A DNA stretch of 64,000 nt. It comes from a candidate division FCPU426 bacterium (GTDB lineage Bacteria; Oederibacteriota; Muellerivitia; Muellerivitales; Muellerivitaceae). The DNA is taken from NCBI GenBank assembly GCA_963738405.1, contig CAVTWJ010000004.1, forward strand, positions 13,499 through 77,498, given 5' to 3'. Position 1 is the first letter of the stretch. Each line of letters starts with the position of its first letter. Both the position numbers and the translations under genes were made by a program. Under the pieces are notes generated by a model, which was given only the letters and a program-made list of their open reading frames with translations, was not told the DNA's origin and did no database searches. Shown one piece after another: positions 1 through 64,000 of the stretch.

Positions 1-88
1 CTGATTGCAAGAATTAGTAAGATCCCATCGAATAATCTGGAATTGTTTGTTCGCATATCGCACAGAATGAGAAGGTCAAAATTTATTT

Positions 89-637
89 ATGCCGATAAAA
101 TTCAGAATCCATTCAAAAATTGATCTCGCGAAATGCAGAAAAATATTTAAAGAACACGAAAAAATGGACGTCCCTGTTGTTATTACATTGAAACAGAAGG
201 TGTTCGGCCCCCTTCCCGCAACCTATGGTCTTCGATGGACAGGTGAAAAAGATTTCGTATTAAGTCGATGGGCTTTTACCAACCGCCGTTATAGCCCCTC
301 GAGTTATGAACAAAAAATTGAATTGTTGGGGAAAATCGAAGGAACCTCAGATGAGCCCCAGTTTGTCATTCAGACTAAAAATGGGGAATGGAAGAAGATG
401 GGATGTTTTGTTATTTTTGTTTTCGTAGGTGTTTCGGCCTTCGTTGGCTTTATGGGTTTATTTGCCATTAATAAAACAGGTCTTAGGTCATGGATGTTTG
501 CCGAAATATTGCCCCTCCTTTTAAGTTTGGTATTCATCCTTAGCTTTTTTATGAATATGTTCCTTTGTTTGAGGTTTTTTAAGCGTTTGGTGAATCCCAA
601 AGACCAGCAACTTTCTGGTGTCATTTCGTCTAAATAA
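89..637 (+). CDS. Hypothetical polytopic membrane protein; the gene is markedly AT-rich relative to the window
   Basis: 182-aa ORF; the C-terminal half has 2-3 hydrophobic TM-like segments (FVIFVFVGVSAFVGFMGLFAI, ILPLLLSLVFILSFF); GC visibly low (~38%) against the ~58% background. Confidence 0.4.
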   Translation: MPIKFRIHSKIDLAKCRKIFKEHEKMDVPVVITLKQKVFGPLPATYGLRWTGEKDFVLSRWAFTNRRYSPSSYEQKIELLGKIEGTSDEPQFVIQTKNGEWKKMGCFVIFVFVGVSAFVGFMGLFAINKTGLRSWMFAEILPLLLSLVFILSFFMNMFLCLRFFKRLVNPKDQQLSGVISSK

Positions 638-698
638 ATTTTCTGGATGGTAGGATGGATTCGTAAATAGGTAATGGGTAAATAAACCGTTGGAGGAA

Positions 699-1043
699 AT
701 GATGGCACCGAAAAATGGAAAGAAGAAAGTTTTAAGCCGGGCCGCCAAAACCCTGGAACACATCAAAAAACACCACCCCCATCGGTACCGGGCCATTAAA
801 AATCCCACGCCCCGGGCCAGGCTGGGCGCCAACGTGACGGACTTACGGCTTAAGAAGGGCTTAAGCCACGAACAGCTTGCCGCCCGGTCGAAAATCGGGG
901 CCCACGTCCTTCGAAAAATCGAGGAAGCCCACCCCTCCTCCAACCCCTCGATGCAGGTTTTGGAACGCATGTCCAAGGCTTTGGGGGTGGATATCCAAGA
1001 CCTTTTTCGTTTTATCACCTTGTCCGAAACCGTAATCCGCTAA
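699..1043 (+). CDS. XRE-family helix-turn-helix transcriptional regulator
   Basis: Cro/C1-type HTH signature (LRLKKGLSHEQLAARSKIGAHVLRKIEEAHPSSNPSMQVLERMSKALGV); GGAGGA SD before ATG 699/702. Confidence 0.7.
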   Translation: MMAPKNGKKKVLSRAAKTLEHIKKHHPHRYRAIKNPTPRARLGANVTDLRLKKGLSHEQLAARSKIGAHVLRKIEEAHPSSNPSMQVLERMSKALGVDIQDLFRFITLSETVIR

Positions 1044-1137
1044 TCCGCAAGAGCCGGGGGCCGATTCCTTTTTTACCGGTGCTTCGGCGCCCCCTGAATA
1101 GATTCCCCTCGTTGAGAGCTTGGCTTAAAATTGAGTC

Positions 1138-1887
1138 ATGAGCCCTAAACGTTCCTTGGACTACTGGATTAGCGAATGGGACCGGATGCAGGAATACTAC
1201 ATTCCTGACCGCAGGGCGAGGTTCCAGACCCTCCTGTCCATCGTCCGATCCAGAAACCCAAAACCCAGGGCCATCCTTGATCTGGGGTGCGGCACCGGAA
1301 CCATCATGTTCGAATGCTTGTCGGCTTTTCCCTCCGCGAGGGTGGTCGGCGTGGACTATGACCCGACCCTTCTTTCCTTGGCCCGGGAAAGACTGGGCGG
1401 TTATTCGGCCCGAATGCAATTAATCCAGGTGGATGCGCGCCAAAAAGGCTGGATCGGGGGACTGGCGGGTGATTTTGACGCGGTGCTATCGGCCACGGCC
1501 CTCCATTGGCTCAGCGCGGGGGAACTTTCCCAACTTTATCAGCAGGTTTTTTCCCTGCTCCAGTCCGGCGGCATCTTCTTGAACGCGGACCATGCCGCCA
1601 GCCCCGACGCGGGGGTTCAGAAATACTGGAAGGATCAAATGCAAACCCTTAAGTCCCGCCCTGAGGAGGGGAAGGAACCCTGGGCCTCCTTTTGGAAAGA
1701 ATATTTGGGGGAACTAGGCGGGGAAGCCCAAAAGCGTTGGGAGAAACTCCAGGCCTCGCGCCAGGGAGTGGAAGGCGGCATGCCGTTGGATTGGCATTTC
1801 GACCGGTTAAAGGAAGCGGGTTTCCGGGAGGTCGAATGTTTTTACCGTTTCTACGCTGACGCCATTTATGGGGGTATCAAGGCATAA
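1138..1887 (+). CDS. Class I SAM-dependent methyltransferase
   Basis: Motif I ILDLGCGTGT, motif II VVGVDYDP, motif post-I; 249 aa. Confidence 0.8.
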   Translation: MSPKRSLDYWISEWDRMQEYYIPDRRARFQTLLSIVRSRNPKPRAILDLGCGTGTIMFECLSAFPSARVVGVDYDPTLLSLARERLGGYSARMQLIQVDARQKGWIGGLAGDFDAVLSATALHWLSAGELSQLYQQVFSLLQSGGIFLNADHAASPDAGVQKYWKDQMQTLKSRPEEGKEPWASFWKEYLGELGGEAQKRWEKLQASRQGVEGGMPLDWHFDRLKEAGFREVECFYRFYADAIYGGIKA

Positions 1888-1910
1888 ATCAGGCGGCGCG
1901 GCGTTGTAAA

Positions 1911-1935
1911 CCTGTCCACGACGGGGGCCCGGGCC
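1911..1935. repeat. Truncated (left-arm) copy of the dispersed palindromic element CTGTCCACGACGGGG...
   Basis: cctgtccacgacgggggcccgggcc matches the left arm plus loop of the 30-bp palindrome found at 35079, 39679, 40150 and 40784. Confidence 0.4.
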
Positions 1936-2372
1936 TATTTGACTTTCATGCTTTCCAACAGGTCGTCATAGCCCTTTTTCAGGTTTTTCATCCCCTGGTC
2001 AATCTCCGCCTTCAGCCGGTCCAAATCCTTTTCGGTGCTTTTTTTAACGGCCTTTAGTTGGGCATCCAAAACCTTTTCCTGGTGGTGCAAGCCGTGGATC
2101 TTAAGCCGAATGTCTTTATGGACGTCCTTTCCCAGATGGGCCGTGTTCTTGGAGAGCTTTTTTTCTTGAAGGCTGATTTGGGCCTTCAGGCCGTCCAAGT
2201 CCCTGCGGATTCTTTTTTCGTAATCCGCTTTCTTTTCCGCGACCAATTTCCCGGAGTCATTCATGGTTTTTTGGGCGTCCTGGGTTACGGTTTGGACCGC
2301 TTCTTCCGCTAAGACCGGGCCGCACCCCATCAATGCAAAACAACAAATAGCCAGAACCGTGAAAGTTTTCAT
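1935..2372 (-). CDS. Coiled-coil lipoprotein (hypothetical)
   Basis: Signal peptide with lipobox LMGC; K/E/L-rich heptad-like sequence; GGAGGG SD before ATG. Confidence 0.6.
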   Translation of the reverse strand: MKTFTVLAICCFALMGCGPVLAEEAVQTVTQDAQKTMNDSGKLVAEKKADYEKRIRRDLDGLKAQISLQEKKLSKNTAHLGKDVHKDIRLKIHGLHHQEKVLDAQLKAVKKSTEKDLDRLKAEIDQGMKNLKKGYDDLLESMKVK

Positions 2373-2413
2373 GAAACCCTCCTTAACTGGCGAAGGTTGA
2401 GGCTCTCCACAAT

Positions 2414-3040
2414 CTAGGATGCTTCCTTGGCCTTAACTTTAGCCTTCCCCATCATTGCCTTTTCCCTGACCGTGACCAAAAACGAGATCGACTTGAAACG
2501 GGGCTTCTCATTCAGCTTGGTGTCGGCGATGCTGAATTCCAACACTCTTATTTCCACGTCAAAGCCGGGGTAATGGATGATCCTCAGGGCGCTTCGGTCC
2601 GTGGGAATCCCGGGGCCGGGCCTGAGGGGCCGGGGGGAGAAATTATCGTCGGTCCTAAAGTCGGCGGCGGAAACTTCCCGAAGGGTGGGGACATCCTTGG
2701 TTTCCACAGGCGTCAGCAGGTCTTGGTCCGCCTCGTCTTTGGAAAAGGAAAACATATAGCCCTCAATGCCCTTTTCCCCCGACTCGGTGGTGACTTGTAA
2801 AAACAAATCGTCCCAAACCTTGCTGTAAAACCGGGTCTCATCCCCCGCGGGGAGGGCGGGCAGGCCGTCGGCCTTATCCTCGGTGAGCACCAAATAGGTG
2901 GAAGCCACCCGGAGGGGGTCGTGGGGCCCGTTGTGGTCGAACTTTTCAATGATCCGGTTGTCGTCGTCGGCCCGGCAAACGCCCGTCAGCCCGGCGGACA
3001 GGATCAAAACCATCACCCAACCCACGGTTATCTTTTTCAT
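2414..3040 (-). CDS. Secreted hypothetical protein
   Basis: Start refined to MKKITVGWVMVLILSAGLTGVCRA (signal peptide) with GGAGGG SD; no recognisable domain. Confidence 0.55.
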   Translation of the reverse strand: MKKITVGWVMVLILSAGLTGVCRADDDNRIIEKFDHNGPHDPLRVASTYLVLTEDKADGLPALPAGDETRFYSKVWDDLFLQVTTESGEKGIEGYMFSFSKDEADQDLLTPVETKDVPTLREVSAADFRTDDNFSPRPLRPGPGIPTDRSALRIIHYPGFDVEIRVLEFSIADTKLNEKPRFKSISFLVTVREKAMMGKAKVKAKEAS

Positions 3041-3116
3041 ACGCCCCTCCTTTTTCTTTTCCCGCCCCAACTTTTCCCAACAAAACCGAAACATCCTTTT
3101 TTCGGGAGGGCCCGAA

Positions 3117-3383
3117 CTACCTTCCGCGTGCCCTCGAAAATACGATAGCCCTCAGGACGATCAGGAAAAGAACCGCCCCGATGATGGACATGGCCAAGGC
3201 GCTGAAAAACCCGTTAATCCGGATATCCAGCTCATCGGCCAGGAAACCGCCGATAAAAGCGCCCAAGATTCCGACCGCCATATCCCGAACAATCCCCATA
3301 CCCCGGCCCTGGACCAGGACGCTGGACAGCCAGCCGGTAATGAGCCCGACGATCAGGTACCAAAGAAGGTCATGTCCGCTCAT
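3117..3383 (-). CDS. GlsB/YeaQ/YmgE-family (transglycosylase-associated) small stress-response membrane protein
   Basis: ~88 aa, glycine-zipper TM segments (LIVGLITGWLSSVLV, GILGAFIGGFLA, MSIIGAVLFLIVL) typical of the family; AGGAGGA SD before MSGHDLL. Confidence 0.75.
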   Translation of the reverse strand: MSGHDLLWYLIVGLITGWLSSVLVQGRGMGIVRDMAVGILGAFIGGFLADELDIRINGFFSALAMSIIGAVLFLIVLRAIVFSRARGR

Positions 3384-3397
3384 AGCATCCTCCTCAT

Positions 3398-3904
3398 TTA
3401 AAGGTAAAGGTGAGCGCCAAATTCCGGATAAACACGCAAAGAGGTGCCACCGCTGTAAAACCAAAGGGTGGGAACCACTTGAAGGTACAGGTCTAAGGGA
3501 AGACTTTTTTTCTCGAAAATATAGGAGAGCCCGATCGGGAGCCTGCCCGCCAGGGCCGCGGGGGTGTTCAGGTCGAGATTGCCGCCCACGCCGATGTAAA
3601 AGGGCATCTCGCCGTCGGATCGTCGCACGTGGATGAGGTCAAAATCGTGCCATAAATAATCCAATTGCAGCAGGGCCGCGTCGCCGGGCAGTTTCACCGC
3701 GCCCTGAAAAGCGTTTTTGCGGTCGATCCAGTATTTGCCCGTGATGCCCCAGGAACCGGGATCGCCGAGTTCCAAACCCAAACCAAAGTTTCCCCCGTCG
3801 CGCGTGGGAGAATAGCCCTCTCCCCCCCACAGCAAAGCGGGCGCTAAAACCAAACCAACCATCATCAAGCCAATCTTCAGACGCCTATCGGTAAGGAACA
3901 GCAT
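3398..3904 (-). CDS. Outer-membrane beta-barrel protein (OmpW/OmpA-like, hypothetical)
   Basis: Signal peptide, alternating hydrophobic/aromatic beta-strand pattern, Gly/Tyr-rich, ends ...AHLYL; AGGAGG SD. Confidence 0.5.
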   Translation of the reverse strand: MLFLTDRRLKIGLMMVGLVLAPALLWGGEGYSPTRDGGNFGLGLELGDPGSWGITGKYWIDRKNAFQGAVKLPGDAALLQLDYLWHDFDLIHVRRSDGEMPFYIGVGGNLDLNTPAALAGRLPIGLSYIFEKKSLPLDLYLQVVPTLWFYSGGTSLRVYPEFGAHLYL

Positions 3905-4262
3905 AGAAGCCTCCTTTTGGCCAAATCGGTTGTGAAGTTTTCTCCTTTGTTCCGGCGCTGGTTTACCGCCACATTCATTCTTTCGCTTAAAAAGTTCGAG
4001 TTAAAGCGAGGGTGTAAAAAATAATGTTCGGACGTTTACCTTTTTTTGGAACCGCTCAAATGATGCCCATGGACTTGGAAAATGATGAATTAACTAAAAA
4101 ATTTTTCAGAGCCCTTGAATTAGAAGTGGCACTTGGTTCAGCCCTTTTGCCAGGAAAAAGGCTGGTTTTGGCCGGGATTAGGGCGAAAGGGCTGCCGCCC
4201 CTGTTTGGTCCTATAATTGTTCCAGCGCTTTGTGATTTTATTTTCGGGAGAGAGGTAAAGCG

Positions 4263-5078
4263 ATGAAACTTACCCCTAGCCGTTTGGTTCTGTTAAAAGC
4301 CGCTTGGGCCTTGACGATTGTTTTTTTATTCAGCGGATGCGCGGAACAACCCGTTCCCCCGGTCTTCTGCCTATACGGCTACCAGCGCCTAGCGGTCATC
4401 CCCTTTGACAACAATACGCAGGACCCGGCCTTGGCCGCCGCCCTGCAGGACGAGATGACAAGTGAGATCGTGAATCTCAACGCCGTGCCCGTGATCGAGG
4501 CGGGACAGGTGGCAGCCTACCTGAAGTCCATCCCCGCGAAAGCATCCGACGTGCCGACGGATTCGGGCTTGCGCGAAAAGATCGCCCAGCATTTTAAATG
4601 CGACATTTTTTTAACGGGTTCGGTGGAGGGATACAACGAGTTCCTCAAGGATGAGGAGCCCCAAAGGTCGGACTCCGGGTGGGGCTTTTACACGGACCGC
4701 AAGGTGATCGTCACCAACAACGCCAAACTGATGGACCCGTCCAGCGGCAGCCTGCTTTGGTTTCGCAATAAGAACTGGGGCTCAAGTTGGCACAACACCT
4801 GGAACCCCCTTCCGATTCCTGAAACCGTGACCCTTCCGGGCCCTTTGGGCCAATTTGTCGATTTGGTTCATTTGGTTCAATACCGGTTGGACAACAAGGT
4901 GGACGTGGAACCCCCTTCGTTGGATGAAAACCCCAGCGGCGCCTTGATCTACCCCCGGAGCAGGGCTTTTGCCGGGCTTCGCCAGAAGGCCATCGTGGCC
5001 GCCGTGGGTTCTTTGGTTTGCGACTTTCAGGGCCATTACAACTGGACGCCGGGGTTAAGGGCCATCCACGCACAATAG
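4263..5078 (+). CDS. Lipoprotein with CsgG/LpoB-like N-terminal fold (hypothetical)
   Basis: Lipobox LFSGC; motif LAVIPFDNNTQDPALAAALQDEMTSEIVNL resembles the CsgG/LpoB family core. Confidence 0.55.
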   Translation: MKLTPSRLVLLKAAWALTIVFLFSGCAEQPVPPVFCLYGYQRLAVIPFDNNTQDPALAAALQDEMTSEIVNLNAVPVIEAGQVAAYLKSIPAKASDVPTDSGLREKIAQHFKCDIFLTGSVEGYNEFLKDEEPQRSDSGWGFYTDRKVIVTNNAKLMDPSSGSLLWFRNKNWGSSWHNTWNPLPIPETVTLPGPLGQFVDLVHLVQYRLDNKVDVEPPSLDENPSGALIYPRSRAFAGLRQKAIVAAVGSLVCDFQGHYNWTPGLRAIHAQ

Positions 5079-5105
5079 GAGAAAATGAATAGATGAGGTT
5101 GGGGG

Positions 5106-5131
5106 TTGCCCATGACGGGGACCCGTATTGG
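5106..5131. repeat. Degenerate copy of the dispersed palindromic element core (GACGGGGACCCGT)
   Basis: tgcccatgacggggacccgtattgg shares the central 13-nt core with the 30-bp palindromes. Confidence 0.3.
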
Positions 5132-5138
5132 AAAATAA

Positions 5139-5165
5139 ATATGTACGGTAATGTTCCGTACATAT
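5139..5165. promoter_or_regulatory. Perfect 10-bp inverted repeat ATATGTACGG-N7-CCGTACATAT immediately upstream of the antitoxin gene: candidate TA autoregulatory operator
   Basis: Palindrome 28 nt upstream of the tacA-like ATG, overlapping an AT-rich -10-like region. Confidence 0.45.
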
Positions 5166-5192
5166 GTTATTCTTAACGTGGAGGTAACGGCC

Positions 5193-5474
5193 ATGGCGAA
5201 AGCCCTTAAAACAAAAGAAGAACGCATCGAACTGAGGGTAAGGCCTCAGGATAAGCGGCTATTGGAAAAAGCCGCCCAAGCGCAAGGATTGAGCCTGAGT
5301 TCCTATCTCGTGACGCGTTCCCTCCATGCGGCCCAGGAAGATGCGATCCCGGTTAAAACCTACCTTCCGCCTAAACGGGACGTGGACTTATTTCTAAGGC
5401 TTCTGGAAAACCCTCCCGTGCCTAACGAAAAGCTTAAGGCGGCGGCACGGCGTTACCAAAAAGAAATATCCTGA
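5193..5474 (+). CDS. DUF1778/TacA-family ribbon-helix-helix antitoxin
   Basis: C-terminal LENPPVPNEKLKAAARRY closely matches the TacA consensus (LDNPPAPNEKLLAAA); RHH-like N-terminus; GGAGG SD. Confidence 0.85.
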   Translation: MAKALKTKEERIELRVRPQDKRLLEKAAQAQGLSLSSYLVTRSLHAAQEDAIPVKTYLPPKRDVDLFLRLLENPPVPNEKLKAAARRYQKEIS

Positions 5475-5483
5475 TCGTCCGTT

Positions 5484-5999
5484 ATGACAGGCCAAAAATG
5501 GAAGTTTGTCCCTATCACGGAAAAACCTAACCTCGAAGCTTTTGACTGCGGCATTTCTGAACTCAATGATTACCTGAAAAAATACGCGGGCCAGAACCAC
5601 CGCAAGGGGTTGGGAAGCACTTATGTCCTCATTCCGGCCGAAGGAGAACCGGTCGCGGCCGGTTATTACACCCTGAGCATGGCCCAGGTGGAATTACGCT
5701 CCCTGCCCGAATCCCACCGTAAAAACCTCCCGAAGTACCCTGTTCCCGCTGTCCGATTGGGCCGCCTTGCCGTTGACCGCCAATGGCAAGGAACTGGATT
5801 GGGGGAGATATTATTGATGGATGCCATCCGCCGGTCTGTTGCCGCCGTCCAATCGGTGGCCGCGAAATATATGATCGTCGATGCGAAAAACGAAAAGGCC
5901 GAGGAGTTTTATTTACGTTATGGGTTTCAACCCTTTGAAGGCGGTTCGTACTCATTGGTAGTGGCCATCGATACGTTAAAAGGACTTTTCGAGAAATGA
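5484..5999 (+). CDS. GNAT-family acetyltransferase toxin (TacT/KacT-like, acetylates aminoacyl-tRNA)
   Basis: 171 aa, acetyl-CoA motif RLAVDRQWQGTGLGEILL; lies 10 nt downstream of the DUF1778 antitoxin, the canonical arrangement. Confidence 0.85.
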   Translation: MTGQKWKFVPITEKPNLEAFDCGISELNDYLKKYAGQNHRKGLGSTYVLIPAEGEPVAAGYYTLSMAQVELRSLPESHRKNLPKYPVPAVRLGRLAVDRQWQGTGLGEILLMDAIRRSVAAVQSVAAKYMIVDAKNEKAEEFYLRYGFQPFEGGSYSLVVAIDTLKGLFEK

Positions 6000-6089
6000 A
6001 GTGAGCGGCTAGGGTTGTTCGCGACGGGGAGCACCAAGCCCCCAGCTTGGCGCAGTGGGAATAGACAATAAAAACAAGGAGGTTCCAGG

Positions 6090-6266
6090 ATGGAAAAATT
6101 CGTAGGTTACTTCATCGGGGTCGCCATCGCCATGGCGATCGCCCTCGGCATCGGGTGGCTCAAAGGCGGGGCAGATCTCACTAAGACCATGGGTATCTTT
6201 TTCGCGGGATGGATTGTCGGGGCGATCTCCATGTACATCAAAGCGATGATCGTCTATAAACCCTGA
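6090..6266 (+). CDS. Small (58 aa) two-TM membrane protein absent from the ORF track
   Basis: ATG preceded by AAGGAGG at a 7-8 nt spacer; translation MEKFVGYFIGVAIAMAIALGIGWLKGG...GWIVGAISMYIKAMIVYKP has two hydrophobic helices. Confidence 0.45.
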   Translation: MEKFVGYFIGVAIAMAIALGIGWLKGGADLTKTMGIFFAGWIVGAISMYIKAMIVYKP

Positions 6267-6284
6267 CCCGGCTTCTTGGCCCTT

Positions 6285-6845
6285 TTACTCGGCCTGAAAC
6301 TCTTTTGCTGTAATAACGGTTCCTTGGGTGGCGAAAACCTTTTCGGTTAAAACCCTGTGTACTTCCTCATCCGGGTCAAAACAAGCGTCCTTCACGACAA
6401 CGCACTGAAAATCCAAATCGCTGGCGGCCCGGATGGTGGATAAAACGATGCCGCTAGTGGAAATTCCCATGAGCACCAAATTCTCGATGCCCTGGGCCCG
6501 CAGGATCATCTGCAGGGAATTACCGGCAAAGGCGCTGACACGGTGCTTGTAGATAACCCTTTCGCCAGTCTTGTATATAGAAGGATGGATATTCGCTGAA
6601 TCCGTTCCCTTGACGAAAATTCCTCTTTCTTTAACCATCGCGAAACGCTTGTTCAAGGGGCTGATTTCGGGATAGCCCGGTTCAAACCCTATCCCTACGT
6701 GAAGGATGAAAAACCCGCCTTTTCGGGCTGTTTCCATCACTAAAGCCGCGTTGGGCAAGATATCCGTTGCCGGTGGAATAAAACCAAAGATCCCTTCTTG
6801 AATGTCCAAAGAAAGAACAGCTGTTTTATGGGGATCGAGTTTCAT
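6285..6845 (-). CDS. Isochorismatase-family cysteine hydrolase
   Basis: Isochorismatase fold motifs (TAVLSLDIQ, HRVSAF, DACFD with catalytic Cys); start refined to MKLDPHK with GGAGGA SD. Confidence 0.8.
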   Translation of the reverse strand: MKLDPHKTAVLSLDIQEGIFGFIPPATDILPNAALVMETARKGGFFILHVGIGFEPGYPEISPLNKRFAMVKERGIFVKGTDSANIHPSIYKTGERVIYKHRVSAFAGNSLQMILRAQGIENLVLMGISTSGIVLSTIRAASDLDFQCVVVKDACFDPDEEVHRVLTEKVFATQGTVITAKEFQAE

Positions 6846-6998
6846 TTTTTTCCTCCGGATGCGGAATGTAATGGGGTGCATCATACACTTTCAAGTCGCA
6901 AAACCCTCCAAGTCGAGAATCAACGCGATGTAAAAAAATGTGTTTAACGCAATATTTTTTTAGTCATTTCCGATAAGTTTTTCTAAAATGAACGCACT

Positions 6999-7865
6999 TT
7001 GAAAAACATAAATTTACCCACTGCAAATCAAAGGCCGCACATGGGCACCATGCCTGAGATTCTCGACGACTCCAAATACGCCAAGGGTACGGGCCTTTTT
7101 TCCGTTTACGAGAATGTCTCCTTTCCGGAAGACGTGAAAAAGCGCTGCATGGCCCTGTTGGAATTCGGCACCGAAACCCTCCTCAAAAACGACTTTATCA
7201 TCCTCGATTTCGTCCCTTATCCCGGTTTGGGCCGGGTGGGGCAAGACGATGTGCTGAAGTATTCGTGGATTCTTTCCGAATCCCACCGGGTGCTGATGTA
7301 TGACCCTAAAACCAAGACCTTGATCGATGAGCTTTATACCTGCAGTCCCGAAAAGGACGGCCGCTTGATGTTTGAGGCAGCCAATCAGCGCATTGGAAAA
7401 CCGGTCAAAAGCATCCTTTTGAGCGAAATTGTGAGCAAGGAAATGGCCCAGCAGGATGAGCCGGACAAGCTGTTTCATTCGGTTCAAGACGCTTCCAAGA
7501 AATTCCGCATGGCCCCCAAAAAGAACTACTGCGTCTCCACCGTGTTTTTCGATATGTCCGATACGAAGCTGGATGAGGACAGCCTGGAAACCATGCTGAC
7601 CAAGGCCTTGAACAAAGATGATCAGAAGCCGGTCATTGAATCCGCCTGCCGTTATGATCCGCAAGGCTACACCTACATCCACCAGTCCCCCAAGCATTTC
7701 GCTGGACTACACAGCTATCCCGGCACGCTGAAATCCGCTCACTTAAGCCTGATCGGAACCGGGGAAGCGGTGGTTCCGGTTTTGGAAGATATGGAAGAAG
7801 TAGTTTACAAACGCCGAAAAACCGAACCCACCATGAGCATCAAGATCGTCGCCGAAGGTTTTTAA
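6999..7865 (+). CDS. Hypothetical cytoplasmic protein
   Basis: 288-aa ORF with ordinary codon usage and no recognisable domain; the overlapping antisense ORF 7014..7697 is judged spurious. Confidence 0.45.
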   Translation: MKNINLPTANQRPHMGTMPEILDDSKYAKGTGLFSVYENVSFPEDVKKRCMALLEFGTETLLKNDFIILDFVPYPGLGRVGQDDVLKYSWILSESHRVLMYDPKTKTLIDELYTCSPEKDGRLMFEAANQRIGKPVKSILLSEIVSKEMAQQDEPDKLFHSVQDASKKFRMAPKKNYCVSTVFFDMSDTKLDEDSLETMLTKALNKDDQKPVIESACRYDPQGYTYIHQSPKHFAGLHSYPGTLKSAHLSLIGTGEAVVPVLEDMEEVVYKRRKTEPTMSIKIVAEGF

Positions 7866-8036
7866 GAATATCTTTCAAGATTTTTTACCACCACGATGCG
7901 TCCCCTTCGGGGACAGGCTTGCATCGCACCAAGTCACTAAGAACAGCAATAAGCCTTAAAATGTTTGAAATCCTTTTTTAAAATTAGCTTTTCTTGGTGT
8001 CTTTGTGCCTTGGTGGTGAAGCAATTAGAGGTGATT

Positions 8037-8699
8037 ATGTCGCAATGGCTTGAACATTACGGGATGTCGGTGAGTTTTTTGGCTTTGATCCTGGCCTTTG
8101 GGTCGGCCCTTTACGGCGTTCTTCTTAAAAAGAAAAAATCCGCGAAAGAAAAAAAATCCCCTTCCAAAGCCGCGCCCTATTTTATTTTGGCCGGCGTGTT
8201 ATCAGTGATCGCGATACTTTTAGCCGTTGGGACTGGTTTGGCTTTTCAAAAAATTCAAACCCTGAAAGCCAACGGCCCTTTTCCTTTCGGAAGCGGATGG
8301 GTCTTTTACGGTTATTACGACCAGGTGAAAAAAACTTTTCTAGCGGGGCCCTTTGAAAAAATCGCCGCCCGTTCCGCGAGCCCCAGGACGGATGACAACC
8401 TCCCGGGGAAGGGGGACTTGTTGGAGGTGATCGAGAGCGCGAAAGTTTATATTCCATATTTCAAGCAAGCGGGATCGGTCCACGAAATGGACTGTCCTAT
8501 TGTCTATAAGTTCATGATTGAGAAAAGCGATGAAACGGGCGTGGTGCTCAAACCGGGCGCTCGATTAGTGGTGAGGGATGTGGTTTCGAAAAGTTTTACT
8601 CAAAACGGAATCAGCGTTTGGGCGCGGGTGGAAAGGTTTGAACCACCCGCGGGTGGAAGCGGCGCGCCCGCGCCTCCGGCTCCCTCGGGTAAAAAATAA
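8037..8699 (+). CDS. Hypothetical membrane protein
   Basis: Start set at MSQWLEHYG (AGAGGTGA SD); two N-terminal TM helices then a soluble domain and Pro/Ala/Gly-rich tail. Confidence 0.5.
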   Translation: MSQWLEHYGMSVSFLALILAFGSALYGVLLKKKKSAKEKKSPSKAAPYFILAGVLSVIAILLAVGTGLAFQKIQTLKANGPFPFGSGWVFYGYYDQVKKTFLAGPFEKIAARSASPRTDDNLPGKGDLLEVIESAKVYIPYFKQAGSVHEMDCPIVYKFMIEKSDETGVVLKPGARLVVRDVVSKSFTQNGISVWARVERFEPPAGGSGAPAPPAPSGKK

Positions 8700-8718
8700 A
8701 TTCTTCTCAAACAAAAAG

Positions 8719-9087
8719 TCAGGCGACGTGAATCCGGTTTAACTGCTGGGAAAGTAGATCCATATCCGTTTTTTTCACCGCTAGAAATTTTAATCCCGCA
8801 AGCAAATCGGTGGCCCAGACCACATCCACAAAGGCCGTGATGGTTTCATTGCGGTCAGGTAATAGAAGCTTCAAATTTAAAAGATTCCCGGCGCTCAAGC
8901 GGCCATCCTGCGCCACGCAGAGTCCGCCCAAACTGGTATCCAGGGTTTGCGATTGGTTTTCGCTTTTTGTTAATTCGCTGACGTTATGGGCCGAAATTTT
9001 TTCCTCGAGCACCCGATACCTTACCGGCATCTTCAGGGGAACTCTTTCAAAAGCTCTTTTCTCGGCAAACAGGTTCTGGTCGGACAT
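8719..9087 (-). CDS. PilZ-domain (c-di-GMP-binding) protein
   Basis: RxxxR motif (EKRAFERV) and D-x-S-x-GG motif (DTSLGGL); start refined to MSDQNLF. Confidence 0.65.
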   Translation of the reverse strand: MSDQNLFAEKRAFERVPLKMPVRYRVLEEKISAHNVSELTKSENQSQTLDTSLGGLCVAQDGRLSAGNLLNLKLLLPDRNETITAFVDVVWATDLLAGLKFLAVKKTDMDLLSQQLNRIHVA

Positions 9088-9336
9088 TGGGAGCCATCCT
9101 TTTGTCGCTTTCAGGCGACGCTGGGTTGTAACTAGAGCTCTATATGCGCTGTAAATAGGCCCCAAATCAATTAAAACCAGGCCATAAATTGGGCAAACGT
9201 CAGGCCTGAACCGAGGTACCCATTCCTTGTTTGGGAATGGGTACACCAATTCTCGCCCTTCGGTTTGAGACCTCAGGGCATGGGCCCTCCCACCCCTTAA
9301 CCTACGTAAAATCCCTTTGTTTTATTCAAAATATTC

Positions 9337-9365
9337 TTGACGACACCCTTAAAAGCCCCAATAAT
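9337..9365 (+). promoter_or_regulatory. Sigma70-like promoter (TTGACG-17 nt-AATAAT) for the mraZ/dcw operon
   Basis: Near-consensus -35 and -10 hexamers with a 17-nt spacer, ~80 nt upstream of mraZ. Confidence 0.4.
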
Positions 9366-9373
9366 GGCGCCAA

Positions 9374-9398
9374 GTGGGTATTAGTGGTAGGAAGTGGT
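9374..9398 (+). promoter_or_regulatory. Putative MraZ operator: three direct GTGG[GT] repeats at exact 10-bp spacing
   Basis: GTGGG(9374) GTGGT(9384) GTGGT(9394) just downstream of the -10; matches the known MraZ-box arrangement. Confidence 0.5.
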
Positions 9399-9444
9399 AG
9401 TTAATCAAAAAACCCATTAAATTAAGGCTTTTTGAGGGGTTTTA

Positions 9445-9903
9445 ATGTTTCGTGGAATCTTCCACAACTCAGTTGACGACAAGGGGCGCACGGTTCTTCC
9501 GGCCCGTTTTCGTGAACAGATTCGTGAACAGCACGAAACACCCCTCGTCCTTACCTTGGGTTTTGACCAATGCCTTTTCCTCTATCCCCTGGATGCCTGG
9601 AAAAAAATTGAAGAAAAGCTGGCCTCGCTCGACAGCCTGAATTCCGAAGTCAGGCAGTTTCAAAGAACCATCCTCCGGGCCACCGATGAAATCGATATCG
9701 ATCCCCAGGGACGCATCATGATTTCGCCCGTCCTGCGAAAAGAGGCGGGAATCGCCAAGGCGGTGGTGATCGTGGGCATGCTTCACCGCATCGAGATTTG
9801 GGACAAGGAAAAATACGAGGCTTATCACGCCCAATCCGCGCAGTCGTTGGAACTTTTGGGCCAGAAGCTATCCGACAAAGGCATTCAGTCCATCACCTTA
9901 TAG
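9445..9903 (+). CDS. mraZ: Transcriptional regulator MraZ
   Basis: 152 aa, duplicated SpoVT/AbrB-like halves, N-terminal MFRGIFHNSVDDKGR; first gene of the dcw cluster. Confidence 0.9.
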   Translation: MFRGIFHNSVDDKGRTVLPARFREQIREQHETPLVLTLGFDQCLFLYPLDAWKKIEEKLASLDSLNSEVRQFQRTILRATDEIDIDPQGRIMISPVLRKEAGIAKAVVIVGMLHRIEIWDKEKYEAYHAQSAQSLELLGQKLSDKGIQSITL

Positions 9904-9913
9904 GAGGGTGGAA

Positions 9914-10264
9914 ATGGTCGGTATTGAGATCAAGGAAAAATTTTCGCTGATCCATGTCACCGGGGATTTAAGCGAAGACGACTTGGGCGCCCTCCGGACG
10001 GCCATCGATACCTTGATGACCCGGGGCTACCGGCATGTGGTGCTCGATTTGAAGGAAGTGGCGTTCATGAACGCCCGGGGCTTGGGGGCCCTGGTGAACC
10101 ATTGGGGGCAGGTGCGCTTCAAGAGGGGGGATTTGAAGATTGTGGGGCTCAACAGCCGCCTGATGCATCTATTCAGGTCCATGGGGGTGGAACAGATATT
10201 CGAGGTCTACCCCAGCGTTGAGGAAATGATGGAAAAGACCGGCCGGATGCCGGCCATCGCTTAA
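9914..10264 (+). CDS. STAS-domain anti-sigma-factor antagonist (SpoIIAA-like)
   Basis: STAS pattern HVTGDLSEDDLGALR...HVVLDLKEVAFMNARGLGALV...LKIVGLNSRLMHLFRSMGV; GGAGGG SD. Confidence 0.75.
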   Translation: MVGIEIKEKFSLIHVTGDLSEDDLGALRTAIDTLMTRGYRHVVLDLKEVAFMNARGLGALVNHWGQVRFKRGDLKIVGLNSRLMHLFRSMGVEQIFEVYPSVEEMMEKTGRMPAIA

Positions 10265-10288
10265 GAAGAAAGACATAAGGGGGAAACA

Positions 10289-10627
10289 GTGGCCGTTGCC
10301 TTAGCGCCTGAAGAAACCGTGACCGTGCTTCGCCTTGCCGGAGACCTTTCGCTCCATGACATGGAGGGGCTCTCCAGCGTATTGACCGACATGTCGGTCA
10401 AGGGCAAGACGCGGGTCATTCTTAATTTCCGCCAGGTCAACCATGTGGCCCTGGGCGGCATCTCCAAACTGGCGGAAAGAAATTTCCGCCTCCGAAGCCT
10501 GGGCGGAGAAATCAAGCTGGTGGCGGTGGCTCCCTATGTCGCCAACCTTTTCAAGCTGGTTGGAGCCCTTGGCTATTTTGACGTTGTTTCCAACGAGGAC
10601 CTGGCCCTGGCCCGGTTCGACGCCTAA
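10289..10627 (+). CDS. Second STAS-domain anti-sigma-factor antagonist
   Basis: LRLAGDLSLHDMEGL...RVILNFRQVNHVALGGISKLA...IKLVAVAPYVANLFKLVG; GTG start with AAGGGGGA SD. Confidence 0.7.
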   Translation: MAVALAPEETVTVLRLAGDLSLHDMEGLSSVLTDMSVKGKTRVILNFRQVNHVALGGISKLAERNFRLRSLGGEIKLVAVAPYVANLFKLVGALGYFDVVSNEDLALARFDA

Positions 10628-10794
10628 CTTTTTTAGTTAACCGACGACCTAGTTGATCGACACCTACTCCAACGCCATTTCAAGGATGAACTGAAGGAAA
10701 AAATGAAACTCTACGGAGGAAGTTTAGAGTCAAAGGGAACCGGGTGTTCCCTTGGGCCCTGTGCTTCCGGAGCGCGACGCGCGCTTCGCGGCCG

Positions 10795-11739
10795 ATGAGC
10801 GTCCATCAGCCGGTTCTGCTTCAGGAAGCCGTGGAATATTTGTCTCCCCCGCCGGACGGCGTGGTGTTGGATTTGACGGTCGGGATGGGCGGCCACTCGA
10901 CGGAGCTTTTAAAAAGGCTTCCGAAGGGCCGGTTGATTGGTGTGGATCAGGATGTTGATGCCTTACAACACGCTGGCCTGGCACTCCGGGGCGACCCAAG
11001 GGTTTCCCTGTTCAAGGCTAACTTCGCCAACCTCCTGTGGGTGCTGAAAGACCTTGATGTAAAAGAGGTTGACAGCGTGTTGATGGATATCGGCATCTCG
11101 TCTTATCAATTGGATACACCCTCAAGGGGCTTTTCCTTCATGCATGAGGGGCCCTTGGATATGCGCATGGACCAGGCCGCCGGGTTCACCGCCTCCGAAA
11201 TCATCAACAATTCCTCCGAGCAGCAGCTTTCCAAAATCTTTTTCGAGTTCGGCGAAGAACCCAAGGCCCGCGCTTTGAGCCGCGCCATCGTGAAGGCCCG
11301 GGCGGAAGAACCCATCCGCACCACCTCCCAATTGGCGGAGCTGGCCAAGCGGGTCCTGGGCCGCCCCAGGGATCGGGCCGCCAAGCACCCCGCGACCAAA
11401 CTGTTTCAGGCCCTCCGCATCGCGGTCAACCGCGAGTTGGAAGTGCTTCAAAAGGGGCTGAAATCGGCCTTGTCCGTCCTCAAGCCCGGGGGGCGCATCG
11501 CGGTCATCACCTTCCATTCATTGGAAGACCGCATCGTCAAGCAGCTCTTCAAGGCTGAGGCCACGGATTGTATCTGCCCGCCCGAAATTCCCATGTGCGT
11601 TTGCGGCCACAAGGCTTCCTTGAAACTCATCACGCATAAACCCCTTACGGCTTCCGAGGAAGAATTAGCCCTGAATCCCCGTTCCCGCAGCGCCAAGCTG
11701 AGGGTGGCTGAAAAGCTGACTCCGGGAGGTCCGGTTTGA
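10795..11739 (+). CDS. rsmH: 16S rRNA (cytosine1402-N4)-methyltransferase RsmH (MraW)
   Basis: N-terminal HQPVLLQEAVEYL, SAM motif DLTVGMGGHS, C-terminal RSRSAKLRVAEK; start refined to MSVHQP. Confidence 0.9.
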   Translation: MSVHQPVLLQEAVEYLSPPPDGVVLDLTVGMGGHSTELLKRLPKGRLIGVDQDVDALQHAGLALRGDPRVSLFKANFANLLWVLKDLDVKEVDSVLMDIGISSYQLDTPSRGFSFMHEGPLDMRMDQAAGFTASEIINNSSEQQLSKIFFEFGEEPKARALSRAIVKARAEEPIRTTSQLAELAKRVLGRPRDRAAKHPATKLFQALRIAVNRELEVLQKGLKSALSVLKPGGRIAVITFHSLEDRIVKQLFKAEATDCICPPEIPMCVCGHKASLKLITHKPLTASEEELALNPRSRSAKLRVAEKLTPGGPV

Positions 11740-12173
11740 ACGAGACGGCCTCCAACTTTAAAGACCGGGTGATGGTTTCCGCGGGCGAAGCCCTGGACGC
11801 GGGCATGTTTTGGCGCGGTAACCTGGCGGGCGCCTTGAAACGCAGGGACTATAAGGGAACCTTCTGGGGAATCCTGGCCTTGAGCCTGTTTCTTTTCTTT
11901 TATGTTTGGCAGCACATGCAGGTGGTGAAGCTCTCCTACGAGGTTCAGGGTCTGCGCTCCCAGAAACAAACTTTGACCAACCAATACTATTACCTCAAGT
12001 ACAAGATGTACGACGTGGACAGCCTCTCCAAGGTGGAATCCATTGCCCGCGATCAGCTGGGCATGGTGACGCCCCGCACCGACCAGGTGGTCATCCTGTC
12101 CGATAACGACTCCCTGGTTCCGCGCTGGCTGACCTGGTGGACTCAAACGATGGATAAGGGAGGCCGCTTGTGA
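11736..12173 (+). CDS. ftsL: Cell division protein FtsL
   Basis: ~145 aa, single TM (GILALSLFLFFYVW) followed by a coiled-coil; positioned between rsmH and ftsI; the start may be a later in-frame ATG (11772). Confidence 0.7.
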   Translation: MNETASNFKDRVMVSAGEALDAGMFWRGNLAGALKRRDYKGTFWGILALSLFLFFYVWQHMQVVKLSYEVQGLRSQKQTLTNQYYYLKYKMYDVDSLSKVESIARDQLGMVTPRTDQVVILSDNDSLVPRWLTWWTQTMDKGGRL

Positions 12174-14380
12174 GCGTGCGTATGCCCTCCTCCCCCCTCC
12201 ACCAACGGCTCTGGATTTTGGAATCGGTCATCTTTTTCGCGCTTTTAGGCGTCGAGGCCCGGTTGGTTTACCTTCAGGTCTTCAAACATTCCGAATACAG
12301 CCAATTGGCTTTCCACCAGCAATACACCTCCAAGGAAACCCAGCCCTCACGGGGCCTCATTGAGGACCGCAACGGGGTTCTTCTGGCCATGAATATCGAT
12401 CTCTATAACGTTTGCGGCCATCCGGACCAGATTCAAGACAAGGCGCACGCCGCGGCGGTGCTTTCGGGGGTCTTGGGGCTCCCCTACGGCACGATCCTCT
12501 CCAAACTCTCGCAGGATAAATCCTTCGTTTGGCTTGCCCGCCAGGTTCCCTTCGAAAGAAGCCAGGCGGTGGAAAGCTTGAAACTCCAGGGGGTGGAGGC
12601 CTTCGGGGAACAGCGCCGGTTTTATCCCGACCGCGACATGGCGGCGCAGGTTTTGGGCTTTACCGGAATGGACAACCAGGGATTGAACGGACTAGAACGC
12701 TTCTACGAAAAAAATCTCTCCGGCCAAAAGGGCCTGGTCATGGCCGAGCGGGACGCGAGGGGAAGGCTGGTTCCCACCGACAACAAGCAGGTCAAGCAAA
12801 GCGTGGAGGGCACCAGCCTTGTCACCACCCTGGATACGACCCTCCAGCATGTGGCCCAGGTGGAGCTCCAAAAGGCCTTCGACAAGTACCGGTGCAAAGC
12901 GGCTTCCGTGGCCGTGATGAATCCCAAGACCGGCGAAATTCTCGCCATGGCCAACCTGCCGACCTTTGATCCCAACCATTTTTCCCAAGTTTCTTCCGAC
13001 GTTTGGCGCGACCGCATGGTGAACGACGAATTCGAGCCAGGGTCCACTTTCAAGCTGGTGACGGCCCTGGGGGCTTTGGAGGAAGGGGTCGTCAACGAGG
13101 ATGATAAATTTTTCTGCGAGAACGGCGAGTACCACACCGATTACGGCCGGGTGGTCACGGACCACGAAAAACACGGCTGGCTGACTTTTAGGGAAGTCTT
13201 CGGTTATTCCTCCAACATCGGCATGGTGAAGGTGGGGGCCAAGCTGGGCAAAGACAACCTTTACCGCTACTGCCAGCGCCTGGGGTTCGGGGTCCCCACC
13301 GGCATCGACCTGCCGGGCGAGGCCGCGGGCAAGCTCCGCCCGGAAGCGCAATGGAGCGGCATCTCCATGACGACCATCCCCTACGGCTATGAGGTTTCCG
13401 CCACGCCGATGCAGATCCTGCGGGCCTACGCGGCGATCGCCAACGGCGGGGTGATGATGAAACCCTACCTGGTCAAGGAGCTGGTCAGCAAAACGGGAAC
13501 GGTGGTGAAAAGCTTCACTCCCCAAAAGGAAAAGCGCATCTGTTCCGAAAAGACCGCCCAGCGCCTGACGGCCATGATGAGGTGGGTCGTCGAGAAGGGA
13601 ACGGGTACGGCGGTGGACCTGCCCGCCTACCCAATAGCCGGCAAAACGGGAACGGCCTACAAGTTCATGAACGGCCACTATTCCAAGTACAACTATGTTT
13701 CTTCCTTCGTGGGGTTTGTTCCCGCCGACAACCCCAAGTTCGTTATTTATTGTTCCTTGGATGATCCCCGGGGCATCTATTGGGGCGGCTACACGGCCGG
13801 GCCCGTATTTAAAGAAGTCGCCAAGCGGGCCCTGTCCTACGCTTTAGTCCCTCCCGTCAACTCGGATTTGGAACAAACGGCCTCTTTGAAAAAACAACTG
13901 CCTTCCTTCGTGGGGCTCACCCCTTCCCAAGGCCGTTTGCTGGGCCAGGACCGCCAGGTGAAAATGAAGTTCACCGGCAAGGGCGCGAAGATCACATCCC
14001 AGATTCCCCCGGCGGGAACCTACATGGTGGACTCTCAAGCCGCCGGGTTGTGCGTCACCCTGACGCTGGGAAACACAGTTTCCGCATTCGCGGCTGGAAC
14101 GGTTCTGAATGGGTCAGTCCCGAACGGGACCGTTCCGAATGGAACAGCCCCGAATGGGGCAGTCCCGAACGGGACCATGCCTGACTTGCGGGGAAAGACC
14201 AAGCGGCAGGCCCTGGCTCTTTTAGCTCCCTTCGGGCTCAAGGTGAATTTCTCAGGCGAGGGAATTGTTCGAACCCAATTTCCGCCGGTCGGACGGTCCT
14301 TGAAAACCTTTAATGCCTGCGATTTGAGTTGCGACATTCCTTCCGTCCGGGTTGACGCGGTCCAGGGGGGGAAATCATGA
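12170..14380 (+). CDS. ftsI: Peptidoglycan D,D-transpeptidase FtsI (PBP3) with a C-terminal PASTA domain
   Basis: PBP dimerisation plus transpeptidase motifs (STFK, SSN, KTGT); C-terminal MPDLRGKTKRQALALLAPFGLKVNFSGEG fits the PASTA consensus; GTG start. Confidence 0.9.
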   Translation: MSVRMPSSPLHQRLWILESVIFFALLGVEARLVYLQVFKHSEYSQLAFHQQYTSKETQPSRGLIEDRNGVLLAMNIDLYNVCGHPDQIQDKAHAAAVLSGVLGLPYGTILSKLSQDKSFVWLARQVPFERSQAVESLKLQGVEAFGEQRRFYPDRDMAAQVLGFTGMDNQGLNGLERFYEKNLSGQKGLVMAERDARGRLVPTDNKQVKQSVEGTSLVTTLDTTLQHVAQVELQKAFDKYRCKAASVAVMNPKTGEILAMANLPTFDPNHFSQVSSDVWRDRMVNDEFEPGSTFKLVTALGALEEGVVNEDDKFFCENGEYHTDYGRVVTDHEKHGWLTFREVFGYSSNIGMVKVGAKLGKDNLYRYCQRLGFGVPTGIDLPGEAAGKLRPEAQWSGISMTTIPYGYEVSATPMQILRAYAAIANGGVMMKPYLVKELVSKTGTVVKSFTPQKEKRICSEKTAQRLTAMMRWVVEKGTGTAVDLPAYPIAGKTGTAYKFMNGHYSKYNYVSSFVGFVPADNPKFVIYCSLDDPRGIYWGGYTAGPVFKEVAKRALSYALVPPVNSDLEQTASLKKQLPSFVGLTPSQGRLLGQDRQVKMKFTGKGAKITSQIPPAGTYMVDSQAAGLCVTLTLGNTVSAFAAGTVLNGSVPNGTVPNGTAPNGAVPNGTMPDLRGKTKRQALALLAPFGLKVNFSGEGIVRTQFPPVGRSLKTFNACDLSCDIPSVRVDAVQGGKS
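14106..14180 (+). repeat. Five tandem 15-nt repeats encoding (V/A)PNGT pentapeptides (linker before the PASTA domain)
   Basis: NGSVPNGTVPNGTAPNGAVPNGTMP encoded by near-identical ccgaa(c/t)gg(g/a)ac units. Confidence 0.6.
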
Positions 14381-15870
14381 AAATCTCCCTTCTGAAGAAA
14401 GCTCTCAAGGCTTCCCGGTTTCTGGGCGAGGGAAACCCGCAAGTGACGGGATTAAGCGAAAACTCGAAGACCGCCCGGAAGGGCGACCTCTTCTTCTGTC
14501 TGCCGGGAGCCAAGGTGGACGGCAGGGATTACGCGAAAGAAGCCTTGGCCAAGGGCGCTTCCTGGATTGTGGTTGAAAAGAAAGCAATCTCCGGGATCAA
14601 GGCCCCGCAAATCGTGGTGGCGGACGGCAGGGAAGCTTTAGCCCTGACCGCCAAGGTCTTTTATCAAAATCCCTCCAAAAAGGTAAAGGTCATCGGCGTT
14701 ACCGGAACCAAGGGAAAAACCACCACCACCTTCCTGATCCGCCACTTGCTCGAATGGGCGGGCGAGAAAACAGGCCTGATTGGAACCATTTCCTATCAAG
14801 TGGGGAAGAAAAGCTACGCGGCTCCCAACACCACGCCTTCCGCGCTGATCGTCAACCGCCTCTTGAGCGAGATGGAAAAAGCGAAATGCTCCTACGCGGT
14901 CATGGAAGTTTCCTCCCATGCCCTGGCCCAAAAGAGGGTGATGGGCGTTGAATTCAAGGGGGCGGTCTTTACCAATTTGGGCCGGGACCACCTGGATTTC
15001 CACAAGACCTTTTCCAACTATTACAAAGCCAAGAAGATTCTTTTTGACCGGTTTCCTACGGTACGGGTCAGAACCGTAAACGCCGACGATTCCTATGGCC
15101 GCAATCTCTTGAAAAGCCTGGGAAAAAAGGGTGTGGGTTACGGCATCAAAACCAAGTGCCGTTACCAAGCCCTTCAGGTTCAGCTCCACCCCGGGAAATC
15201 ATCTTTCGTTCTTCAAGGCCGTTCGTTTGAGGTTCCCTTGACGGGCCTTTTCAATGTTTACAACTCCCTGGCCGCCTTGTCCGTTCTCAAGGAAATGGGT
15301 TTTTCGTGGGATGTTCTTCAGGAAGGCTTAAGCAAAGCCCCCGCGGTTCCGGGCCGGTTTGAGGAAGTGAAAGCGGGCCAGCCTTTTACGGTTTTGGTCG
15401 ATTACGCCCATACCTCGGATGCCTTGGAACAGGCTCTTTTAGCCTCCAAGGAAATTCTCCAGCAAACTACCGGCAAAAGATTGATCTGCGTATTCGGATG
15501 CGGCGGGGACCGGGACAAAACCAAAAGGCCCTTGATGGGAAAGATTTCCGCCGAACTGGCCGACTTGACGGTGGTGACTTCCGACAACCCCCGTACTGAA
15601 AACCCCAAGGCCATCCTCAAGGACATCCTGGCGGGTATTCCTGAGAGGTTCACGAAAGCCAAGGGCGGGAACGTTCTGGTGAAGGAGGACCGGGGCGCCG
15701 CCATCCAACTGGCCCTTTCCAAAGCCCAGGCGGGCGATTTGGTTTTGATCGCGGGCAAGGGCCATGAGACTTACCAGATTTTCGGTACCCAAAAACATCA
15801 TTTTGACGACCGGGAAGAAGCCCGGAAAGTTTTAAGGCAAATGGCCAAGAGCGGCAGCGGGGTTTCTTGA
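14377..15870 (+). CDS. murE: UDP-MurNAc-L-Ala-D-Glu:meso-diaminopimelate ligase MurE
   Basis: Mur ligase P-loop GVTGTKGKTTTT; the DNPR motif (TSDNPRTENP) indicates meso-DAP specificity. Confidence 0.9.
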   Translation: MKISLLKKALKASRFLGEGNPQVTGLSENSKTARKGDLFFCLPGAKVDGRDYAKEALAKGASWIVVEKKAISGIKAPQIVVADGREALALTAKVFYQNPSKKVKVIGVTGTKGKTTTTFLIRHLLEWAGEKTGLIGTISYQVGKKSYAAPNTTPSALIVNRLLSEMEKAKCSYAVMEVSSHALAQKRVMGVEFKGAVFTNLGRDHLDFHKTFSNYYKAKKILFDRFPTVRVRTVNADDSYGRNLLKSLGKKGVGYGIKTKCRYQALQVQLHPGKSSFVLQGRSFEVPLTGLFNVYNSLAALSVLKEMGFSWDVLQEGLSKAPAVPGRFEEVKAGQPFTVLVDYAHTSDALEQALLASKEILQQTTGKRLICVFGCGGDRDKTKRPLMGKISAELADLTVVTSDNPRTENPKAILKDILAGIPERFTKAKGGNVLVKEDRGAAIQLALSKAQAGDLVLIAGKGHETYQIFGTQKHHFDDREEARKVLRQMAKSGSGVS

Positions 15871-17234
15871 TGATGCCCTGGACGCTGGAGGAAACAGCGG
15901 CTCTGGTGAACGGAAAGCTGGTGAAGGGAGGTAAAGCGAAGGTGGCGGGGGTTTCCCACGACACCCGAACCCTTCAAAGAGGCGATCTTTACGTGGCGAT
16001 CCGGGGAAAGAAGCTGGATGGCCACCGGTTCTTGAAAGAAGCTTCCGCTAAGGGAGCGGTTGCGGCGGTGGTGGATGAAGCGGGACGGAGGACCGGAGCC
16101 GAACGGCTCCCCTTGGTAGTGGTGAAGGATACCACGAAGGCCCTGGGGGACTTAGGAAGAAGCCAAAGGCTCCAGTGGAACGGACCCTTGGTGGCGGTGA
16201 CGGGAAGCATGGGCAAGACCACGGTGAAGGACATGGCGGCCCATCTTTTGGAGGCGAAGGGGAAGGTTTTAAAGACCGAGGGCAACTTGAACAACCAATG
16301 GGGGCTTCCCCTGACGTTGTTGAAGCTCTCCCCGGAACACGCGGCTGCGGTGGTGGAACTGGGTATCAACCACCCGGGGGAAATGGCTGGATTATCGGAA
16401 ATCGCCCGGCCGGACGTGGCCCTGGTTACCGCCATCGGGGACGCCCATTTGGGGAATTTTGAAAACCTCCGGGAACTGGCGCGGGAGAAGCAAAGGGTCC
16501 AATCGGCTTTAAGGCCGGGCGGGCGGGTCGTGTTGAATGGGGCGGAAACCCTGCTCAATCGAAAGGGAAAAAACGTGACGACTTTCGGATTTAAAACCGG
16601 GCAGGTCCGGGCGCTGGAGTTAAAGCCCCAGGGACTCTTCACCCGTTTCATACTTCAAGCGGGCGGGGGAAGGGCTTCGGTCCTTCTTTCCATGCCGGGC
16701 GCCCATAACGTCTTGAATGCCCTGGCCGCTGTTTCGGCCGGGTTATCGCTGGGAATTCCTTTCCAAACCTTAGCCCAAAGGCTTGGAACCTTCCGCCCCA
16801 AGGCCAAGATGCGGATGGAAATCCAAAATCTAAAAGGGGTTTTGGTGGTGAACGACGCTTACAACGCCTCGCCCGCTTCCATGGAAGCGGCCCTGGCTAC
16901 CTTCAGCGGTCTGAAGGGTCCTCAACGCAAGATTTTGGTTTTGGGTGACATGTTGGAACTAGGTTCCTTCGGCCCCCTGGCCCACCGGCAGGCGCTTCGG
17001 ATAGCCCTGTTGATGAATCCGGACCGGGTGCTTTTGGTGGGGGAGGCTTTTCACCAAGCCGCCCGCTACTTGAAGGCCGATCAAAGGGAAGAGGTTCTGA
17101 TTTTGAAGGATTCGTTCGAAGCGGGAATGGCCTTGGCGGGTTTGGCTGAGGCAGGGGACGCGGTTTTATTGAAGGGTTCCAGGGGAATGAAAATCGAAAC
17201 AGCGCTTTTGGCGCTTCAAGCAAGAAAAGGATAA
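15867..17234 (+). CDS. murF: UDP-MurNAc-tripeptide:D-Ala-D-Ala ligase MurF
   Basis: P-loop AVTGSMGKTT, Mur ligase middle and C-terminal domains; conserved position. Confidence 0.9.
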   Translation: MMMPWTLEETAALVNGKLVKGGKAKVAGVSHDTRTLQRGDLYVAIRGKKLDGHRFLKEASAKGAVAAVVDEAGRRTGAERLPLVVVKDTTKALGDLGRSQRLQWNGPLVAVTGSMGKTTVKDMAAHLLEAKGKVLKTEGNLNNQWGLPLTLLKLSPEHAAAVVELGINHPGEMAGLSEIARPDVALVTAIGDAHLGNFENLRELAREKQRVQSALRPGGRVVLNGAETLLNRKGKNVTTFGFKTGQVRALELKPQGLFTRFILQAGGGRASVLLSMPGAHNVLNALAAVSAGLSLGIPFQTLAQRLGTFRPKAKMRMEIQNLKGVLVVNDAYNASPASMEAALATFSGLKGPQRKILVLGDMLELGSFGPLAHRQALRIALLMNPDRVLLVGEAFHQAARYLKADQREEVLILKDSFEAGMALAGLAEAGDAVLLKGSRGMKIETALLALQARKG

Positions 17235-17240
17235 CCAAGG

Positions 17241-18329
17241 ATGCTCTACCACCTGCTTTACCCGCTGGCGAACAAGTTCATCGGTTTTAACGTCTTTCGT
17301 TACGTAACCTTTCGAAGCGTCTACGCGGCGGTCACCACCTTCGGTCTTTGCCTTCTCTTCGGCGGCGGGGTGATCCGATGGATGCGCGCATCCCAATTGG
17401 GGGAGAAAATCCGTTCCGACGGACCCGCCAGCCACTCGGCTAAGGCCGGCACCCCGACCATGGGGGGGGTTCTCATCGTATTCGCCCTGGTCCTCAGTTC
17501 GCTCCTTTGGGTTCGCTGGGACTCGAAATTCTTTTGGATCGCCCTTCTTTCCATTCTTTGGTACGGAGCCATCGGCTTCGCGGACGATTACTGGAAGCTG
17601 TTGGGCAAGGGAAAAAGCAGGGGCCTCTCCAGCTTTTACAAACTGTTGTTTCAGTTCATTGGCGCCATCCTGATCGTGGGCCTTTATATGTCGGTGCTTC
17701 CCGACGATTTCGCCTACAAAAGCTACATCACCCTGCCCTTCTTCAAGCACCCGGTGAACCTGGACGTGCTCTATCCCTACTTCGGGGTGCTGGTGATTGT
17801 CTCCGCTTCCAACGCGGTGAACCTGACGGACGGGTTGGACGGACTGGCGGTCGGCTGTACCACCTTCGCCGCCATGGCCTTCGTGGTGGTCACCTATGTG
17901 GCGGGCAACGTGAAATTCAGCGAATACCTGAAAATTATCACGGTTCCCGGCGCCAGCGAACTGACGGTGGTTTGCGCGGGGCTGGTGGGGGCGGGGTTGG
18001 GATTTCTCTGGTTCAACGCCCATCCGGCCCAGGTCTTTATGGGCGACACGGGTTCCCTGGCCCTGGGAGGGTTACTGGGAACTATCGCGGTGATGGTGAA
18101 ACAGGAGATTCTTCTCATCATCGTGGGCGGCATCTTCGTGGTGGAGGCCCTCTCGGTCATCATCCAAGTGACCTCCTACAAGTTCAGCGGCAAGCGGGTC
18201 TTCAAGATGGCGCCCCTTCATCATCACTTCGAATTGTCGGGGGTGCCCGAATCCAAGCTCATCGTGCGTTTCTGGATCGTGGCCATCATTCTCACGCTTT
18301 TGACACTCTCCACCCTGAAGTTGAGGTAA
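17241..18329 (+). CDS. mraY: Phospho-N-acetylmuramoyl-pentapeptide transferase MraY
   Basis: 10-TM polyprenyl-phosphate transferase with the DD..D and FMGDTGSLALGG motifs. Confidence 0.95.
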   Translation: MLYHLLYPLANKFIGFNVFRYVTFRSVYAAVTTFGLCLLFGGGVIRWMRASQLGEKIRSDGPASHSAKAGTPTMGGVLIVFALVLSSLLWVRWDSKFFWIALLSILWYGAIGFADDYWKLLGKGKSRGLSSFYKLLFQFIGAILIVGLYMSVLPDDFAYKSYITLPFFKHPVNLDVLYPYFGVLVIVSASNAVNLTDGLDGLAVGCTTFAAMAFVVVTYVAGNVKFSEYLKIITVPGASELTVVCAGLVGAGLGFLWFNAHPAQVFMGDTGSLALGGLLGTIAVMVKQEILLIIVGGIFVVEALSVIIQVTSYKFSGKRVFKMAPLHHHFELSGVPESKLIVRFWIVAIILTLLTLSTLKLR

Positions 18330-18338
18330 CAGGAACCC

Positions 18339-19721
18339 ATGATCAACGTGAACGGAAAACAAGTGGCGGTTCTGGGGCTGGGCCGGTCGGGATTCGCCGC
18401 CGCCAAGCTCCTCTCCCTCCATGGCGCCCAGGTGGTCATCCTGGACGACAAGAGCCCCGAAAAGCTCTCGGCTTGGATCGAGAAGGCGAAGGGCCTCGCC
18501 CGTACCCGCTTGGCCCTGGGGGGAGGGAACATGGGTGAACTTACCGCCTGCGACCTCGTGGTGACCTCCCCCGGCGTGCCCATCAACCATCCGATACTCG
18601 AAAGAGCCGTTGAGAAGGGCCTGCCAGTCGTGGGTGAAATGGAGTTGGCTTTCGGCTATTGCGCGGCCCCGGTGGCGGCTGTGACGGGAACCAACGGGAA
18701 AACCACCACCACCACCCTCCTCACCCAAATGATCCTTCAAGGGGGCCGCAAGGCCGTGGCCTGCGGGAATATCGGGAAAGCCTTCTCGGAGGCGGTGTTT
18801 GAGCTGGGCGCGGAGGATCTGGCGGTTTTGGAAGTCTCCAGCTTCCAATTGGAAACCATCCAGGAATTTCACCCGAAAATCGCCGCCATCCTCAATGTCA
18901 CTCCGGACCACCTGGACCGGCACGGCTCCATGCAGGCCTATGTCCAGGCCAAGGGGCGGATCTTCGAGAAGCAAACCGGGGGGGATGCCGTCCTCTTGAA
19001 CGCCTCCGACAAATACACGCCGATCTTTTCTTCCATGGTCCAAAGTTCCCTTTACCAGTTTGGTTTTCCCAAGGAGGGCCGGGACGACGGCAAGCCGGGC
19101 TGCTACGCCGCCGGCTCCCACATCGAACTCTTGGGACGGAAACTTTTCAAGATTTCCGACCTGCGGATTCCCGGCCCCCACAACGTGGAAAACGCCTGCG
19201 CGGCGGCCCTGGCGGCCTCCTTGGCGGGTACGAGCGATGAGGCCCTCACCCAAACCCTTTTCTCTTTTGAGGGCGTGGAGCACCGGCTGGAAGCCGCTGG
19301 TGAAATAGGCGGGGTGCGTTTTGTGAATGACTCCAAGGGCACCAACGTGGATTCGGTGGTGAAGGCCCTGGAAAGTTTTCCCAAGCCCATTGTTTTGATC
19401 CTGGGCGGACGGGACAAGGCCGGGGATTTCACCCGATTGATCCCCCTGATCACGGAAAAGGTGACCCGAGTGGTGGCCTTCGGCGAGTGCAAGACCAAGG
19501 TGGCGGCCCAGTTATCCACGGCGACCACCGTCGTGGAAGCCGGTTCCTTGGAGGAGACGGTTAAGGGGGCCTTGGCGGCCAGTGAAAAGGGAGGAACGGT
19601 TCTTTTTTCTCCCGGGTGCGCCAGTTTCGACATGTTTGAGAACTACGAGGATCGGGGCCGTCAGTTCAAGACCCTGGTTAAAAAGTTGAGCGAGTCGCGC
19701 CTCGGCGCGGCCCGAACGTAA
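18339..19721 (+). CDS. murD: UDP-MurNAc-L-Ala:D-Glu ligase MurD
   Basis: N-terminal Rossmann VAVLGLGRSG, P-loop AVTGTNGKTTTT. Confidence 0.9.
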   Translation: MINVNGKQVAVLGLGRSGFAAAKLLSLHGAQVVILDDKSPEKLSAWIEKAKGLARTRLALGGGNMGELTACDLVVTSPGVPINHPILERAVEKGLPVVGEMELAFGYCAAPVAAVTGTNGKTTTTTLLTQMILQGGRKAVACGNIGKAFSEAVFELGAEDLAVLEVSSFQLETIQEFHPKIAAILNVTPDHLDRHGSMQAYVQAKGRIFEKQTGGDAVLLNASDKYTPIFSSMVQSSLYQFGFPKEGRDDGKPGCYAAGSHIELLGRKLFKISDLRIPGPHNVENACAAALAASLAGTSDEALTQTLFSFEGVEHRLEAAGEIGGVRFVNDSKGTNVDSVVKALESFPKPIVLILGGRDKAGDFTRLIPLITEKVTRVVAFGECKTKVAAQLSTATTVVEAGSLEETVKGALAASEKGGTVLFSPGCASFDMFENYEDRGRQFKTLVKKLSESRLGAART

Positions 19722-19734
19722 CAAAGGAGAAAGT

Positions 19735-19941
19735 ATGTTCATCATCCGCTTGGACGAAAAAGAATCGAAACGCATCCATGCCGCCGTCCAATCGGGAAGG
19801 GAGGTTTCATTTTTGCGCTCGGATTCTGACAGCACCACCTACCACACCTTTTCCACACCTACTACGCCTTGGTCGGAATCCGAACGGAAGGATGAAATTC
19901 CCTATGTGGAGGCCTTTAAGGCCTTGAAGGAGAAAAGGTGA
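19735..19941 (+). CDS. Hypothetical 68-aa protein encoded between murD and ftsW
   Basis: Strong SD AAAGGAGAAAG 6 nt before the ATG; its stop overlaps the ftsW GTG start (translational coupling); no recognisable domain. Confidence 0.4.
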   Translation: MFIIRLDEKESKRIHAAVQSGREVSFLRSDSDSTTYHTFSTPTTPWSESERKDEIPYVEAFKALKEKR

Positions 19942-21089
19942 GACGCTCCAACCCCATCCAGTCTTCCCCGGACTTCCTTTTGTTTTTACTGACGGTGGTC
20001 CTGGTCACCGCGGGGCTCATCATGGTTTACAGCTCCTCGGCCATCCTGGCCCATGACCGCTATGGAAGCTCCTATTACTTCTTTCTGCGCCAGCTGCTTT
20101 GGGTGGGGGTGGGCGGTTTGGGACTATGGTTCTCCTCCCGGATGGATCTCGAGTCCTTAAGGGCCCTGGCCATCCCAGCCCTCTTTGTCGCCCTTATGTT
20201 GATGCTGTTGGTTTGCGTGCCGGGATTGGGCCGTACGGTGGGCGGGGCGCAAAGGTGGTTCCGGTTAGGGCCCTTTTCTTTCCAGCCATCCGAAGTCTTC
20301 AAGATCGCCCTGGTTTTTTACCTGGCTGATTCCCTGGACCGCCGAAGCGGTCAATTGGCCCAAATATCAGGCCTTTTGCCTTATTTCGCGATTCTCGGGA
20401 TCGGCATGGTGCTCTTGGAAAAACAGCACGATTTCGGTACGGCGGTGCTTTTGGCCCTGGTCACCCTGCAACTGATGCTTTTGGCCGGGATGCAATGGAA
20501 GTTTTTCATGATTCCCACGGCCATCCTGATTCCCACCTTTACCTTTCTCGTGGAATCGGCCAGCTACCGCATGAAACGTATCACGGCTTTCCTGAATCCC
20601 TGGGAGGATCCCCAGGGGGCGGGCTTTCAGCTCATTCAAAGCCTCATCGCGGTGGGCAACGGCGGGCCCTTCGGAGTGGGTCTTTCCAACAGCACCCAGA
20701 AGCTTTTTTACCTGCCGGCGCCCCACACCGATTTTATTTTCGCGGTCATCGCCGAGGAACTGGGACTTTGGGGCGCTGGGACCCTGGTGTTTCTTTTCGC
20801 GGTTTTTATTTTGAGGGGCTTCAAGGTGGCGGCCATAGCGGGGCAGAGGGAAAACGGACTCTTCAAAGCCCTTCTGGCCTCCGGCATCACGGGCTTGATC
20901 GGTTTCCAGGCGATCGTGAACCTGGGGGTGGTGACGGGACTTCTCCCCACCAAGGGCATTCCCCTTCCCCTCATCTCTTACGGCGGGTCTTCCATGGTTT
21001 TCACGCTTTTTTCCATCGGGATCCTCTTCAATATTTCCCGAGAGACGAAAATCGCGTCGCCTTTCGGGACCAAGGTCGTGACGGCGTGA
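19938..21089 (+). CDS. ftsW: SEDS-family peptidoglycan glycosyltransferase FtsW
   Basis: 10-TM SEDS protein, conserved FQPSE and LPTKG motifs; GTG start. Confidence 0.9.
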   Translation: MRRSNPIQSSPDFLLFLLTVVLVTAGLIMVYSSSAILAHDRYGSSYYFFLRQLLWVGVGGLGLWFSSRMDLESLRALAIPALFVALMLMLLVCVPGLGRTVGGAQRWFRLGPFSFQPSEVFKIALVFYLADSLDRRSGQLAQISGLLPYFAILGIGMVLLEKQHDFGTAVLLALVTLQLMLLAGMQWKFFMIPTAILIPTFTFLVESASYRMKRITAFLNPWEDPQGAGFQLIQSLIAVGNGGPFGVGLSNSTQKLFYLPAPHTDFIFAVIAEELGLWGAGTLVFLFAVFILRGFKVAAIAGQRENGLFKALLASGITGLIGFQAIVNLGVVTGLLPTKGIPLPLISYGGSSMVFTLFSIGILFNISRETKIASPFGTKVVTA

Positions 21090-21126
21090 GGCGCTTGGAC
21101 GAAAGAAAAAGGGAATCGCTTTGAAA

Positions 21127-22221
21127 ATGATCCTGACGGGAGGCGGGACGGGAGGACACGTGTTCCCCGGCATCGCGGTGGCGAAAGAACTGATGAAGCA
21201 TCCGGAGGTTGAATTGCTTTACGTGGGAAAAATAAATGGGCCCGAGGCCAAGTGGGTTCCGGAGGCGGGGATTCCCTTTCGGGGTATCCCCGCCTCCGGA
21301 ATGCCCCGCTCCCTCTCCCCCAAGCTCCCGACCTTTTTCTGGGACTTGGTCCGGGGGTTAGGACGTTCATGGAAGCTGGTCAGGGAAGTCCGCCCGGACG
21401 TTGTTTTTTCCACGGGCGGGTATGTGTCGGTGCCGGTGTGCCTGGCGGCGGCCCTGCAAGGGGTGCCGGTAGGGCTTTTCGAACCCAACGTGCAACCGGG
21501 CCTGGCGGCCCGACTGTTGGGCTTCTTCGCTCAAAGGGTTTTCGTTGGTTTTTCGGAAACCCTTACTCACTTTTCGAAAAGGAGGTCGGAATGGACAGGA
21601 ATTCCGGTCAGGGAAGAAATTTTGTCGGCGGAAAAGAAAAAATCGAGGGAGGCCTTCGGATTGAACCCCGAAACACCCACCCTCTTGATGCTGGGAGGGT
21701 CCCAGGGAGCTCTGGCCCTCAACCGGCTGATGGTGCAGCTGCTTCGGTTCCTGGGGCAGGGGGACCAGGCGGTGCAGGCCATCTTCATGACGGGATGGGC
21801 CGATTACAAACCGACGGTGGACCAGCTGGAAAAATGTCCCTTGAAAATGGTTTTGAGGCCCTTTATCGCCAATATTCACGAAGCCTACGCGGCCAGCGAC
21901 CTGGTGGTGAGCCGGTCGGGCGCCATGACCTGCGGGGAACTCACAAGCCGGAGCCTACCCGCCCTATTTATTCCATATCCCCACGCTTCCGCTCATCAGG
22001 AGAAGAACGCGCGGGCGCTGGAGAAAGCGGGAGCGGCCCTGGTGTTCAAGGAAGAGGCGTTGGACGAGGAAACCCTCTGTCAGACCGTGATCTCCCTGCT
22101 TTCGGATAACGGGAAGCTTCAGGCGATGGGTCAGGCCTCGGGAAAATTAGCCCGGCCCAAGGCCGCCTGGCAGATTACGGAAGGCCTTTTAGGCCTGGCC
22201 CAACAAAGGAAAACCGCATGA
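21127..22221 (+). CDS. murG: UDP-GlcNAc:lipid I GlcNAc transferase MurG
   Basis: N-terminal GGTGGHVFPGIAVA, C-terminal GT-B domain; start refined to ATG 21127 (MILTGGG). Confidence 0.9.
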   Translation: MILTGGGTGGHVFPGIAVAKELMKHPEVELLYVGKINGPEAKWVPEAGIPFRGIPASGMPRSLSPKLPTFFWDLVRGLGRSWKLVREVRPDVVFSTGGYVSVPVCLAAALQGVPVGLFEPNVQPGLAARLLGFFAQRVFVGFSETLTHFSKRRSEWTGIPVREEILSAEKKKSREAFGLNPETPTLLMLGGSQGALALNRLMVQLLRFLGQGDQAVQAIFMTGWADYKPTVDQLEKCPLKMVLRPFIANIHEAYAASDLVVSRSGAMTCGELTSRSLPALFIPYPHASAHQEKNARALEKAGAALVFKEEALDEETLCQTVISLLSDNGKLQAMGQASGKLARPKAAWQITEGLLGLAQQRKTA

Positions 22222-23621
22222 AAACAGCCGCATTCCAAACCAATCAGGCCCTGGGGCACGTTCAACGGGTGCATTTCATCGGCATCGGCGGGGCGGGCAT
22301 GAGCGGCATCGCGGCGGTTCTCCTGAGCCTCAAGTACCGGGTGTCGGGATCGGACCTGAAATCCAGCGAGGTGACCGACCGCCTGAAAAAGATGGGGGCC
22401 AAGATTTCTTTCGGCCACAAGGCGGGGAACGTTTCCGATTCCGACGTGGCGGTCTACTCGGCCGCCGTGCCGATGGATAACCCGGAAATCACCGAAGCTA
22501 TCCGGCGGGGTATTCCGGTCATTCCCCGAACCGAGATGCTGGGCGAACTGATGCGCTTGAAATACGGCATCGCGGTTTCCGGCACCCACGGCAAGACCAC
22601 CACCACCTCCATGGTCGGCTTGGTGCTGACCGAAGGGGGCTTGGACCCCACCCTGGTCATCGGGGGCCAGGTGGATGCGTTCAAGTCCAACGCCAAGCTG
22701 GGCAAGAGCCCCTACCTGGTGGCGGAAGCCTGCGAGGCTTTCGGAGAATTTTTCCTCCTCTCGCCCATGATTTCCATCATCACCAATATCGATGACGACC
22801 ACCTGGACTATTACGGTTCCATCGAAAAGGTGAGGGACGCCTTCGTGGCCTTCGGGAATAAGGTGCCTTTTTACGGCTGCGTGATCCTCGGGGTGGACGA
22901 CAAGCAGGTGAAGTCCATCCTGCCCCAGCTCAAGCGCCGGGCGGTCACCTATGGTTTGGGGCCGGACGCCTCGTTAAGGGCTCAAAAGGTGAAGCTTGAA
23001 AAAATCAGCTCCACCTTCGAGGTGGCTTTGGACGGGCGCCGGTTGGGTGCCCTGAAATTGAACGTGCCGGGAAGGTTTAACATCCAGAACGCCTTGGCGG
23101 CGGTGGCGGTGGGATTGGAACTGAAAGTCTCCTTCAAGGCCATCGCGGCGGGCCTGGTCCGGTTCCATGGGGCCCAGCGCCGGTTCGAGGTCAAGGGAAG
23201 CTACAAGGGGGCCGTGGTGGTGGATGACTACGCCCACCATCCCACGGCGGTTTTTGAAACCCTGAAGGCGGCAAAGCATTTCGCCGGCAAGAAAAAACTC
23301 TTGGTGGTGTTTCAGCCCCACCTTTTTTCCCGCACCCAGCTTTTGAGGGACAAGTTCGGGAAGGCCTTCTTTGACGCCGATGAGGTCATCATCACCGCCA
23401 TCTACCCCTCCCGGGAGAAGCCTATCCCCGGGGTCACGGGGAAGACACTGGTCGAGGCCTTGAGGGAAAACGGACACCGGAAGGCCGAATCCATCGAGGA
23501 TAAAAATGTCCTCTTGGAGCAGTTGAAGAACCGGCTGGACGCCAACACCGTGCTTTTAACCATGGGCGCGGGCGATATCTGGAAGGTCGGCAGCGACCTG
23601 GTCCAGAAGCACAGGGGTTGA
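22218..23621 (+). CDS. murC: UDP-N-acetylmuramate:L-alanine ligase MurC
   Basis: HFIGIGGAGMSGIA Rossmann, P-loop AVSGTHGKTTTT. Confidence 0.9.
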   Translation: MKTAAFQTNQALGHVQRVHFIGIGGAGMSGIAAVLLSLKYRVSGSDLKSSEVTDRLKKMGAKISFGHKAGNVSDSDVAVYSAAVPMDNPEITEAIRRGIPVIPRTEMLGELMRLKYGIAVSGTHGKTTTTSMVGLVLTEGGLDPTLVIGGQVDAFKSNAKLGKSPYLVAEACEAFGEFFLLSPMISIITNIDDDHLDYYGSIEKVRDAFVAFGNKVPFYGCVILGVDDKQVKSILPQLKRRAVTYGLGPDASLRAQKVKLEKISSTFEVALDGRRLGALKLNVPGRFNIQNALAAVAVGLELKVSFKAIAAGLVRFHGAQRRFEVKGSYKGAVVVDDYAHHPTAVFETLKAAKHFAGKKKLLVVFQPHLFSRTQLLRDKFGKAFFDADEVIITAIYPSREKPIPGVTGKTLVEALRENGHRKAESIEDKNVLLEQLKNRLDANTVLLTMGAGDIWKVGSDLVQKHRG

Positions 23622-23624
23622 GGG

Positions 23625-24620
23625 GTGACCGAACGTGAAGCCATGACCGCGGTAGCTCGGAAGGAGTTAAAGGGCGTGAATTTTATCGAACTGAAACGGC
23701 TCATTGAGGGGCGGGTCACCCTGGACGCGCCCTTAGGCCCCCTGACGACCTACCACATTGGGGGAAGGGCTTCGGCCCTGGTGGAGCCTCAGGGATCGGA
23801 AGATCTGCAGGAACTCCTGCGCTGTATCTCCCATGGGGGCGTTTCCTACCTGGTCCTGGGGGGCGGCTCCAACGTGCTTTTCGCCGACGAGGGCTACCAG
23901 GGAGTGGTGATAAGGCTGGGAAGGGGTTTCCAGGGCGTTGAAATCGAGGGAACCCGAGTCAGGGCCAAGGCCGGCACCAAGCTGGTGAGTGTTCTGGCCA
24001 AGGCCCGGGAGGCCAATTTGGGGGGCATTGAATTTTTCGCCGGCATCCCCGGAACCATCGGCGGGGCGGTGGCGGGAAACGCGGGCGCCAAGAGGGCCTG
24101 GATCGGCCCCTTCGTGGAAGAGGTCACGATCGTCAATGTCCGGGGTGAATTGAGGAAACTTTCCGCCGAGGAATTGGTTTTCGGGTACCGCAGTTCCTCT
24201 CTCAAGATGAGCGGAAACGTGCTGGTGGAGGTGGTTCTGAAGCTTAAGAAAGAGCCTAAGGAAATGGTTGAGAAAAAAGTGCGGGAATATTTCAAGGCCC
24301 GGCGGGGCCGCCAGCCCCGCACGGAAAAAAACGCGGGAAGTGTGTTCAAGAACCCCCCGAATGATTTCGCGGGGAAGTTGATTGAGTCGGTGGGGTTGAA
24401 GGGTTTCAAACTGGGCGGGGCGCAGGTGAGTCTGATCCACGCTAATTTCATCGTCAACGACGGAACGGCCACCGCCCATGACGTGGTGGGGGTGATGCGG
24501 GAAATCCAGAAAAGGGTGCGGGAAGCCGCCGGCATCCAGCTGGAACCCGAAATACTCCCGATGGGCAATTGGAACTGGGAAGAGATTAAGGACGTCTGGT
24601 GGAGCTTGAAGGGCCGATAG
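23625..24620 (+). CDS. murB: UDP-N-acetylenolpyruvoylglucosamine reductase MurB
   Basis: FAD-binding PCMH domain (GGGSNVLF), C-terminal MurB domain; GTG start (or ATG 23643). Confidence 0.85.
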   Translation: MTEREAMTAVARKELKGVNFIELKRLIEGRVTLDAPLGPLTTYHIGGRASALVEPQGSEDLQELLRCISHGGVSYLVLGGGSNVLFADEGYQGVVIRLGRGFQGVEIEGTRVRAKAGTKLVSVLAKAREANLGGIEFFAGIPGTIGGAVAGNAGAKRAWIGPFVEEVTIVNVRGELRKLSAEELVFGYRSSSLKMSGNVLVEVVLKLKKEPKEMVEKKVREYFKARRGRQPRTEKNAGSVFKNPPNDFAGKLIESVGLKGFKLGGAQVSLIHANFIVNDGTATAHDVVGVMREIQKRVREAAGIQLEPEILPMGNWNWEEIKDVWWSLKGR

Positions 24621-24769
24621 GCCGGATTCCCGGCCTCGTCGGAAAACCCTTCAAGTTGATAAGGAAGTTGAAGGGATATTCGGCTGAATGAGGATTTTAG
24701 GGAAGTTGAGAAGCACAACGCCAACTCCCGCTTTAAGTGCGGGGAACTTGTTGGAACGGAGAAAAAGAG

Positions 24770-25723
24770 ATGAAAGTTGGAGTTCTATACGGGGGCTGGA
24801 GCCCTGAAAAAAAGGTATCCCTGATGTCGGGGAAAAACGTGTTGGAAGGCCTTCGTGAGGCCGGAATTCAGGCTGTGGGCCTGGAATTAAGCTCGAAAGA
24901 TAAAAATCCAACCGTCCTTCGCCGGAGAATCCTGGCCTCAAGAGCGGACCTGCTTTTTATCGCCTTGCACGGCGGGTTTGGAGAGGACGGAACCCTGCAG
25001 GCCCTCCTGGACCAATGGAAGGTGCCTTACACGGGGTCGGGAGCCCTGGCCTGCGGATTGGCCATGCATAAGGGCTGTTCCAAACTGGTGTTTGAGGCGC
25101 AGGAGATTCCCACCGCGCCCTGGACGGCCTTTCATAAATCTTCCGAGCCTTCGAAGCGGCTAAAAGAAATTCGGATGCCTTTTCCTTTGGTGGTGAAGCC
25201 AGCCGACGTGGGCTCGGCCCTGGGGGTCACGATTGTAAGAAATAAAACCGCCCTCTCCCAAGCCCTCCAGACGGCCTTCAAGTACAGCTCCTGGGTACTG
25301 GTGGAAAAGTTCATCGCCGGGGTGGAAGTGACCGTGACGATTTTGGGCAAGAAGGCCCTGCCGGTGGTTGAGATACTGCCGGTGAACGAGTTTTACGACT
25401 ATGACGCCAAGTACACACCGGGCCATTCCACCCATGTGGTGCCGGCCCGGATTACCCCGGCTCAAACCCGGAAGGTCCAGGCCTACGCCCTGAAGGCGGG
25501 AGAAGCCATGGGCTGCCAGGATTACTACCGGGTCGATTTCATCATCCCCAAGAAGGGGGAGCCCCAGCTATTGGAAGTGAACACCGTTCCTGGAATGACC
25601 GCCACCAGTTTGGTGCCGGACGCGGCGAAAGCCGCCGGAATCACCTTTCCTAAGCTGTTGCGCAGGCTTTCCGAGATGGCGTTGAAAAAAAGGCCCCAAG
25701 GGGCCATGGCGAAGGTGGGGTAA
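24770..25723 (+). CDS. ddl: D-alanine--D-alanine ligase
   Basis: MKVGVLYGG N-terminus and ATP-grasp fold with the EVNTVPGMT motif; GGAGAAAAAGAG SD. Confidence 0.9.
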   Translation: MKVGVLYGGWSPEKKVSLMSGKNVLEGLREAGIQAVGLELSSKDKNPTVLRRRILASRADLLFIALHGGFGEDGTLQALLDQWKVPYTGSGALACGLAMHKGCSKLVFEAQEIPTAPWTAFHKSSEPSKRLKEIRMPFPLVVKPADVGSALGVTIVRNKTALSQALQTAFKYSSWVLVEKFIAGVEVTVTILGKKALPVVEILPVNEFYDYDAKYTPGHSTHVVPARITPAQTRKVQAYALKAGEAMGCQDYYRVDFIIPKKGEPQLLEVNTVPGMTATSLVPDAAKAAGITFPKLLRRLSEMALKKRPQGAMAKVG

Positions 25724-26769
25724 TGCATTATCGCGGGACCCAGGTATCAGGCGGAAGAAACGTAAAGGATTCATCAAGGGCCCAAAGGTCCCCGGCGAAT
25801 CGCTCTGCGCTCCCTCGGTCCCGAACCTACGGTTTGAGGCTGCCGAAGAGGGAGGAAACGTCCAAGAGTTTCTTGACCTTCTTTAAGAAGGAAGAGGATT
25901 CCAGGCCTTCGGGCAGGGCCTCCTCTTCGGGAAACCGGGAGTCGGCCGCGGCTTACGCTTTTTACCGGCCCGGCGCCGATCCGGAAACGGGGAAGAGGGA
26001 GCTTTTAAAACAAAAAGCTTGGACCTTCCCCGTGCCGGGGGTGAAGGGAGTCCTGAAGGGAGCGGCGCTCTTGGCGATGATCGGCCTAGCGGCCTGGGGT
26101 AAAAACCAGGTGTTGGGGCTTTTGCAGGACGCCTCGGGTTTCAAACTGGCCAAGGTGACGGTGGAGGGCAACCGCTTTCTGCGCGAGGAAGACCTGCTGA
26201 AGGCGGCGGCTCTGCCGCAGGGCGCGAACATGTTCAAGCTGGACCTGGCGGGAGCGGCCGGGCGAGTGGAAAAGCTGGACTGGGTGGAGAAGGCCTTCCT
26301 GGAAAGGCGCCTTCCCCAAACGGTCCTGATCTCGGTGAGGGAGCGAAAGATCGTGGCCCTGTTGGACAGCGGGACGCTTTACGGCGTCACGGGCGATGGA
26401 CGGGTGCTCTCGGCCAACGAGGAACTGGCCAAGATGGATTTGCCCCTCCTTTCGGGGGCGGCGGTGGCGCCCGAGGCGGTGGGGACGACTTTGATGGCCT
26501 CGGCCTTGGAGCCGGGATTAAGTTTTTTAGACTTTGCGGTGAGGGAAAAGGCTGGCAGGGCCCAGGACATATCGGAAATCAACCTTTCCGATTCCCAGGC
26601 CTTGAAAGTGACCTTTATTGACGGGGTCACGGCGACTTTTAATCCGCCGGTCACGGCGGGCGAATTACGGAGGCTGGACCTGGTACGCGGGGATTTGGCG
26701 CGCAAGGGACTCAGGGCGGGAACGATGGATTTCCGCTTCAAAGATACGGTGCTGGTCAAGGTGATGTGA
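25723..26769 (+). CDS. ftsQ: Cell division protein FtsQ/DivIB with an unusually long basic N-terminal extension
   Basis: TM (AALLAMIGLAAW) then POTRA (FKLAKVTVEGNRFLREEDLLKAA) and the FtsQ beta domain; ~110-aa R/S-rich cytoplasmic extension if the ATG overlapping the ddl stop is used. Confidence 0.75.
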   Translation: MHYRGTQVSGGRNVKDSSRAQRSPANRSALPRSRTYGLRLPKREETSKSFLTFFKKEEDSRPSGRASSSGNRESAAAYAFYRPGADPETGKRELLKQKAWTFPVPGVKGVLKGAALLAMIGLAAWGKNQVLGLLQDASGFKLAKVTVEGNRFLREEDLLKAAALPQGANMFKLDLAGAAGRVEKLDWVEKAFLERRLPQTVLISVRERKIVALLDSGTLYGVTGDGRVLSANEELAKMDLPLLSGAAVAPEAVGTTLMASALEPGLSFLDFAVREKAGRAQDISEINLSDSQALKVTFIDGVTATFNPPVTAGELRRLDLVRGDLARKGLRAGTMDFRFKDTVLVKVM

Positions 26770-26876
26770 GAAGCCGGTTAGCCTTTTGCCGCCGCCCTTT
26801 AAGGGCTCGGCTTGAGGTCCGCGGCTGTGGGCCGAACGGCTAAAAGCTAACGGCTGAACTCAAGGAGGCGAGGAAG

Positions 26877-28130
26877 ATGGCGAAGGAAATCAAGCAGGAC
26901 ATCGTGGTGGGGCTGGATCTGGGGACAACCAAGGTCTGCACCATTATCGGCGAGCAGGATGAGGAGGGGCAGGTCCACATCATCGGCGTGGGCACGACCC
27001 CTTCCACGGGATTGAAGAAGGGGTCGGTGGTGAATATCGAGCAGACCATCGCCTCCATCAAGAAATCCGTGGCGGACGCCGAGCGCATGGCGGGGGTGGA
27101 AGTGGGAGCGGCCTTCGCGGGCGTAGCCGGGGGCCACATCAAGGGCCTCAACAGCCGGGGCGTCATCGCCGTGGCCCGCAAGGATAAGGAAATCAGCGAG
27201 GACGACCGGGAGCGTGTCATTGAGGCGGCCCAGGCCATCGCCATCCCCATGGACCGGGAAATCATCCACGTGATCCCGCAGGAATACATGGTGGACGACC
27301 AGGACGGCATCAAGAATCCCGTCGGCATGTCAGGGGTGAGGCTGGAAGCGGAGGTCCACGTGGTAACGGGAGCGGTCACCAGCGTACAAAACATCGTCCG
27401 GAGCGTGGAGCGGGCGGGTCTGCAGGTGGCGGACATTATTCTTCAGCCCCTGGCTTCGGCGGAAGCCATCCTCTCGGCGGATGAGAAGGAATTGGGGGTG
27501 GTGCTGGTCGATATCGGGGGAGGAACCACCGACATCGCGGTCTTCATCAACGGGGCCCTGTGGCACACGGGCATCATCACCCTGGGCGGCCAGCTGGTCA
27601 CCAGCGACGTGGCGGTGGGTTTAAGGACACCCAATACGGAAGCCGAAGCTATCAAGCTCCAGTACGGTTGCGCTTATACCGCTATGGTGAAGGAAGAAGA
27701 GGAGATCACGGTTCCTGGGGTAGGAGGACGGGCGGACCGGCGCATGCCCCGCCGGGTGCTTTCCGAGATCATCGAGGCCCGCATGGAGGAAATTTTCGAG
27801 TTGGTGGCCGCGGAGCTGAAAAAGCACGGGTTCGAGGACCGCATCCCGGCGGGAGCGGTGATTACCGGGGGTTCGGCTTTGATGGAAGGAACCGCTGAGT
27901 TGGCGGAGAAGATTCTTCAGCTTCCGGTGCGCATCGGGTCCCCCAAGAGGGTCGGGGGGCTGACGGATGTGGTTTCCAATCCCAGCTATTCCACGGCGGT
28001 GGGGCTGGTGTTGATGGGGTTCCAAACGTTCCACAAGAGCGGAACCAAGAAGGGGCAGGGTTTTTCGGGCGAGAACGGGATGAAGAGCATCCTGGACCGG
28101 ATGAAAAAGTGGTTTGGGGATTCTCTTTGA
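26877..28130 (+). CDS. ftsA: Cell division protein FtsA
   Basis: Actin-fold motifs VVGLDLGTTKV, DIGGGTTD; C-terminal amphipathic helix. Confidence 0.95.
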   Translation: MAKEIKQDIVVGLDLGTTKVCTIIGEQDEEGQVHIIGVGTTPSTGLKKGSVVNIEQTIASIKKSVADAERMAGVEVGAAFAGVAGGHIKGLNSRGVIAVARKDKEISEDDRERVIEAAQAIAIPMDREIIHVIPQEYMVDDQDGIKNPVGMSGVRLEAEVHVVTGAVTSVQNIVRSVERAGLQVADIILQPLASAEAILSADEKELGVVLVDIGGGTTDIAVFINGALWHTGIITLGGQLVTSDVAVGLRTPNTEAEAIKLQYGCAYTAMVKEEEEITVPGVGGRADRRMPRRVLSEIIEARMEEIFELVAAELKKHGFEDRIPAGAVITGGSALMEGTAELAEKILQLPVRIGSPKRVGGLTDVVSNPSYSTAVGLVLMGFQTFHKSGTKKGQGFSGENGMKSILDRMKKWFGDSL

Positions 28131-28247
28131 TGCCTTTTCAGTATGAGAAGTGAGATGTGCAGGGTTGTGTAAAAGAAGCAAGCAGTTCAATGTTGGAGAA
28201 GAGTCCAGGGTGGACTGCCATTCGCAGCAAAATTGAGGGGGATTAAG

Positions 28248-29414
28248 ATGATAGAGTTCGCGGAAGATGATGTGACGCAGTATCTGGCTCACTTGAAGGT
28301 TATCGGAGTGGGCGGCGGCGGATGCAACGCCGTCAATAAAATGATGGAAGCGGGTGTGGAGGGCGTGGAATGCATCGCCGCCAATACCGACTACAAGTCT
28401 CTTCGCCGAAGCAAGGCGGGGAAAATTATCCAGCTGGGCAAGACCCTGACCAAGGGTTTGGGTTCGGGCGGAAACCCCACGATCGGCAAGGAAGCGGCCA
28501 TGGAATCCACCGACGAGATCCAGAAAACCCTGGAAGGGGCGGATATGGTGGTGGTCGCCGCCGGGATGGGCGGGGGCACGGGCACCGGCGCAGCGCCGGT
28601 GGTGGCTGAAATCGCCAAGAAATTGGGGATTCTGACCGTCGCCGTCGTCAGCCGTCCGTTCGAGCACGAGGGTCCGGTCCGCAAGGCCCAGGCCGAGGAC
28701 GGGCTTCGGGCCATGCTGCCCCATGTGGACGCCATCGTGGTGATCCCCAATGAGCGCATCAACCTGGTTTGCGAGCAGGATGTGGACCTGATGAGCGCCT
28801 TCGCCAAGGTGGACGAGGTGCTGGTGCAGGCCATCCAGGGCATCTCGGTGATTATCCATTCCGAGGGCGTGATCAACCGCGACTTCGCCGACGTGAAGCG
28901 CATCCTCACCGCCAAGGGAAAGGTGCTGATGGGTATGGGCGCCGCCACCGGCGAGGATAGGGCCTTGAAGGCGGTCCAAAAGGCCGTTCACAGTCCCCTT
29001 CTAGAGGACGTGGATATCGCGGGCGCCAGCGCGGTGCTGGTATTGGTTACCGCGGGGGCCAATTTCAGCCTGAACGAATTCAACCAGATCAACGGGTTTC
29101 TACAAAAGGCCGCAAGGCCGGGCGCGGAAATCATTCCAGGGATCGTGCGCGACGAGAACCTGAAGGACGGCCTCAGGGTCACCATCATCGCCACCGGTTT
29201 TGAGGCCGCCAAGGAAGACGCGGCCCTGGAGACGGTTTTGAACCTGGGCGAATTTTTGACCCCGGAATTCAAGACCGCCAAGGGAGCCACCGCTGCCTCC
29301 CACGCGGCGGAGGACCAGGAACCCGAAACGGAATTCAAGACGGCCGACGGCAAGTACGAGATTCCGGCCTACTTGAGGCGCCGTTTGGCGGGAAAGCCGT
29401 TCCATAACAATTAA
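28248..29414 (+). CDS. ftsZ: Cell division GTPase FtsZ
   Basis: Tubulin signature GGGTGTG, VIGVGGGGCNAV; GAGGGGG SD 6 nt before ATG 28248; conserved C-terminal DIPAYLRR peptide. Confidence 0.95.
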   Translation: MIEFAEDDVTQYLAHLKVIGVGGGGCNAVNKMMEAGVEGVECIAANTDYKSLRRSKAGKIIQLGKTLTKGLGSGGNPTIGKEAAMESTDEIQKTLEGADMVVVAAGMGGGTGTGAAPVVAEIAKKLGILTVAVVSRPFEHEGPVRKAQAEDGLRAMLPHVDAIVVIPNERINLVCEQDVDLMSAFAKVDEVLVQAIQGISVIIHSEGVINRDFADVKRILTAKGKVLMGMGAATGEDRALKAVQKAVHSPLLEDVDIAGASAVLVLVTAGANFSLNEFNQINGFLQKAARPGAEIIPGIVRDENLKDGLRVTIIATGFEAAKEDAALETVLNLGEFLTPEFKTAKGATAASHAAEDQEPETEFKTADGKYEIPAYLRRRLAGKPFHNN

Positions 29415-29440
29415 CCAATAGCAGGGGAAAGAAAGGGAAT

Positions 29441-30724
29441 ATGCGACGCAAGTGGAGCCGGAGAACAGTTATGAAGTTGGGTGTTTTGAGTTTGGTTTTC
29501 AGTTTATGGTGCGCTGGAAGTTTCGGCGCTTCGGCCATAACCCCGACCCCGATTTCGGTTCTGGCCCCAACCGTCCCAGCTTCGCCCGCTGGGGTAACGG
29601 CCGCGCCCAAAGCGGTGGGAACCGTAACGGCCGCCGCTGAGGATGAGGGCTTTACGGTGCTTTGCTACCACCGTTTTGTGGGTAAACCCGATTCACATTC
29701 GGGGCCTGTTTCCGCGAACCAGGCTCCGGTGACGGAGAAATCCGCAAAGGCCGCCCTTTTTTCACTTTATAACCTGCCGTTGGAGGAATTTCGCTGGGAA
29801 ATGAAGTATCTCAAGGATCACGGGATAACGCCTATTTCGATCGAGCAGTTGAAGGCCTACTGGTTTGACGGGAAACCCCTCCCCGCCAAGGCGGTGCTTT
29901 TGACGTTCGATGACGGTTTCCGAAGTATTTACGAAATAGCCTATCCCGTGGTCAAGAGGTACCGCTATCCGGCGGTCCTCTTTGCCTATACGGATTTCAT
30001 CAAGTGGCAAAAGGGCTCCCTTCGCTACGATGACATCCTAACGATGCAGAAGGACAACTGGACAATTGAAAGCCACACCAAAAGCCATTTGCATATGGGA
30101 AAGGACGAAGAGAATTATTCGGCGAAGGATTTTGACAGTCTTTTGCAAGAAGAGTTGGGCACGCCCGTGTCCTTTATCAAGGATCATTTTGATTACACAA
30201 CCAATGTTTTGGCTTACCCCTACGGCGATTACAACGACGATATTGCGGCCAAGACCCAGGCCATGGGATACAAACTGGCTTTTGGGGTCTGTCCCGGACC
30301 CAATGACCGGACCGTGCCGCCCCTGAAACTGCACCGGAACCTGATGCTTTACCCCGTCAAACACGAATCCTTCAAGGAAATATTCGAATATAAGGTCCTT
30401 CATCTATCGGATATGTTCCCGGAGGACGGCCAATGGATTAGCGACCACAAGCCCGCGATCAAGGTAAAGATTTTGGACAACGTGGTTCCCGCCTCCGTAA
30501 GCCTGGGGTTTGACAGCCATCCCGCCGACTTTAAATACGACCCCGCCACGAAGCTCTTGACCCACCTATCGGGGGAAAAACTTTCCTCCGGGGGCCATAT
30601 CCTGACGGTCAAGGCCGAGGACGCTCAGGGACAAAAGTTAACCTATAGCTGGTTTTTCCGGATCAAGCATTACCCTAAGCCCAATCCGGCCAAGGAAGAA
30701 ACCCATGAAGCTGACGTCTATTAA
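29441..30724 (+). CDS. Secreted polysaccharide deacetylase (NodB-homology; peptidoglycan/exopolysaccharide deacetylase-like)
   Basis: Signal peptide; NodB motifs TFDDG and HTKSH, CYHRF; 427 aa with extra C-terminal domain. Confidence 0.75.
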   Translation: MRRKWSRRTVMKLGVLSLVFSLWCAGSFGASAITPTPISVLAPTVPASPAGVTAAPKAVGTVTAAAEDEGFTVLCYHRFVGKPDSHSGPVSANQAPVTEKSAKAALFSLYNLPLEEFRWEMKYLKDHGITPISIEQLKAYWFDGKPLPAKAVLLTFDDGFRSIYEIAYPVVKRYRYPAVLFAYTDFIKWQKGSLRYDDILTMQKDNWTIESHTKSHLHMGKDEENYSAKDFDSLLQEELGTPVSFIKDHFDYTTNVLAYPYGDYNDDIAAKTQAMGYKLAFGVCPGPNDRTVPPLKLHRNLMLYPVKHESFKEIFEYKVLHLSDMFPEDGQWISDHKPAIKVKILDNVVPASVSLGFDSHPADFKYDPATKLLTHLSGEKLSSGGHILTVKAEDAQGQKLTYSWFFRIKHYPKPNPAKEETHEADVY

Positions 30725-32075
30725 AAACCGCGTTTTCTTTTCTATCGCGCTTGGCGCCTTGTTCCTTCTGGTTTTGCTTGCGCAAGCCAAGGCGGATCAC
30801 CCTCCTGCCAAAAGCGCGCTACTGCGGTATGCGGATAAGGCCGGACAGGCAACGGTTGCCCTCCTGCAGGGTCCGGACGGTAAGGTCTATCTGCCCTTGT
30901 TGGAGACGTCTAAATTCTACGGCATCGAGATTCAAAGGGATGACCTGGACGGAAAGATCACCCTCAAGAAGGGGGATGTGCAGGTCAGGCTGATGCTTTC
31001 CCAGCCCTTCTTTTTATTATTGGAAAATCAGGATTCCTATCCCATGGACCCGGCGGAAATGGTGGGCGGGGAGGTGGGACTACCGCCTGGATCGGCGGAG
31101 GATGTCTTGAACGCCTTGTTGGACGTGGATGTCCGCTGGGATTGGGCGCAGCAAACACTGGTGGCGGGGGAGGTCACCACCCAGGACCTGCGCCAGGAAA
31201 TCATGAAAGCCAAGGAGTCAGGTCCCAATCCCACGCCCGCCCTTACCCCCAATGAGGCGCCTGCCCCGCTTATTATCAATCCAGTGGCGGCCGCCACACA
31301 AACAGGCGACGAAGCGGAAACCGAAACCTCCGAAGCTCCGCCCCCGCCCCCCTCGGTTGTGGATGAGGACAGGGTTTCGGACAATAAAAAGTACCGCGTC
31401 CGGCGCATCATCATCGACCCGGGCCATGGTGGAAAGGATTACGGCGCAAGCGGTTATGACAACCGCTACTTCGAGAAACAGGCCACCCTGGATATCGCGA
31501 AAAAGGTCATGCAGATCCTCCAAAAAGACCGCAAATTGGAGGTTTATATGACCCGCAAGGCGGATTATTACATCACTTTGAAATACCGCACCGATTTCGC
31601 CAATACCCGAAACGCGGACCTTTTTGTCTCCATCCACTGCAATTCCAACCCCAAATCCAAGGCTTCGGGAACCGAAACCTATGTCTATGGGGCCCGGGCC
31701 TCCAACCAAATGGCCGCCTACCAGGCTTCCCGAGAAAACGGGAGGGGGGATTATGTCGATTTCACACTCAATGACCTTCTTCATAACGCCTTTAGTTCCA
31801 GAAGCCATAAACTGGCGGAGGATGTGGAACGAAACATCCGCAAGAACCTGGGCCAGCAGATCAGAAGAATTTTGACCGCGCCCTTTTACGTCCTTTGCCG
31901 GGTGAACATGCCCTCGATCCTGATTGAGACCGCCTTTATCAGCAATCCGAAGGAAGAAAAGAAACTCAAGGATGAGGAATGGAAAAACAAAATTGCCCGG
32001 TCCATCGCTGACGGAATATTGTCCTACCGGGACCAAGTGGAGGAAAGTGTTGATACCCGACAAGCCGAGCGCTGA
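30705..32075 (+). CDS. N-acetylmuramoyl-L-alanine amidase (AmiC-like, N-terminal AMIN-like domain plus Amidase_3)
   Basis: Signal peptide; Amidase_3 motifs IIIDPGHGGKDYGA, ADLFVSIHCNS, ETAFISNPKEE; Pro/Ala linker. Confidence 0.85.
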   Translation: MKLTSIKNRVFFSIALGALFLLVLLAQAKADHPPAKSALLRYADKAGQATVALLQGPDGKVYLPLLETSKFYGIEIQRDDLDGKITLKKGDVQVRLMLSQPFFLLLENQDSYPMDPAEMVGGEVGLPPGSAEDVLNALLDVDVRWDWAQQTLVAGEVTTQDLRQEIMKAKESGPNPTPALTPNEAPAPLIINPVAAATQTGDEAETETSEAPPPPPSVVDEDRVSDNKKYRVRRIIIDPGHGGKDYGASGYDNRYFEKQATLDIAKKVMQILQKDRKLEVYMTRKADYYITLKYRTDFANTRNADLFVSIHCNSNPKSKASGTETYVYGARASNQMAAYQASRENGRGDYVDFTLNDLLHNAFSSRSHKLAEDVERNIRKNLGQQIRRILTAPFYVLCRVNMPSILIETAFISNPKEEKKLKDEEWKNKIARSIADGILSYRDQVEESVDTRQAER

Positions 32076-32883
32076 AACCCTTCTTATCTCGCGGGGCGGG
32101 GTAAGCTTTATCACCTTTCCCGGATTAGGGGATTCAGCCCAATTAACCCAGGCCGTTTCCACACGAGTGGGCGGGGTGAGCCGTGGGAAGATGAAAAGCC
32201 TCAATTTGAGCTACAAGGTGGGGGATGATACGCTCCGGGTTGAGGAAAACCGGACCCTCCTCCTGAAGGCCCTGGGCATTCAAGGGGTTCCCGCAATGGT
32301 AAACCAGGTGCATGGAGACGGAATCCGGCGGGTGGTGAAGGGAGACCGACTGCCCATGGACGGGGTGCTGGGGGAAGGCGATGCCCTGGTGAGCGATGTT
32401 CCCAGGGTTCCTTTGATGATCCTGGTGGCCGACTGTCTGCCGATACTTTTCCATGATCCCGTTCACCGAGCCATCGGATTAGCCCACGCCGGATGGCGGG
32501 GAACGGTGAACCATATCGGGGCGAAGACCCTTTTGAGAATGCAGGAAGAATTCGGCACCCAACCCGCGGATGTCAAAGCGGCCCTGGGCCCCGCCATCGG
32601 AAGCTGCTGCTACGAGGTCGGACGGGACGTCGCGGATCGCTTTCAAGAGGTCTTTCCTTGGGCCGGGGAGGTTTTGGCCGGCACGGAAGCGGACAGATAT
32701 AAGCTCAACCTGGAAGAAGCCAACGCCCGCCAGCTTTTGGAAGTCGGGGTTGTTCCCGAGAATCTATTCCGATCGGGTTTGTGCACAATCAAAAGAAATG
32801 ATTTGTTTTTTTCGTATCGGGCGGAAGCCACACCTGAGCGCCCCACGGGACGGGTTGGGGCCTTGATCATGCTGGCGGGTTAA
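32047..32883 (+). CDS. pgeF: Peptidoglycan editing factor PgeF (YfiH/YlmD family)
   Basis: N-terminal ISRGGVS...SLNLSYKVGDD..VEENR, HG, C-x-x-C-C (GSCCYEVG) and H..G motifs of the YfiH family; start placed at GTG/TTG 32047-32050, overlapping the amidase stop. Confidence 0.8.
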   Translation: MLIPDKPSAETLLISRGGVSFITFPGLGDSAQLTQAVSTRVGGVSRGKMKSLNLSYKVGDDTLRVEENRTLLLKALGIQGVPAMVNQVHGDGIRRVVKGDRLPMDGVLGEGDALVSDVPRVPLMILVADCLPILFHDPVHRAIGLAHAGWRGTVNHIGAKTLLRMQEEFGTQPADVKAALGPAIGSCCYEVGRDVADRFQEVFPWAGEVLAGTEADRYKLNLEEANARQLLEVGVVPENLFRSGLCTIKRNDLFFSYRAEATPERPTGRVGALIMLAG

Positions 32884-32894
32884 AGGAGACGACC

Positions 32895-33092
32895 ATGGGC
32901 TGGTGGAAAGATTTCTGGACGGGTCTCAAAAAGGGGAAGAAAGCCCGGGTTGATAAGCGGAAAGAACAAAGCCGCAGAAAAGGCGACCGCCGCTGGATGG
33001 GCCCGGAAGGTGAAAAACCCAGGGCCAAAAAGGAGCCCCGGCGCAAGAAGGAACGGCGCAAGAAGGCCCGGCGAAAACCCCCAAAGGCCTAA
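32895..33092 (+). CDS. Extremely basic 65-aa protein (K/R-rich, hypothetical)
   Basis: Strong SD AAAGGAGACGACC-ATG; ~45% Lys/Arg; no TM. Confidence 0.4.
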   Translation: MGWWKDFWTGLKKGKKARVDKRKEQSRRKGDRRWMGPEGEKPRAKKEPRRKKERRKKARRKPPKA

Positions 33093-33140
33093 TAACCCCC
33101 CTCCCCGGCCAGACATAGCCTGTGATTGGGGTGGTTAACT

Positions 33141-33340
33141 ATTTCTGTTAAACCGACCCTCAAAACTGTTAAACAAGTTCCGAAAACTGTTAAACAACAC
33201 CAAAAAACTATTAAACTGCGCCAAAATTTCTGTTAAACAACCTCTAAAAACTGTTAAACTAGGCCTGATTTCTGTTAAACAGGCCTTTTTATTGGGTAAA
33301 CACCGTTCTTTTATCTGTTAAAATTTAATTTCTATTAAAC
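33141..33340. repeat. Iteron-like array: ~10 copies of CTGTTAAAC (within 21-nt units AAAACTGTTAAACAA...) at 21-22 bp phasing in an AT-rich intergenic region
   Basis: Copies at 33145, 33166, 33187, 33208(v), 33230, 33251, 33272, 33292(v), 33315, 33332; regular two-helical-turn spacing. Confidence 0.7.
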
Positions 33341-33362
33341 AAACCCCCTTCCTGTTCATCGC

Positions 33363-35003
33363 ATGGAGGATATATTGGAAAAAAGCAACCTTAAGTCCCT
33401 GGCATGGCTGGATAAACTGTCCGCCTTCGCCGCTGAACGGGAAAAGAACCCCGACATCCCGCATGCCGAGCTGGCCAAGGCTCTGGGCCACGATAAGGCC
33501 ATGGTGTCTTTTCTGAGGTCCCTCAACAGTTGTTTTGATCCCGCCGCCGTGGAAAGGGTCCGGCAGGCCGCCCAAGGGCCCCACCCCTTTACCCTTTCCT
33601 TTAATAGCGCCTTGGAACTGGCCAAGCTGAACGGCAAGGTCCCCGACCTGCCGGGGGCGTTTCAGGACGCCCTGGAAGTGGTCCTTGCCCGCCATCTGGC
33701 CAAAAGGCATATCAAGAACCTGGTGGATTGGATTGCCAGCGGCAAACCGGCCAAGGATTTTGACCCTAAAAAGATCAAGGGAAATAAGCAGGATTCCGAC
33801 GAACCCGAAACCGACGAGGATGAGGGTGATGAGGAAGAACCCAAAGAGCAAACGGAAGATAAAAAGCAAAAGAAAGGGAAGGGTATCAGAAAGGCCCTTA
33901 AACAGCTTCAAAAAGCAGGCGCTAAAGGCCTGTTTGTCGGCCTCAAATCCATGGCCGGTATGATCCACAGATACGTTCATGAAGCCGCCAAGACTACGGC
34001 GGGCTATTTTTGCCCCCTCCACTCACGTTCCAGCCGAAATCATGATTCCTCTACCAGGCCAAACCTCTTTAGGTTCCTGGGCCATTGGGGGCTCTACTGG
34101 TTTTGCGTCTTTTTTGCCTATAGCGGTATCGTCGGCCTCCTCAGTTACATCGGGCACTTTATCCCCTTCGTGGGCCCCTGGATCGACAGCGCCTGGGCGT
34201 TCCTGGTCCACCTGCTGATCCGCCTGCCCTTTTGGCTCTTGCGCCAGATATTTGCCAAGCCCTGGCTGGTTTTCATCCTTGGCGTGGCTTTGGTTTGGTG
34301 GATTCACAAGGAATTCAAGGCCGGGTTATTGGCCACCCTTGTCGTCGCCGCCCTGTTGGCGGCGGGATGGATTTTTAGGGGAGTATGGGGGCCCTATCTG
34401 TCATCGATTGTTTCAATTTCATCACCGAAGACCGTGGAAGTACCCGTCTCCACAAAGACCTCACAACCAGCCGTCCCAGCGGTTTCGGCGATCATTTCAA
34501 AGATCGAGCCGAAGCTTACTGCAAAAAAGCCTAAAAAGCCCCTGTCTCCCGTAGCCTTGGCAAAGGGAGATAACTCGGGGGTCTTAGTTATTCCACCCGA
34601 GTCCCAGCCCAGGGTTCAGCAAGAATCGTTGTTCGTAAATGGCTTCATTGGTGATCTTTTCGGGCCCAGCTACCACGACCTTCAGGGTTGGATGGGGAAT
34701 CTGCAAAGCGAAATCACGCCAGGCTATTGGGACCAGTTTGTTTACGAAAATTACCCGCCCGCCAAGATGCAGGAAATCCAAGACAAGAAATATTTGGTTT
34801 TCTTCAAACTCTCAGATCCCGTGAAATGCGTGAGGGCGGACGTGTTATTGGACGAGTTTCAGGTGGAAGGGGTGGTGACCACCAAAAGCGACCTGCATTA
34901 TCAGGGGGAGGTGGTTTCCACCGTGCCCGTGACCGTAATTGTGGATGTGCGCCAGGGCCTGAAGGGCCTGGAAGTTTGCAAGGTTGATAGAGTCCGACCA
35001 TGA
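33363..35003 (+). CDS. Hypothetical 546-aa protein: N-terminal HTH-like domain, acidic/basic linker, 4-TM core, C-terminal soluble domain
   Basis: N-terminal NPDIPHAELAKALGHDKAMVSFLRSL resembles an HTH; DEPETDEDEGDEEEPKE and KKQKKGKG tracts; hydrophobic segments 230-340. Confidence 0.5.
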   Translation: MEDILEKSNLKSLAWLDKLSAFAAEREKNPDIPHAELAKALGHDKAMVSFLRSLNSCFDPAAVERVRQAAQGPHPFTLSFNSALELAKLNGKVPDLPGAFQDALEVVLARHLAKRHIKNLVDWIASGKPAKDFDPKKIKGNKQDSDEPETDEDEGDEEEPKEQTEDKKQKKGKGIRKALKQLQKAGAKGLFVGLKSMAGMIHRYVHEAAKTTAGYFCPLHSRSSRNHDSSTRPNLFRFLGHWGLYWFCVFFAYSGIVGLLSYIGHFIPFVGPWIDSAWAFLVHLLIRLPFWLLRQIFAKPWLVFILGVALVWWIHKEFKAGLLATLVVAALLAAGWIFRGVWGPYLSSIVSISSPKTVEVPVSTKTSQPAVPAVSAIISKIEPKLTAKKPKKPLSPVALAKGDNSGVLVIPPESQPRVQQESLFVNGFIGDLFGPSYHDLQGWMGNLQSEITPGYWDQFVYENYPPAKMQEIQDKKYLVFFKLSDPVKCVRADVLLDEFQVEGVVTTKSDLHYQGEVVSTVPVTVIVDVRQGLKGLEVCKVDRVRP

Positions 35004-35078
35004 AAGGCCGGAGTTAATTATTGGGCGGGGATATAATCCTAAAGTGAATCATATCTCCTGTGATTTTAGCTTAAGGTG

Positions 35079-35108
35079 TTGTCCACGATGGGGAGCCATC
35101 GTGGACAA
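35079..35108. repeat. Perfect palindromic element TTGTCCACGATGG-GGAG-CCATCGTGGACAA (13-bp arms)
   Basis: Member of the dispersed hairpin family; located upstream of the AraC gene; followed by an AAAGAAAAA tail. Confidence 0.7.
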
Positions 35109-35216
35109 AGAAAAACGCTTGTAATACTGTTTTGATACGGTTGGCCTTGTCCTGTTTTTATGACAGAAATTGAGTCGGTGGCCAACTCTTTAGATTAATT
35201 ATTATGAGGCTGATGG

Positions 35217-36089
35217 ATGACCGAAGCACCTTTGGCGGAAAAAATTGAATTCGTCCGGTCCGAGGACCTTGCGGGCATTGAAATATTGCGGGCCGACAAT
35301 ACCAAGCATTGTTTCCGGTGGTTTCACCAGACCTACTCCGTCAATACGCCTTTGAATTACCAAGCCCCCGATTACCACCAATTCAAGTATCGCGGGAAAA
35401 GCTTCACGGGGTTTCCGGGAGAGACCATGATGCTCGAACCCGGGGAAATCCACAGCGCCACTTACTTATCGAACCCGGTTACTTTTCGGGTCATCATGAT
35501 TCCACCCGTAATCCTCGAACAATGCGCCTTGGAATTGGACGTCCGGGGTTCCAGGCCCCATTTAAAAACAGCGCTCTCGGACGATTCGGTTCTCTTTAAG
35601 GCCTTCCGGAATCTTCACGCCAGCATCGAAACGGATTGCACGGCCTTGGAACGTCAGTCCCGTTTTGTCTATTGCGTCAGGCATCTATTGAGGGCGGCGG
35701 CGGAAATAATTCCGAAACCCCCTCCCGCCGAAAGAAGTTTAAAGAAGGTTAAGAAGGCGGTGGAATTCTTGAAAACCCATTGGGCCGAAAATATTACACT
35801 CGACCAACTCGTCAAGGTCGTGGGTCTTAACCGATTTTATCTCTCCCGGGTTTTCACCCGGGAAATGGGAATTCCTCCGCATGCCTTCCAGATTCAATTG
35901 CGGATTGCCCGGGTCCGGGAATTCTTGAAAATGGGCGTTCCTATTTCCGAAATCGCCCTCGCTGCGGGTTTTACCGACCAATCCCATATGGACCGCCATT
36001 TCAAGAAAATTACGGGGACAACGCCCGCCCGTTATGCCGGACTAAGATTGAAGACAAAGACCAGGGCAATAACGTCCTATAGTTTGTAA
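35217..36089 (+). CDS. AraC/XylS-family transcriptional regulator
   Basis: C-terminal dual HTH: LDQLVKVVGLNRFYLSRVFTREMG ... IALAAGFTDQSHMDRHFKKITGTTPARY. Confidence 0.85.
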   Translation: MTEAPLAEKIEFVRSEDLAGIEILRADNTKHCFRWFHQTYSVNTPLNYQAPDYHQFKYRGKSFTGFPGETMMLEPGEIHSATYLSNPVTFRVIMIPPVILEQCALELDVRGSRPHLKTALSDDSVLFKAFRNLHASIETDCTALERQSRFVYCVRHLLRAAAEIIPKPPPAERSLKKVKKAVEFLKTHWAENITLDQLVKVVGLNRFYLSRVFTREMGIPPHAFQIQLRIARVREFLKMGVPISEIALAAGFTDQSHMDRHFKKITGTTPARYAGLRLKTKTRAITSYSL

Positions 36090-36151
36090 ATCCTTCTCCC
36101 TAGACTTCCAATGTCTCCAGTTAAAACGGAATTTTTGAGTGAGGGGTTATC

Positions 36152-38887
36152 ATGAAGAATCAGTCCTTGTTGATTACGATCGGGCTTTTGTTTTTTGCAG
36201 CTTGCTTCTATATTTCCTGCGGAAGCGGCAGTCCCACGGCGCCGGCCCCCACCCCCGTTCCCGTGCCCACCGATACCCCTTGCGGTTATCCGGGCAATAC
36301 CTGCACAGTGACCTCCACCTTTACCTCGACCGATACGCCTACCTCGACCCATACGGCCACGACCACTTATTCGCCCACCCAAACCAATACCCCGACCCAA
36401 ACCTTCACCTGGACGGTCACGAAAACCCCGACGGACACCTTTACGTCAACTTCCACCTTTACGATAACGGATACACCGACAATAACGGATACACCCACCC
36501 ACACCCACACCTACACCTTCACCTTCAGCCCCACGGAAACCAGGACTTCGACGGAAACCTTCACACCGTCCGATACCCCTACGATTACGGATACCCCCAC
36601 CGTATCCAACACGCCCACCGTGACCAATACCCTGACCAGTACTACCACGCCCACTGTCACGAACACGGTGACCTGCACGAACACCCCGACCAACACTTCC
36701 CAATATTCCTCTACCTATACACCCACGATCACTCGCACGGCCACGATCACCTTAAGTCCCACCAATACCTCCACGTCCACGCCAGTGGGTATTTTCGTCA
36801 GCGGTTCGGTGACCTACACGGGGGCGGGAACCGTCTCGTCGGCCAACCCCATCGTGATTATCGCCTCCAATCCCCTGGCAACGAACGGGATGCCCGAAAC
36901 GGTTATCACCACAAACGGAGGCTCTTATTCTTTCGCGGTGACCGGTGGGAATAATTCCATCGTCTGCTGGTACTCGAACAAAGCGCCGCTCAATTGCCTG
37001 ACGAATGGCGGGGCCCCAGAGCAGGGGAATTACATGGGCTGGTACAACGGGGGCGCCCAGCCAGTCACGATCAATATCACTTCCAGTACTTCCAACATCA
37101 ACGTCACGATTGGTTCGGGCAGCGCCCTCCAGGGGGTTGCCGGGCCGGTGAGTTACCTGGGATTGAACAGCGTCGATAACAACCACCCGGTGATCGTGGA
37201 ACTCTTCAAGGACAGCGGCTACAGCACCCTGGACCAGTCGATGGGCCCGGGCGAGGAAGAGTTCAGCTGTGCCCATTCGACTTACAACTTCGCCTCCAGC
37301 AACAACGGGTCGACCGAATACCTGCTGGCTTTCCAGGACAACGCGGGTACGGGCCGCGTGAACGCCGCCAGTCAGGTTCCCGGCGGGGACCCGATGGTTT
37401 TGGCCGGATCCGTGGTGATTGGTACCTCAACGACCAAGAATATCGCTTTTCCCACTTCCACGCCGACCATGACGGTCACCTCCACCCCGATCCCCGCCCC
37501 CTACGTCTTCAAGGGAACGATCCATTACACCGGCGCAAAAAGCACTGCGGGCCAATACCTATTGATGATGGCCACCACCTGCATCAGCTGCGGCGGCAAC
37601 GATATGGTCACTTGGTCCACCCCGGGAACCTCGAGCGCGGTTTCCTATACCCTCAACCTGCCCTCCACCGGCAGTTACGTGGTCATGGGCATGTTGTCCA
37701 ATGATCCGGTCATGAACGGGCCGCCGCCGGTGGGCGCGCCTTACGGATTCTACGGAACAGGCACTGTTTGTTTGGGAGGAACACCCACGACCCTGGCCGT
37801 GAACGGGCCTACCACGCAGACTGCCAACATGTCTTTTGGGGACAGCTGCGAACTGAATGGTGTTTCGGGGACCATCAGCTACACCGGCGCGGGCTCAGTG
37901 GGCAGTAATGGTAACTCGCTGTATGTGACGGCTTATACGGATTCAAGCTACTCGACTCAGATTTCGGGACCCGGAAACAACTCCGTGACGGTGAATGGGG
38001 GCACTTATAACGTGATCAACACCGGCGGCGCCCCCACTACCGTCTATCTCCAGGCTTATTACGGGTCCGACAATAACAACGCCCCGGCAACCTGTGACGC
38101 GGTGACCAATTTAGGCCCGGTGGCCTTCAACACCACCACGACCACCAAAAATATCACGCTTTCCGACGCCTTCCTCTACAACTGCACGAACACCCTCTCG
38201 GGCACCGTCAATTGGACAGGGGCCGGCACGGTCAACACGTCCGATCCCATCGTCGTGCATGCCGTCCTTTGCCCCAGCGGGGATTGCAACAACCAAACGA
38301 ACTACTCTTGCGCAGTGACCCAAAACGGCGGGAACTATTTCGTGGGTTTTCCCGCAGCGGGATCCGTTTACGTTTCTGAGGAATACGTGGCCACGGGAAG
38401 GATTTGGAACAATTGGGATTACAACATCGGAAGCTACGCCGAAAATGCCGATGGAACTTGTTCCATCGAGACCGGCAATAATGGAAACCCCGTCATCGTC
38501 AGCGGAGCCGCCGTTTCAAACCTGAGTTTCGGTTCCAGTTGTGGACAACTCCAGGGTTATACCGGAACCGTGACCTATAACGGTTCCAAGGGCGCCCCGA
38601 CTTGCAATGGAAACCCCGGACGCCAAATTTGGGTCTCGGCCACGTATGGAAACAGTAAAAACGAGTTTTCCTATTGGGATACTAGCGTATGCAATAACGG
38701 TGACACCTATAAGATCATCTATGGAACAACGAGCGCGAGTCTATATTTGAGGGTCTGGTTTGATGACCAGGGTACGGGTGACCACCAGCCGCAGACCGGC
38801 GAGTCTGGGACCGTAGTGGGTCCCTACGTTACGAGCACCAACCCAACCTCTATCAACATTTCCTTTGATGATTCCCAAACCTGGTAA
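36152..38887 (+). CDS. Large repetitive surface lipoprotein: lipobox, ~180-aa Thr/Pro-rich tract, then ~5 repeated ~130-aa domains (G-x-[VI]-x-[YW]-T-G-A-G)
   Basis: Signal peptide plus lipobox YISC; TPT/TDT low-complexity region; recurring GSVTYTGAG, GTISYTGAG, GTVNWTGAG, GTVTYNGSKG units; terminator follows. Confidence 0.7.
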   Translation: MKNQSLLITIGLLFFAACFYISCGSGSPTAPAPTPVPVPTDTPCGYPGNTCTVTSTFTSTDTPTSTHTATTTYSPTQTNTPTQTFTWTVTKTPTDTFTSTSTFTITDTPTITDTPTHTHTYTFTFSPTETRTSTETFTPSDTPTITDTPTVSNTPTVTNTLTSTTTPTVTNTVTCTNTPTNTSQYSSTYTPTITRTATITLSPTNTSTSTPVGIFVSGSVTYTGAGTVSSANPIVIIASNPLATNGMPETVITTNGGSYSFAVTGGNNSIVCWYSNKAPLNCLTNGGAPEQGNYMGWYNGGAQPVTINITSSTSNINVTIGSGSALQGVAGPVSYLGLNSVDNNHPVIVELFKDSGYSTLDQSMGPGEEEFSCAHSTYNFASSNNGSTEYLLAFQDNAGTGRVNAASQVPGGDPMVLAGSVVIGTSTTKNIAFPTSTPTMTVTSTPIPAPYVFKGTIHYTGAKSTAGQYLLMMATTCISCGGNDMVTWSTPGTSSAVSYTLNLPSTGSYVVMGMLSNDPVMNGPPPVGAPYGFYGTGTVCLGGTPTTLAVNGPTTQTANMSFGDSCELNGVSGTISYTGAGSVGSNGNSLYVTAYTDSSYSTQISGPGNNSVTVNGGTYNVINTGGAPTTVYLQAYYGSDNNNAPATCDAVTNLGPVAFNTTTTTKNITLSDAFLYNCTNTLSGTVNWTGAGTVNTSDPIVVHAVLCPSGDCNNQTNYSCAVTQNGGNYFVGFPAAGSVYVSEEYVATGRIWNNWDYNIGSYAENADGTCSIETGNNGNPVIVSGAAVSNLSFGSSCGQLQGYTGTVTYNGSKGAPTCNGNPGRQIWVSATYGNSKNEFSYWDTSVCNNGDTYKIIYGTTSASLYLRVWFDDQGTGDHQPQTGESGTVVGPYVTSTNPTSINISFDDSQTW
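36270..36790 (+). repeat. Low-complexity ACC/ACG-rich coding repeat (Thr/Pro linker of the lipoprotein)
   Basis: Imperfect tandem acg-ccc-acc / acc-gat-acc units encoding TPT, TDT, TNT. Confidence 0.5.
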
Positions 38888-38902
38888 AAGCTTTTGGCAA
38901 AA

Positions 38903-38937
38903 AGGCCCGTCCCTTCATTGGGACGGGCCTTTTTTTA
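38903..38937 (+). terminator. Rho-independent terminator
   Basis: AGGCCCGTCCC-ttcatt-GGGACGGGCCT stem-loop followed by TTTTTTT. Confidence 0.7.
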
Positions 38938-39192
38938 TTTGGAGTGGGCGTCAAGGAACCAGTCGCCGGAAAATATCATGGTTGTATATAGGTGATATAC
39001 TGGCCGCATTGAAAAACCCGGCAGTTGAAACGGGATATTAACGGCAGGGCGTTATTGAACGGGATGGTTATCGATGGAACCTGAAGTCCAATAATAAAAA
39101 AACCGGGTCTGGTCCCACGCTCTCCAGCGTGGAACAGGGCTCAATTCACCGCAGAATTGAGCAGGGATTAACCATTATTAGTACGAGTTAGG

Positions 39193-39220
39193 TGTTCACG
39201 ATGGGGACCCGTCGTGGACA
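39193..39220. repeat. Palindromic element copy (TTCACGATGG-GGAC-CCGTCGTGGACA, 2 mismatches)
   Basis: 41 nt upstream of the first AT-rich small ORF. Confidence 0.6.
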
Positions 39221-39260
39221 GGTAACATGGATTGGGAAACATTGAAAGAGGATGTGAAGT

Positions 39261-39665
39261 TTGGCAAAAAATGAAAAAATCCAAATATTATTATTCCCTT
39301 TTCTGTTCCTTGGGTTAATGATTATTTTTCCATATATAAGTTTTGGATTTAATAAATGGCTTGGGAGAAATTTAGGGAATTTTTTATTTTTTCTACCGCA
39401 ATATGTATTTCCATATGACGGGTATTTCAGAAGTGGCCCGTTTGATGAAACTGCCCACTTAAGTCTTCATCCGCTTGGTTTGCCAGGATGGATTGCATCG
39501 TTGATTCATTGGACGATTGTCATTTTTATTTATTATTGGCTTACTCGAAAATTATCCTTTGGAAAATCACTTCTAATGTTTTGCTTTTTGGCTATTTCAT
39601 CATTAGTAATTGTCTATTTTTCATTGGGGGTTTTTGGATGGAATTTCAGCATTGATGGACCATAA
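39261..39665 (+). CDS. Small hypothetical membrane protein (AT-rich island gene 1)
   Basis: 134 aa, ~33% GC, 3-4 TM segments; AAAGAGGA SD region. Confidence 0.5.
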   Translation: MAKNEKIQILLFPFLFLGLMIIFPYISFGFNKWLGRNLGNFLFFLPQYVFPYDGYFRSGPFDETAHLSLHPLGLPGWIASLIHWTIVIFIYYWLTRKLSFGKSLLMFCFLAISSLVIVYFSLGVFGWNFSIDGP

Positions 39666-39678
39666 AAAAGGAATTCTC

Positions 39679-39708
39679 TTGTCCACGACGGGGACCCGTC
39701 GTGGACAA
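39679..39708. repeat. Perfect palindromic element TTGTCCACGACGG-GGAC-CCGTCGTGGACAA
   Basis: 13-bp arms, 4-nt loop, followed by AGAAAAAAGG; 43 nt upstream of the next ORF. Confidence 0.7.
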
Positions 39709-39750
39709 AGAAAAAAGGCGTAAAGTGTTATCGGCAATAGGAGATCGAAA

Positions 39751-40086
39751 ATGGATCGCAAAATAATCGCCGAAGTTATATTCGCATTTTTAGGAGTATG
39801 GATGATCGCCCTCCCTTCATTCTTTTTAAAGTTCCTCGCAAAGGGGGCACAGTTTAATTATGAAAATTTAAAATCAAATTTAGATAGGATTAAAAGGGAA
39901 GGGCCGGCAAATCTGAACGAAAAATTAGCGACGAAATTTGGTCCCAACATCTTTCAAAAAATCTCGATGAATAAGGATGTTTATAAACCCCCGACGGAAA
40001 CACAAAAGTGGTTAATGAGATCATTGGGGATATTATTCGTTTGCATATCTCTTGGCGTTTTATTCAATCTGATTGGGGTTAGATGA
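39751..40086 (+). CDS. Small hypothetical membrane protein (AT-rich island gene 2)
   Basis: 111 aa, N- and C-terminal TM helices, AT-rich; GGAGATCG SD-like sequence. Confidence 0.5.
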   Translation: MDRKIIAEVIFAFLGVWMIALPSFFLKFLAKGAQFNYENLKSNLDRIKREGPANLNEKLATKFGPNIFQKISMNKDVYKPPTETQKWLMRSLGILFVCISLGVLFNLIGVR

Positions 40087-40149
40087 AACATTGTTAATTT
40101 TTCTCTCCAGTTTCTTAACCGATTTGAGGACCGTTTGGTTGAAGCTTGT

Positions 40150-40178
40150 TTGTCCACGACGGGGACCCATCGTGGACA
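40150..40178. repeat. Palindromic element copy TTGTCCACGACGG-GGAC-CCATCGTGGACAG
   Basis: One mismatch; followed by AAAAATAAAG; 58 nt upstream of the next ORF. Confidence 0.65.
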
Positions 40179-40235
40179 GAAAAATAAAGTGTAAGTATTT
40201 CATTTGGACGGTATTACGGGAAAAAGGATTAGAAT

Positions 40236-40769
40236 TTGGAAACTAAAACGGAAATAAATCCAAACGAATTTAGAACACTTTACCGTCCCCGTTTTGCTGA
40301 TTGGCTCATTGCTTGTCTTTTTTTCTTAACTTTTGGTTTGGGACTTCCATCTATGTTGGTTGAAAAAAGTTTGGATGTTTGGGGAAAGAACATTTTATCT
40401 TTGGATTCGATTGAAAGGTTTTTTGGGTGCGTTGTAGTAATCGGAATGGAAATAATTTTATTGAAAGAATGTTTAAAATCTTGGCTTTCTGAAGTTAGTG
40501 TTAATTCTATGAGACTAAAATTAAAAATTCTTTCTTTTGAAAAAATAATTGAATGGAAAACTCTTCATTCTATTTCTCTTTCGCCCAATAGCTGGGGAAC
40601 AGTTGATTTGTATTTGTTTTTTCCAAATAAAAAGAAAATTAGGTTTTGGTCGGCCTTTGGTCCTGCAAGTAGATTTATCTACCAAGGTATAAAAGAATTC
40701 AGACCTGATCTGATTGATGAACTGAAAAAGCAGGGGAAAATGCATGAGTATAAAGGTGTATTTATTTAA
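40236..40769 (+). CDS. Hypothetical membrane protein (AT-rich island gene 3)
   Basis: 177 aa, TTG start with AAAAAGGA SD; two N-terminal TM helices; AT-rich. Confidence 0.5.
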   Translation: METKTEINPNEFRTLYRPRFADWLIACLFFLTFGLGLPSMLVEKSLDVWGKNILSLDSIERFFGCVVVIGMEIILLKECLKSWLSEVSVNSMRLKLKILSFEKIIEWKTLHSISLSPNSWGTVDLYLFFPNKKKIRFWSAFGPASRFIYQGIKEFRPDLIDELKKQGKMHEYKGVFI

Positions 40770-40783
40770 ACCAGATACTTAAC

Positions 40784-40812
40784 CTGTCCACGACGGGGAC
40801 CCGTCGTGGACA
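40784..40812. repeat. Perfect palindromic element CTGTCCACGACGG-GGAC-CCGTCGTGGACAG, followed by a second small IR (ACAGTCAGT..ACTGACTGT)
   Basis: Same family; lies directly 3' of island gene 3. Confidence 0.7.
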
Positions 40813-40920
40813 GTCAGTACCACTGACTGTCTTATTCGAAAATGTTTCCCCGGAACTTTCTAGCTTTCTCAAAAAATTTTAGGGGAATGATAAACCTGTA
40901 CTTACCTGGTAAAGTTACCC

Positions 40921-40950
40921 CCTGTCCGCAAAAGGAACCCGTTGTGAACA
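40921..40950. repeat. Degenerate copy of the palindromic element (CTGTCCGCAAAAGG-AAC-CCGTTGTGAACAA) with an AAAGAAAA tail
   Basis: 32 nt upstream of ORF 40982. Confidence 0.35.
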
Positions 40951-40981
40951 AAGAAAATGCCGATAAGGAGCCTTCCAAACC

Positions 40982-41305
40982 ATGACTTCGCGCCCGCCCC
41001 TTTTGATTGTGCTCTGCTTCCTAGGACTCGTTGGTTGTTTTCTGAACATGATGATGGTTTTATCCCCGCCTGTGCGCGAGATCGCGCCCTGGTTTCCAGG
41101 CTACCTATCGGCAGCGACGGCCCTAGCGGCCGCCTGCCTGGGGGGACTGTGGTTTCTCAAACGTTGGGCCCTATGGGGATATACCTTTTATTTTCTGGCC
41201 CAGCAATCCGTCTTTCTTTTGCTTCATCGCTGGGATGCCCATGCCTTGATCCTTCCCTTGGCCGTGACGGCTACGGCCTGGGCCTATTCAAAGAATATGA
41301 AGTGA
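40982..41305 (+). CDS. Small hypothetical 3-TM membrane protein
   Basis: 107 aa; hydrophobic helices (LLIVLCFLGLVGCF, AATALAAACLGGLWFL, LILPLAVTATAWAY); AAGGAG SD; preferred over the overlapping frame 40957..41313. Confidence 0.45.
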   Translation: MTSRPPLLIVLCFLGLVGCFLNMMMVLSPPVREIAPWFPGYLSAATALAAACLGGLWFLKRWALWGYTFYFLAQQSVFLLLHRWDAHALILPLAVTATAWAYSKNMK

Positions 41306-41315
41306 GCGTTTAAAC

Positions 41316-42320
41316 TTGGCTGCCTTCCTCCCTTTTCGGGGAACCCTCCATCCGCGCGGCTCCTTTGATTTGAATCTCACCCTTCTTTGCGGACAATGTT
41401 TCCGCTGGAAAAAATCAGCCGAGCCCGGGGTTTTGGAGGGGGTGGCCGGTGGGGCCTATTGGCGGCTTCGCCAGGAGGACTTGGTTATTCACTGGGAGTG
41501 CTCATCCCACGAAGTGAAAAAGGTACCGCCATCCGATTGGATTGCCGACTACCTGAATCTGGGCCAGGATCTGTCCGATTTTGAGAAAAATTTTCAGGAT
41601 CACCCCATCCTTTCCTTGCCCCTGCGACAGTTGGGAGGTTTGCGCTTGGTGAGACAGGAACCCTGGGAATGCGCCGTTTCTTATCTTTTTGCTCAAAGCC
41701 TTTCCGTCAAGGTGATTCAAAAGGCGCTGGATCGGTTTTGCGCGAAATTTGGAACAGAAATCTCCGAGGCGCCGGGCGCTTTTGCTTTTCCCGAACCGCG
41801 GGAAGTGAGCCTGTTAAACCCCGGGGAGCTCCGGCCCTACGCCAACAACAACCGGGCCCGGGCGGAACGGATCGTGAAATTGGCCCGGACCTTGGAATCC
41901 AGGGTTCTGACCCTGGAGCACCTGAAAACCATACCCTGCGATGAGGCGAGGGAAGCCTTGACGGGATTGGAAGGCATTGGGCCCAAAATCGCCGATTGCA
42001 TCCTTCTCTTTTCGCTGGACCATGGTTCGGCCTTTCCGGTGGATCGCTGGGTCTTGAGGGCCCTGAAACAACATTTTCCAGGGGTACGGTTTCTTCAGGC
42101 GGTCGGCTTGAATCCAACCCCCGCCCAATATCCCCGATTAGTCCAAAAGGCCCGAGCGGTCTTCGGCCCATGGTGCGGTTTGGCGAGCGAATATCTTTTT
42201 TTATATTTCAGGCTTTTGGAAGATCCGGCTCTGCGATTGGAACTGGGAAAAGAATTGGTGAGTCCCTTTTCAACCGTTATAGGGTTCAAGACTAAAAGGA
42301 AGGCTTTCAAAAAAGCCTGA
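41316..42320 (+). CDS. ogg: 8-oxoguanine DNA glycosylase/AP lyase (OGG1-type, HhH-GPD superfamily)
   Basis: N-terminal OGG domain (LNLTLLCGQCFRW); HhH-GPD motif GLEGIGPKIADCILLFSLDHGSAFPVDRWV with catalytic Lys and Asp; TTG start. Confidence 0.75.
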   Translation: MAAFLPFRGTLHPRGSFDLNLTLLCGQCFRWKKSAEPGVLEGVAGGAYWRLRQEDLVIHWECSSHEVKKVPPSDWIADYLNLGQDLSDFEKNFQDHPILSLPLRQLGGLRLVRQEPWECAVSYLFAQSLSVKVIQKALDRFCAKFGTEISEAPGAFAFPEPREVSLLNPGELRPYANNNRARAERIVKLARTLESRVLTLEHLKTIPCDEAREALTGLEGIGPKIADCILLFSLDHGSAFPVDRWVLRALKQHFPGVRFLQAVGLNPTPAQYPRLVQKARAVFGPWCGLASEYLFLYFRLLEDPALRLELGKELVSPFSTVIGFKTKRKAFKKA

Positions 42321-42363
42321 AAACCTATAAAATTTTTAACCAATTCATTTTAAGGACCCTCCA

Positions 42364-43776
42364 TTGCGTGCCCATCTTCTCATTGTTGACGATGAAGAAA
42401 GCGTTCGTGAATCTTTCCGTCTTGCTCTCCAGGAAAAATACGAGATGACTTTTGCCGAGAATGTTAAATCGGCATTAAAGGCGCTTAAACTTCGGGATTA
42501 TGACCTTTGCCTGCTTGATATTCTCCTGCCGGACGGGTCGGGAGTGGATCTTTTAAGGCAGGTGAAACGGAGGGACGAGACCCTAGACGCCATCATGGTG
42601 ACGGCGGTTCAGGGTGTGGATGTCGCATTGGACGCGATGAAACTTGGCGCTTACGATTACGTGACTAAACCCTATAAACTTGAAGAGTTGTATGCCGTCA
42701 TCCATCGCGCGCTTATGAAGCGTAAAATGGAACGGGAAAACCGTTACCTGAAAGAAGAAAGACAAAAACACCATCCCCTGGCCCTGTTGGGCTCCAGTCC
42801 GGAATTTCGTGAAGTCCTTAAAAAAATCGAGGGAATCGCCGCGGTGGAGGGTCCGGTTTTAATTACAGGGGAATCGGGATGCGGGCAGGAAGACATCGCC
42901 CGGGAAATTCATCGATTAAGCCCAAGATCCAACGGTCCCTTTGTCTGTTTGGATTGTTCCGACGTTCAGAGGGGACATTGGGACAGTGAACTTTTCGGCA
43001 TGGAGGGGGATGATTCGTATAAAAGAACTCCTCAATACGGCAAATTGGATTTTGCCCAAGGGGGGACTCTTTTTTTAAACCAAGTCGATTCCATCCCCGC
43101 CCTAATACAGGACAAGCTGGCCGACGCGCTAACGGAAAAGCAATTTACCCGGCTGGAAAGCAAAGTCGTTCAATCGTTGGATGTCCGGGTGATCGCTTCC
43201 TTCGAAATCGAATCGTCGGCCCACACCGCCGCACCGCCATTGCGAAAAGACCTTTTCCAAATATTGAAGATTTTCCCCTTGGCCATTCCGCCTTTAAGGG
43301 AAAGGGAAGGGGACCTGCCTGAACTCCTAAATCAATTCCTTAAAAACGCCAATCAAAGGGCCAATGTTCCGGTTAAAACGATTCATAAGGATGTCATCCA
43401 GCTTTTGGTGAAATATCCTTGGCCCGGAAATCTTCGGGAAATGGAAGCGGTTGTGGAAATGATGGTTCTCTTCGCGGGGAAAGAAAGCCTGGGAATGGAG
43501 GATGTTCCCCTTGATTTACTTGTAAAACAAATCGACCTGGCTCCGTCGAGGGAGGACGCTAAAATTTCCCTCAAAAGGGTCCGTCACCAGTTTGAAAGGC
43601 AATATATCCGGAATGTTTTGGAGCGCACCCGGGGAAACCAAACCCGGACCGCGGCAACTCTTGGACTTCATCGCAATACGCTCATCTGGAAATTGAAAGA
43701 ATTGGATCTTGAAGGTGAATATAAGCAGATTGTGAAGAAGAGGCGTGATCGGGGGATTGGTTTTAAGGACCTTTAA
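42364..43776 (+). CDS. NtrC-family response regulator (REC + AAA+ sigma54-interaction-like + Fis HTH) with a degenerate AAA+ core
   Basis: REC domain with acceptor Asp (CLLDILLPDGSG); Walker A GESGCGQE (Lys to Gln), Walker B LFLNQVD (DE to NQ), GAFTGA absent (ELFGMEGDDSYKRTP); C-terminal HTH TRTAATLGLHRNTLIWKLK. Confidence 0.8.
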   Translation: MRAHLLIVDDEESVRESFRLALQEKYEMTFAENVKSALKALKLRDYDLCLLDILLPDGSGVDLLRQVKRRDETLDAIMVTAVQGVDVALDAMKLGAYDYVTKPYKLEELYAVIHRALMKRKMERENRYLKEERQKHHPLALLGSSPEFREVLKKIEGIAAVEGPVLITGESGCGQEDIAREIHRLSPRSNGPFVCLDCSDVQRGHWDSELFGMEGDDSYKRTPQYGKLDFAQGGTLFLNQVDSIPALIQDKLADALTEKQFTRLESKVVQSLDVRVIASFEIESSAHTAAPPLRKDLFQILKIFPLAIPPLREREGDLPELLNQFLKNANQRANVPVKTIHKDVIQLLVKYPWPGNLREMEAVVEMMVLFAGKESLGMEDVPLDLLVKQIDLAPSREDAKISLKRVRHQFERQYIRNVLERTRGNQTRTAATLGLHRNTLIWKLKELDLEGEYKQIVKKRRDRGIGFKDL

Positions 43777-43779
43777 TTT

Positions 43780-44952
43780 ATGAGCGAATCTAAGATTCCG
43801 TCATCTTTCCCAGGAATGATCCCCCTGCGTTCCCTTTTGAAAACAGGGACTGACGACTCCCTTGATCTTGCCACCCTAAGCCGATACCTGGAAGAACGCT
43901 TTCATTACCCCCCGCTGACTTTTTTGCGAAAAACCCATGAGGGATTGCTGGGTTCGTGGAATGGCTCACCCGTGCGGATCGCCCCCTCCACCTCCCGCTA
44001 CCGGCAAATGGCGAGTTCTTTAAAAACCTCTAGGGGGGTGCGCTCAAACACAAAGCCCTGGGCTCTGTTATTTCCAGTTTTTGTCGGCCAGGAATGGGTG
44101 GGATGCCTGGCGGTCGGTCAAGACGCCGGGGGGAAAGAACTGTCGCGTCATTTCCTGGAATCCTGGATTCCCCTCCTCGTTTGGACACTGGGAATGGTTT
44201 TGGAAAACCGCCAGCTTGGGAAAATGCTTGAAAGGGCCGATCGTCAATCTTCTCTTGGGTTTCTTTCCGCCGGAGTATTTCATGAAATAAGAAATCCACT
44301 GACCGCCTTGAGCACCTTAATTCAATTACTGCCCCTGAAAAAAAATGACCCGGCCTTCATGGATTCTTTCCAAGCTCTCATGCTGAAAGAATTGGAACGC
44401 CTTGAGGTCTTGACCGATCAAAGTTTAAAGTTCGCCCGAACAGGCGGGAAGACCGTCGAGGACGTGGACTTACAGGAAACCCTTGAACGCATTCACCAGC
44501 TCATCCGGCCCAGTCTTGGCCGTAAAAAAATCCGTTTTTTATTTAGAGTTGAACAGGGCTTGAGCCTCAAGGTTGAACAGGCGCAATTTGAAAGCTTGGC
44601 GGTGAATCTGCTTAAAAACGCAATCAACGCCGTCGGAGGGAAAGGATTGGTTCAGGTGAGCGCGAAAAGGCTCCGGCCCGGCAAGGGCATTGTAAAATCC
44701 TGGGTTTGTCTTTCGGTCAAGGATGACGGCAAGGGTATCCCGTCAGGGGAAATTGAGAGGATTTTTGACCCCTATTTCACGACCCGAAATGGCGGAACGG
44801 GGTTGGGACTTGCCATTTGCCAGAGGATCATGGAAAACCACGGTGGACATCTTAAAGTAAAGAGTAAACGAAGGCAGGGCACTGTTTTTACAGCCTATTT
44901 TCCATCTCATTACAGGGTAAAAAATAAGGGGTTTTCCGATTTCCAACCCTAA
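43780..44952 (+). CDS. Cytoplasmic sensor histidine kinase (GAF-like N-terminal domain, HisKA, HATPase_c)
   Basis: H-box FHEIRNPLTAL; N, G1 and G2 boxes (NLLKNAINA, VKDDGKGI, GGTGLGLAICQRIM); no TM segments. Confidence 0.85.
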   Translation: MSESKIPSSFPGMIPLRSLLKTGTDDSLDLATLSRYLEERFHYPPLTFLRKTHEGLLGSWNGSPVRIAPSTSRYRQMASSLKTSRGVRSNTKPWALLFPVFVGQEWVGCLAVGQDAGGKELSRHFLESWIPLLVWTLGMVLENRQLGKMLERADRQSSLGFLSAGVFHEIRNPLTALSTLIQLLPLKKNDPAFMDSFQALMLKELERLEVLTDQSLKFARTGGKTVEDVDLQETLERIHQLIRPSLGRKKIRFLFRVEQGLSLKVEQAQFESLAVNLLKNAINAVGGKGLVQVSAKRLRPGKGIVKSWVCLSVKDDGKGIPSGEIERIFDPYFTTRNGGTGLGLAICQRIMENHGGHLKVKSKRRQGTVFTAYFPSHYRVKNKGFSDFQP

Positions 44953-45010
44953 GCCATTCTTTAATTTTTATAATTTTGGTATCCTTGGGTGACAAATTTG
45001 GAGGGGGCAG

Positions 45011-45634
45011 ATGGTCGATCAAAAAAAACGGATATTGATTCTTCAAATGAATCCCGTTTTTCTGAAAAAGCTCGTGAAATCATGTTCCTCACTCGGCGAT
45101 GTATTTACAGCGCAATCTCCCGAGGAGGCGTTAGAAGCGGTTTCACTTAACACCTTCGATCTGCTTCTTTTACAGTGGGAACTTATTTCTGCCGACAAAC
45201 CCCTGAATTTTGAAACCATCCGCCAATTTCAGCCCAAAAGCGCGAAAATAGCTCTTTTGCACATTTCGGATTTGTCCTCCGTGATATCGGCCATGAAAAC
45301 GGGCTTTACGGACATCATCTGGTTCGGGATTGAACGGATTCTTCTTAAACAAAAACTGGAAGATTCTTTAACCTTTAGTCCTATGACGGGTGTCAATCAC
45401 ACGCATATGACTCCTCTAGTGAAAGCCCTGACTCAAAGGAACCTGGATCAAAAAGCCACTCTTTTTCAGGCTCGGAAAGAATTTTCGAAACTGTTTTTGC
45501 AAATGATGATGAAACACAGCCGATTACGCCGACCCGAATTAGCAGCCCTTTTGGAGGTAAGTCCCCGAACCCTTCAGCGCCATTTGACCCTTTCGGGCAT
45601 TTTCAAATCCTCACTAACCCCCAAAAACCCTTGA
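45011..45634 (+). CDS. Pseudo-receiver domain protein with a C-terminal Fis-type HTH
   Basis: CheY-like fold (RILILQMN...FDLLLLQWEL) but the phospho-acceptor Asp position is Gln; C-terminal ELAALLEVSPRTLQRHL. Confidence 0.5.
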   Translation: MVDQKKRILILQMNPVFLKKLVKSCSSLGDVFTAQSPEEALEAVSLNTFDLLLLQWELISADKPLNFETIRQFQPKSAKIALLHISDLSSVISAMKTGFTDIIWFGIERILLKQKLEDSLTFSPMTGVNHTHMTPLVKALTQRNLDQKATLFQARKEFSKLFLQMMMKHSRLRRPELAALLEVSPRTLQRHLTLSGIFKSSLTPKNP

Positions 45635-45713
45635 AAAAGGTAGAAAATCCTTGCCTAAGGCCCGAATTCCCTGATATAAATGATATGGGAATTGCTATTC
45701 CAGGAGGTGGACG

Positions 45714-45989
45714 TTGACCAAGAGCGAATTGTTGGGATCATTAGCGAATGATACGGGCTTGAAGAAGAAAGACGTAGATAATGTGATGCAGGCCCTCAGA
45801 AATACCATCTACAAAACCTTGAAAACCGAGCATAAAATCAAATTGGATGGTTTGGGCGTGTTTCAGTTGAAAGACCGCAAAGCCCGGGTTGCCCGCAACC
45901 CCCGCACCGGCGAAATGGTGAATGTGCCCGCGAAAAAGGTAGTTAAATTCCGGGTTTTGAAAGATCTCAAAGAAGCCGTTTTGTCCTGA
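45714..45989 (+). CDS. HU/IHF-family nucleoid-associated DNA-binding protein
   Basis: 91 aa; MTKSELL..., GLGVFQLKDRKARVARNPRTGEMVNVPAKKVVKFR beta-arm; TTG start with GGAGGTGG SD. Confidence 0.85.
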   Translation: MTKSELLGSLANDTGLKKKDVDNVMQALRNTIYKTLKTEHKIKLDGLGVFQLKDRKARVARNPRTGEMVNVPAKKVVKFRVLKDLKEAVLS

Positions 45990-46005
45990 TTTGAAGCATT
46001 CTTTA

Positions 46006-46036
46006 AAGCACCCCGCTTTGCGGGGTGCTTTTTTTT
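46006..46036 (+). terminator. Rho-independent terminator after the HU gene
   Basis: GCACCCCGC-tttg-CGGGGTGC followed by T9. Confidence 0.75.
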
Positions 46037-46147
46037 TGCTCCTATATCTGAATGTTTTTTTGAATAAACCGTTATTTTTAAAGTATCTCTTTTAAAACCA
46101 TTTTCTGGAATACCAGTGGGAAATGGAATAATCTTCCCCTACAACCC

Positions 46148-48598
46148 ATGAAACCAAATTTCTTGCCCTCCAAGGGCAGCTTCCAAGACTCCCGCTCACT
46201 GGGGGTTCTTTTAATGGGTTTCTGGATTCTTTTTTTATTGATCCGTTTTTATTCCTCCCTGGAAAATCCATTTCATGCCCTATTTGCTTGGTTTTCCCTT
46301 CAAGGGATTCCTGACCGGCCATTGAACGAGAAAATAACCATTTGGATAGGCTTCGCCAAGTCGTTGTTTGTCGGTCTTTGGACCCTTTTATTGGCCTGGA
46401 GAGGAGGCCGGAAGATAAGGTTTTTTTTCCACAGATTTGAAAAATCTTATCCAATGGAAGCTTTTTTGGATTTAGCCTTGGGCTTCCTCATGCTCAATTG
46501 CTTCTGGATGGGCTTGGGTTTGACAGGCCTATGGTTTCCCGGATTATGGGCCCTCCTAACCCTGCCCGCTGGTTTATGGGTCATTTGGGATCTTCACCCC
46601 CTTTGGAAAAACCTTCCGCCCATACGGCTGTCCCAGTTGAAAGGTAAAGCGGGTATCGGAATCCTATTTTTATTGTCCCTGGTCTATACGGGAATCTTGT
46701 TCGCCCATGATCTGCTTCCTGAAACCTTCTATGACGCCCTCAATTATTTTTTGGGAATGCCGCAGGCCTGGCTGAACCGCCATGGGATATGCGACCTGCC
46801 GACCCAAATGCTATCGGGCTATTTTCACGGGGGTTCGCTTTTTTTCATGAACGCCCTGATCGCCGGCGACACGGGGGCCGCCAAGACGCTCAACGCTTTG
46901 GTGTTGGTGCTTTGCGTGGGGTTGGTTTGGAAATGGATGGAGGAATGGGGCGAGAAGGAAGGCGCGCTCTTTGCCGCCTTTTGGACCCTGACTTTCCCAC
47001 TGTTCTTCATCAACTCCTGGGCCGTGCGGGTGGACGGCCTGGTAACCTTCTTAACCCTTCTTGTTTTTTATTCCCTCTCGCGTCTTTGGCCATCCGGTGA
47101 AATGGCGGCTAAGGGAGCCCGGGAGGCCTATTGGGTCTTCATGGCTTGCGCCTTGGGCGGGGCGGCGATCGCGGTGAAGCCCACGGCCCTGGTAGGGCTG
47201 GCTGCGGTTTCGCTATTGCTTCTTTGGGATAAGGGGCCTATTTGGTTTTTCCGGCCCAAGCATTGGGTCTTCGCCGGGGTTTGCTTTCTTGTTTTCGCCG
47301 GGCCTTGGCTTCTTAAAAATTGGGTCTATGCGGGCAACCCCCTCTTTCCTTACGCTTCATCCCTTTTCGGCGGGCGTTCCCTAACTCCCGATCATTACGC
47401 CCGACTGCTTGGTGAAAACCACCAGTTTCTTCCCATGGATCACGGCCTTTTCTCTTATCTCACCCTGCCATGGCGGTTGACTATGCCCCAGGAGGGGGAG
47501 ACTCAATTTTTGGGGCCCCTGATCCTGGCTTTTCTGCCATTGTTATTTCTATTGAAACATTTGGACGGCCGCTGGAAACGATTGGCCTGGTTGACGGCCT
47601 TGTATTTGATATTAGGGCTCTGTTCCACCCACATGCTCCGTTTTTTAATGCCGGGGTTTCTCATGCTCTTCGTGCTGGTGGGGAAGGCCGTGGCCCATTC
47701 GGGAGAGATGGTTAAAAAAACAGCTTGGGCGGCACTGGGGCTATCCGCAGTTTTGAACCTGGGCTCCTACGCGGTTTTAAGTTCTCGTTATTTTGACGGC
47801 GCTGGGGTTTGGTCGGGCCGGGAAACGCCGGAAGCCTACCTCGACCGGAAAATGATCAATTCTTATGAGCCGCTGGCCCGCTGGTGTGACTTTCTTCCTT
47901 CCGAATCCAAGGTGCTGGTGGTGGGGGATGCGAGGGGCCAATATTATCCCCGTCCTTTTCTCGCCAATTCGGCCTTTGATATGCCCTTTTTCGAGGAAGC
48001 CGCCAAGGAAGAGAAGAGCCCCCAGGGAATCCTAAAGCGCCTGAAAGAAGCCGGGATCGACGCCGTGGTCCTCAACCTACCGGAAGGCATGAGATTGAGC
48101 CAGCAATACGGCCTCTATCATCTCACTCCGGACCAATGGAAAAAGTTGGACCTCTTTTTTAAAGAAGGTCTAAAACCAGTCTTTATCAGGCCTACCCTGC
48201 AAGCCTATTTGGTGGGTGATTCACTTGGCGCCCCTGATTTAAAGGCTCCTTTTGATCCCTTCACCTTTTTTGACGCCGCGACTTTTGAATTTACCGAAGC
48301 CCTCCAAGCGGGTGACCTGAAAAAGGCAGAGGGATTGAGGCTTGAGGTATTTAACCTTTTCCCCCGGGATGCCTATTGGCGGGAGCAATTGGCCCGATTG
48401 GACGAAGCGGAAGGAGTTCCCCAGCAAGCGTTGAAAGATTACAAGCAAGCGGACCAACTGGGGTTTTTGTCCCCGAATGGCTATGAAAGCTGGAAAACCC
48501 TTAGCCGAAAGTGGGGAAGGGGCAGGGACTTAGCCTTGATCACGAAAAGGGAGAAGGCTTGGGCTTCCCAGAAACAAACCGCGGGGGCTCAACCTTGA
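46148..48598 (+). CDS. Large polytopic membrane protein, GT-C-fold glycosyltransferase-like (ArnT/PMT/YfhO-like), paralog A
   Basis: 816 aa, >12 TM helices in the N-terminal ~500 aa, then a soluble C-terminal domain; conserved block ETFYDALNYFLG..GG.LFFMNALIAG shared with the downstream paralog. Confidence 0.55.
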   Translation: MKPNFLPSKGSFQDSRSLGVLLMGFWILFLLIRFYSSLENPFHALFAWFSLQGIPDRPLNEKITIWIGFAKSLFVGLWTLLLAWRGGRKIRFFFHRFEKSYPMEAFLDLALGFLMLNCFWMGLGLTGLWFPGLWALLTLPAGLWVIWDLHPLWKNLPPIRLSQLKGKAGIGILFLLSLVYTGILFAHDLLPETFYDALNYFLGMPQAWLNRHGICDLPTQMLSGYFHGGSLFFMNALIAGDTGAAKTLNALVLVLCVGLVWKWMEEWGEKEGALFAAFWTLTFPLFFINSWAVRVDGLVTFLTLLVFYSLSRLWPSGEMAAKGAREAYWVFMACALGGAAIAVKPTALVGLAAVSLLLLWDKGPIWFFRPKHWVFAGVCFLVFAGPWLLKNWVYAGNPLFPYASSLFGGRSLTPDHYARLLGENHQFLPMDHGLFSYLTLPWRLTMPQEGETQFLGPLILAFLPLLFLLKHLDGRWKRLAWLTALYLILGLCSTHMLRFLMPGFLMLFVLVGKAVAHSGEMVKKTAWAALGLSAVLNLGSYAVLSSRYFDGAGVWSGRETPEAYLDRKMINSYEPLARWCDFLPSESKVLVVGDARGQYYPRPFLANSAFDMPFFEEAAKEEKSPQGILKRLKEAGIDAVVLNLPEGMRLSQQYGLYHLTPDQWKKLDLFFKEGLKPVFIRPTLQAYLVGDSLGAPDLKAPFDPFTFFDAATFEFTEALQAGDLKKAEGLRLEVFNLFPRDAYWREQLARLDEAEGVPQQALKDYKQADQLGFLSPNGYESWKTLSRKWGRGRDLALITKREKAWASQKQTAGAQP

Positions 48599-48618
48599 AT
48601 CCGCGTCCTTCTTCCGCC

Positions 48619-50943
48619 ATGGCACCTTCTTCCATCCGCCTATTGCTCGCGGGTGCCTGGGCGCTGGGCCTGATTATTTTTTATTTTAAAACGGCCTCCA
48701 TCACCTTTTCGGCCGTTCCAGGTTTCTTTGATCTTTCCCGATTTCTGGACGTGGATTTCTCCGCCCGATGGGCGGTTTGGAAAGGGTCTTTAGGGATATT
48801 GGTTGCCTCGGCTGGAATCCTATGGCTGGTCATGGGATGGGGAAGACGGGTGGCTGGGTTATTAGGTCTCAAACCCGCTTCAAATTTCCTGCGCTGGGCC
48901 CTTTCTTTTGGCTTGGGGGGGTGCGTCCTGAACTTGTTTTGGATGGGAAGTGGTTTGGTACGGCTGTGGTTTCCGTGGGAGAAATGGCTGAATCTATTTA
49001 TGATGGCCATAAATCTGATATGGATCAATACAGGGTTAGGCGCGTTTTGGTATCCGCACTTAGAATGGATTGTGGTTCTGCTATTGGTGGTTGTTTTAAT
49101 GAAGCCGGCCTTTGGTTTTTTACGATCTGCAAGAAATTTGCGTTTCCCAGTTATAAAGCCTCCTAGTTTGGGTCTTGGATTGTTGGTCTTAATGGGGTTG
49201 TGGTTCAACTTATTATCCTTCACTCAGGCTCTAACACCTGAAAGCTTTTACGATTCGATGGTTTACCACTTGGCTGTCCCTGCCTTTTGGCTTCAACATC
49301 ACGGTATGATAGATTTCCCGACGAATTTTTTTTCCAATTATCCCTTTGGCGGGGAGTGTTTTTTCTTGAACGGGTTTGCACTTCAGGGTACCGAGACGGC
49401 CAAGATGCTCCAGGCCCTAACAGTTCTGGCCTGTGCCTTCGCGGCGGGCGGTTGGGCCGAGGAAGTGGCGGGCCCTTCGGCCGGTATCAAGGCCCGCTGG
49501 CTCGCCTTTGGCTTGACGGCCACCCTTCCCCTTCTGACCTTGAACGCCTGGGCCACCCAGGTGGAAGGGTTATTGACGCTCTTCATCATTCTTTTTCTTT
49601 ATTGTCTGACTCGCTTAAATGAGGGCGGTAAAAGATGGGTTTTGGCGGCAGGGCTTTTGGCGGGCGGGGCCTTAAGCGTCAAATACACGGCTCTCTTTGC
49701 CCTGGTGCCTGCCTTGGGGCTCTTGGGTTTTCAAAAAAGCTTTCGGCGTTTCTTTTCTTTTTCCAACATCCTGATCTTCGGGACCAGCGCATGCTTACTC
49801 TTTTTGCCCTGGGTTCTTAAAAACGTTGCCTATACGGGAAACCCGGTTTTTCCTTACTTGCCTAATTGGTTTTCGGGCCGTCATTTAAGCACCGAAGGAT
49901 TCGCTCGTTTAATGGAAGAACAACATGCGGTAGCCGCCCATACCTTTTGGCAATGGTTGGCCCTACCCTGGACCCTCACCTTTTCTAACCCCGACAGTTA
50001 CAACTTTTGCGGGCCCTTGGCTTTGGGGTTGGTTCCTATTCCCTTTTTGATCGGGTCTAAGCATCCGGCATTAAGGTTCCTTTCCCGCTTGTGCCTGCTT
50101 CTATTGGTGGTCGGGTTGGCTTCTACTCATATCCTTAAATTTTCCTTGCCGGTTTTTCCCCTCTTTTATGTGCTGGTAGCTTGCCTGGCGGGAATCCAAA
50201 CCGATTCCAGATGGCTAACTGGCACAGCCTGGGCTGGGGTTTTGGCGAGCCTTCTTTGTTTGGGGCCTTTGCTGGCAATCGCCCAGTACTACTACCCCTC
50301 CATGGGCGTCTTAACAGGGGCTCAAACGAGGGACGAGGCCTTAGTTTCGCAGGGCAAGATCACACCCTATTTGCCAATGGCCCGGTGGCTTTTGCCACCC
50401 CACGTGACAGCCTCATCGACTCTCTTGATCATTGGGGATGCGCGGGGCCTTTATTACGGCCAGCCTTTTCAAACCAACACGGTTTTCGATGAACAGTTTC
50501 TCTCCAGGGCCTGCCGGGAAGGGAAGGATGCGGAAGGTTTGAAACTCGCCTTAAAAGAAGCGGGGGTGGATTACCTGGCGGTGAATGGGCCGGAGGGGAT
50601 TCGGGTTTCGGATCAGTACCATCATTACGATTTAACCTCCGCCCAATGGCAGCTATTGGATGACTTTATACAAACGGGAACGGATATGGTTTATTCCCAT
50701 AACCTTCAGGCGGTTTATAAGATCAGGAGTGATTGGAAGGCAAAGCCCTCGTCCGAAACACCCGATCTGTTGCTGTTGTTTTCGAAGCCCGCTGTCGACT
50801 TCATGCGCCAATCGCAACAGCAGAAGTGGGATGAAGCCCTGGTCGATCTTCAGGAAACCGCGAAACTTTATTCATTCTCATCTTTTTGGCAGGATCAGTT
50901 GAAGGAATTAGAGAATAAGATTGGGAGTTTGAAAAATGGTTGA
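48619..50943 (+). CDS. Paralogous GT-C-like polytopic membrane protein, paralog B
   Basis: Same TM topology and conserved blocks (ESFYDSMVYHLA..GGECFFLNGFALQG, LTLNAWATQVEGLLTLFIILFLY) as paralog A; start refined to MAPSSIRLLLAG. Confidence 0.55.
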   Translation: MAPSSIRLLLAGAWALGLIIFYFKTASITFSAVPGFFDLSRFLDVDFSARWAVWKGSLGILVASAGILWLVMGWGRRVAGLLGLKPASNFLRWALSFGLGGCVLNLFWMGSGLVRLWFPWEKWLNLFMMAINLIWINTGLGAFWYPHLEWIVVLLLVVVLMKPAFGFLRSARNLRFPVIKPPSLGLGLLVLMGLWFNLLSFTQALTPESFYDSMVYHLAVPAFWLQHHGMIDFPTNFFSNYPFGGECFFLNGFALQGTETAKMLQALTVLACAFAAGGWAEEVAGPSAGIKARWLAFGLTATLPLLTLNAWATQVEGLLTLFIILFLYCLTRLNEGGKRWVLAAGLLAGGALSVKYTALFALVPALGLLGFQKSFRRFFSFSNILIFGTSACLLFLPWVLKNVAYTGNPVFPYLPNWFSGRHLSTEGFARLMEEQHAVAAHTFWQWLALPWTLTFSNPDSYNFCGPLALGLVPIPFLIGSKHPALRFLSRLCLLLLVVGLASTHILKFSLPVFPLFYVLVACLAGIQTDSRWLTGTAWAGVLASLLCLGPLLAIAQYYYPSMGVLTGAQTRDEALVSQGKITPYLPMARWLLPPHVTASSTLLIIGDARGLYYGQPFQTNTVFDEQFLSRACREGKDAEGLKLALKEAGVDYLAVNGPEGIRVSDQYHHYDLTSAQWQLLDDFIQTGTDMVYSHNLQAVYKIRSDWKAKPSSETPDLLLLFSKPAVDFMRQSQQQKWDEALVDLQETAKLYSFSSFWQDQLKELENKIGSLKNG

Positions 50944-52825
50944 TCGAATGGGAAGGGCATCAATTGGGCTTCTTCTTTTTTGGGTGCCCCTGACCTTCTA
51001 TTCCCGCAGTGCGGACGGCTTCGTACTGTCCAAAGAATGGGTTGCTCTGGGTGCCGGGATTTTGCTGGTGGGGTTGGCCCTTTCCCGTATCCCAAGCCTT
51101 TTGCGAAATCCATTGGTTGTTATTTCGGGTCTCTTTCTGCTGTGGATGCTGGGAGATGGATTACTCACTGTGTCTGATTCCACATCTGTGTGGGTCGGTT
51201 CCGCCTATCTTTGGGTCATTTTCCTTACCTTTATTGCGGTGGTTTTGATCGCTGGGCGGGGATTTACCTACGAAAAAATGCTTCATCTAGCCCTAGCGGC
51301 AGGGGTTTTCACGGCGGCCTATGGCTTGGCACAGGCATTGGGGGCCGATACCCATAATTGGGACACTCATTTCGAACGCCGGGCCTTTGCCACGCTGGGT
51401 AACCCCGATTATCTGGCCGGTTACTTGGTTGCTCTCCTTCCCATGTCGTTGATTCTTACCCTTCGATCCTCCGGTCAAAGATGGTGGTTCGGTTTTAGGG
51501 CCATCACCCTTCTATTATTCGCCGGGCTTCTCGTAACACGGGTTCGAGGTTCCTTATTGGCTCTAGGGCTTTCCCTGTTAGTTCTGGTCTTGGGGCTTTG
51601 GATGCCCTGGGGCAAAACACTTGCCGCTAAAAATAAGAAAACCCTCGGGATTGCCTTCGCACTGTTGTTAGCGGGTGGGGCGGCTTATTGGTTCCGTTAC
51701 GGGGGCTTGAATGCTTTCGACATGGGGCAGGTTTCGGTTCAACAGCGCCTTCAGACCTACCAGGTGGGGATGGAAATGCTGAAGGACCACCCCCTCACCG
51801 GGATCGGCCTGGGCCAACTGGGACGGGATTATCCTCTCTACCAATGGAGGCCCTATACCCAAGCCGAATGGCCTGCCCATCCCCTGACCCTGACGGAACA
51901 TCTCCATAATGAGTTTTTGCAGTTCGCTGTGGAAGGCGGATGGATCGGATTGGGGTTGTATCTGCTGGTTCTGTTGGCCTTTGCCCGACAGACCTTCCAG
52001 CTTTTTGGAAATCCAACCACCTCCTCCGCCTCTAAAGAATTAATGTTGGGAATCGTGGCTTCGCTGGTTGCTCTGTTGGGGCAGGCTTTGACCAATTTTC
52101 CCTTTCAAGTGATCCCAACGGGAGTACTTTTGGGATTGTTCTTTGCGGCGCCAGTGGCATTAGCGCCAAGGGCAATAGAACCCCAAAGGTTTCGCGTGGG
52201 TCGAGTCTCAATGGCGGTATTAGGCTTGGTTCTATTGGCATTGGGGGCCTGGGGGGCCAAGAACATGGCGGCCTCCATCGCTTTAAGGGACACCGTGGGT
52301 GAAACCAACCTGGGGAACGCGGCCAAGGCCGGTGCCTATGCCGATCGGTTAGCGGGTTTGGCCCCAGGCGACCCTAAGGCTTGGGACGCGGTGGCCAAGG
52401 CTAGGGAATTGAACAAGCAATGGGACGGGGCAATGGAATCCTACGCCCGGGAAACAGCGCTCAACCCTAACGTGGTGGAAGCCTATTACGCCATGGCTCA
52501 AGACCGGATCATGCAGGGGCGTTTGGATGAAGCCCTGGCCCTTTGCCAAAAATGTTTAGCGGTGGCGCCTAATTATTCGTCGGTCGTGTGGCTGGAAGGC
52601 GTTTGCTATTTCAAGTTGAACCGATATGCCGAGGCCACACAGGAATTTGAGCAGTTCATTCCCTATGCACCCATGGAAGAATCACTCTATGTAAATTTGG
52701 GGGTTTGTTACGTAAAGTCGGCCCGTAAGGCCGACGCAGTGGCGGCTTGGAAAAAGGCTTATTCCCTCAACCCGCAGGACGCCCAAGTGGTCCTTTATCT
52801 AAAATCGGTGGGTGTGAAGATTTAA
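50936..52825 (+). CDS. O-antigen ligase (Wzy_C) family membrane protein with C-terminal TPR repeats (WaaL/PglL-like)
   Basis: Multi-TM with the Wzy_C signature (HLHNEFLQFAVEGGWIGLGLYL, periplasmic loop GIGLGQ); C-terminal TPR units (AYYAMAQDRIMQGRLDEALALCQKCLAVAPN...). Confidence 0.7.
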   Translation: MVDRMGRASIGLLLFWVPLTFYSRSADGFVLSKEWVALGAGILLVGLALSRIPSLLRNPLVVISGLFLLWMLGDGLLTVSDSTSVWVGSAYLWVIFLTFIAVVLIAGRGFTYEKMLHLALAAGVFTAAYGLAQALGADTHNWDTHFERRAFATLGNPDYLAGYLVALLPMSLILTLRSSGQRWWFGFRAITLLLFAGLLVTRVRGSLLALGLSLLVLVLGLWMPWGKTLAAKNKKTLGIAFALLLAGGAAYWFRYGGLNAFDMGQVSVQQRLQTYQVGMEMLKDHPLTGIGLGQLGRDYPLYQWRPYTQAEWPAHPLTLTEHLHNEFLQFAVEGGWIGLGLYLLVLLAFARQTFQLFGNPTTSSASKELMLGIVASLVALLGQALTNFPFQVIPTGVLLGLFFAAPVALAPRAIEPQRFRVGRVSMAVLGLVLLALGAWGAKNMAASIALRDTVGETNLGNAAKAGAYADRLAGLAPGDPKAWDAVAKARELNKQWDGAMESYARETALNPNVVEAYYAMAQDRIMQGRLDEALALCQKCLAVAPNYSSVVWLEGVCYFKLNRYAEATQEFEQFIPYAPMEESLYVNLGVCYVKSARKADAVAAWKKAYSLNPQDAQVVLYLKSVGVKI

Positions 52826-52834
52826 AAAAACCGA

Positions 52835-54100
52835 TCAACTTCCCGCGATCAGTTTTTCCCACAAAGCCTCATTGATCATGATCTTGCTGATGAAGTCTTT
52901 TTCGTCAATTTCGGCGGAACGCGCGACCGGGTTGAGAGGAAAGGTTAAAGTGAAAACATTTCCCTTGCCGTTCTCGTTTCGCGCCGTGATGCGCCCGCCG
53001 TGGTGATAAACGATGAAAAAGCACGTCATCAGATAGATACCGAATTCGCTGGGCTTGCCGCTGCGCACGAAAAAGGGATCGAAGATGGATTGGAGCGCGT
53101 CCTGGGAAAGGCCCGGGCCGTTGTCCTCCAGCTCAATCTGGATTTCCCCTGGTCCTTCCTTGGGGCCGATGGCCTCTGCGGTCCATTTCACCTGTCCTCC
53201 CGAAAATAGGGAAGCGGCTTCCTCCATCAATAAAAGCTCGAAAAGGCGGTGAAACTGCTTTTGGTCCACGTGAAGTTCGGGCAGGGAAGCGGGAATCTTG
53301 TTTTGGACGGCGATACCTTTCTGATCCAGTTCGGGCTTCACCTTGGCGATGGCCTGCTCAACCACCTGGTGAAGGCTCACCTTGTCGGGGAATTCGGGGG
53401 AGGGTCTTTCCGAGGACTCCCATAGGTCGCTTAAAAGGTTGACCACCTTGTCCATTTGCCCCTGAACCTTCTGGTAATAATCCTTCCAAAAGTCGGGGTT
53501 GCGCAATTGCTCGACGTTGATGTTTTCTTCCTGCAGTTTCCTGGGGGCCAGGTCCAAGAAGGTCTTCACTGCCACCATCGAGTTGCGGATGTGGTGACTC
53601 AAACCGGTCGCGAGAATACCTAAGCTTAAAATCCGGTCGGTCAGCATGACGTTGTAAAGGGTGGACATCTTTTCCCGCAACAGCTGGTCCCTTTCGCTTT
53701 GAACCATGAAAAATTCCAAGCCGCGCTTGAGGGTGATTTCCAACTGGGGGATATCCCAGGGTTTGGTGATGTATTTATAGATGGCGCCCGTATTAACGGA
53801 ATCGATGGCGGTTTCCAGGTCCGAATAGGCGGTAACCAGTATCCGCAAGATATGGGGCTTCAAATGGCGGGCTTTTTCCAGAAGCTGGATGCCCTTTTCT
53901 CCGGGCATCCTTTGGTCGGTCATGAGGACGGCGATTTGAGCCAGGTTTTCCCTTAGGATCTGGTAGCCCTCAAAGGCGTTGGGCGCGGTCAAAACCGAGA
54001 ATTTCTCCCCAAAAGCCTCCCGAAAATATTTCAAGGATTTCTCTTCGTCGTCCACGTAGAGAATGTAGAATTTTTTATAGTCGTAATAGTTGGTTGTCAT
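52835..54100 (-). CDS. Receiver (REC) domain fused to a C-terminal histidine-kinase-like transmitter (PhcR-like architecture)
   Basis: REC: ILYVDDEEKSL, acceptor LMTDQRMPGEKG, KPW; HisKA-like GLSHHIRNSMVAVK; HATPase_c N/G boxes (ELEDNGPGLS, FDPFF, SEFGIYL). Confidence 0.8.
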   Translation of the reverse strand: MTTNYYDYKKFYILYVDDEEKSLKYFREAFGEKFSVLTAPNAFEGYQILRENLAQIAVLMTDQRMPGEKGIQLLEKARHLKPHILRILVTAYSDLETAIDSVNTGAIYKYITKPWDIPQLEITLKRGLEFFMVQSERDQLLREKMSTLYNVMLTDRILSLGILATGLSHHIRNSMVAVKTFLDLAPRKLQEENINVEQLRNPDFWKDYYQKVQGQMDKVVNLLSDLWESSERPSPEFPDKVSLHQVVEQAIAKVKPELDQKGIAVQNKIPASLPELHVDQKQFHRLFELLLMEEAASLFSGGQVKWTAEAIGPKEGPGEIQIELEDNGPGLSQDALQSIFDPFFVRSGKPSEFGIYLMTCFFIVYHHGGRITARNENGKGNVFTLTFPLNPVARSAEIDEKDFISKIMINEALWEKLIAGS

Positions 54101-54112
54101 AGTCCGTCCTTT

Positions 54113-56755
54113 TTAAGCTTTCGCCGGTAATTCAAGGGTGAACTCGGTAAATTTCCCCTTTTCACTCCTCGCCGAGATCCTTCCCCCTTGCTCCCGCAAA
54201 ATGCGGTAGCAAATACTCAAACCCAATCCCATGCCCTGTCCCACGTCTTTGGTCGTAAAAAAGGGATCAAAGATTTTATCCAGGTTTTCGGGGTTGATTC
54301 CTGAACCGTTGTCCCGGACCTGGATGAACACCTTCCCGTTTTCAAAACGGCTCTTAATCCATATCAGGGGCTCTTCGCCATCGAAATTCTTTTCCTTCAG
54401 GGCGTCGGAGGAATTTTGAATCAAATTCACGAAAACATGGATCATCTTGTTCCGGTCGGCCAGGACCTGCTGGTCTTCCGGCACTTCGATTTCGACCTTG
54501 ACCCTATCCTTTAATTCGTGGCCCAGAAAGCGTAAGGCGTTGGAAAGAATTTCTTTTAAGCCGATCAGGTCCACGCTTCCCCCTGCCTTGGGGTGGGTGA
54601 AGCTGCGAAGATCGGACACGATGCGCTGAACCCGGTTCACTCCGTCCTCGATATCGGTGACGGTTTCAACGAACTTTTCCCTTTCTTGATCGGGCAGGCG
54701 GTCTTTTTTCGCTTTCAACAGATAGAGGGCTTGCACGGCGTAATTGAGAGGGTTGTTGATCTCATGAATAATACCGGCGCTGAGACGCCCAAGGGAAGCC
54801 ATCTTTTCGTTTTGGACCAATTGCCCTTCCGTTTCCTTCAGCTGTTCGAGAGTCGTTTCTAGTGCACTTTTTTGTCGGATCAACTCCCGCTGAAATTGAT
54901 GGGATTCGATCAAATTTTTGACTCGTACATGCAGTTCGGTGTTGGAAAAAGGTTTTGTCAAAAAGTCGCTCGCGCCGGCGTCCAAGGCCGAGAATTTGGT
55001 GTCCTCGTCGGCCCGGGCGGTCAAGAGCACGACAGGAATGGCTTGGGTGGAAACTTGTTTTTTCAATTCCCGGCATGCCTGGACGCCGTCTTTCTCGGGC
55101 ATCATCATGTCCAGCAGGATAAGATCGGGCAGGAACTGCTTTGCCTTTTCCACCGCCTGGTTTCCATCCACGGCCTCGATGATCTCGTAATGTTTTTCCA
55201 AGCGCGATTTGATGAACCTCAGCATGTCCGGCTCATCGTCCGCCACCAGCACCTTTTTCTTTTGGCTATTTCCGTAGTTGTCCGTGCGGAGGGACTCCGA
55301 AAGGGGCGTCAGGGTGCTGAAAAGCTCGGCTCGCCTGTAAAGATTGGTAAGCCATTCCTCGTCCTGGGCAGATTCGGCCAACATTCCACCGGGTTCCCCG
55401 GCTTTTTCGGAGACCGGAGAGGTCTTGGCCGCCTCGAAGGGAATCCGGATCGTCATGGTCGTGCCCGCTCCCAGACGGCTTTGAGCCGTGACAGAGCCCC
55501 CTTGGGCTTCTGTTAATTCCTTCACCAGGGCAAGGCCGATGCCCGTTCCCTGGTACTTCCTTTGGGCCGAGGAATCGGCTTGCCAGAAACGGTCGAAGAT
55601 AAAGGGAAGATTTTCCTCGGAAATCCCCATGCCCGTATCCTTGATCACTAATACCAGTTGGGAATCTTCTTTATTCGCGGTCAATTCCACCCGCCCCCCG
55701 CTGGGGGTGAACTTCAAGGCGTTAAAAAGGAGATTGAGGATGATTTTTTCCATTTTGTTCTGATCCAGCATGACGGCGCCAATGGATTCGTGGACGCGGG
55801 TGGAGAGGTTGATCCGCTTGTCCTTCGCCGTGCCCTGAATGGACTGGATCAAACCCTTCACGAAGAGTTCCAAATTCACTGGTTCTTTTTTGACCTCCAT
55901 GCGGCCCGATTCCAGCTTGGCCAGGTCCAGAAGGTCATTGATCAGTTTCAATAAACGCATTGCGTTGTTTTCCATGGTGGACAGGATGTCCCTGGATTCC
56001 TCATCCAACAGATGCTTTTTTTGATTTCTCAGGGCCTGGAGGGGCGAAACGAGAAGCGTTAAGGGCGTTCGGAGTTCATGGCTGATATTGGCGAAGAAAC
56101 GGCTTTTCATTTGATCCATCTCGATCAGTTTTTGATTGGTTTCCGCAAGTTTTTTTCGGTTCTGGTCCAGCTCATAACGGGTCGTGAACTCCCGGATGCG
56201 CAGGCGGTTAGTGAAATAACTTCCAACGACCGCGAAAGTGGAAGTCAGAATGAGGAAATAGGTATTGTTGAAAAAAAGGCCACCGAAGGAAACCGGCCCG
56301 TGGGCAAAGCAGGCGGTTAAGTACATCAGAAAGGTCAGCCCGGAAAAAATGAGCGTTTCCTGGTAGGTCCAGGGAGAGACCAGGCAAAAGGCCACCAAAA
56401 CCACGTTGAGCCCGGCGTAATAGGGGGAGTGGGCTCCTTCCGAAGCGTAAATCATCCAGGCGATGGCGCCCTGGGGCACCATGAGCATGGCGATGAAGAA
56501 AACCCGGTCCAATCGCGCGGCCCAGGGGCGGTAATAAAGGATTAAAAATATGCCCACCAATAAGGAAGAATACAATCGGAGCTCTAAAAAATAAGGAACC
56601 AACGAGGGATAAACATTCATGTCCAACGATATGCCCGCCGGCATCCCAACCATCGCGAAGATACATACGATTTTAAATAAACGGGACCTTTCCGCCCGGT
56701 TGTAATCCTCATAGGCTTTTTGAACTTCAGGCTGTTCCAGCAGTTTTTCTTTCAT
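54113..56755 (-). CDS. Multidomain hybrid sensor histidine kinase (7-8 TM sensor, HisKA+HATPase, REC, second HisKA+HATPase)
   Basis: N-terminal polytopic domain; H-box 1 [10 protein letters not shown]; HATPase 1 [17 protein letters not shown]; [25 protein letters not shown]; H-box 2 [10 protein letters not shown]; HATPase 2 [17 protein letters not shown]. Confidence 0.85.
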
Positions 56756-58167
56756 TTGGGTTTCCTCACCTCAAGAAAAATATTGATGCCTGTGTCTTCC
56801 AATGTGATTTCGCAAGCACCCTCGGGGGCACCTTCGGGTTTAAGGATGCCCATTTGTTCCCGATTTCGATAGATCAAATGCCATTCCATGAAACTTTCCA
56901 TCGTGTTAATCAGAGGATTGGTGGGCGTTACGTTCGTCGCCAGCAGCAGCCCACCCGGAGCCAGAAGGGCATAGAAATAATCCATCAGTTTTTTGCAAAT
57001 CCGGTCCTCCAGGTAATCGAAAAGGCCTGCGACATAGATGAAATCATAGACCCCTTCCTTTGGGCCTTCGTAGGGTTTGAAAGTTTCTTTAAGGATATGG
57101 TTGACGGATTTCTTGACCATTTTGATGGGCGTCCCACGGCGGTGTCGGCTCTTGATGTCATCCAAAATCTTTCCAGTGAATTCCAGGGTCTCGTCGTTGA
57201 AGTCATACAGGGTAAAGTCCGCCTTTTCGCAATAATCGTCGTGGGCCAGGAAGTTTTGGACTTCTTTGGCTGGGCCGCAGGCCATGTCCAGAACCCGAAG
57301 GGTGCGGTTTTCCCGGATCGCCCGCATGGTTTCCTCGTTCAACCTTTGGATGAGGTGCTTGATGCGGTTGCGGTGGGCTTCGCAGGGCGGCGAATTCACA
57401 AACCAGAGGTTCACGATCTTGGCGAAAAGGGTGCTTCCCTCCAGGGGGTCCCTCAGCATCATATTGACCATTTCATAATCGCCGGCGTACCCCAGCGGTT
57501 TTTGAAAACTGCGGTAAACAAAGGGCGAGCAAAGAATGATGGGGTGCATTTGCCGGCGGCTGTAGGAACGGTGGATGGATTGAAGCTCGGGGGGTATCCC
57601 CGCGATGGTCTCCTCAAATCGCTCGAAGAGCGATGAAACAGTCGGGGCGATGGGGTCCTTCAATTGAAGGATGACGTCCCGTTCAGTCTGGTTCCGGTTC
57701 CCCGAGGGTTCGGACCGGATGCTCAATTCCACCTGTTCCAGCCAGCGGCGCATATCCATCAAGAAAGTCTGCATATCGGCGATCACCACCTTGAGGTTGT
57801 CCTCGATGTGGTGGATCTTGTCCCATTCTTTCAGAAATTCGGAAAATTCGCTCTGAAGCTTGTCTTTCTGGTGGATGGAGGAAAAGATATCAACGTCCAG
57901 CCAATTGTCCTCCAGGGTGCATTCGCAAACCAGGAGGATGCCGGTGTTCAACAGGTTGCTCACGACCGCGCGGCCGGAATAAACCATCCGTTCATTCATC
58001 ACCATCTTAAAATCGGTCAGGACCTCAGAGAGCTGGAGAATGCTGTAAGGGTTGTAAACCTCGAAGACGACCGAATAACGGGTCAGCCGCAGGAGGGTGG
58101 CCCGCACCTCGGCTCCCTGGCTGTTGCGGCAGTGGATAAAAGTGTCTCTACCCGTCGAGATGGACAT
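56752..58167 (-). CDS. Two-domain SAM-dependent methyltransferase (PhcB-like: N-terminal domain of unknown function plus C-terminal class I MTase)
   Basis: MTase motif I LRVLDMACGPAKEV, acidic-loop FTLYDFNDE, motif II/III YDFIYVAGLFDYLED; start refined to MSISTGRD to avoid the 110-nt overlap with the PPTase. Confidence 0.75.
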   Translation of the reverse strand: MSISTGRDTFIHCRNSQGAEVRATLLRLTRYSVVFEVYNPYSILQLSEVLTDFKMVMNERMVYSGRAVVSNLLNTGILLVCECTLEDNWLDVDIFSSIHQKDKLQSEFSEFLKEWDKIHHIEDNLKVVIADMQTFLMDMRRWLEQVELSIRSEPSGNRNQTERDVILQLKDPIAPTVSSLFERFEETIAGIPPELQSIHRSYSRRQMHPIILCSPFVYRSFQKPLGYAGDYEMVNMMLRDPLEGSTLFAKIVNLWFVNSPPCEAHRNRIKHLIQRLNEETMRAIRENRTLRVLDMACGPAKEVQNFLAHDDYCEKADFTLYDFNDETLEFTGKILDDIKSRHRRGTPIKMVKKSVNHILKETFKPYEGPKEGVYDFIYVAGLFDYLEDRICKKLMDYFYALLAPGGLLLATNVTPTNPLINTMESFMEWHLIYRNREQMGILKPEGAPEGACEITLEDTGINIFLEVRKPK

Positions 58168-58184
58168 GTCGCTTTTTTTCCGAT

Positions 58185-59021
58185 CTAAGATGGGGTCTTT
58201 GAATATCGAAACTCCAGAGTTTCCCGCAGTTTCTTTTCGTCCCAGTGGAATTTTTGATAAATCGGGCTGGGACCTTTCCGTGAAGAAGCCAGCCAATTTT
58301 CATTCCCGGGCCCGGTGATTTCACCGAGGATCGTCGCGTGACTCAAACAATAGCGGTCCTCCAACACGAATTGGGAAAATAGTTCGACAGAACCCCGGCG
58401 GATTCGTCCTTCCGGAGGAAAGGAAACCGTGAAAGAACCGTCATCCCCGCCCCATCCCAGGCCCATCGCCTTCAGAAATGCTTCTTTTAGGGTAAAGATT
58501 CTCAGAAATACCAAAGGGCGTAAGGCTCGCGGCTGCTTCTCCAGATATTCTTTTTCCTCCGTGGAAAAATAACGGTCCGCGATCAGCCGCCAATCTCTAT
58601 TTTTCGACTCCATAAGCGCTAGTTCCACATCGATTCCAACAGGAAAAGCTGAAACCGTCAGGGCCACTAGGCCTTCCGTATGGGAAAGATTGAAATGTAA
58701 GTCCCGGCTTCTCAAAGCGGGTTTACCGGAGGGACTTAGGATGAATTCTAAATCTATCATTTCCCGGCCAGTGTAAAAAGAAAGCAAGTGACGGGTCAGG
58801 ATGCGGGAAAAAAGAAATTCCTTCTTGGCGTAATGCAAACTCAGGAAATGAAAATCGCGATTTTCGTCAGGGCTCAGAAAATGAATCAGGAATTCGTCCG
58901 GATGTTGAGTGGGTTTGGAATCAAATTCAAGAAGGTGAATGTGGATCGCATTGAGAGATAGAGCTTCGGGGCTCTCTGTCTTGCGGTCCATCGCAAGGTT
59001 TGGGTTGGGGAGGGTCATCAT
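58185..59021 (-). CDS. 4'-phosphopantetheinyl transferase (Sfp/EntD family)
   Basis: PPTase motifs FNLSHTEG, GIDVE, FTLKEAFLKAMG. Confidence 0.8.
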   Translation of the reverse strand: MMTLPNPNLAMDRKTESPEALSLNAIHIHLLEFDSKPTQHPDEFLIHFLSPDENRDFHFLSLHYAKKEFLFSRILTRHLLSFYTGREMIDLEFILSPSGKPALRSRDLHFNLSHTEGLVALTVSAFPVGIDVELALMESKNRDWRLIADRYFSTEEKEYLEKQPRALRPLVFLRIFTLKEAFLKAMGLGWGGDDGSFTVSFPPEGRIRRGSVELFSQFVLEDRYCLSHATILGEITGPGNENWLASSRKGPSPIYQKFHWDEKKLRETLEFRYSKTPS

Positions 59022-59737
59022 CCGGCGCCGCCGTCCATCACCATGACACTTCCATTGAGGTATTCCGGGGCTTCCTCCGCTAGAAAATAGACAACGCGGG
59101 CGACCTCCTTCGGTTCACAGAAACGTTTCAAGGGAACGACTTGAAGAAGGGCTTCCTTCGCCTGCGGGGAAAGCTTATCGATCATGGGGGTGGTCACCCC
59201 TGCCGGCGCCACCACATTGGCGATGACCCCGTAGGGTCCGCATTCCTTGGCCAAGGCCTTAGTAAAACCGATGATGCCGGCCTTGGAGGCTGAATAGTTG
59301 GTCTGACCCGGCAATCCATGGATTCCGGAAACGGAAGAAAGATTAATGATCCGGCCGTTCTTTTTTTTCATCATGTCGGTGGCGAAGCGGCGGGTCAGGT
59401 GAAAAACGCCTGTCAGGTTGGTGTTCAAAACATCCGTCCAATCCTCATCTTTCATAGCGAAAAGGGGTTTGTCCCGGGTGATTCCGGCGTTGTTCACGAG
59501 TACGTCCACATTCTTTTCTTCGTCTAAAACCGCTTTGCAGAAACGATCGCAAGCTTCCCGGTCCGCCACATCTAGATGATGGGCCCGGGTCTTTCCGTCA
59601 AAGCGTCCCTCGATCTCACGGGCTGAAGCCTCATTGGAATGGAACGTGAAATGAACCTTCCATCCTGCGGCCGCGAAGGTTTCCACCAGACTTTTCCCGA
59701 TACCGGAGGAACCGCCCGAAATAACCACCTTTTTCAT
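59018..59737 (-). CDS. fabG: SDR-family 3-oxoacyl-ACP reductase (FabG-like ketoreductase)
   Basis: GGSSGIGKS Rossmann motif, NNAG, catalytic S...YSASK. Confidence 0.85.
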   Translation of the reverse strand: MKKVVISGGSSGIGKSLVETFAAAGWKVHFTFHSNEASAREIEGRFDGKTRAHHLDVADREACDRFCKAVLDEEKNVDVLVNNAGITRDKPLFAMKDEDWTDVLNTNLTGVFHLTRRFATDMMKKKNGRIINLSSVSGIHGLPGQTNYSASKAGIIGFTKALAKECGPYGVIANVVAPAGVTTPMIDKLSPQAKEALLQVVPLKRFCEPKEVARVVYFLAEEAPEYLNGSVMVMDGGAG

Positions 59738-60183
59738 GAAAGCCTCAATTTTCCAATAAGAAATTTTCCGGAAGCCACTTCATTTCCATCGACATAACCC
59801 TTTCCCTCGAAGATCCGGTTCGGCGGGACCGTTTTGGTCAGCTTCATATGAATTTCCAGCTGATCCCCCGGAAAAAGGGGCTTGAGGAACCGAAATTCCA
59901 ATACCGCCCCAATCGCGTCAAAGACCCCATCCACCGCCGACCCTTCCGTCAAACGGATCAGGAGGGTGGCGGCCTGGGCGAAGCATTCGATGGTTAATAC
60001 CCCCGGAAATACCGGATAGTCCGGAAAATGGCCCTGGAAATGGATGTCGTTGACGGTGATGTTTTTAAGCGTGTGAAGTTCCTTTCCCTTTTCCCAGGAT
60101 AAAACCCTATCCACCATGAACAATGGAAAGCGCTGTTTTAAAAAGGACAGGTCTGGAATTTCCTCCATGGGCTCAAGCGGCAT
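59734..60183 (-). CDS. FabZ/FabA-like 3-hydroxyacyl-ACP dehydratase (hotdog fold)
   Basis: HFQGHFPDYPVFPGVLTIECFAQA (catalytic His and Glu); start could be M at 60183 or M at 60168 (MEEIPD, aligning with FabZ N-termini). Confidence 0.8.
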   Translation of the reverse strand: MPLEPMEEIPDLSFLKQRFPLFMVDRVLSWEKGKELHTLKNITVNDIHFQGHFPDYPVFPGVLTIECFAQAATLLIRLTEGSAVDGVFDAIGAVLEFRFLKPLFPGDQLEIHMKLTKTVPPNRIFEGKGYVDGNEVASGKFLIGKLRLS

Positions 60184-60421
60184 GAACCATCCCTTCAATT
60201 ACTTCCGACGCCGTATTTACTGTCCCCATTTTGATCAGCTGGTCGGGATCGATCATAACGTTGAACTCGGTTTCCAGCTTGGCCAGGAATTCCAGAGCCC
60301 TCATGGAATCATACTTGGCCATTTCCTTGAAGGGCTTCTCATCCGCAACGTCAGCCGGAGGCACGTCGAACATCCCGGCGATAATTTCCCGAATCTTCGA
60401 TTTGATTTCAGCGGCTTCCAT
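60173..60421 (-). CDS. Acyl carrier protein
   Basis: 82 aa, phosphopantetheine-attachment motif YDSMRALEF (DSM-type serine). Confidence 0.85.
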   Translation of the reverse strand: MEAAEIKSKIREIIAGMFDVPPADVADEKPFKEMAKYDSMRALEFLAKLETEFNVMIDPDQLIKMGTVNTASEVIEGMVHAA

Positions 60422-61330
60422 TTATTGGCTCCTTTTTTTTCGAGCGATTTTAACCAGCGATATCCTTTTTTCTTCCGCCGCGACGGCCCCGAGAACCCCC
60501 AAATGATTGGGGGAGGATAAGAAATGTTCCAGGGAAATCCTTCCGTTGAGGCCCAATTCCAGGATAGAGGAATTGGGAACAAAACGGAAAACTCCTTCCG
60601 GCAGCAGTTTTTCCACCGGAGTTGCCATCGGGAGTCCGATCCATTCGGCCTCGTCCAGAAGGCTTTTCAAAATATTCCCCGAGCCTGCCGGCAAGGTTCC
60701 GTCCGGCTTCCATTGCGCCGAGGCGTAATCCTCAACTTGTAGAAAGCCCTCGTCATCCTCCGAACCCGACGCCCGCATCAAAAAGGCTCCTTCCTGGATG
60801 GTAAGGCTCGGGTTTCCTTTGAGGCCCGCCTTTTTAAGAAATTCCGGAATCTTTTCGGCCGCGCCCACCAGGCAGCTTTGAAAAAGGCCGCCATTCATAC
60901 CTTCCCATGCGAAGCCTAAAGCGTCGATAAAAGAGGTTCCGCCGTTGGTCAAGGTAATGTTCGGCCCCTTGAGCTGCAGCCAAATGCCAATCCGGCTTCC
61001 CGCCGCGTTGGCAACGGTGTTTGGAAAATCCATGGGATTGACGGTATTCGGCCCCTTTATAAGGGCCTGACGGTCGAATTCCACTGAGCTTTCAAAGGCG
61101 CCGAAGGCCGTTCCCAGGATGACCGCGTCGGTCGGGTTTGGAACGGGAGGATTGTCGCCCCGTCGGAAAATCCGGCCTGCGGCGATTCCCGCCATCAGGG
61201 AAAGGGTGTCGATGTATTTGGGCGATTGATCCGGGAAAAGGGCCTGAAATTCTCCGGGTAAATCCTCCATTTTAAGCCCCTCCTGACCCAGTAGGACAGA
61301 GGCCTTCCGCTGGAGGACGAGAGGTTTCAT
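60422..61330 (-). CDS. Ketosynthase-like partner without an active-site Cys (chain-length-factor / KS-beta-like)
   Basis: 302 aa thiolase-fold-like with no ACxSG cysteine motif; translationally coupled (ATGA) to the upstream KS. Confidence 0.65.
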   Translation of the reverse strand: MKPLVLQRKASVLLGQEGLKMEDLPGEFQALFPDQSPKYIDTLSLMAGIAAGRIFRRGDNPPVPNPTDAVILGTAFGAFESSVEFDRQALIKGPNTVNPMDFPNTVANAAGSRIGIWLQLKGPNITLTNGGTSFIDALGFAWEGMNGGLFQSCLVGAAEKIPEFLKKAGLKGNPSLTIQEGAFLMRASGSEDDEGFLQVEDYASAQWKPDGTLPAGSGNILKSLLDEAEWIGLPMATPVEKLLPEGVFRFVPNSSILELGLNGRISLEHFLSSPNHLGVLGAVAAEEKRISLVKIARKKRSQ

Positions 61331-62589
61331 GAGGAAGCCTCCGGTTTTATCAAGACTAAGCAGGAGGTATTGCCGCCAAAGGCAAAGGAATTGGAAAGGG
61401 CCACCCGGCCCTGGAAGGCCCTGGCCTGGTTGGGAACGCAGTCCGCGATACAGTTTTCGTCGGGAGTATCCCAGTTGATGGTGGGGAGAAGAATTCCTTT
61501 TTCCAGGGAGAGGCAGGTCATGACAGCCTCAATAGCGCTGGCCGCGCCCATGGTGTGCCCGATCATGGACTTGATGGAATTCACCGGGACGGGCCGTTCG
61601 GTGCCGAGCGCTTTTTTGATAGCGGTGGATTCGGTCTTGTCGTTGGCGGGGGTTCCGGTGCCGTGGGCTGAAACACAATCCACATCGGCGGCCTTTAGGC
61701 CCGACTGGTCGAGCGCCCGCTCGATGCTGGCCAGGGCGCCTTCCCCTTCCGGGTGGGGGGAAGTCATGTGATAGGCGTCCATCCCCAGTCCGTAGCCGCC
61801 CACCTCGCAATAGATATGGGCGCCCCTGGCCCTGGCCCTCTGTTCCTCCTCGAGCAAAAGAACACCCACTCCCTCGCTGACTACCAGCCCTTTCCGGTTG
61901 GCGGAGAAGGGGCGGCATTTGTCGGGGGTAAGGGAAAGCAGGCGGTTGAAACCGGTAAAGGCAATCCTTGAGAAGGGGTCCACTCCTCCGCATAGGGCCG
62001 CGTCCAAACGGCCTTGCCGGATCTGCTCAAGTCCCCACCCAATGGCGTAATTCCCGGAGGCACAGGCGTTGGAAAATACAAGCGACCGTCCTCCCAGTTT
62101 CAAAAAATTCAAAACGGAAGAGGCAATACTGGAAGCCTGAACCCGGTGAAAGGAGGCTGGTTCCATTTCGGAGTTATCTGTTTGGATTTGGGTTTTGGAG
62201 AGGCGCTCCGTCAGCTGAATTTCACCCATCGTTGTCCCAAAGAAACAGCCGAATCGAATTGAATCCAAGTCGCCCGGCGCAAGACCGGCGTCCTGTAGGG
62301 TTTCTTGAGAGGCAAGGATGGAAAGGATCGAAGCCATTTCATACCGGCCTGGGTTTTCTCGTTCAAAATTTTCCAAACGTTGGCGGTCTTTGATCTCGCC
62401 GCCGATTTTGACCCGGTAAGGGGAAGGGTCCATTAACGTCAGGGGCGCTACTCCGGACTGGCCCTCTGCCATGGCCGTCCATACCGAAGCGACCCCGTCT
62501 CCCAATGGACAGATCACACCCAAACCGGTTACAACGGCTCTTTTGTGTTTCATCCCGGGCTCCTGTTTCTTTGCGACTGGCGAGTACAA
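61327..62589 (-). CDS. Beta-ketoacyl-ACP synthase (KAS II/FabF-like, KS-alpha)
   Basis: Catalytic triad context SNACASGNYAIG, HGTGTPANDKTE, IGHTMGAASAIEA; 420 aa; first gene of the minus-strand operon. Confidence 0.9.
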   Translation of the reverse strand: MYSPVAKKQEPGMKHKRAVVTGLGVICPLGDGVASVWTAMAEGQSGVAPLTLMDPSPYRVKIGGEIKDRQRLENFERENPGRYEMASILSILASQETLQDAGLAPGDLDSIRFGCFFGTTMGEIQLTERLSKTQIQTDNSEMEPASFHRVQASSIASSVLNFLKLGGRSLVFSNACASGNYAIGWGLEQIRQGRLDAALCGGVDPFSRIAFTGFNRLLSLTPDKCRPFSANRKGLVVSEGVGVLLLEEEQRARARGAHIYCEVGGYGLGMDAYHMTSPHPEGEGALASIERALDQSGLKAADVDCVSAHGTGTPANDKTESTAIKKALGTERPVPVNSIKSMIGHTMGAASAIEAVMTCLSLEKGILLPTINWDTPDENCIADCVPNQARAFQGRVALSNSFAFGGNTSCLVLIKPEASS

Positions 62590-63222
62590 TTTATTAACAG
62601 ATAGAAGGGATAAAATATGTGCAACTTCATACGATGGAAAACAATTTTATGATTCCTCACGAACCCTGGATGATTATATTCATTGCGCGACTTTCAGGAG
62701 AAACCATAACGTTAAACGAAACCTATCGGGAGACTTTTTGAAAACTGTTGCTTTTTTGTCCGATTTGGAAGGAAGGACTAAGGGGAGAAGGGTTAATTAA
62801 TAGGTATTTCTTGGTTCTCGAGTCGTAAAGTTTGTTAGGTGGGGTTTGACAGAATTTTTTTCACTAAGAGTCATTTTGTTAAGTGAGTGTGAATTTGAGA
62901 AGACGAAGAGGGAGGTAAGTAACGATTGCCCTTCCACCCATCGTTAGACTCGTTCACCCCAATTAGGATGCTTATGGTTACGTAGGTTCATCCGTTAGGT
63001 GTTTCAAAACTGAATCGTGAATCAATAACTTCTTCTTTGTTTGGGTTGTAAATGCATGTTTTCTTGAATTTCTCAGATTATCGGTTAAGGACCGTGATGA
63101 TCGTTGCCTTGAAAACCCCACACAGCTCGCCTAGCTTTTAAAAGGGCTCTTTTATCCATCGGTCCCCGGTGTTAAGGTATCGTTAAATCACTTGCTTTGC
63201 TCCGCTTTCATGAGGTCATCAA

Positions 63223-64000
63223 TGGGGATTCAGGCACTTTTAGACAAATCATCTTCACTCGCCCCCGGAACCCCCCTGCCCGAAAGCACCCTCAACCGCC
63301 CGCTCATCCAAAAAGCCTACGAATTCGCCAAAAAGGCCCATGAGGGACAGCAGCGCCTATCGGGCGATGAATACCTGACCCACCTAGTCGGCGTGGCCGA
63401 CATTTTGGCCGAACTGCATATGGATTCGGTCACCATCGCCGCCGGGCTTCTTCACGATATCCTCGAAGACACCACCATTACCTTTGACCAGCTCAAGGCC
63501 GAGTTCGGCGATGAGATCGCCAATCTGGTGGACGGGGTTACCAAGATCACCAAGCGCAAGTTCCAAGATTCCACCATGCGCCAGGCCGAATCCACCCGCA
63601 AGATGATGGTGGCCATGGCCAAGGACGTGCGGGTTATCCTCATCAAACTGGCCGACCGTACCCATAATATGCGCACCCTCGAATTCCTTCCTCCCGACCG
63701 ACGGATCAAGATGGCCCAAGAAACGTTAGAACTTTACGCCCCCCTGGCCCACCGATTGGGGATATCCAAAATCAAGAGCGAGCTCGAAGACCTCTGCATG
63801 CGCACCCTTCAGCCGGATGAATACCGGGAACTGGTTAAAAAAGTGGCCATGAAGAAGGCCGAGCGGGAACAGATGCTGGAAGGCATCAAGACCCTGCTGG
63901 AACAAAGAATGAAAGAAGCGGGCATTTCCGCCCAGGTTCAGGGAAGGTCCAAACATTTCACCAGCATTTACCAGAAGATGATCCAACAGCAAAAGACCTT
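63223..64000 (+). CDS. Bifunctional (p)ppGpp synthetase/hydrolase RelA/SpoT family, N-terminal HD domain (partial, runs off the window)
   Basis: Translation ...YEFAKKAHEGQQRLSGDEYLTHLVGVADILAELHMDSVTIAAGLLHDILEDT...LIKLADRTHNMRTL... is the HD hydrolase domain; GAGGT SD before ATG 63223 (alternative ATG 63211); missed by the ORF track because no stop lies in the window. Confidence 0.85.

Follow-up and report, generated by a model that had tools for sequence, protein, structure and literature searches.

A conserved FCPU426 operon encoding two paralogous, predicted GT-C enzymes and a Wzy_C/TPR protein with a probable role in periplasmic glycosylation

The window analysed here, a 64,000-nucleotide stretch of DNA, derives from an uncultured soil/peat bacterium of candidate division FCPU426. 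It harbors three tandem genes on the plus strand (termed A, B and C), all of which are present as open reading frames where a sequence-only reading of this DNA had placed them. Upstream lies the HU gene (45714-45989), followed by an intrinsic terminator on the plus strand (46005..46031) that comprises a 12-bp stem with 8 GC pairs and then a T run. An equivalent hairpin and T run is found 3' of HU in every related locus inspected, and the HU terminator delimits the A-B-C transcription unit on its upstream side. Gene A (46148..48598) encodes a predicted GT-C glycosyltransferase of 816 residues, or of 794 residues if translation starts at ATG 46214, as in the database copy P0001. Gene B (48595..50943) encodes a paralogue that shares the layout of A. 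It is listed with a GTG start at 48511, giving an 88-nt overlap with A; the likely start is TTG 48595, which generates a 4-nt TTGA overlap with the stop of A, similar to the 4-nt overlaps annotated in relatives, with ATG 48619 as the alternative. Gene C (50936..52825) encodes a 629-residue membrane enzyme of predicted Wzy_C/WaaL fold with a C-terminal TPR domain, and its ATG (50936) precedes the stop of B (50943), an 8-nt overlap that had been noted before. Translationally coupled through these 4- and 8-nt overlaps and located behind a terminator, the three genes form a single operon, as had been proposed. Public pipelines have already named the products GT39 family and O-antigen ligase family.

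Pairwise comparison by BLASTP revealed that A and B share 32% identity over 790 residues with an E-value of 3e-93, far beyond chance, which bears out the paralogy suggested for the two large proteins. Both exceed the gathering score of PMT_2 (PF13231; 37.5 bits for A and 31.4 for B vs 26.1). This model matches 48 of the 56 family members, compared to 11 for TMEM260-like (PF11028), among them P0029 at 24.8 bits vs 24.2, and four for PMT; some members of the wider family pass the PMT (GT39) cut-off. Pfam searches of A and B gave no match to PF02366 (PMT/GT39) or MIR, and none to PF11028 at E<=1; the NCBIfam ArnT model likewise gave none at E<=1. The only NCBIfam match of the two proteins, the LIC_10190 family (NF047510), was rejected at 48.4 bits for A and 16.3 for B vs a cut-off of 100. 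At the sequence level, no PDB chain is matched. Structural similarity search using the AlphaFold model of A assigned the GT-C fold with high confidence, the top matches being ArnT, ALG12, Pmt4, STT3, AglB, PglB and AftA. On account of the PMT_2 match and this fold search, A and B are best described as paralogous predicted GT-C enzymes, and these searches place them in no family outside the glycosyltransferases. Among the comparators named in the sequence-only reading, ArnT and PMT are thus appropriate, whereas YfhO is not: PF09586 matches neither A nor B, nor any of the 56 family members at E<=0.01.

The likeness to ArnT is structural only, and membership in ArnT/GT83 was rejected, with no curated model match and no arn genes nearby. 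The Cupriavidus metallidurans ArnT (GT83, PDB 5f15) shares only 15% sequence identity, lacks both the N-terminal extension and the α/β plus TPR lobe of A and B, and has lipid A as its acceptor. Compared to the fungal/bacterial PMT (GT39) and the eukaryotic protein O-mannosyltransferases TMTC1-4, A and B lack the MIR domain as well as the PF02366 match, and their TPR tail comprises only about three hairpins and follows an α/β domain.

Both large proteins are polytopic. The overall organization of A, a polytopic N-terminal domain with ~17 membrane helices in the AlphaFold model followed by a soluble C-terminal tail (residues ~560-816), agrees with that first proposed. The model further predicts that the GT-C core is preceded by an N-terminal extension (46148..46651, plus strand) with roughly four membrane helices; these four extra helices, ascribed to both A and B, were absent from the earlier description. 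A conserved Gly/Trp motif of FWMGLGL type lies within the extension of A, and Gly112 (G90 in M23-numbering) is invariant in the 56-sequence family alignment. The Lys/Arg-rich loops RGGRKIRFFFHR and KNLPPIRLSQLKGK of A appear to alternate as expected from the positive-inside rule, from which we infer that the first loop of the GT-C core faces the periplasm. This loop carries the motif PETFYD (46718..46735, plus strand) with a putative donor-positioning or catalytic residue, Asp196, followed by His212 and Asp216. Pro191 and Asp196 are invariant among the 56 sequences, including relatives at ~20% identity, in line with the acidic residue anticipated in this loop. Moreover, conservation of Glu192, Asp196, His212 and Asp216 reaches at least 95% among the 18 orthologues of A and likewise among the 16 of B.

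The soluble tail begins with a predicted periplasmic α/β (Rossmann-like) domain (47891..48223, plus strand), in which the AlphaFold model has five strands (residues 567-570, 582-584, 617-621, 653-658 and 662-667). It contains near-invariant Gly593-Asp594 (in VVGDARG) and Phe610-Asp611; the Gly-Asp dipeptide, 93-96% conserved (alignment A1), sits after the first strand in both A and B. A search with a profile of this domain retrieved 5908 cluster representatives (E<=1e-3), mostly proteins of 620-830 residues in which the match covers roughly residues 540-690, and the domain marks a large uncharacterised bacterial family of ~5900 clusters. TPR-like helical hairpins (48257..48586, plus strand) form the C-terminus of A. 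A further addition to the earlier reading is that A and B alike keep the conserved acidic and basic residues: B retains the catalytic-site candidates, and both enzymes look active. The paralogues are distinguished by nine fixed differences, three of them beside the Asp, and therefore probably differ in the sugar or acceptor site.

The modelled periplasmic tail of five-stranded α/β domain plus TPR-like helices, also new relative to the first reading, follows the layout reported for human TMEM260 (PF11028, TMEM260-like/DUF2723), for which distant bacterial homologues have been noted (PNAS 2023). TMEM260 is reported to consist of a GT-C core, a Rossmann-like domain and a TPR domain that clasps a peptide in extended form; the catalytic base, Asp441 of an R-G-D motif, sits early in the Rossmann-like domain, and the loop-1 Asp and His are 15 residues apart (D52/H67) (bioRxiv 10.64898/2026.03.17.711096). 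Compared by description, the model of A appears to have the same order of GT-C core, five-stranded Rossmann-like domain and short TPR, likewise on the non-cytoplasmic side; its loop-1 Asp and His are 16 residues apart, and the conserved Gly-Asp early in the α/β domain of A and B is likened to the R-G-D from the text of the paper alone. A and B differ from TMEM260 in their additional four helices at the N-terminus and in a core with more helices than the 11 of TMEM260, and no Asn ladder is evident in their TPR-like tail. By analogy, A and B appear to share the layout, and possibly also the division of labour, reported for TMEM260.

Gene C encodes, as first described, a Wzy_C/TPR protein downstream of the paralogues. 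Pfam Wzy_C (PF04932) matches residues 190-343 with 69 bits vs 31.7 (5.2e-19), and the Wzy_C domain with its large periplasmic loop (51503..51964, plus strand) contains Arg271 and the motif EHLHNEF with His324. Among 43 sequences, Arg271 is invariant, and Arg204, His324 and Glu333 are near-invariant. The AlphaFold2 model of C (pLDDT 90.2) resembles WaaL (PDB 7tpg, chain B), with a Foldseek E-value of 1.4e-5 and a TM-score (target) of 0.64 over 444 columns; phmmer against the same chain gave 2.3e-7. Both share the Wzy_C domain, the 12-helix fold and the aligned Arg and His-x-His-Asn motifs, such that SVQQRL and EHLHNE of C align to SVGVRL and EHAHND of the solved WaaL. The TPR domain (52319..52807, plus strand; ~4.5 repeats, residues ~460-620) matches TPR_1/2/8 and related HMMs, as well as the consensus TPR, MamA and OGT TPR structures. 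Compared to WaaL, PglL, PilO and WsfB, the model of C has an extra 13th helix (residues 423-458), which should place the full ~160-residue TPR domain in the periplasm; the 12-TM WaaL topology and the Arg-rich loop APRAIEPQRFRVGR point to the same side. We thus regard C as a Wzy_C plus TPR protein with a WaaL-like membrane fold, as modelled.

The architecture of PglL, PilO and WaaL ascribed to C by the sequence-only reading stands in part. To our knowledge, TPRs are normally absent from WaaL and PilO, whereas the protein O-oligosaccharyltransferases WsfB and PglL are reported to combine Wzy_C with a TPR motif at the C-terminus and thereby set a precedent (PMC2943079). Unlike PglL-type enzymes, C has no PglL_A or Wzy_C_2 accessory domain at E<=1 in Pfam. 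Every NCBIfam match of C falls under its cut-off, and TfpM (11.7 bits vs 600), the exosortase-associated O-ligase (TIGR03097, PEP_O_lig_1; 57.2 vs 188.1) and IctB (TIGR00947; 40.4 vs 366.4) were accordingly rejected. A Wzy polymerase of a classical O-antigen cluster was rejected as well: both in the window and among relatives, C is surrounded by HU, regulators, OGG and RelA, a setting without Wzx, Wzz or sugar-nucleotide genes, nor is there an LPS, pilin or S-layer glycan cluster around it.

The HU-A-B-C order is kept, at 38-70% identity, in most related FCPU426 loci that reach far enough downstream, and the A-B-C set is thus retained across most of the sampled phylum; this recurrence indicates that the duplication is old and that the module is core and not an O-antigen cluster. 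The operon is flanked by HU, two-component regulators and OGG, and neither it nor its immediate surroundings contain a GT2 carrier-sugar synthase, a flippase, an initiating phosphoglycosyltransferase or a sugar-nucleotide gene.

Taken together, those parts of the earlier interpretation that lend themselves to sequence and structure analysis hold up, and A-B-C would act in the periplasmic glycosylation of envelope proteins or glycans, probably of proteins. The analysis establishes the paralogy, the folds and family matches, the residue conservation, the operon structure and its retention across most of the sampled phylum. Our tentative reading, whose chance we put slightly short of even, is a protein O-glycosylation module at the outer face of the inner membrane, for which we infer donors, acceptors, topology and enzymatic activity as follows. 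A and B would belong to the ArnT/PMT/ALG branch of GT-C enzymes, whose members draw single sugars from polyprenyl-monophosphate carriers, and would use such donors themselves; an indirect hint comes from a distant member of the family that adjoins a GT2 gene, as expected of a polyprenyl-phosphate sugar synthase partner. Their membrane core would hold the donor through Asp196 and His212 of the first periplasmic loop, Lys344 and Lys390/Asn391, and their periplasmic lobe would present the acceptor with an α/β "palm" bearing Gly-Asp594 and TPR-like "fingers". Wzy_C enzymes of the WaaL/PglL type use undecaprenyl-diphosphate-linked glycans as donors and pass them to an acceptor; C may transfer such a glycan to an acceptor picked with the help of its periplasmic TPR domain. 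The likeliest acceptors would be Ser/Thr-rich segments of exported envelope proteins. In favour of protein O-glycosylation, all three proteins bear TPR-type modules predicted to face the periplasm; against it, the structure search ranks ArnT, which modifies lipid A, highest, and TPR domains are found in polysaccharide export machines too. The donor-side genes missing around the operon, the lack of TMEM260-like and PMT matches for A and B, and the absence of PglL_A and Wzy_C_2 from C likewise count against it. A Thr/Pro-rich lipoprotein at 36152-38887 had been suggested as a target. The protein is present, and its residues 30-215 contain 42% Thr and 12% Pro, but composition aside nothing speaks for the link: the gene lies within an ~8-kb variable insertion missing from relatives, so that synteny gives it no tie to A-B-C, and no homologue occurs in any related locus.

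Alternatively, the operon might serve the assembly of an envelope polysaccharide, which we consider fairly unlikely. Here C would be a Wzy-type polymerase or ligase for a conserved cell-surface polymer, and A and B would add side-branch sugars in the periplasm from polyprenyl-phosphate sugars, much as GT-C enzymes do in "three-component" systems of glycan modification, or as do the Emb/Aft enzymes of mycobacteria. The GT-C fold indeed also matches AftA, AftB, AftD and EmbB, the wider family includes GT-C paralogues arranged in tandem (L030), and three-component GT-C systems decorating bacterial glycans are described in the literature (PMC11127046). TPRs are common in polysaccharide machinery, with weak matches here to the PgaA, BcsC and PrsT TPR models. 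The dcw cell-wall cluster, with its deacetylase and amidase, is invariably located upstream of the module; however, HU, its terminator and regulator genes stand between dcw and the operon, and genes for Wzx, Wzz, export and glycan-building glycosyltransferases are absent in or near the operon in every locus. In addition, the nearest sequence families of A and B are protein O-mannosyltransferase families, and their α/β plus TPR lobe resembles, by description, the peptide-binding lobe of TMEM260.

Maturation of LPS or another glycolipid is unlikely. In this scheme C would be a WaaL-type ligase transferring an undecaprenyl-diphosphate-linked glycan onto lipid A-core or another lipid anchor, and the ArnT-like A and B would add single sugars onto the anchor or core. 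WaaL is the only solved structure matched by the membrane domain of C, and the Arg and His motifs of the two align; retention throughout most of the phylum suits a core envelope function. Nevertheless, no NCBIfam ArnT or WaaL model is matched, the α/β plus TPR additions of A/B and the TPR of C are absent from ArnT and WaaL, and the neighbourhood lacks lipid A and core genes. It is highly improbable that A and/or B is a non-catalytic scaffold or chaperone for the other paralogue or C: the A-B translational coupling and the GT-C pairs Pmt1-Pmt2 and EmbA-EmbB, which work as complexes (PDB titles 6p2r and 7bvf), would fit such a role, but all candidate catalytic residues are at least 95% conserved in both lineages, and in L021 and L014, which have lost B and C or keep them in degraded form, A is still present by itself.

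In a more specific form of the protein O-glycosylation reading, which we hold to be rather doubtful, A and B would be the bacterial equivalents of the TMEM260-type protein O-mannosyltransferase of metazoans, their periplasmic α/β domain providing the catalytic base and their TPRs a clamp for the peptide. Together with the TPR-bearing Wzy_C oligosaccharyltransferase, they would constitute a housekeeping two-tier protein O-glycosylation system in most of the FCPU426 phylum, supplying single sugars from polyprenyl-phosphate and en-bloc glycans from polyprenyl-diphosphate. If true, this would provide a first functional handle on the ~5900 uncharacterised bacterial protein clusters.

Proteins A and B, two tandem GT-C-like membrane proteins, and protein C, a membrane protein of the Wzy_C/WaaL fold, are encoded by three ORFs on the + strand, as the sequence-only reading had stated, with A at 46148-48598, B ending at 50943 and C at 50936-52825. 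The overlap reported between the last two genes was also found, with 8 nt common to the stop of B and the start of C. The mechanically listed start of B, GTG at 48511, is unlikely; TTG at 48595, in frame with B, gives a 4-nt overlap with the stop of A, as gene callers give for the relatives, and ATG at 48619 is a further in-frame candidate. The HU gene (45714-45989, + strand) lies directly upstream of A-B-C and carries at its 3' side a strong terminator (46005-46031), so A-B-C forms a unit of its own; a hairpin like that of the window stands 3' of HU in every relative inspected. A strong intrinsic terminator invariably closes the HU gene, and the HU protein is 91-99% identical between loci in which the remaining proteins share only 40-55%. 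The syntenic NtrC-type activator prompted a search upstream of A for the sigma-54 motif TGG-N9-TGC. It is absent there in the window and in 20 of 21 relatives, the sole match (locus L017) lying within the gene, and a sigma-54 promoter for A-B-C was dropped. Compared to the rest of the window, the AT skew in 46001-52000 is strongly negative (-0.19 to -0.29); the probable cause is the T-rich codons of membrane proteins with much Leu and Phe.

The alignment of A with B spans 790 residues at 32% identity (E 3e-93), which makes them paralogues, as proposed. Both score above the curated Pfam cut-off for PMT_2, in agreement with the glycosyltransferase-like character ascribed to them. Assignments to YfhO and LIC_10190 were rejected on score. 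An exact-sequence look-up returned no record for the window's own A protein (P0001) or for the protein P0213. AlphaFold models A with confidence (pLDDT 90.8, pTM 0.91). Neither A alone nor a 56-sequence profile has a real sequence match among PDB chains, so the link of A and B to solved GT-C enzymes is one of modelled structure only. About four extra helices precede the GT-C core, and the Lys/Arg content of the connecting loops alternates in a manner that fits the positive-inside rule, from which we infer that the invariant loop-1 motif PETFYD, containing Asp196 (numbering of A), is periplasmic. In 49 columns, conservation reaches at least 95% among the 18 A and also among the 16 B orthologues; these columns include E192, D196, H212, D216, K344, K390 and N391, together with Asp611 and the Gly593-Asp594 pair. 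At nine positions, A and B carry different fixed residues; three of these positions (198, 199 and 201) lie beside the Asp. With the candidate residues kept and these differences fixed, A and B are both predicted to be active and look diverged in specificity.

The tail of A and B contains a five-stranded, Rossmann-like alpha/beta domain, for which no Pfam model was found; a word-indexed search with its profile gave short unnamed fragments only, with no Pfam assignment. Searched against 1.84 billion entries, the profile matched 5908 cluster representatives at E<=1e-3 and 2067 at 1e-10. In full-length matches, proteins of 620-830 aa, the domain occupies about residues 540-690. Many of these members end directly after it, and the TPR tail is therefore an addition in the A/B lineage. 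Sampled members score above threshold for PMT_2, often also for PMT (GT39), at about residues 210-375, which implies an N-terminal extension as in A and B; among 56 aligned relatives, PMT_2 was found in 48, a TMEM260-like match in 11 and PMT in four. A GT2 gene stands directly after one distant member. Another lies on an unrelated metagenome contig (L030, 125-10065) within a row of five successive GT-C genes, which encode YfhO-like, DUF6311 and PMT_2 proteins and two PMT/PMT_2/DUF8201 paralogues of the A/B family, with a sugar epimerase/dehydratase gene adjoining.

The same domain order is seen in the published description of human TMEM260, in which a GT-C core is joined to a Rossmann-like domain, whose sheet has five strands, and to a TPR domain of five helices (2026 preprint 10.64898/2026.03.17.711096). 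In TMEM260, D52 and H67, both in loop 1, keep the donor in place, the catalytic base is D441 (in R439-G440-D441) of the Rossmann-like domain, and the TPR "fingers" grip an extended peptide (10.64898/2026.03.17.711096). A and B have a loop-1 Asp and His 16 residues apart, and in their alpha/beta domain a near-invariant Gly-Asp follows strand 1. They have no PF11028 match, and we regard the likeness, drawn from the published description, as resemblance rather than demonstrated homology. Distant bacterial homologues of TMEM260 were noted earlier (PMC10214176).

In protein C, residues 190-343 form a Wzy_C domain and a run of TPRs comes after it (about 460-620), the architecture that the sequence-only reading had given. 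Its model is confident (pLDDT 90.2), and the membrane part resembles the solved WaaL (7tpg_B), with a Foldseek E of 1.4e-5, a TM(target) of 0.64 and a phmmer value of 2.3e-7; SVQQRL and EHLHNE of C align to SVGVRL and EHAHND of WaaL, respectively. R271 is invariant, and R204, H324 and E333 are near-invariant. An Arg-rich loop after the twelfth helix leads into a long 13th helix (423-458), by which the TPR domain should be periplasmic. A C-terminal TPR motif has been described in the S-layer O-oligosaccharyltransferase WsfB and in PglL (review PMC2943079); PglL_A and Wzy_C_2 domains are absent from C. All NCBIfam matches of C fall far under their cut-offs, and exosortase-type, IctB and TfpM assignments were rejected on score.

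A scan with one genome per species gave 23 loci, mostly titled "candidate division FCPU426" and a few with generic or doubtful labels. In most loci of sufficient length, tblastn shows one fixed order, FtsZ, deacetylase, amidase, PgeF, then OGG, NtrC-type regulator, HU, A, B, C. In the window, the region upstream of the module is the complete dcw cluster (10744-32883, + strand: MraW, PASTA-domain PBP, FtsW, MurG, MurC, MurB, Ddl, FtsQ, FtsA, FtsZ), running from MraW to FtsZ and followed by polysaccharide deacetylase, Amidase_3 and PgeF (Cu-oxidase_4); FCPU426 relatives, too, have the cluster's tail (FtsZ, amidase, PgeF) upstream of the module. In four loci (L011, L013, L015 and L016), tblastn matches the window's sigma-54 activator (42364-43776) only at residues 1-132 and 364-468, so the syntenic NtrC-like regulator upstream of HU appears to have lost its central AAA+ domain there. 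Genes downstream of C vary between relatives.

Orthologues share 38-70% (A) and 41-69% (B) identity with their counterparts in the window, whereas A and B are always 32-35% identical to each other; the duplication is therefore older than the sampled radiation, and both copies were kept. C orthologues, at least 42% identical, occur only in the same set of loci, beyond which similarity falls sharply. Loci L020 and L022 have a divergent Wzy_C-TPR gene, and L004 a divergent middle paralogue. In L021 (9911-14621), HU and A are followed directly by RelA, with B and C absent; L014 (6704-10100) retains A, with B in fragments only and C absent. These appear to be two independent cases of A kept with B and C missing or degraded, which weakens an obligate A-B heterodimer; the joint loss of B and C hints that these two work together.

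Sugar-nucleotide, Wzx, Wzz, initiating-transferase and GT2 genes were not found in the operon or its neighbourhood, which places C outside a classical O-antigen cluster. Tentatively, we favour a periplasmic glycosylation module, in which A and B would move single sugars from polyprenyl-phosphate donors and C would move a polyprenyl-diphosphate-linked glycan to an acceptor, with exported proteins as the likeliest acceptors. Of the main rivals, a conserved surface polymer, undergoing side-chain decoration together with polymerisation or ligation, seems unlikely, and maturation of LPS or a glycolipid slightly more so. The enzyme classes of all three proteins are already known, and public pipelines already name them "glycosyltransferase family 39" and "O-antigen ligase family"; still undescribed are the A/B architecture, a Wzy_C partner equipped with TPRs and the retention of all three genes in most of the FCPU426 genomes sampled. 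If protein glycosylation is the function, the GT-C/Rossmann-like/TPR design of human TMEM260 would be backed by a large, old bacterial family, thousands of "GT39 family / hypothetical" membrane proteins would gain a testable role, and a candidate phylum known from metagenomes only would have a conserved envelope glycosylation pathway. The paired GT-C and Wzy_C-TPR enzymes could also serve as glycoengineering parts. Were the acceptor a glycan or lipid, A-B-C would be just one more envelope-glycan module of known enzyme classes.

The predicted lipoprotein proposed as a possible target (36152-38887, + strand, 911 aa) looks by composition like a good O-glycosylation substrate, with 42% Thr, 12% Pro and 68 TxT patterns in residues 30-215; it matches no Pfam family. 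As a syntenic partner of the module it was rejected: tblastn found no homologue in any of 26 loci, and between PgeF and OGG the window has 8.4 kb where relatives have 0.6-3.4 kb, which places the protein within a variable insertion. This insertion (33363-41313) also carries an AraC regulator, a 546-aa unknown protein and small hydrophobic ORFs, and at 38-42 kb the GC content is close to 0.46. On the - strand, a cluster at 58185-62589 encodes a 4'-phosphopantetheinyl transferase, a FabG-like reductase, a FabA/ApeI-like dehydratase, a truncated ketosynthase-like protein and a full ketosynthase, and resembles an aryl-polyene or specialised fatty-acid cluster; it is adjoined by a gene for a 514-aa methyltransferase-domain protein (56752-58296).

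Follow-up and report, generated by a model that had tools for sequence, protein, structure and literature searches.

In Ralstonia solanacearum and Cupriavidus, the phcBSRQ locus encodes a methyltransferase, a membrane sensor kinase and a receiver-kinase, and the canonical gene order is phcB-phcS-phcR-phcQ (PMC8578825). In Ralstonia, PhcB is needed for the synthesis of 3-OH PAME/MAME and PhcS for perception, and loss of phcB abolishes 3-OH PAME/MAME production (PMC8578825). A second related pair is known from pathogenic Leptospira, in which LvrA phosphorylates LvrB in vitro (PMC5863495) and LvrB serves as the structural prototype for kinases under receiver control (PMC13269768); the word methyltransferase does not occur in the text of the Lvr paper (PMC5863495). 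In addition, anammox bacteria and Desulfotalea contain a FASII-extension cluster consisting of amxACP, amxFabZ, amxFabF2, amxFabFmut, a phytoene-desaturase-like enzyme and a radical SAM enzyme (PMC2649909; bioRxiv 10.64898/2026.05.19.726425). Its amxFabF2/amxFabFmut heterodimer decarboxylates malonyl-ACP and prefers C6-C8 probes (bioRxiv 10.64898/2026.05.19.726425).

Here, we characterize an operon in a 64,000-nucleotide stretch of FCPU426 DNA (the window). The reading that we favour, with somewhat more confidence than doubt, is a Phc-type module for the synthesis and perception of a lipid signal that, in the FCPU426 lineage, has come to share its operon with a private type II FAS-like cassette. 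The operon thus suggests a cell-to-cell signal, the carbon chain of which is built by dedicated enzymes. Its special feature is a six-gene block (KS, KSb, ACP, FabZ, FabG, PPTase) upstream of an otherwise common triad.

The nine-gene block and its upstream region

Nine minus-strand genes occupy positions 52835-62553, and neighbours overlap or are separated by at most 17 nt. In the direction of transcription, the order is KS, KSb, ACP, DH, KR, PPTase, MT, HK and REC-HK. According to the coordinates, four-nucleotide overlaps are present at the KS/KSb, DH/KR, KR/PPTase and MT/HK junctions, ACP and DH also overlap, KSb and ACP abut, and gaps of 17 nt and 12 nt are found at the PPTase/MT and HK/REC-HK junctions, respectively. 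The nine genes are translationally coupled and isolated between opposite-strand genes, i.e., a divergent relA/spoT-like gene that begins at about 63219 and a convergent Wzy_C/TPR gene that ends at 52825, both on the plus strand. ORF coordinates, Pfam and NCBIfam confirmed the nine ORFs and the domains listed in the first-pass annotation, and a residue check found the catalytic residues intact in KS, ACP, DH, KR, PPTase, both kinases and both receivers. The block itself was retained, but its proposed start at 62589, a TTG codon, is less likely. The ATG at 62553 is the most likely start of KS, because it has an AGGAG box and results in a length of 408 aa like that of the orthologues.

Because both flanking genes are on the opposite strand, 62554-63218 is the only sizeable non-coding stretch that could harbour a promoter, and this intergenic region (62554..63218, minus strand) is a putative and probable promoter/regulatory region. 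It contains a conserved 13-mer, AATCGGACAAAAA, at 62753-62765, which is also found about 210-240 nt 5' of KS in the related loci L088 and L009 and, in a relaxed form, in four more loci. A TATAAT-containing block, GAATATAATC, is present at 62672-62681 and is kept in L088 and L008. A sigma-54 promoter consensus was not found upstream of KS, and promoter-like and terminator-like matches inside the nine-gene block did not exceed shuffle expectation. Envelope-related genes adjoin the block, two of them PMT_2-like and one Wzy_C according to Pfam.

The acyl-chain synthase genes

KS (61327..62553, minus strand) is a FabF-like ketosynthase with the N- and C-terminal ketoacyl-synt domains of Pfam and an intact Cys164-His297-His333 triad; it scores below every NCBIfam FabF cut-off. 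The 302-aa KSb (60422..61330, minus strand) is its short, chain-length-factor-like partner. Pfam yielded only a weak match, confined to the N-terminal KS domain; a C-terminal KS domain is lacking, and Gly130 takes the place of the catalytic Cys. The Cys-less, CLF-like partner described in the first pass was borne out. The motif NPMDFPNTVANAAGSR is invariant in an alignment of six KSb orthologues. The closest solved structures are 9s5h_B for KS (361 bits, versus 276 for Iga11, 220 for AntD and 216 for the actinorhodin KS) and 9s5h_C for KSb, over residues 38-158 and including the DFPNTV motif. KS is, furthermore, 45% identical to the KS of a cluster with the arrangement ACP-DH-KS-KSbeta-FAD oxidase-radical SAM. 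In this sequence comparison, which had been proposed to place the pair, KS and KSb group with the anammox/Desulfotalea FabF heterodimer (FabF2/FabFmut type) as their closest relative, and away from aryl-polyene and aromatic type II PKS enzymes. The short KSb form was found in only 66 sequence clusters among 5.8 billion proteins, and in all 12 loci that extend far enough downstream it precedes a Phc-like triad.

The four remaining genes of the cassette are also on the minus strand. The dedicated ACP (60173..60421, 82 aa) contains the Pfam PP-binding domain with Ser39 in a DSM motif; its 38 bits are below the NCBIfam AcpP cut-offs of 66-71, and therefore it is not the housekeeping ACP. DH (59734..60183, about 149 aa, Pfam FabA-like domain) is a FabZ-type 3-hydroxyacyl-ACP dehydratase with His52 and the Glu motif, and it passes the NCBIfam FabZ model NF000582 (115.5 bits, cut-off 113). 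KR (59018..59737, 239 aa, Pfam adh_short/KR) is a FabG-type 3-oxoacyl-ACP reductase that possesses the Ser-Tyr-Lys residues and passes the FabG subfamily model NF009466 (241.6 bits, cut-off 222). The 278-aa PPTase (58185..59021, Pfam ACPS and AASDHPPT_N) is a 4'-phosphopantetheinyl transferase of the Sfp/HetI type, the top NCBIfam match of which, HetI, stays under its cut-off. An enoyl reductase and an acyltransferase are not encoded in the operon. Tailoring genes, i.e., a FAD amine-oxidase-like gene and a second SDR, vary, and in relatives they are inserted directly beside the methyltransferase gene.

The Phc-like triad

MT (56752..58167, minus strand, 471 aa) is a PhcB-family SAM-dependent methyltransferase. 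The first-pass annotation had assigned two domains to it, whereas three are predicted: a PilZ-like beta-barrel (8-85), a helical domain (104-285) and a class I methyltransferase domain (290-468). The alignment with the PhcB orthologue of Cupriavidus necator extends over the full length (39% identity, E 5e-116); the N-terminal domain, the possible absence of which from PhcB homologues had been a concern, is included. MT is also 38% identical to a Paraburkholderia graminis methyltransferase located in a phcBSRQ-like locus, and its relatives carry the KEGG label phcB in JGI naming. Judged by these alignments, MT is a full-length homologue of PhcB.

HK (54113..56755, minus strand, 880 aa) is a hybrid sensor kinase, as had been stated, but the Pfam layout allows a more exact description: about six TM helices (PhcS/MASE8-like) are followed by HisKA-HATPase (His226), REC (Asp549) and a further HisKA-HATPase (His664), so that a single receiver is flanked by two complete kinase modules. 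Alignments with PhcS of Cupriavidus and Paraburkholderia cover the TM domain and the second kinase core (28% and 36-37%). MASE8 is present in PhcS and, according to precomputed matches, in HK orthologues, whereas the HK of the window is itself under the Pfam threshold. The top NCBIfam match is LvrA, with 333 bits far under the family cut-off of 1200. REC-HK (52835..54100, minus strand, 421 aa) is a PhcR-like receiver-controlled histidine kinase with the Pfam layout REC (Asp62), HisKA (His169/170) and HATPase. It is collinear with Cupriavidus PhcR (25% identity, residues 13-388 versus 11-370, E 9e-33), and its REC and linker are 39% identical to a PhcQ-like regulator of P. graminis. On this evidence, HK and REC-HK are homologues of PhcS and PhcR, and the PhcB/PhcS/PhcR architecture noticed in the first pass was supported for all three genes, by alignments over full-length PhcB, over the PhcS sensor and core, and end to end over PhcR. 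A PhcQ gene is not present, and a LysR-type, PhcA-like regulator was not identified.

The triad of methyltransferase, kinase and receiver-kinase is not rare. It is found in at least about 590 species-representative genomes, mostly of Verrucomicrobiota, is conserved across phyla and is widespread without the synthase block, so that the synthase is an addition specific to the lineage and lies outside the core module. In genome loci with enough flank, the methyltransferase gene is followed by the kinase in 64 of 65 cases and by the receiver-kinase in 60 of 64. Throughout the FCPU426-type clade, HK and REC-HK are always co-conserved with the synthase genes, which answers the question raised earlier of whether they stay together in related genomes. 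In about 40 of about 73 loci outside FCPU426, a gene for a FadL/TodX hydrophobic-compound channel adjoins the methyltransferase gene, which fits a lipid-like molecule crossing the outer membrane.

A tentative output module lies on the plus strand of the window (42364..45634, Pfam) and comprises an NtrC-type sigma-54 response regulator (42364-43776), a histidine kinase of 390 aa (43780-44952) and orf207 (45011-45634). It is linked to the operon by association only: in L009 and L004, orthologues (53-66% identity) are encoded immediately 5' of KS and in its orientation, and in L002 and L169 a kinase and an orf207-like gene come after REC-HK.

Proposed pathway, rival readings and related systems

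The checks proposed in the first pass to refute its idea, on MT, on the two kinase genes and on the KS pair, did not speak against it. From the gene identities established above we infer every functional step of the mechanism, including the acyl chain, its 3-hydroxylation and its role as a signal. The Sfp-type PPTase would activate the dedicated ACP. The KS/KSb heterodimer, an anammox-type KS/chain-length-factor pair, would prime by decarboxylating malonyl-ACP and elongate the chain to a defined, probably short to medium length, while FabG and FabZ would process the beta-carbon. As the operon lacks an enoyl reductase, the chain would be unsaturated, or housekeeping FabI would help to finish it. 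Further tailoring in relatives may come from a FAD desaturase-like enzyme and/or the second SDR. The PhcB-family methyltransferase would then methyl-esterify the (3-hydroxy)acyl product, and the resulting ester, volatile or diffusible, would partition into the membrane and be sensed by the six-helix, PhcS-like domain of HK. Phosphate could pass from His226 to Asp549 within HK, the receiver of which would switch on the second kinase (His664), and this kinase would phosphorylate Asp62 of REC-HK. The latter (His169/170) would finally pass the signal on to a DNA-binding regulator, for which the NtrC-type regulator adjoining the cluster in relatives is a candidate.

Several points count against this reading. 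The Phc proteins studied by experiment are only 25-39% identical to those encoded here, a thioesterase that would free the carboxylate needed by an O-methyltransferase is not encoded in the operon, and, because most triad members lack the synthase block, the methyltransferase can clearly work on a substrate from general metabolism. The lack of an acyltransferase, an enoyl reductase, PhcQ and an identified PhcA-like regulator, and the MASE8 match of HK below the Pfam threshold, weigh in the same direction. Co-location by itself is no proof that the methyltransferase receives its substrate from the cassette.

A rather unlikely alternative is that the product of the nine genes is not a signal but a structural or protective lipid, methyl-esterified or modified in another way, or a secondary metabolite such as an unsaturated fatty acid ester, and that the kinases only adjust its production to another cue, for example the state of the membrane. 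The KS pair and the FAD oxidase of relatives indeed resemble Kuenenia/Desulfotalea clusters proposed for unusual membrane lipids or hydrocarbons, the neighbouring PMT_2-like and Wzy_C genes are envelope-related, and six-TM kinases can sense membrane properties. However, the triad is kept as a unit in hundreds of genomes without a dedicated lipid synthase and is homologous, gene for gene, to a proven synthase/receptor pair, and the chain-installing acyltransferases expected of a bulk lipid pathway are absent from the nine genes (Pfam). It is more doubtful still that the methyltransferase acts, CheR-like, on a protein or small metabolite within signalling, with the cassette as a separate neighbour on a shared transcript: the PhcB homology extends over the full length and phcB is required for 3-OH PAME/MAME in Ralstonia, the KSb cassette is strictly coupled to the methyltransferase (12/12), tailoring genes lie directly beside it, and elsewhere it is associated with FadL. 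A truncated aryl-polyene, flexirubin or aromatic type II PKS pigment cluster merely beside a two-component system, an alternative raised in part in the first pass, is very improbable and largely refuted: highly reducing type II PKSs do have this layout of KS, Cys-less partner, KR and DH with no enoyl reductase, but the weak ApeI-like (24 bits, DH) and FlxB-like (221 bits) matches are under their curated cut-offs while the FabZ and FabG subfamily models are passed, KS is far closer to 9s5h_B than to Iga11, AntD or the actinorhodin KS, aryl-starter, cyclase, aromatase, LolA/MMPL export and glycosyl/acyl-transfer genes are lacking among the nine (Pfam), and the 302-aa form of the partner is unique and restricted to loci with PhcB-like genes.

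In the favoured reading of a lipid-signal operon, the arrangement resembles the autoinducer operons pqsABCDE, darABC, cqsA/cqsS and lqsA/lqsS, in which signal-specific chain-assembly genes are likewise linked to the cognate sensor; PqsB/PqsC is also a heterodimer of an active and an inactive KS-like protein. The protein families are, however, unrelated, and none of these operons is known to unite a complete ACP-dependent mini-FAS with both a PhcB-type methyltransferase and a multi-kinase relay.

With LvrA/LvrB, the operon shares a signalling layout in which a kinase-REC-kinase protein comes first and a REC-kinase protein that lacks a DNA-binding domain comes second, but LvrA is cytosolic with a PAS sensor, whereas HK has a six-helix membrane domain. 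With the anammox/Desulfotalea cluster it shares an intact-triad KS (45% identity) and a catalytically dead KS homologue in which the tunnel-lining DFPNTV helix-loop-helix motif is retained, as well as FabZ and a dedicated ACP, and the KS pair is similar to the amxFabF2/amxFabFmut heterodimer. The FAD amine-oxidase-like enzyme found in FCPU426 relatives has a homologue in the cluster (26% identity, E 1e-46). In contrast, the partner is shortened to 302 aa and lacks the C-terminal KS domain, the order is KS-KSb-ACP-DH instead of ACP-DH-KS-KSbeta, the radical SAM enzyme and, in the window's operon, the FAD oxidase are missing, FabG and PPTase are added, and the block is fused to signalling genes.

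The closest match of the triad is phcBSRQ, the order of which we confirmed in Cupriavidus. In both, a methyltransferase homologous over its full length (39%), a sensor with a six-helix MASE8-type domain and kinase core, and a third protein with the unusual REC-HisKA-HATPase layout of PhcR are encoded in the same order (PMC8578825). The differences are that PhcQ is absent and PhcA was not identified, that the host belongs to an uncultured candidate phylum, FCPU426, and not to the betaproteobacteria, that the sensor is twice as long as PhcS, an extra HisKA-HATPase-REC module separating its sensor domain from the PhcS-like kinase core, and that the block begins with six genes dedicated to acyl-chain synthesis, ahead of the methyltransferase gene.

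Gene content and boundaries of the block

All nine minus-strand ORFs listed in the first-pass annotation were found in the window, and the identities that it had assigned to them were borne out by Pfam and NCBIfam models. The block (52835-62553, minus strand) begins with the ketosynthase gene KS, whose product contains both KS domains of Pfam and has intact Cys164, His297 and His333. It is followed by the genes for KSb, a protein of 302 aa whose sole KS-domain match is weak and N-terminal and which has Gly130 in place of the catalytic Cys, for an ACP (PP-binding in Pfam, Ser39 intact), for a FabZ-type dehydratase (DH; passes NF000582, His52 intact), for a FabG-type ketoreductase (KR; passes NF009466, Ser, Tyr and Lys intact), and for an Sfp/HetI-type PPTase. 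The last three genes encode MT, a class I methyltransferase with a long N-terminal extension, HK, a protein of 880 aa with intact His226, Asp549 and His664, and REC-HK, a receiver-HisKA-HATPase protein with intact Asp62 and His169/170. Apart from the glycine at the Cys position of KSb, all catalytic residues and phospho-acceptors in the block are intact.

Neighboring genes overlap by 4 nt, abut, or are separated by no more than 17 nt. The start of KS had been placed such that the block began at 62589; the most likely start is instead the ATG at 62553, which an AGGAG box precedes and which yields a protein of 408 aa, like the orthologues. The upstream neighbor is a divergent relA/spoT-like gene on the plus strand that starts near 63219 in the six-frame translation, and the downstream neighbor is a convergent Wzy_C/TPR gene that ends 9 nt from the last stop codon of the block. 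Because the neighbors on both sides are encoded on the opposite strand, the block is an isolated minus-strand unit. Its base composition resembles that of the flanks, matches to promoter and terminator consensus sequences inside the block were not in excess over shuffled sequences, and a search of the window against Rfam gave no match.

Several further observations were made in the surrounding DNA. At 46148-52825 on the plus strand, two large membrane proteins of 816 and 810 aa, both with PMT_2 glycosyltransferase domains, are encoded in tandem, and the Wzy_C O-antigen-ligase/TPR fusion (629 aa) comes after this pair, so that an envelope-glycan trio converges on the 3'-end of the operon. Two plus-strand ORFs of 546 and 911 aa (33363-35003 and 36152-38887) had no Pfam match at E<=1e-4. 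The G+C content is 0.46-0.49 between 38 and 46 kb, compared with 0.50-0.62 in the rest of the window. Many consecutive ORFs on the plus strand (about 10700-30700) resemble a division/cell-wall (dcw) cluster in their sizes, judged from ORF lengths alone.

The sole sizeable non-coding DNA of the block is the region of about 665 bp upstream of KS. It contains a 13-mer, AATCGGACAAAAA, at 62753-62765 (minus strand), about 210 nt before the KS start, which is exactly conserved in the window and in two related loci (L088 and L009); across these three, its distance to KS is about 210-240 nt. A relaxed form, GACAAAAAA.CAAC, occurs in four further loci (L008, L048, L094 and L168). A TATAAT block, GAATATAATC, at 62672-62681 (minus strand) is a candidate -10 element and is conserved with L088 and L008. 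No site with the sigma-54 -24/-12 consensus was found upstream of KS, and its matches across the window were fewer than expected by chance. The plus-strand stretch 42364-45634 encodes a sigma-54 response regulator of the NtrC type (470 aa), a histidine kinase of 390 aa and the unannotated orf207. Orthologues of this trio, with 53-66% identity, lie directly upstream of KS and on the same strand in two loci (L009 and L004), and a pair consisting of a kinase and an orf207-like gene follows REC-HK in two others (L002 and L169). The trio could provide the DNA-binding output for the relay proposed for the block, or the pattern may be no more than synteny.

The methyltransferase, its partner kinases and their distribution

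The first-pass annotation had named the last three genes after the PhcB, PhcS and PhcR proteins. For the comparison with PhcB, the R. solanacearum protein was represented by orthologues encoded in phcBSRQ loci of Cupriavidus and Paraburkholderia. The identity between MT and the PhcB orthologue of C. necator was 39% (residues 1-467 versus 1-461, E 5e-116), and thus MT is a PhcB homologue over its whole length, including the N-terminal region that does not belong to the methyltransferase domain. The PhcB orthologues of Cupriavidus and Paraburkholderia have this N-terminal domain as well, and alignments of 8 and 51 sequences revealed invariant motifs in all three domains of MT. More than 5744 relatives were listed, many of which carry the JGI name 'extracellular factor (EF) 3-hydroxypalmitic acid methyl ester biosynthesis protein', identical to the KEGG label for phcB. 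A tblastn search against plasmids led to a gene of Paraburkholderia graminis with 38% identity to MT over the whole length, situated in a methyltransferase-kinase-regulator-regulator locus; no Ralstonia match was found in this plasmid collection. Close relatives of the P. graminis homologue include Cupriavidus proteins at 68% identity, and the best 120 matches listed in a protein search include Cupriavidus, Paraburkholderia and Massilia and no Ralstonia. The PhcB-specific N-terminal 285 residues matched 1,236 representatives of 50%-identity clusters at E<=1e-3, including 211 at E<=1e-30.

The fold of METHYLTRANSFERASE was modeled for MT with AlphaFold2 (51 homologues, mean pLDDT 84.7). In the predicted protein, residues 8-85 form a beta-barrel, residues 104-285 a helical domain, and residues 290-468 a Rossmann methyltransferase domain. 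The predicted N-terminal barrel is PilZ-like; the canonical c-di-GMP-binding motifs RxxxR and (D/N)xSxxG are absent from it, and the Pfam search of MT yielded no PilZ match.

The proposed correspondence also extended to gene order. A Cupriavidus locus (L087) has the canonical order phcB-phcS-phcR-phcQ, encoding a PhcS with MASE8-HisKA-HATPase domains (443 aa), a PhcR with REC-HisKA-HATPase domains (381 aa), and a PhcQ with a REC domain (332 aa); this layout and the PhcR architecture are those described for the Phc system (PMC8578825). The three genes of the window reproduce the order methyltransferase, sensor kinase, receiver-kinase. REC-HK shares the domain layout of PhcR, without a DNA-binding domain, and aligns with Cupriavidus PhcR from end to end (collinear over residues 13-388, 25% identity, E 9e-33). 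The likeness of HK to PhcS held in part: HK has a sensor domain and one kinase core homologous to those of PhcS, but comprises 880 aa rather than about 440 aa because it contains an extra HisKA-HATPase-REC module. In Pfam, HK has two complete kinase modules around one receiver, and it matches PhcS twice. Its N-terminal hydrophobic domain and first kinase module align with PhcS from the membrane domain onward (28%), and the PhcS kinase core aligns best with the second kinase module (36-37%, E ~1e-57 to 1e-60). Therefore, HK looks like a PhcS in which an inserted HisKA-HATPase-REC module separates the sensor from the PhcS-type kinase core. The HK of the window is below the Pfam threshold for MASE8; its orthologues carry precomputed MASE8 matches. 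REC-HK is not followed by a phcQ gene, but by the convergent Wzy_C/TPR gene, and relatives carry other extra kinases in place of PhcQ.

To survey the distribution of this arrangement, relatives of MT were sought in one genome per species, which yielded at least 594 loci, and all nine window proteins were compared by tblastn with the best 80 of these. Most of the 80 loci belong to Verrucomicrobiota, and the others include MAGs that carry the labels delta proteobacterium, Binatia, Limnocylindria and Pyrinomonadaceae. Among the matches listed, the closest MT relatives, with 63-79% identity, are from 'candidate division FCPU426' MAGs, which makes this division the likely source of the window. Within these best 80 loci, a long kinase follows MT in 64 of the 65 that have enough flanking DNA, REC-HK then follows in 60 of 64, with partial or shifted matches in the other four, and the six synthase genes occur only in the FCPU426-type loci. 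One of the four exceptions is L085, a Verrucomicrobiota MAG, in which a short kinase of PhcS size, at +1.4 to +4.3 kb from MT, replaces the 880-aa double-kinase form. Hence, both sensor architectures exist outside Burkholderiales.

In the loci not of the FCPU426 type, the gene most often found immediately upstream of MT encodes a FadL/TodX outer-membrane channel (about 40 of about 73; it is oriented like MT in 26 of them and is divergent in 14), as exemplified by L068:8435-9826 and L071:1748-3046 among loci L005-L086. FadL/TodX channels are for hydrophobic compounds, and their presence beside MT fits a lipid-like molecule that crosses the outer membrane. Neither the FadL gene nor the FAD oxidase gene of the relatives has a counterpart in the window. 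Among L005-L086, 27 loci also have a third REC-kinase near MT, 14 a NarL-type regulator, and about 10 an SDR.

The synthase block

KSb is a rare protein, with only 66 clusters in 5.8 billion proteins, all of about 295-310 aa. Its orthologues were found in 13 loci of the metagenome collection. In all 12 KSb loci with sufficient DNA downstream (L002, L004, L008, L009, L048, L088, L094, L095, L098, L099, L168 and L169), KSb is accompanied by MT and, where the flank allows, also by the two kinases. The closest relative is L088, in which MT is 89% identical and the flanking genes of the window are also kept. A gene resembling FAD amine oxidases and phytoene desaturases lies directly beside MT in L004, L007, L008, L009 and L168, and a second SDR gene in L004 and L048; the window contains neither of the two.

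KS scored below all cut-offs for housekeeping FabF (TIGR03150: 368 bits, cut-off 494), and the ACP was likewise below those of the AcpP models (about 38 bits, cut-offs 66-71). DH passes the FabZ model (115.5 bits, cut-off 113), and KR passes a FabG subfamily model (241.6 bits, cut-off 222). The best solved relative of KS is chain B of the PDB entry 9s5h (361 bits), followed by a cyanobacterial FabF (279 bits), the ishigamide KS Iga11 (276 bits), AntD (220 bits), and the actinorhodin KS (216 bits). For KSb, it is chain C of the same entry, which aligns over the invariant NPMDFPNTV motif. Judging from its chain composition and sequence, 9s5h is probably the Brocadia FabF2/FabFmut heterodimer of a recent preprint. 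According to this preprint, FabF2 and FabFmut form a heterodimer that resembles a KS/chain-length-factor pair, decarboxylates malonyl-ACP and prefers C6-C8 probes, and Phe135, Thr138 and Val139 of the dead subunit FabFmut line the substrate tunnel (bioRxiv 10.64898/2026.05.19.726425). These tunnel residues fit the F-x-x-T-V of the KSb motif.

A more distant set of 67 metagenome loci (L101-L167; for example L112:7685-13995) carries a widespread cassette, present in many metagenomes, that is laid out differently: it encodes, in this order, an ACP, a FabA/Z-like DH, a KS that is 43-45% identical to that of the window, a full-length dead KS, a FAD amine-oxidase-like protein and a B12 radical SAM protein. 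A PhcB-like gene is present in none of the 67. Their layout is that of the Kuenenia/Desulfotalea cluster type, which has been discussed for the synthesis of ladderane or polyunsaturated lipids (PMC2649909). The synthase block of the window is a reduced relative of this anammox-type KS/dead-KS system. The first-pass annotation had raised the alternative of a truncated aryl-polyene or type II PKS cluster, which is unsupported: the ApeI-like and FlxB models reached 24.4 bits (cut-off 28.5) and 221 bits (cut-off 340), respectively, the nine genes encode no accessory domains of aryl-polyene or PKS clusters, and Iga11, AntD and the actinorhodin KS are all more distant from KS than the FabF/amx type is.

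Proposed pathway and comparison with known systems

At the sequence level, the homology and the co-conservation of the block are solid; its chemistry and its role in signalling are what we infer from them. In the pathway that we propose, the PPTase would activate the private ACP, and the KS/KSb pair would prime and then elongate a chain to a defined length, which KR and DH would process. As the operon contains no enoyl reductase gene, the chain would be unsaturated or would be completed by the housekeeping FabI. The PhcB-like MT would then make the methyl ester; a thioesterase gene for carboxylate release is not present in the operon. The PhcS-like domain of HK would perceive the hydrophobic ester within the membrane, and a four-step relay could run from His226 via Asp549 and His664 to Asp62 and His169/170 of REC-HK. 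It would end on a regulator, for which the NtrC-type regulator trio is one candidate. We lean slightly towards this full model, in which a Phc-type synthesis and perception module is joined to a private synthase.

A broader proposal is tentative, and we regard it as somewhat improbable: Phc-type signalling might not be confined to Ralstonia and Cupriavidus but be a widespread form of lipid-ester communication across Verrucomicrobiota, FCPU426 and other phyla, with the skeleton of the FCPU426 autoinducer supplied by a private anammox-type mini-synthase encoded on the same transcript. If this were true, the signal would be a fatty-acid methyl ester of a new chemical kind, short or unsaturated, and the block would be a self-contained, transplantable cassette for making, modifying and sensing it. 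Already known are the automatic KEGG-style phcB labels on MT relatives. The literature search retrieved no paper on Phc homologues outside Burkholderiales and none on a fused synthase-Phc arrangement, in agreement with the initial view that this arrangement had not been described.

Phc quorum sensing has so far been studied almost solely as the virulence switch of the Ralstonia solanacearum complex. The homologies found here indicate that deep homologues of the PhcB-PhcS-PhcR module exist in many environmental phyla, and that one lineage couples it to a dedicated ACP-dependent synthase in a compact 9.7-kb cassette. Heterologous expression of this cassette could reveal both a new signal and the receptor for it. 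The locus would also be a first entry point to communication between cells in an uncultured candidate phylum. In addition, it represents a second, much simpler genetic context for the anammox-type KS/dead-KS heterodimer, in which the role in chain length could be tested.

Three known systems resemble parts of the block. Like the amxFabF2/amxFabFmut type, the KS/KSb pair appears to combine an active KS with an inactive KS homologue that has retained the tunnel-lining helix-loop-helix. However, the amxFabFmut partner has about 410 aa and the full FabF fold, whereas KSb has 302 aa and an N-terminal KS-domain match only. Clusters of the amx type also carry phytoene-desaturase-like and B12 radical SAM enzymes, neither of which is encoded in the window, the FAD oxidase being present in relatives only. 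The HK/REC-HK pair has the same pairing of a kinase-REC-kinase with a REC-kinase protein as Leptospira LvrA/LvrB, in which LvrA phosphorylates LvrB in vitro (PMC5863495). The sensor of LvrA is a PAS domain, whereas that of HK is a membrane domain, and HK scores below the cut-off of the NCBIfam LvrA model (333 bits, cut-off 1200). Judged by its domains, the pair should work like Lvr, yet it is not a member of the Lvr family. The third is the Phc system, to which the module of the window is homologous and which it would resemble in function. It differs from the Phc system by its hybrid double-kinase sensor, by having no PhcQ and, foremost, by the dedicated synthase that the same block encodes.
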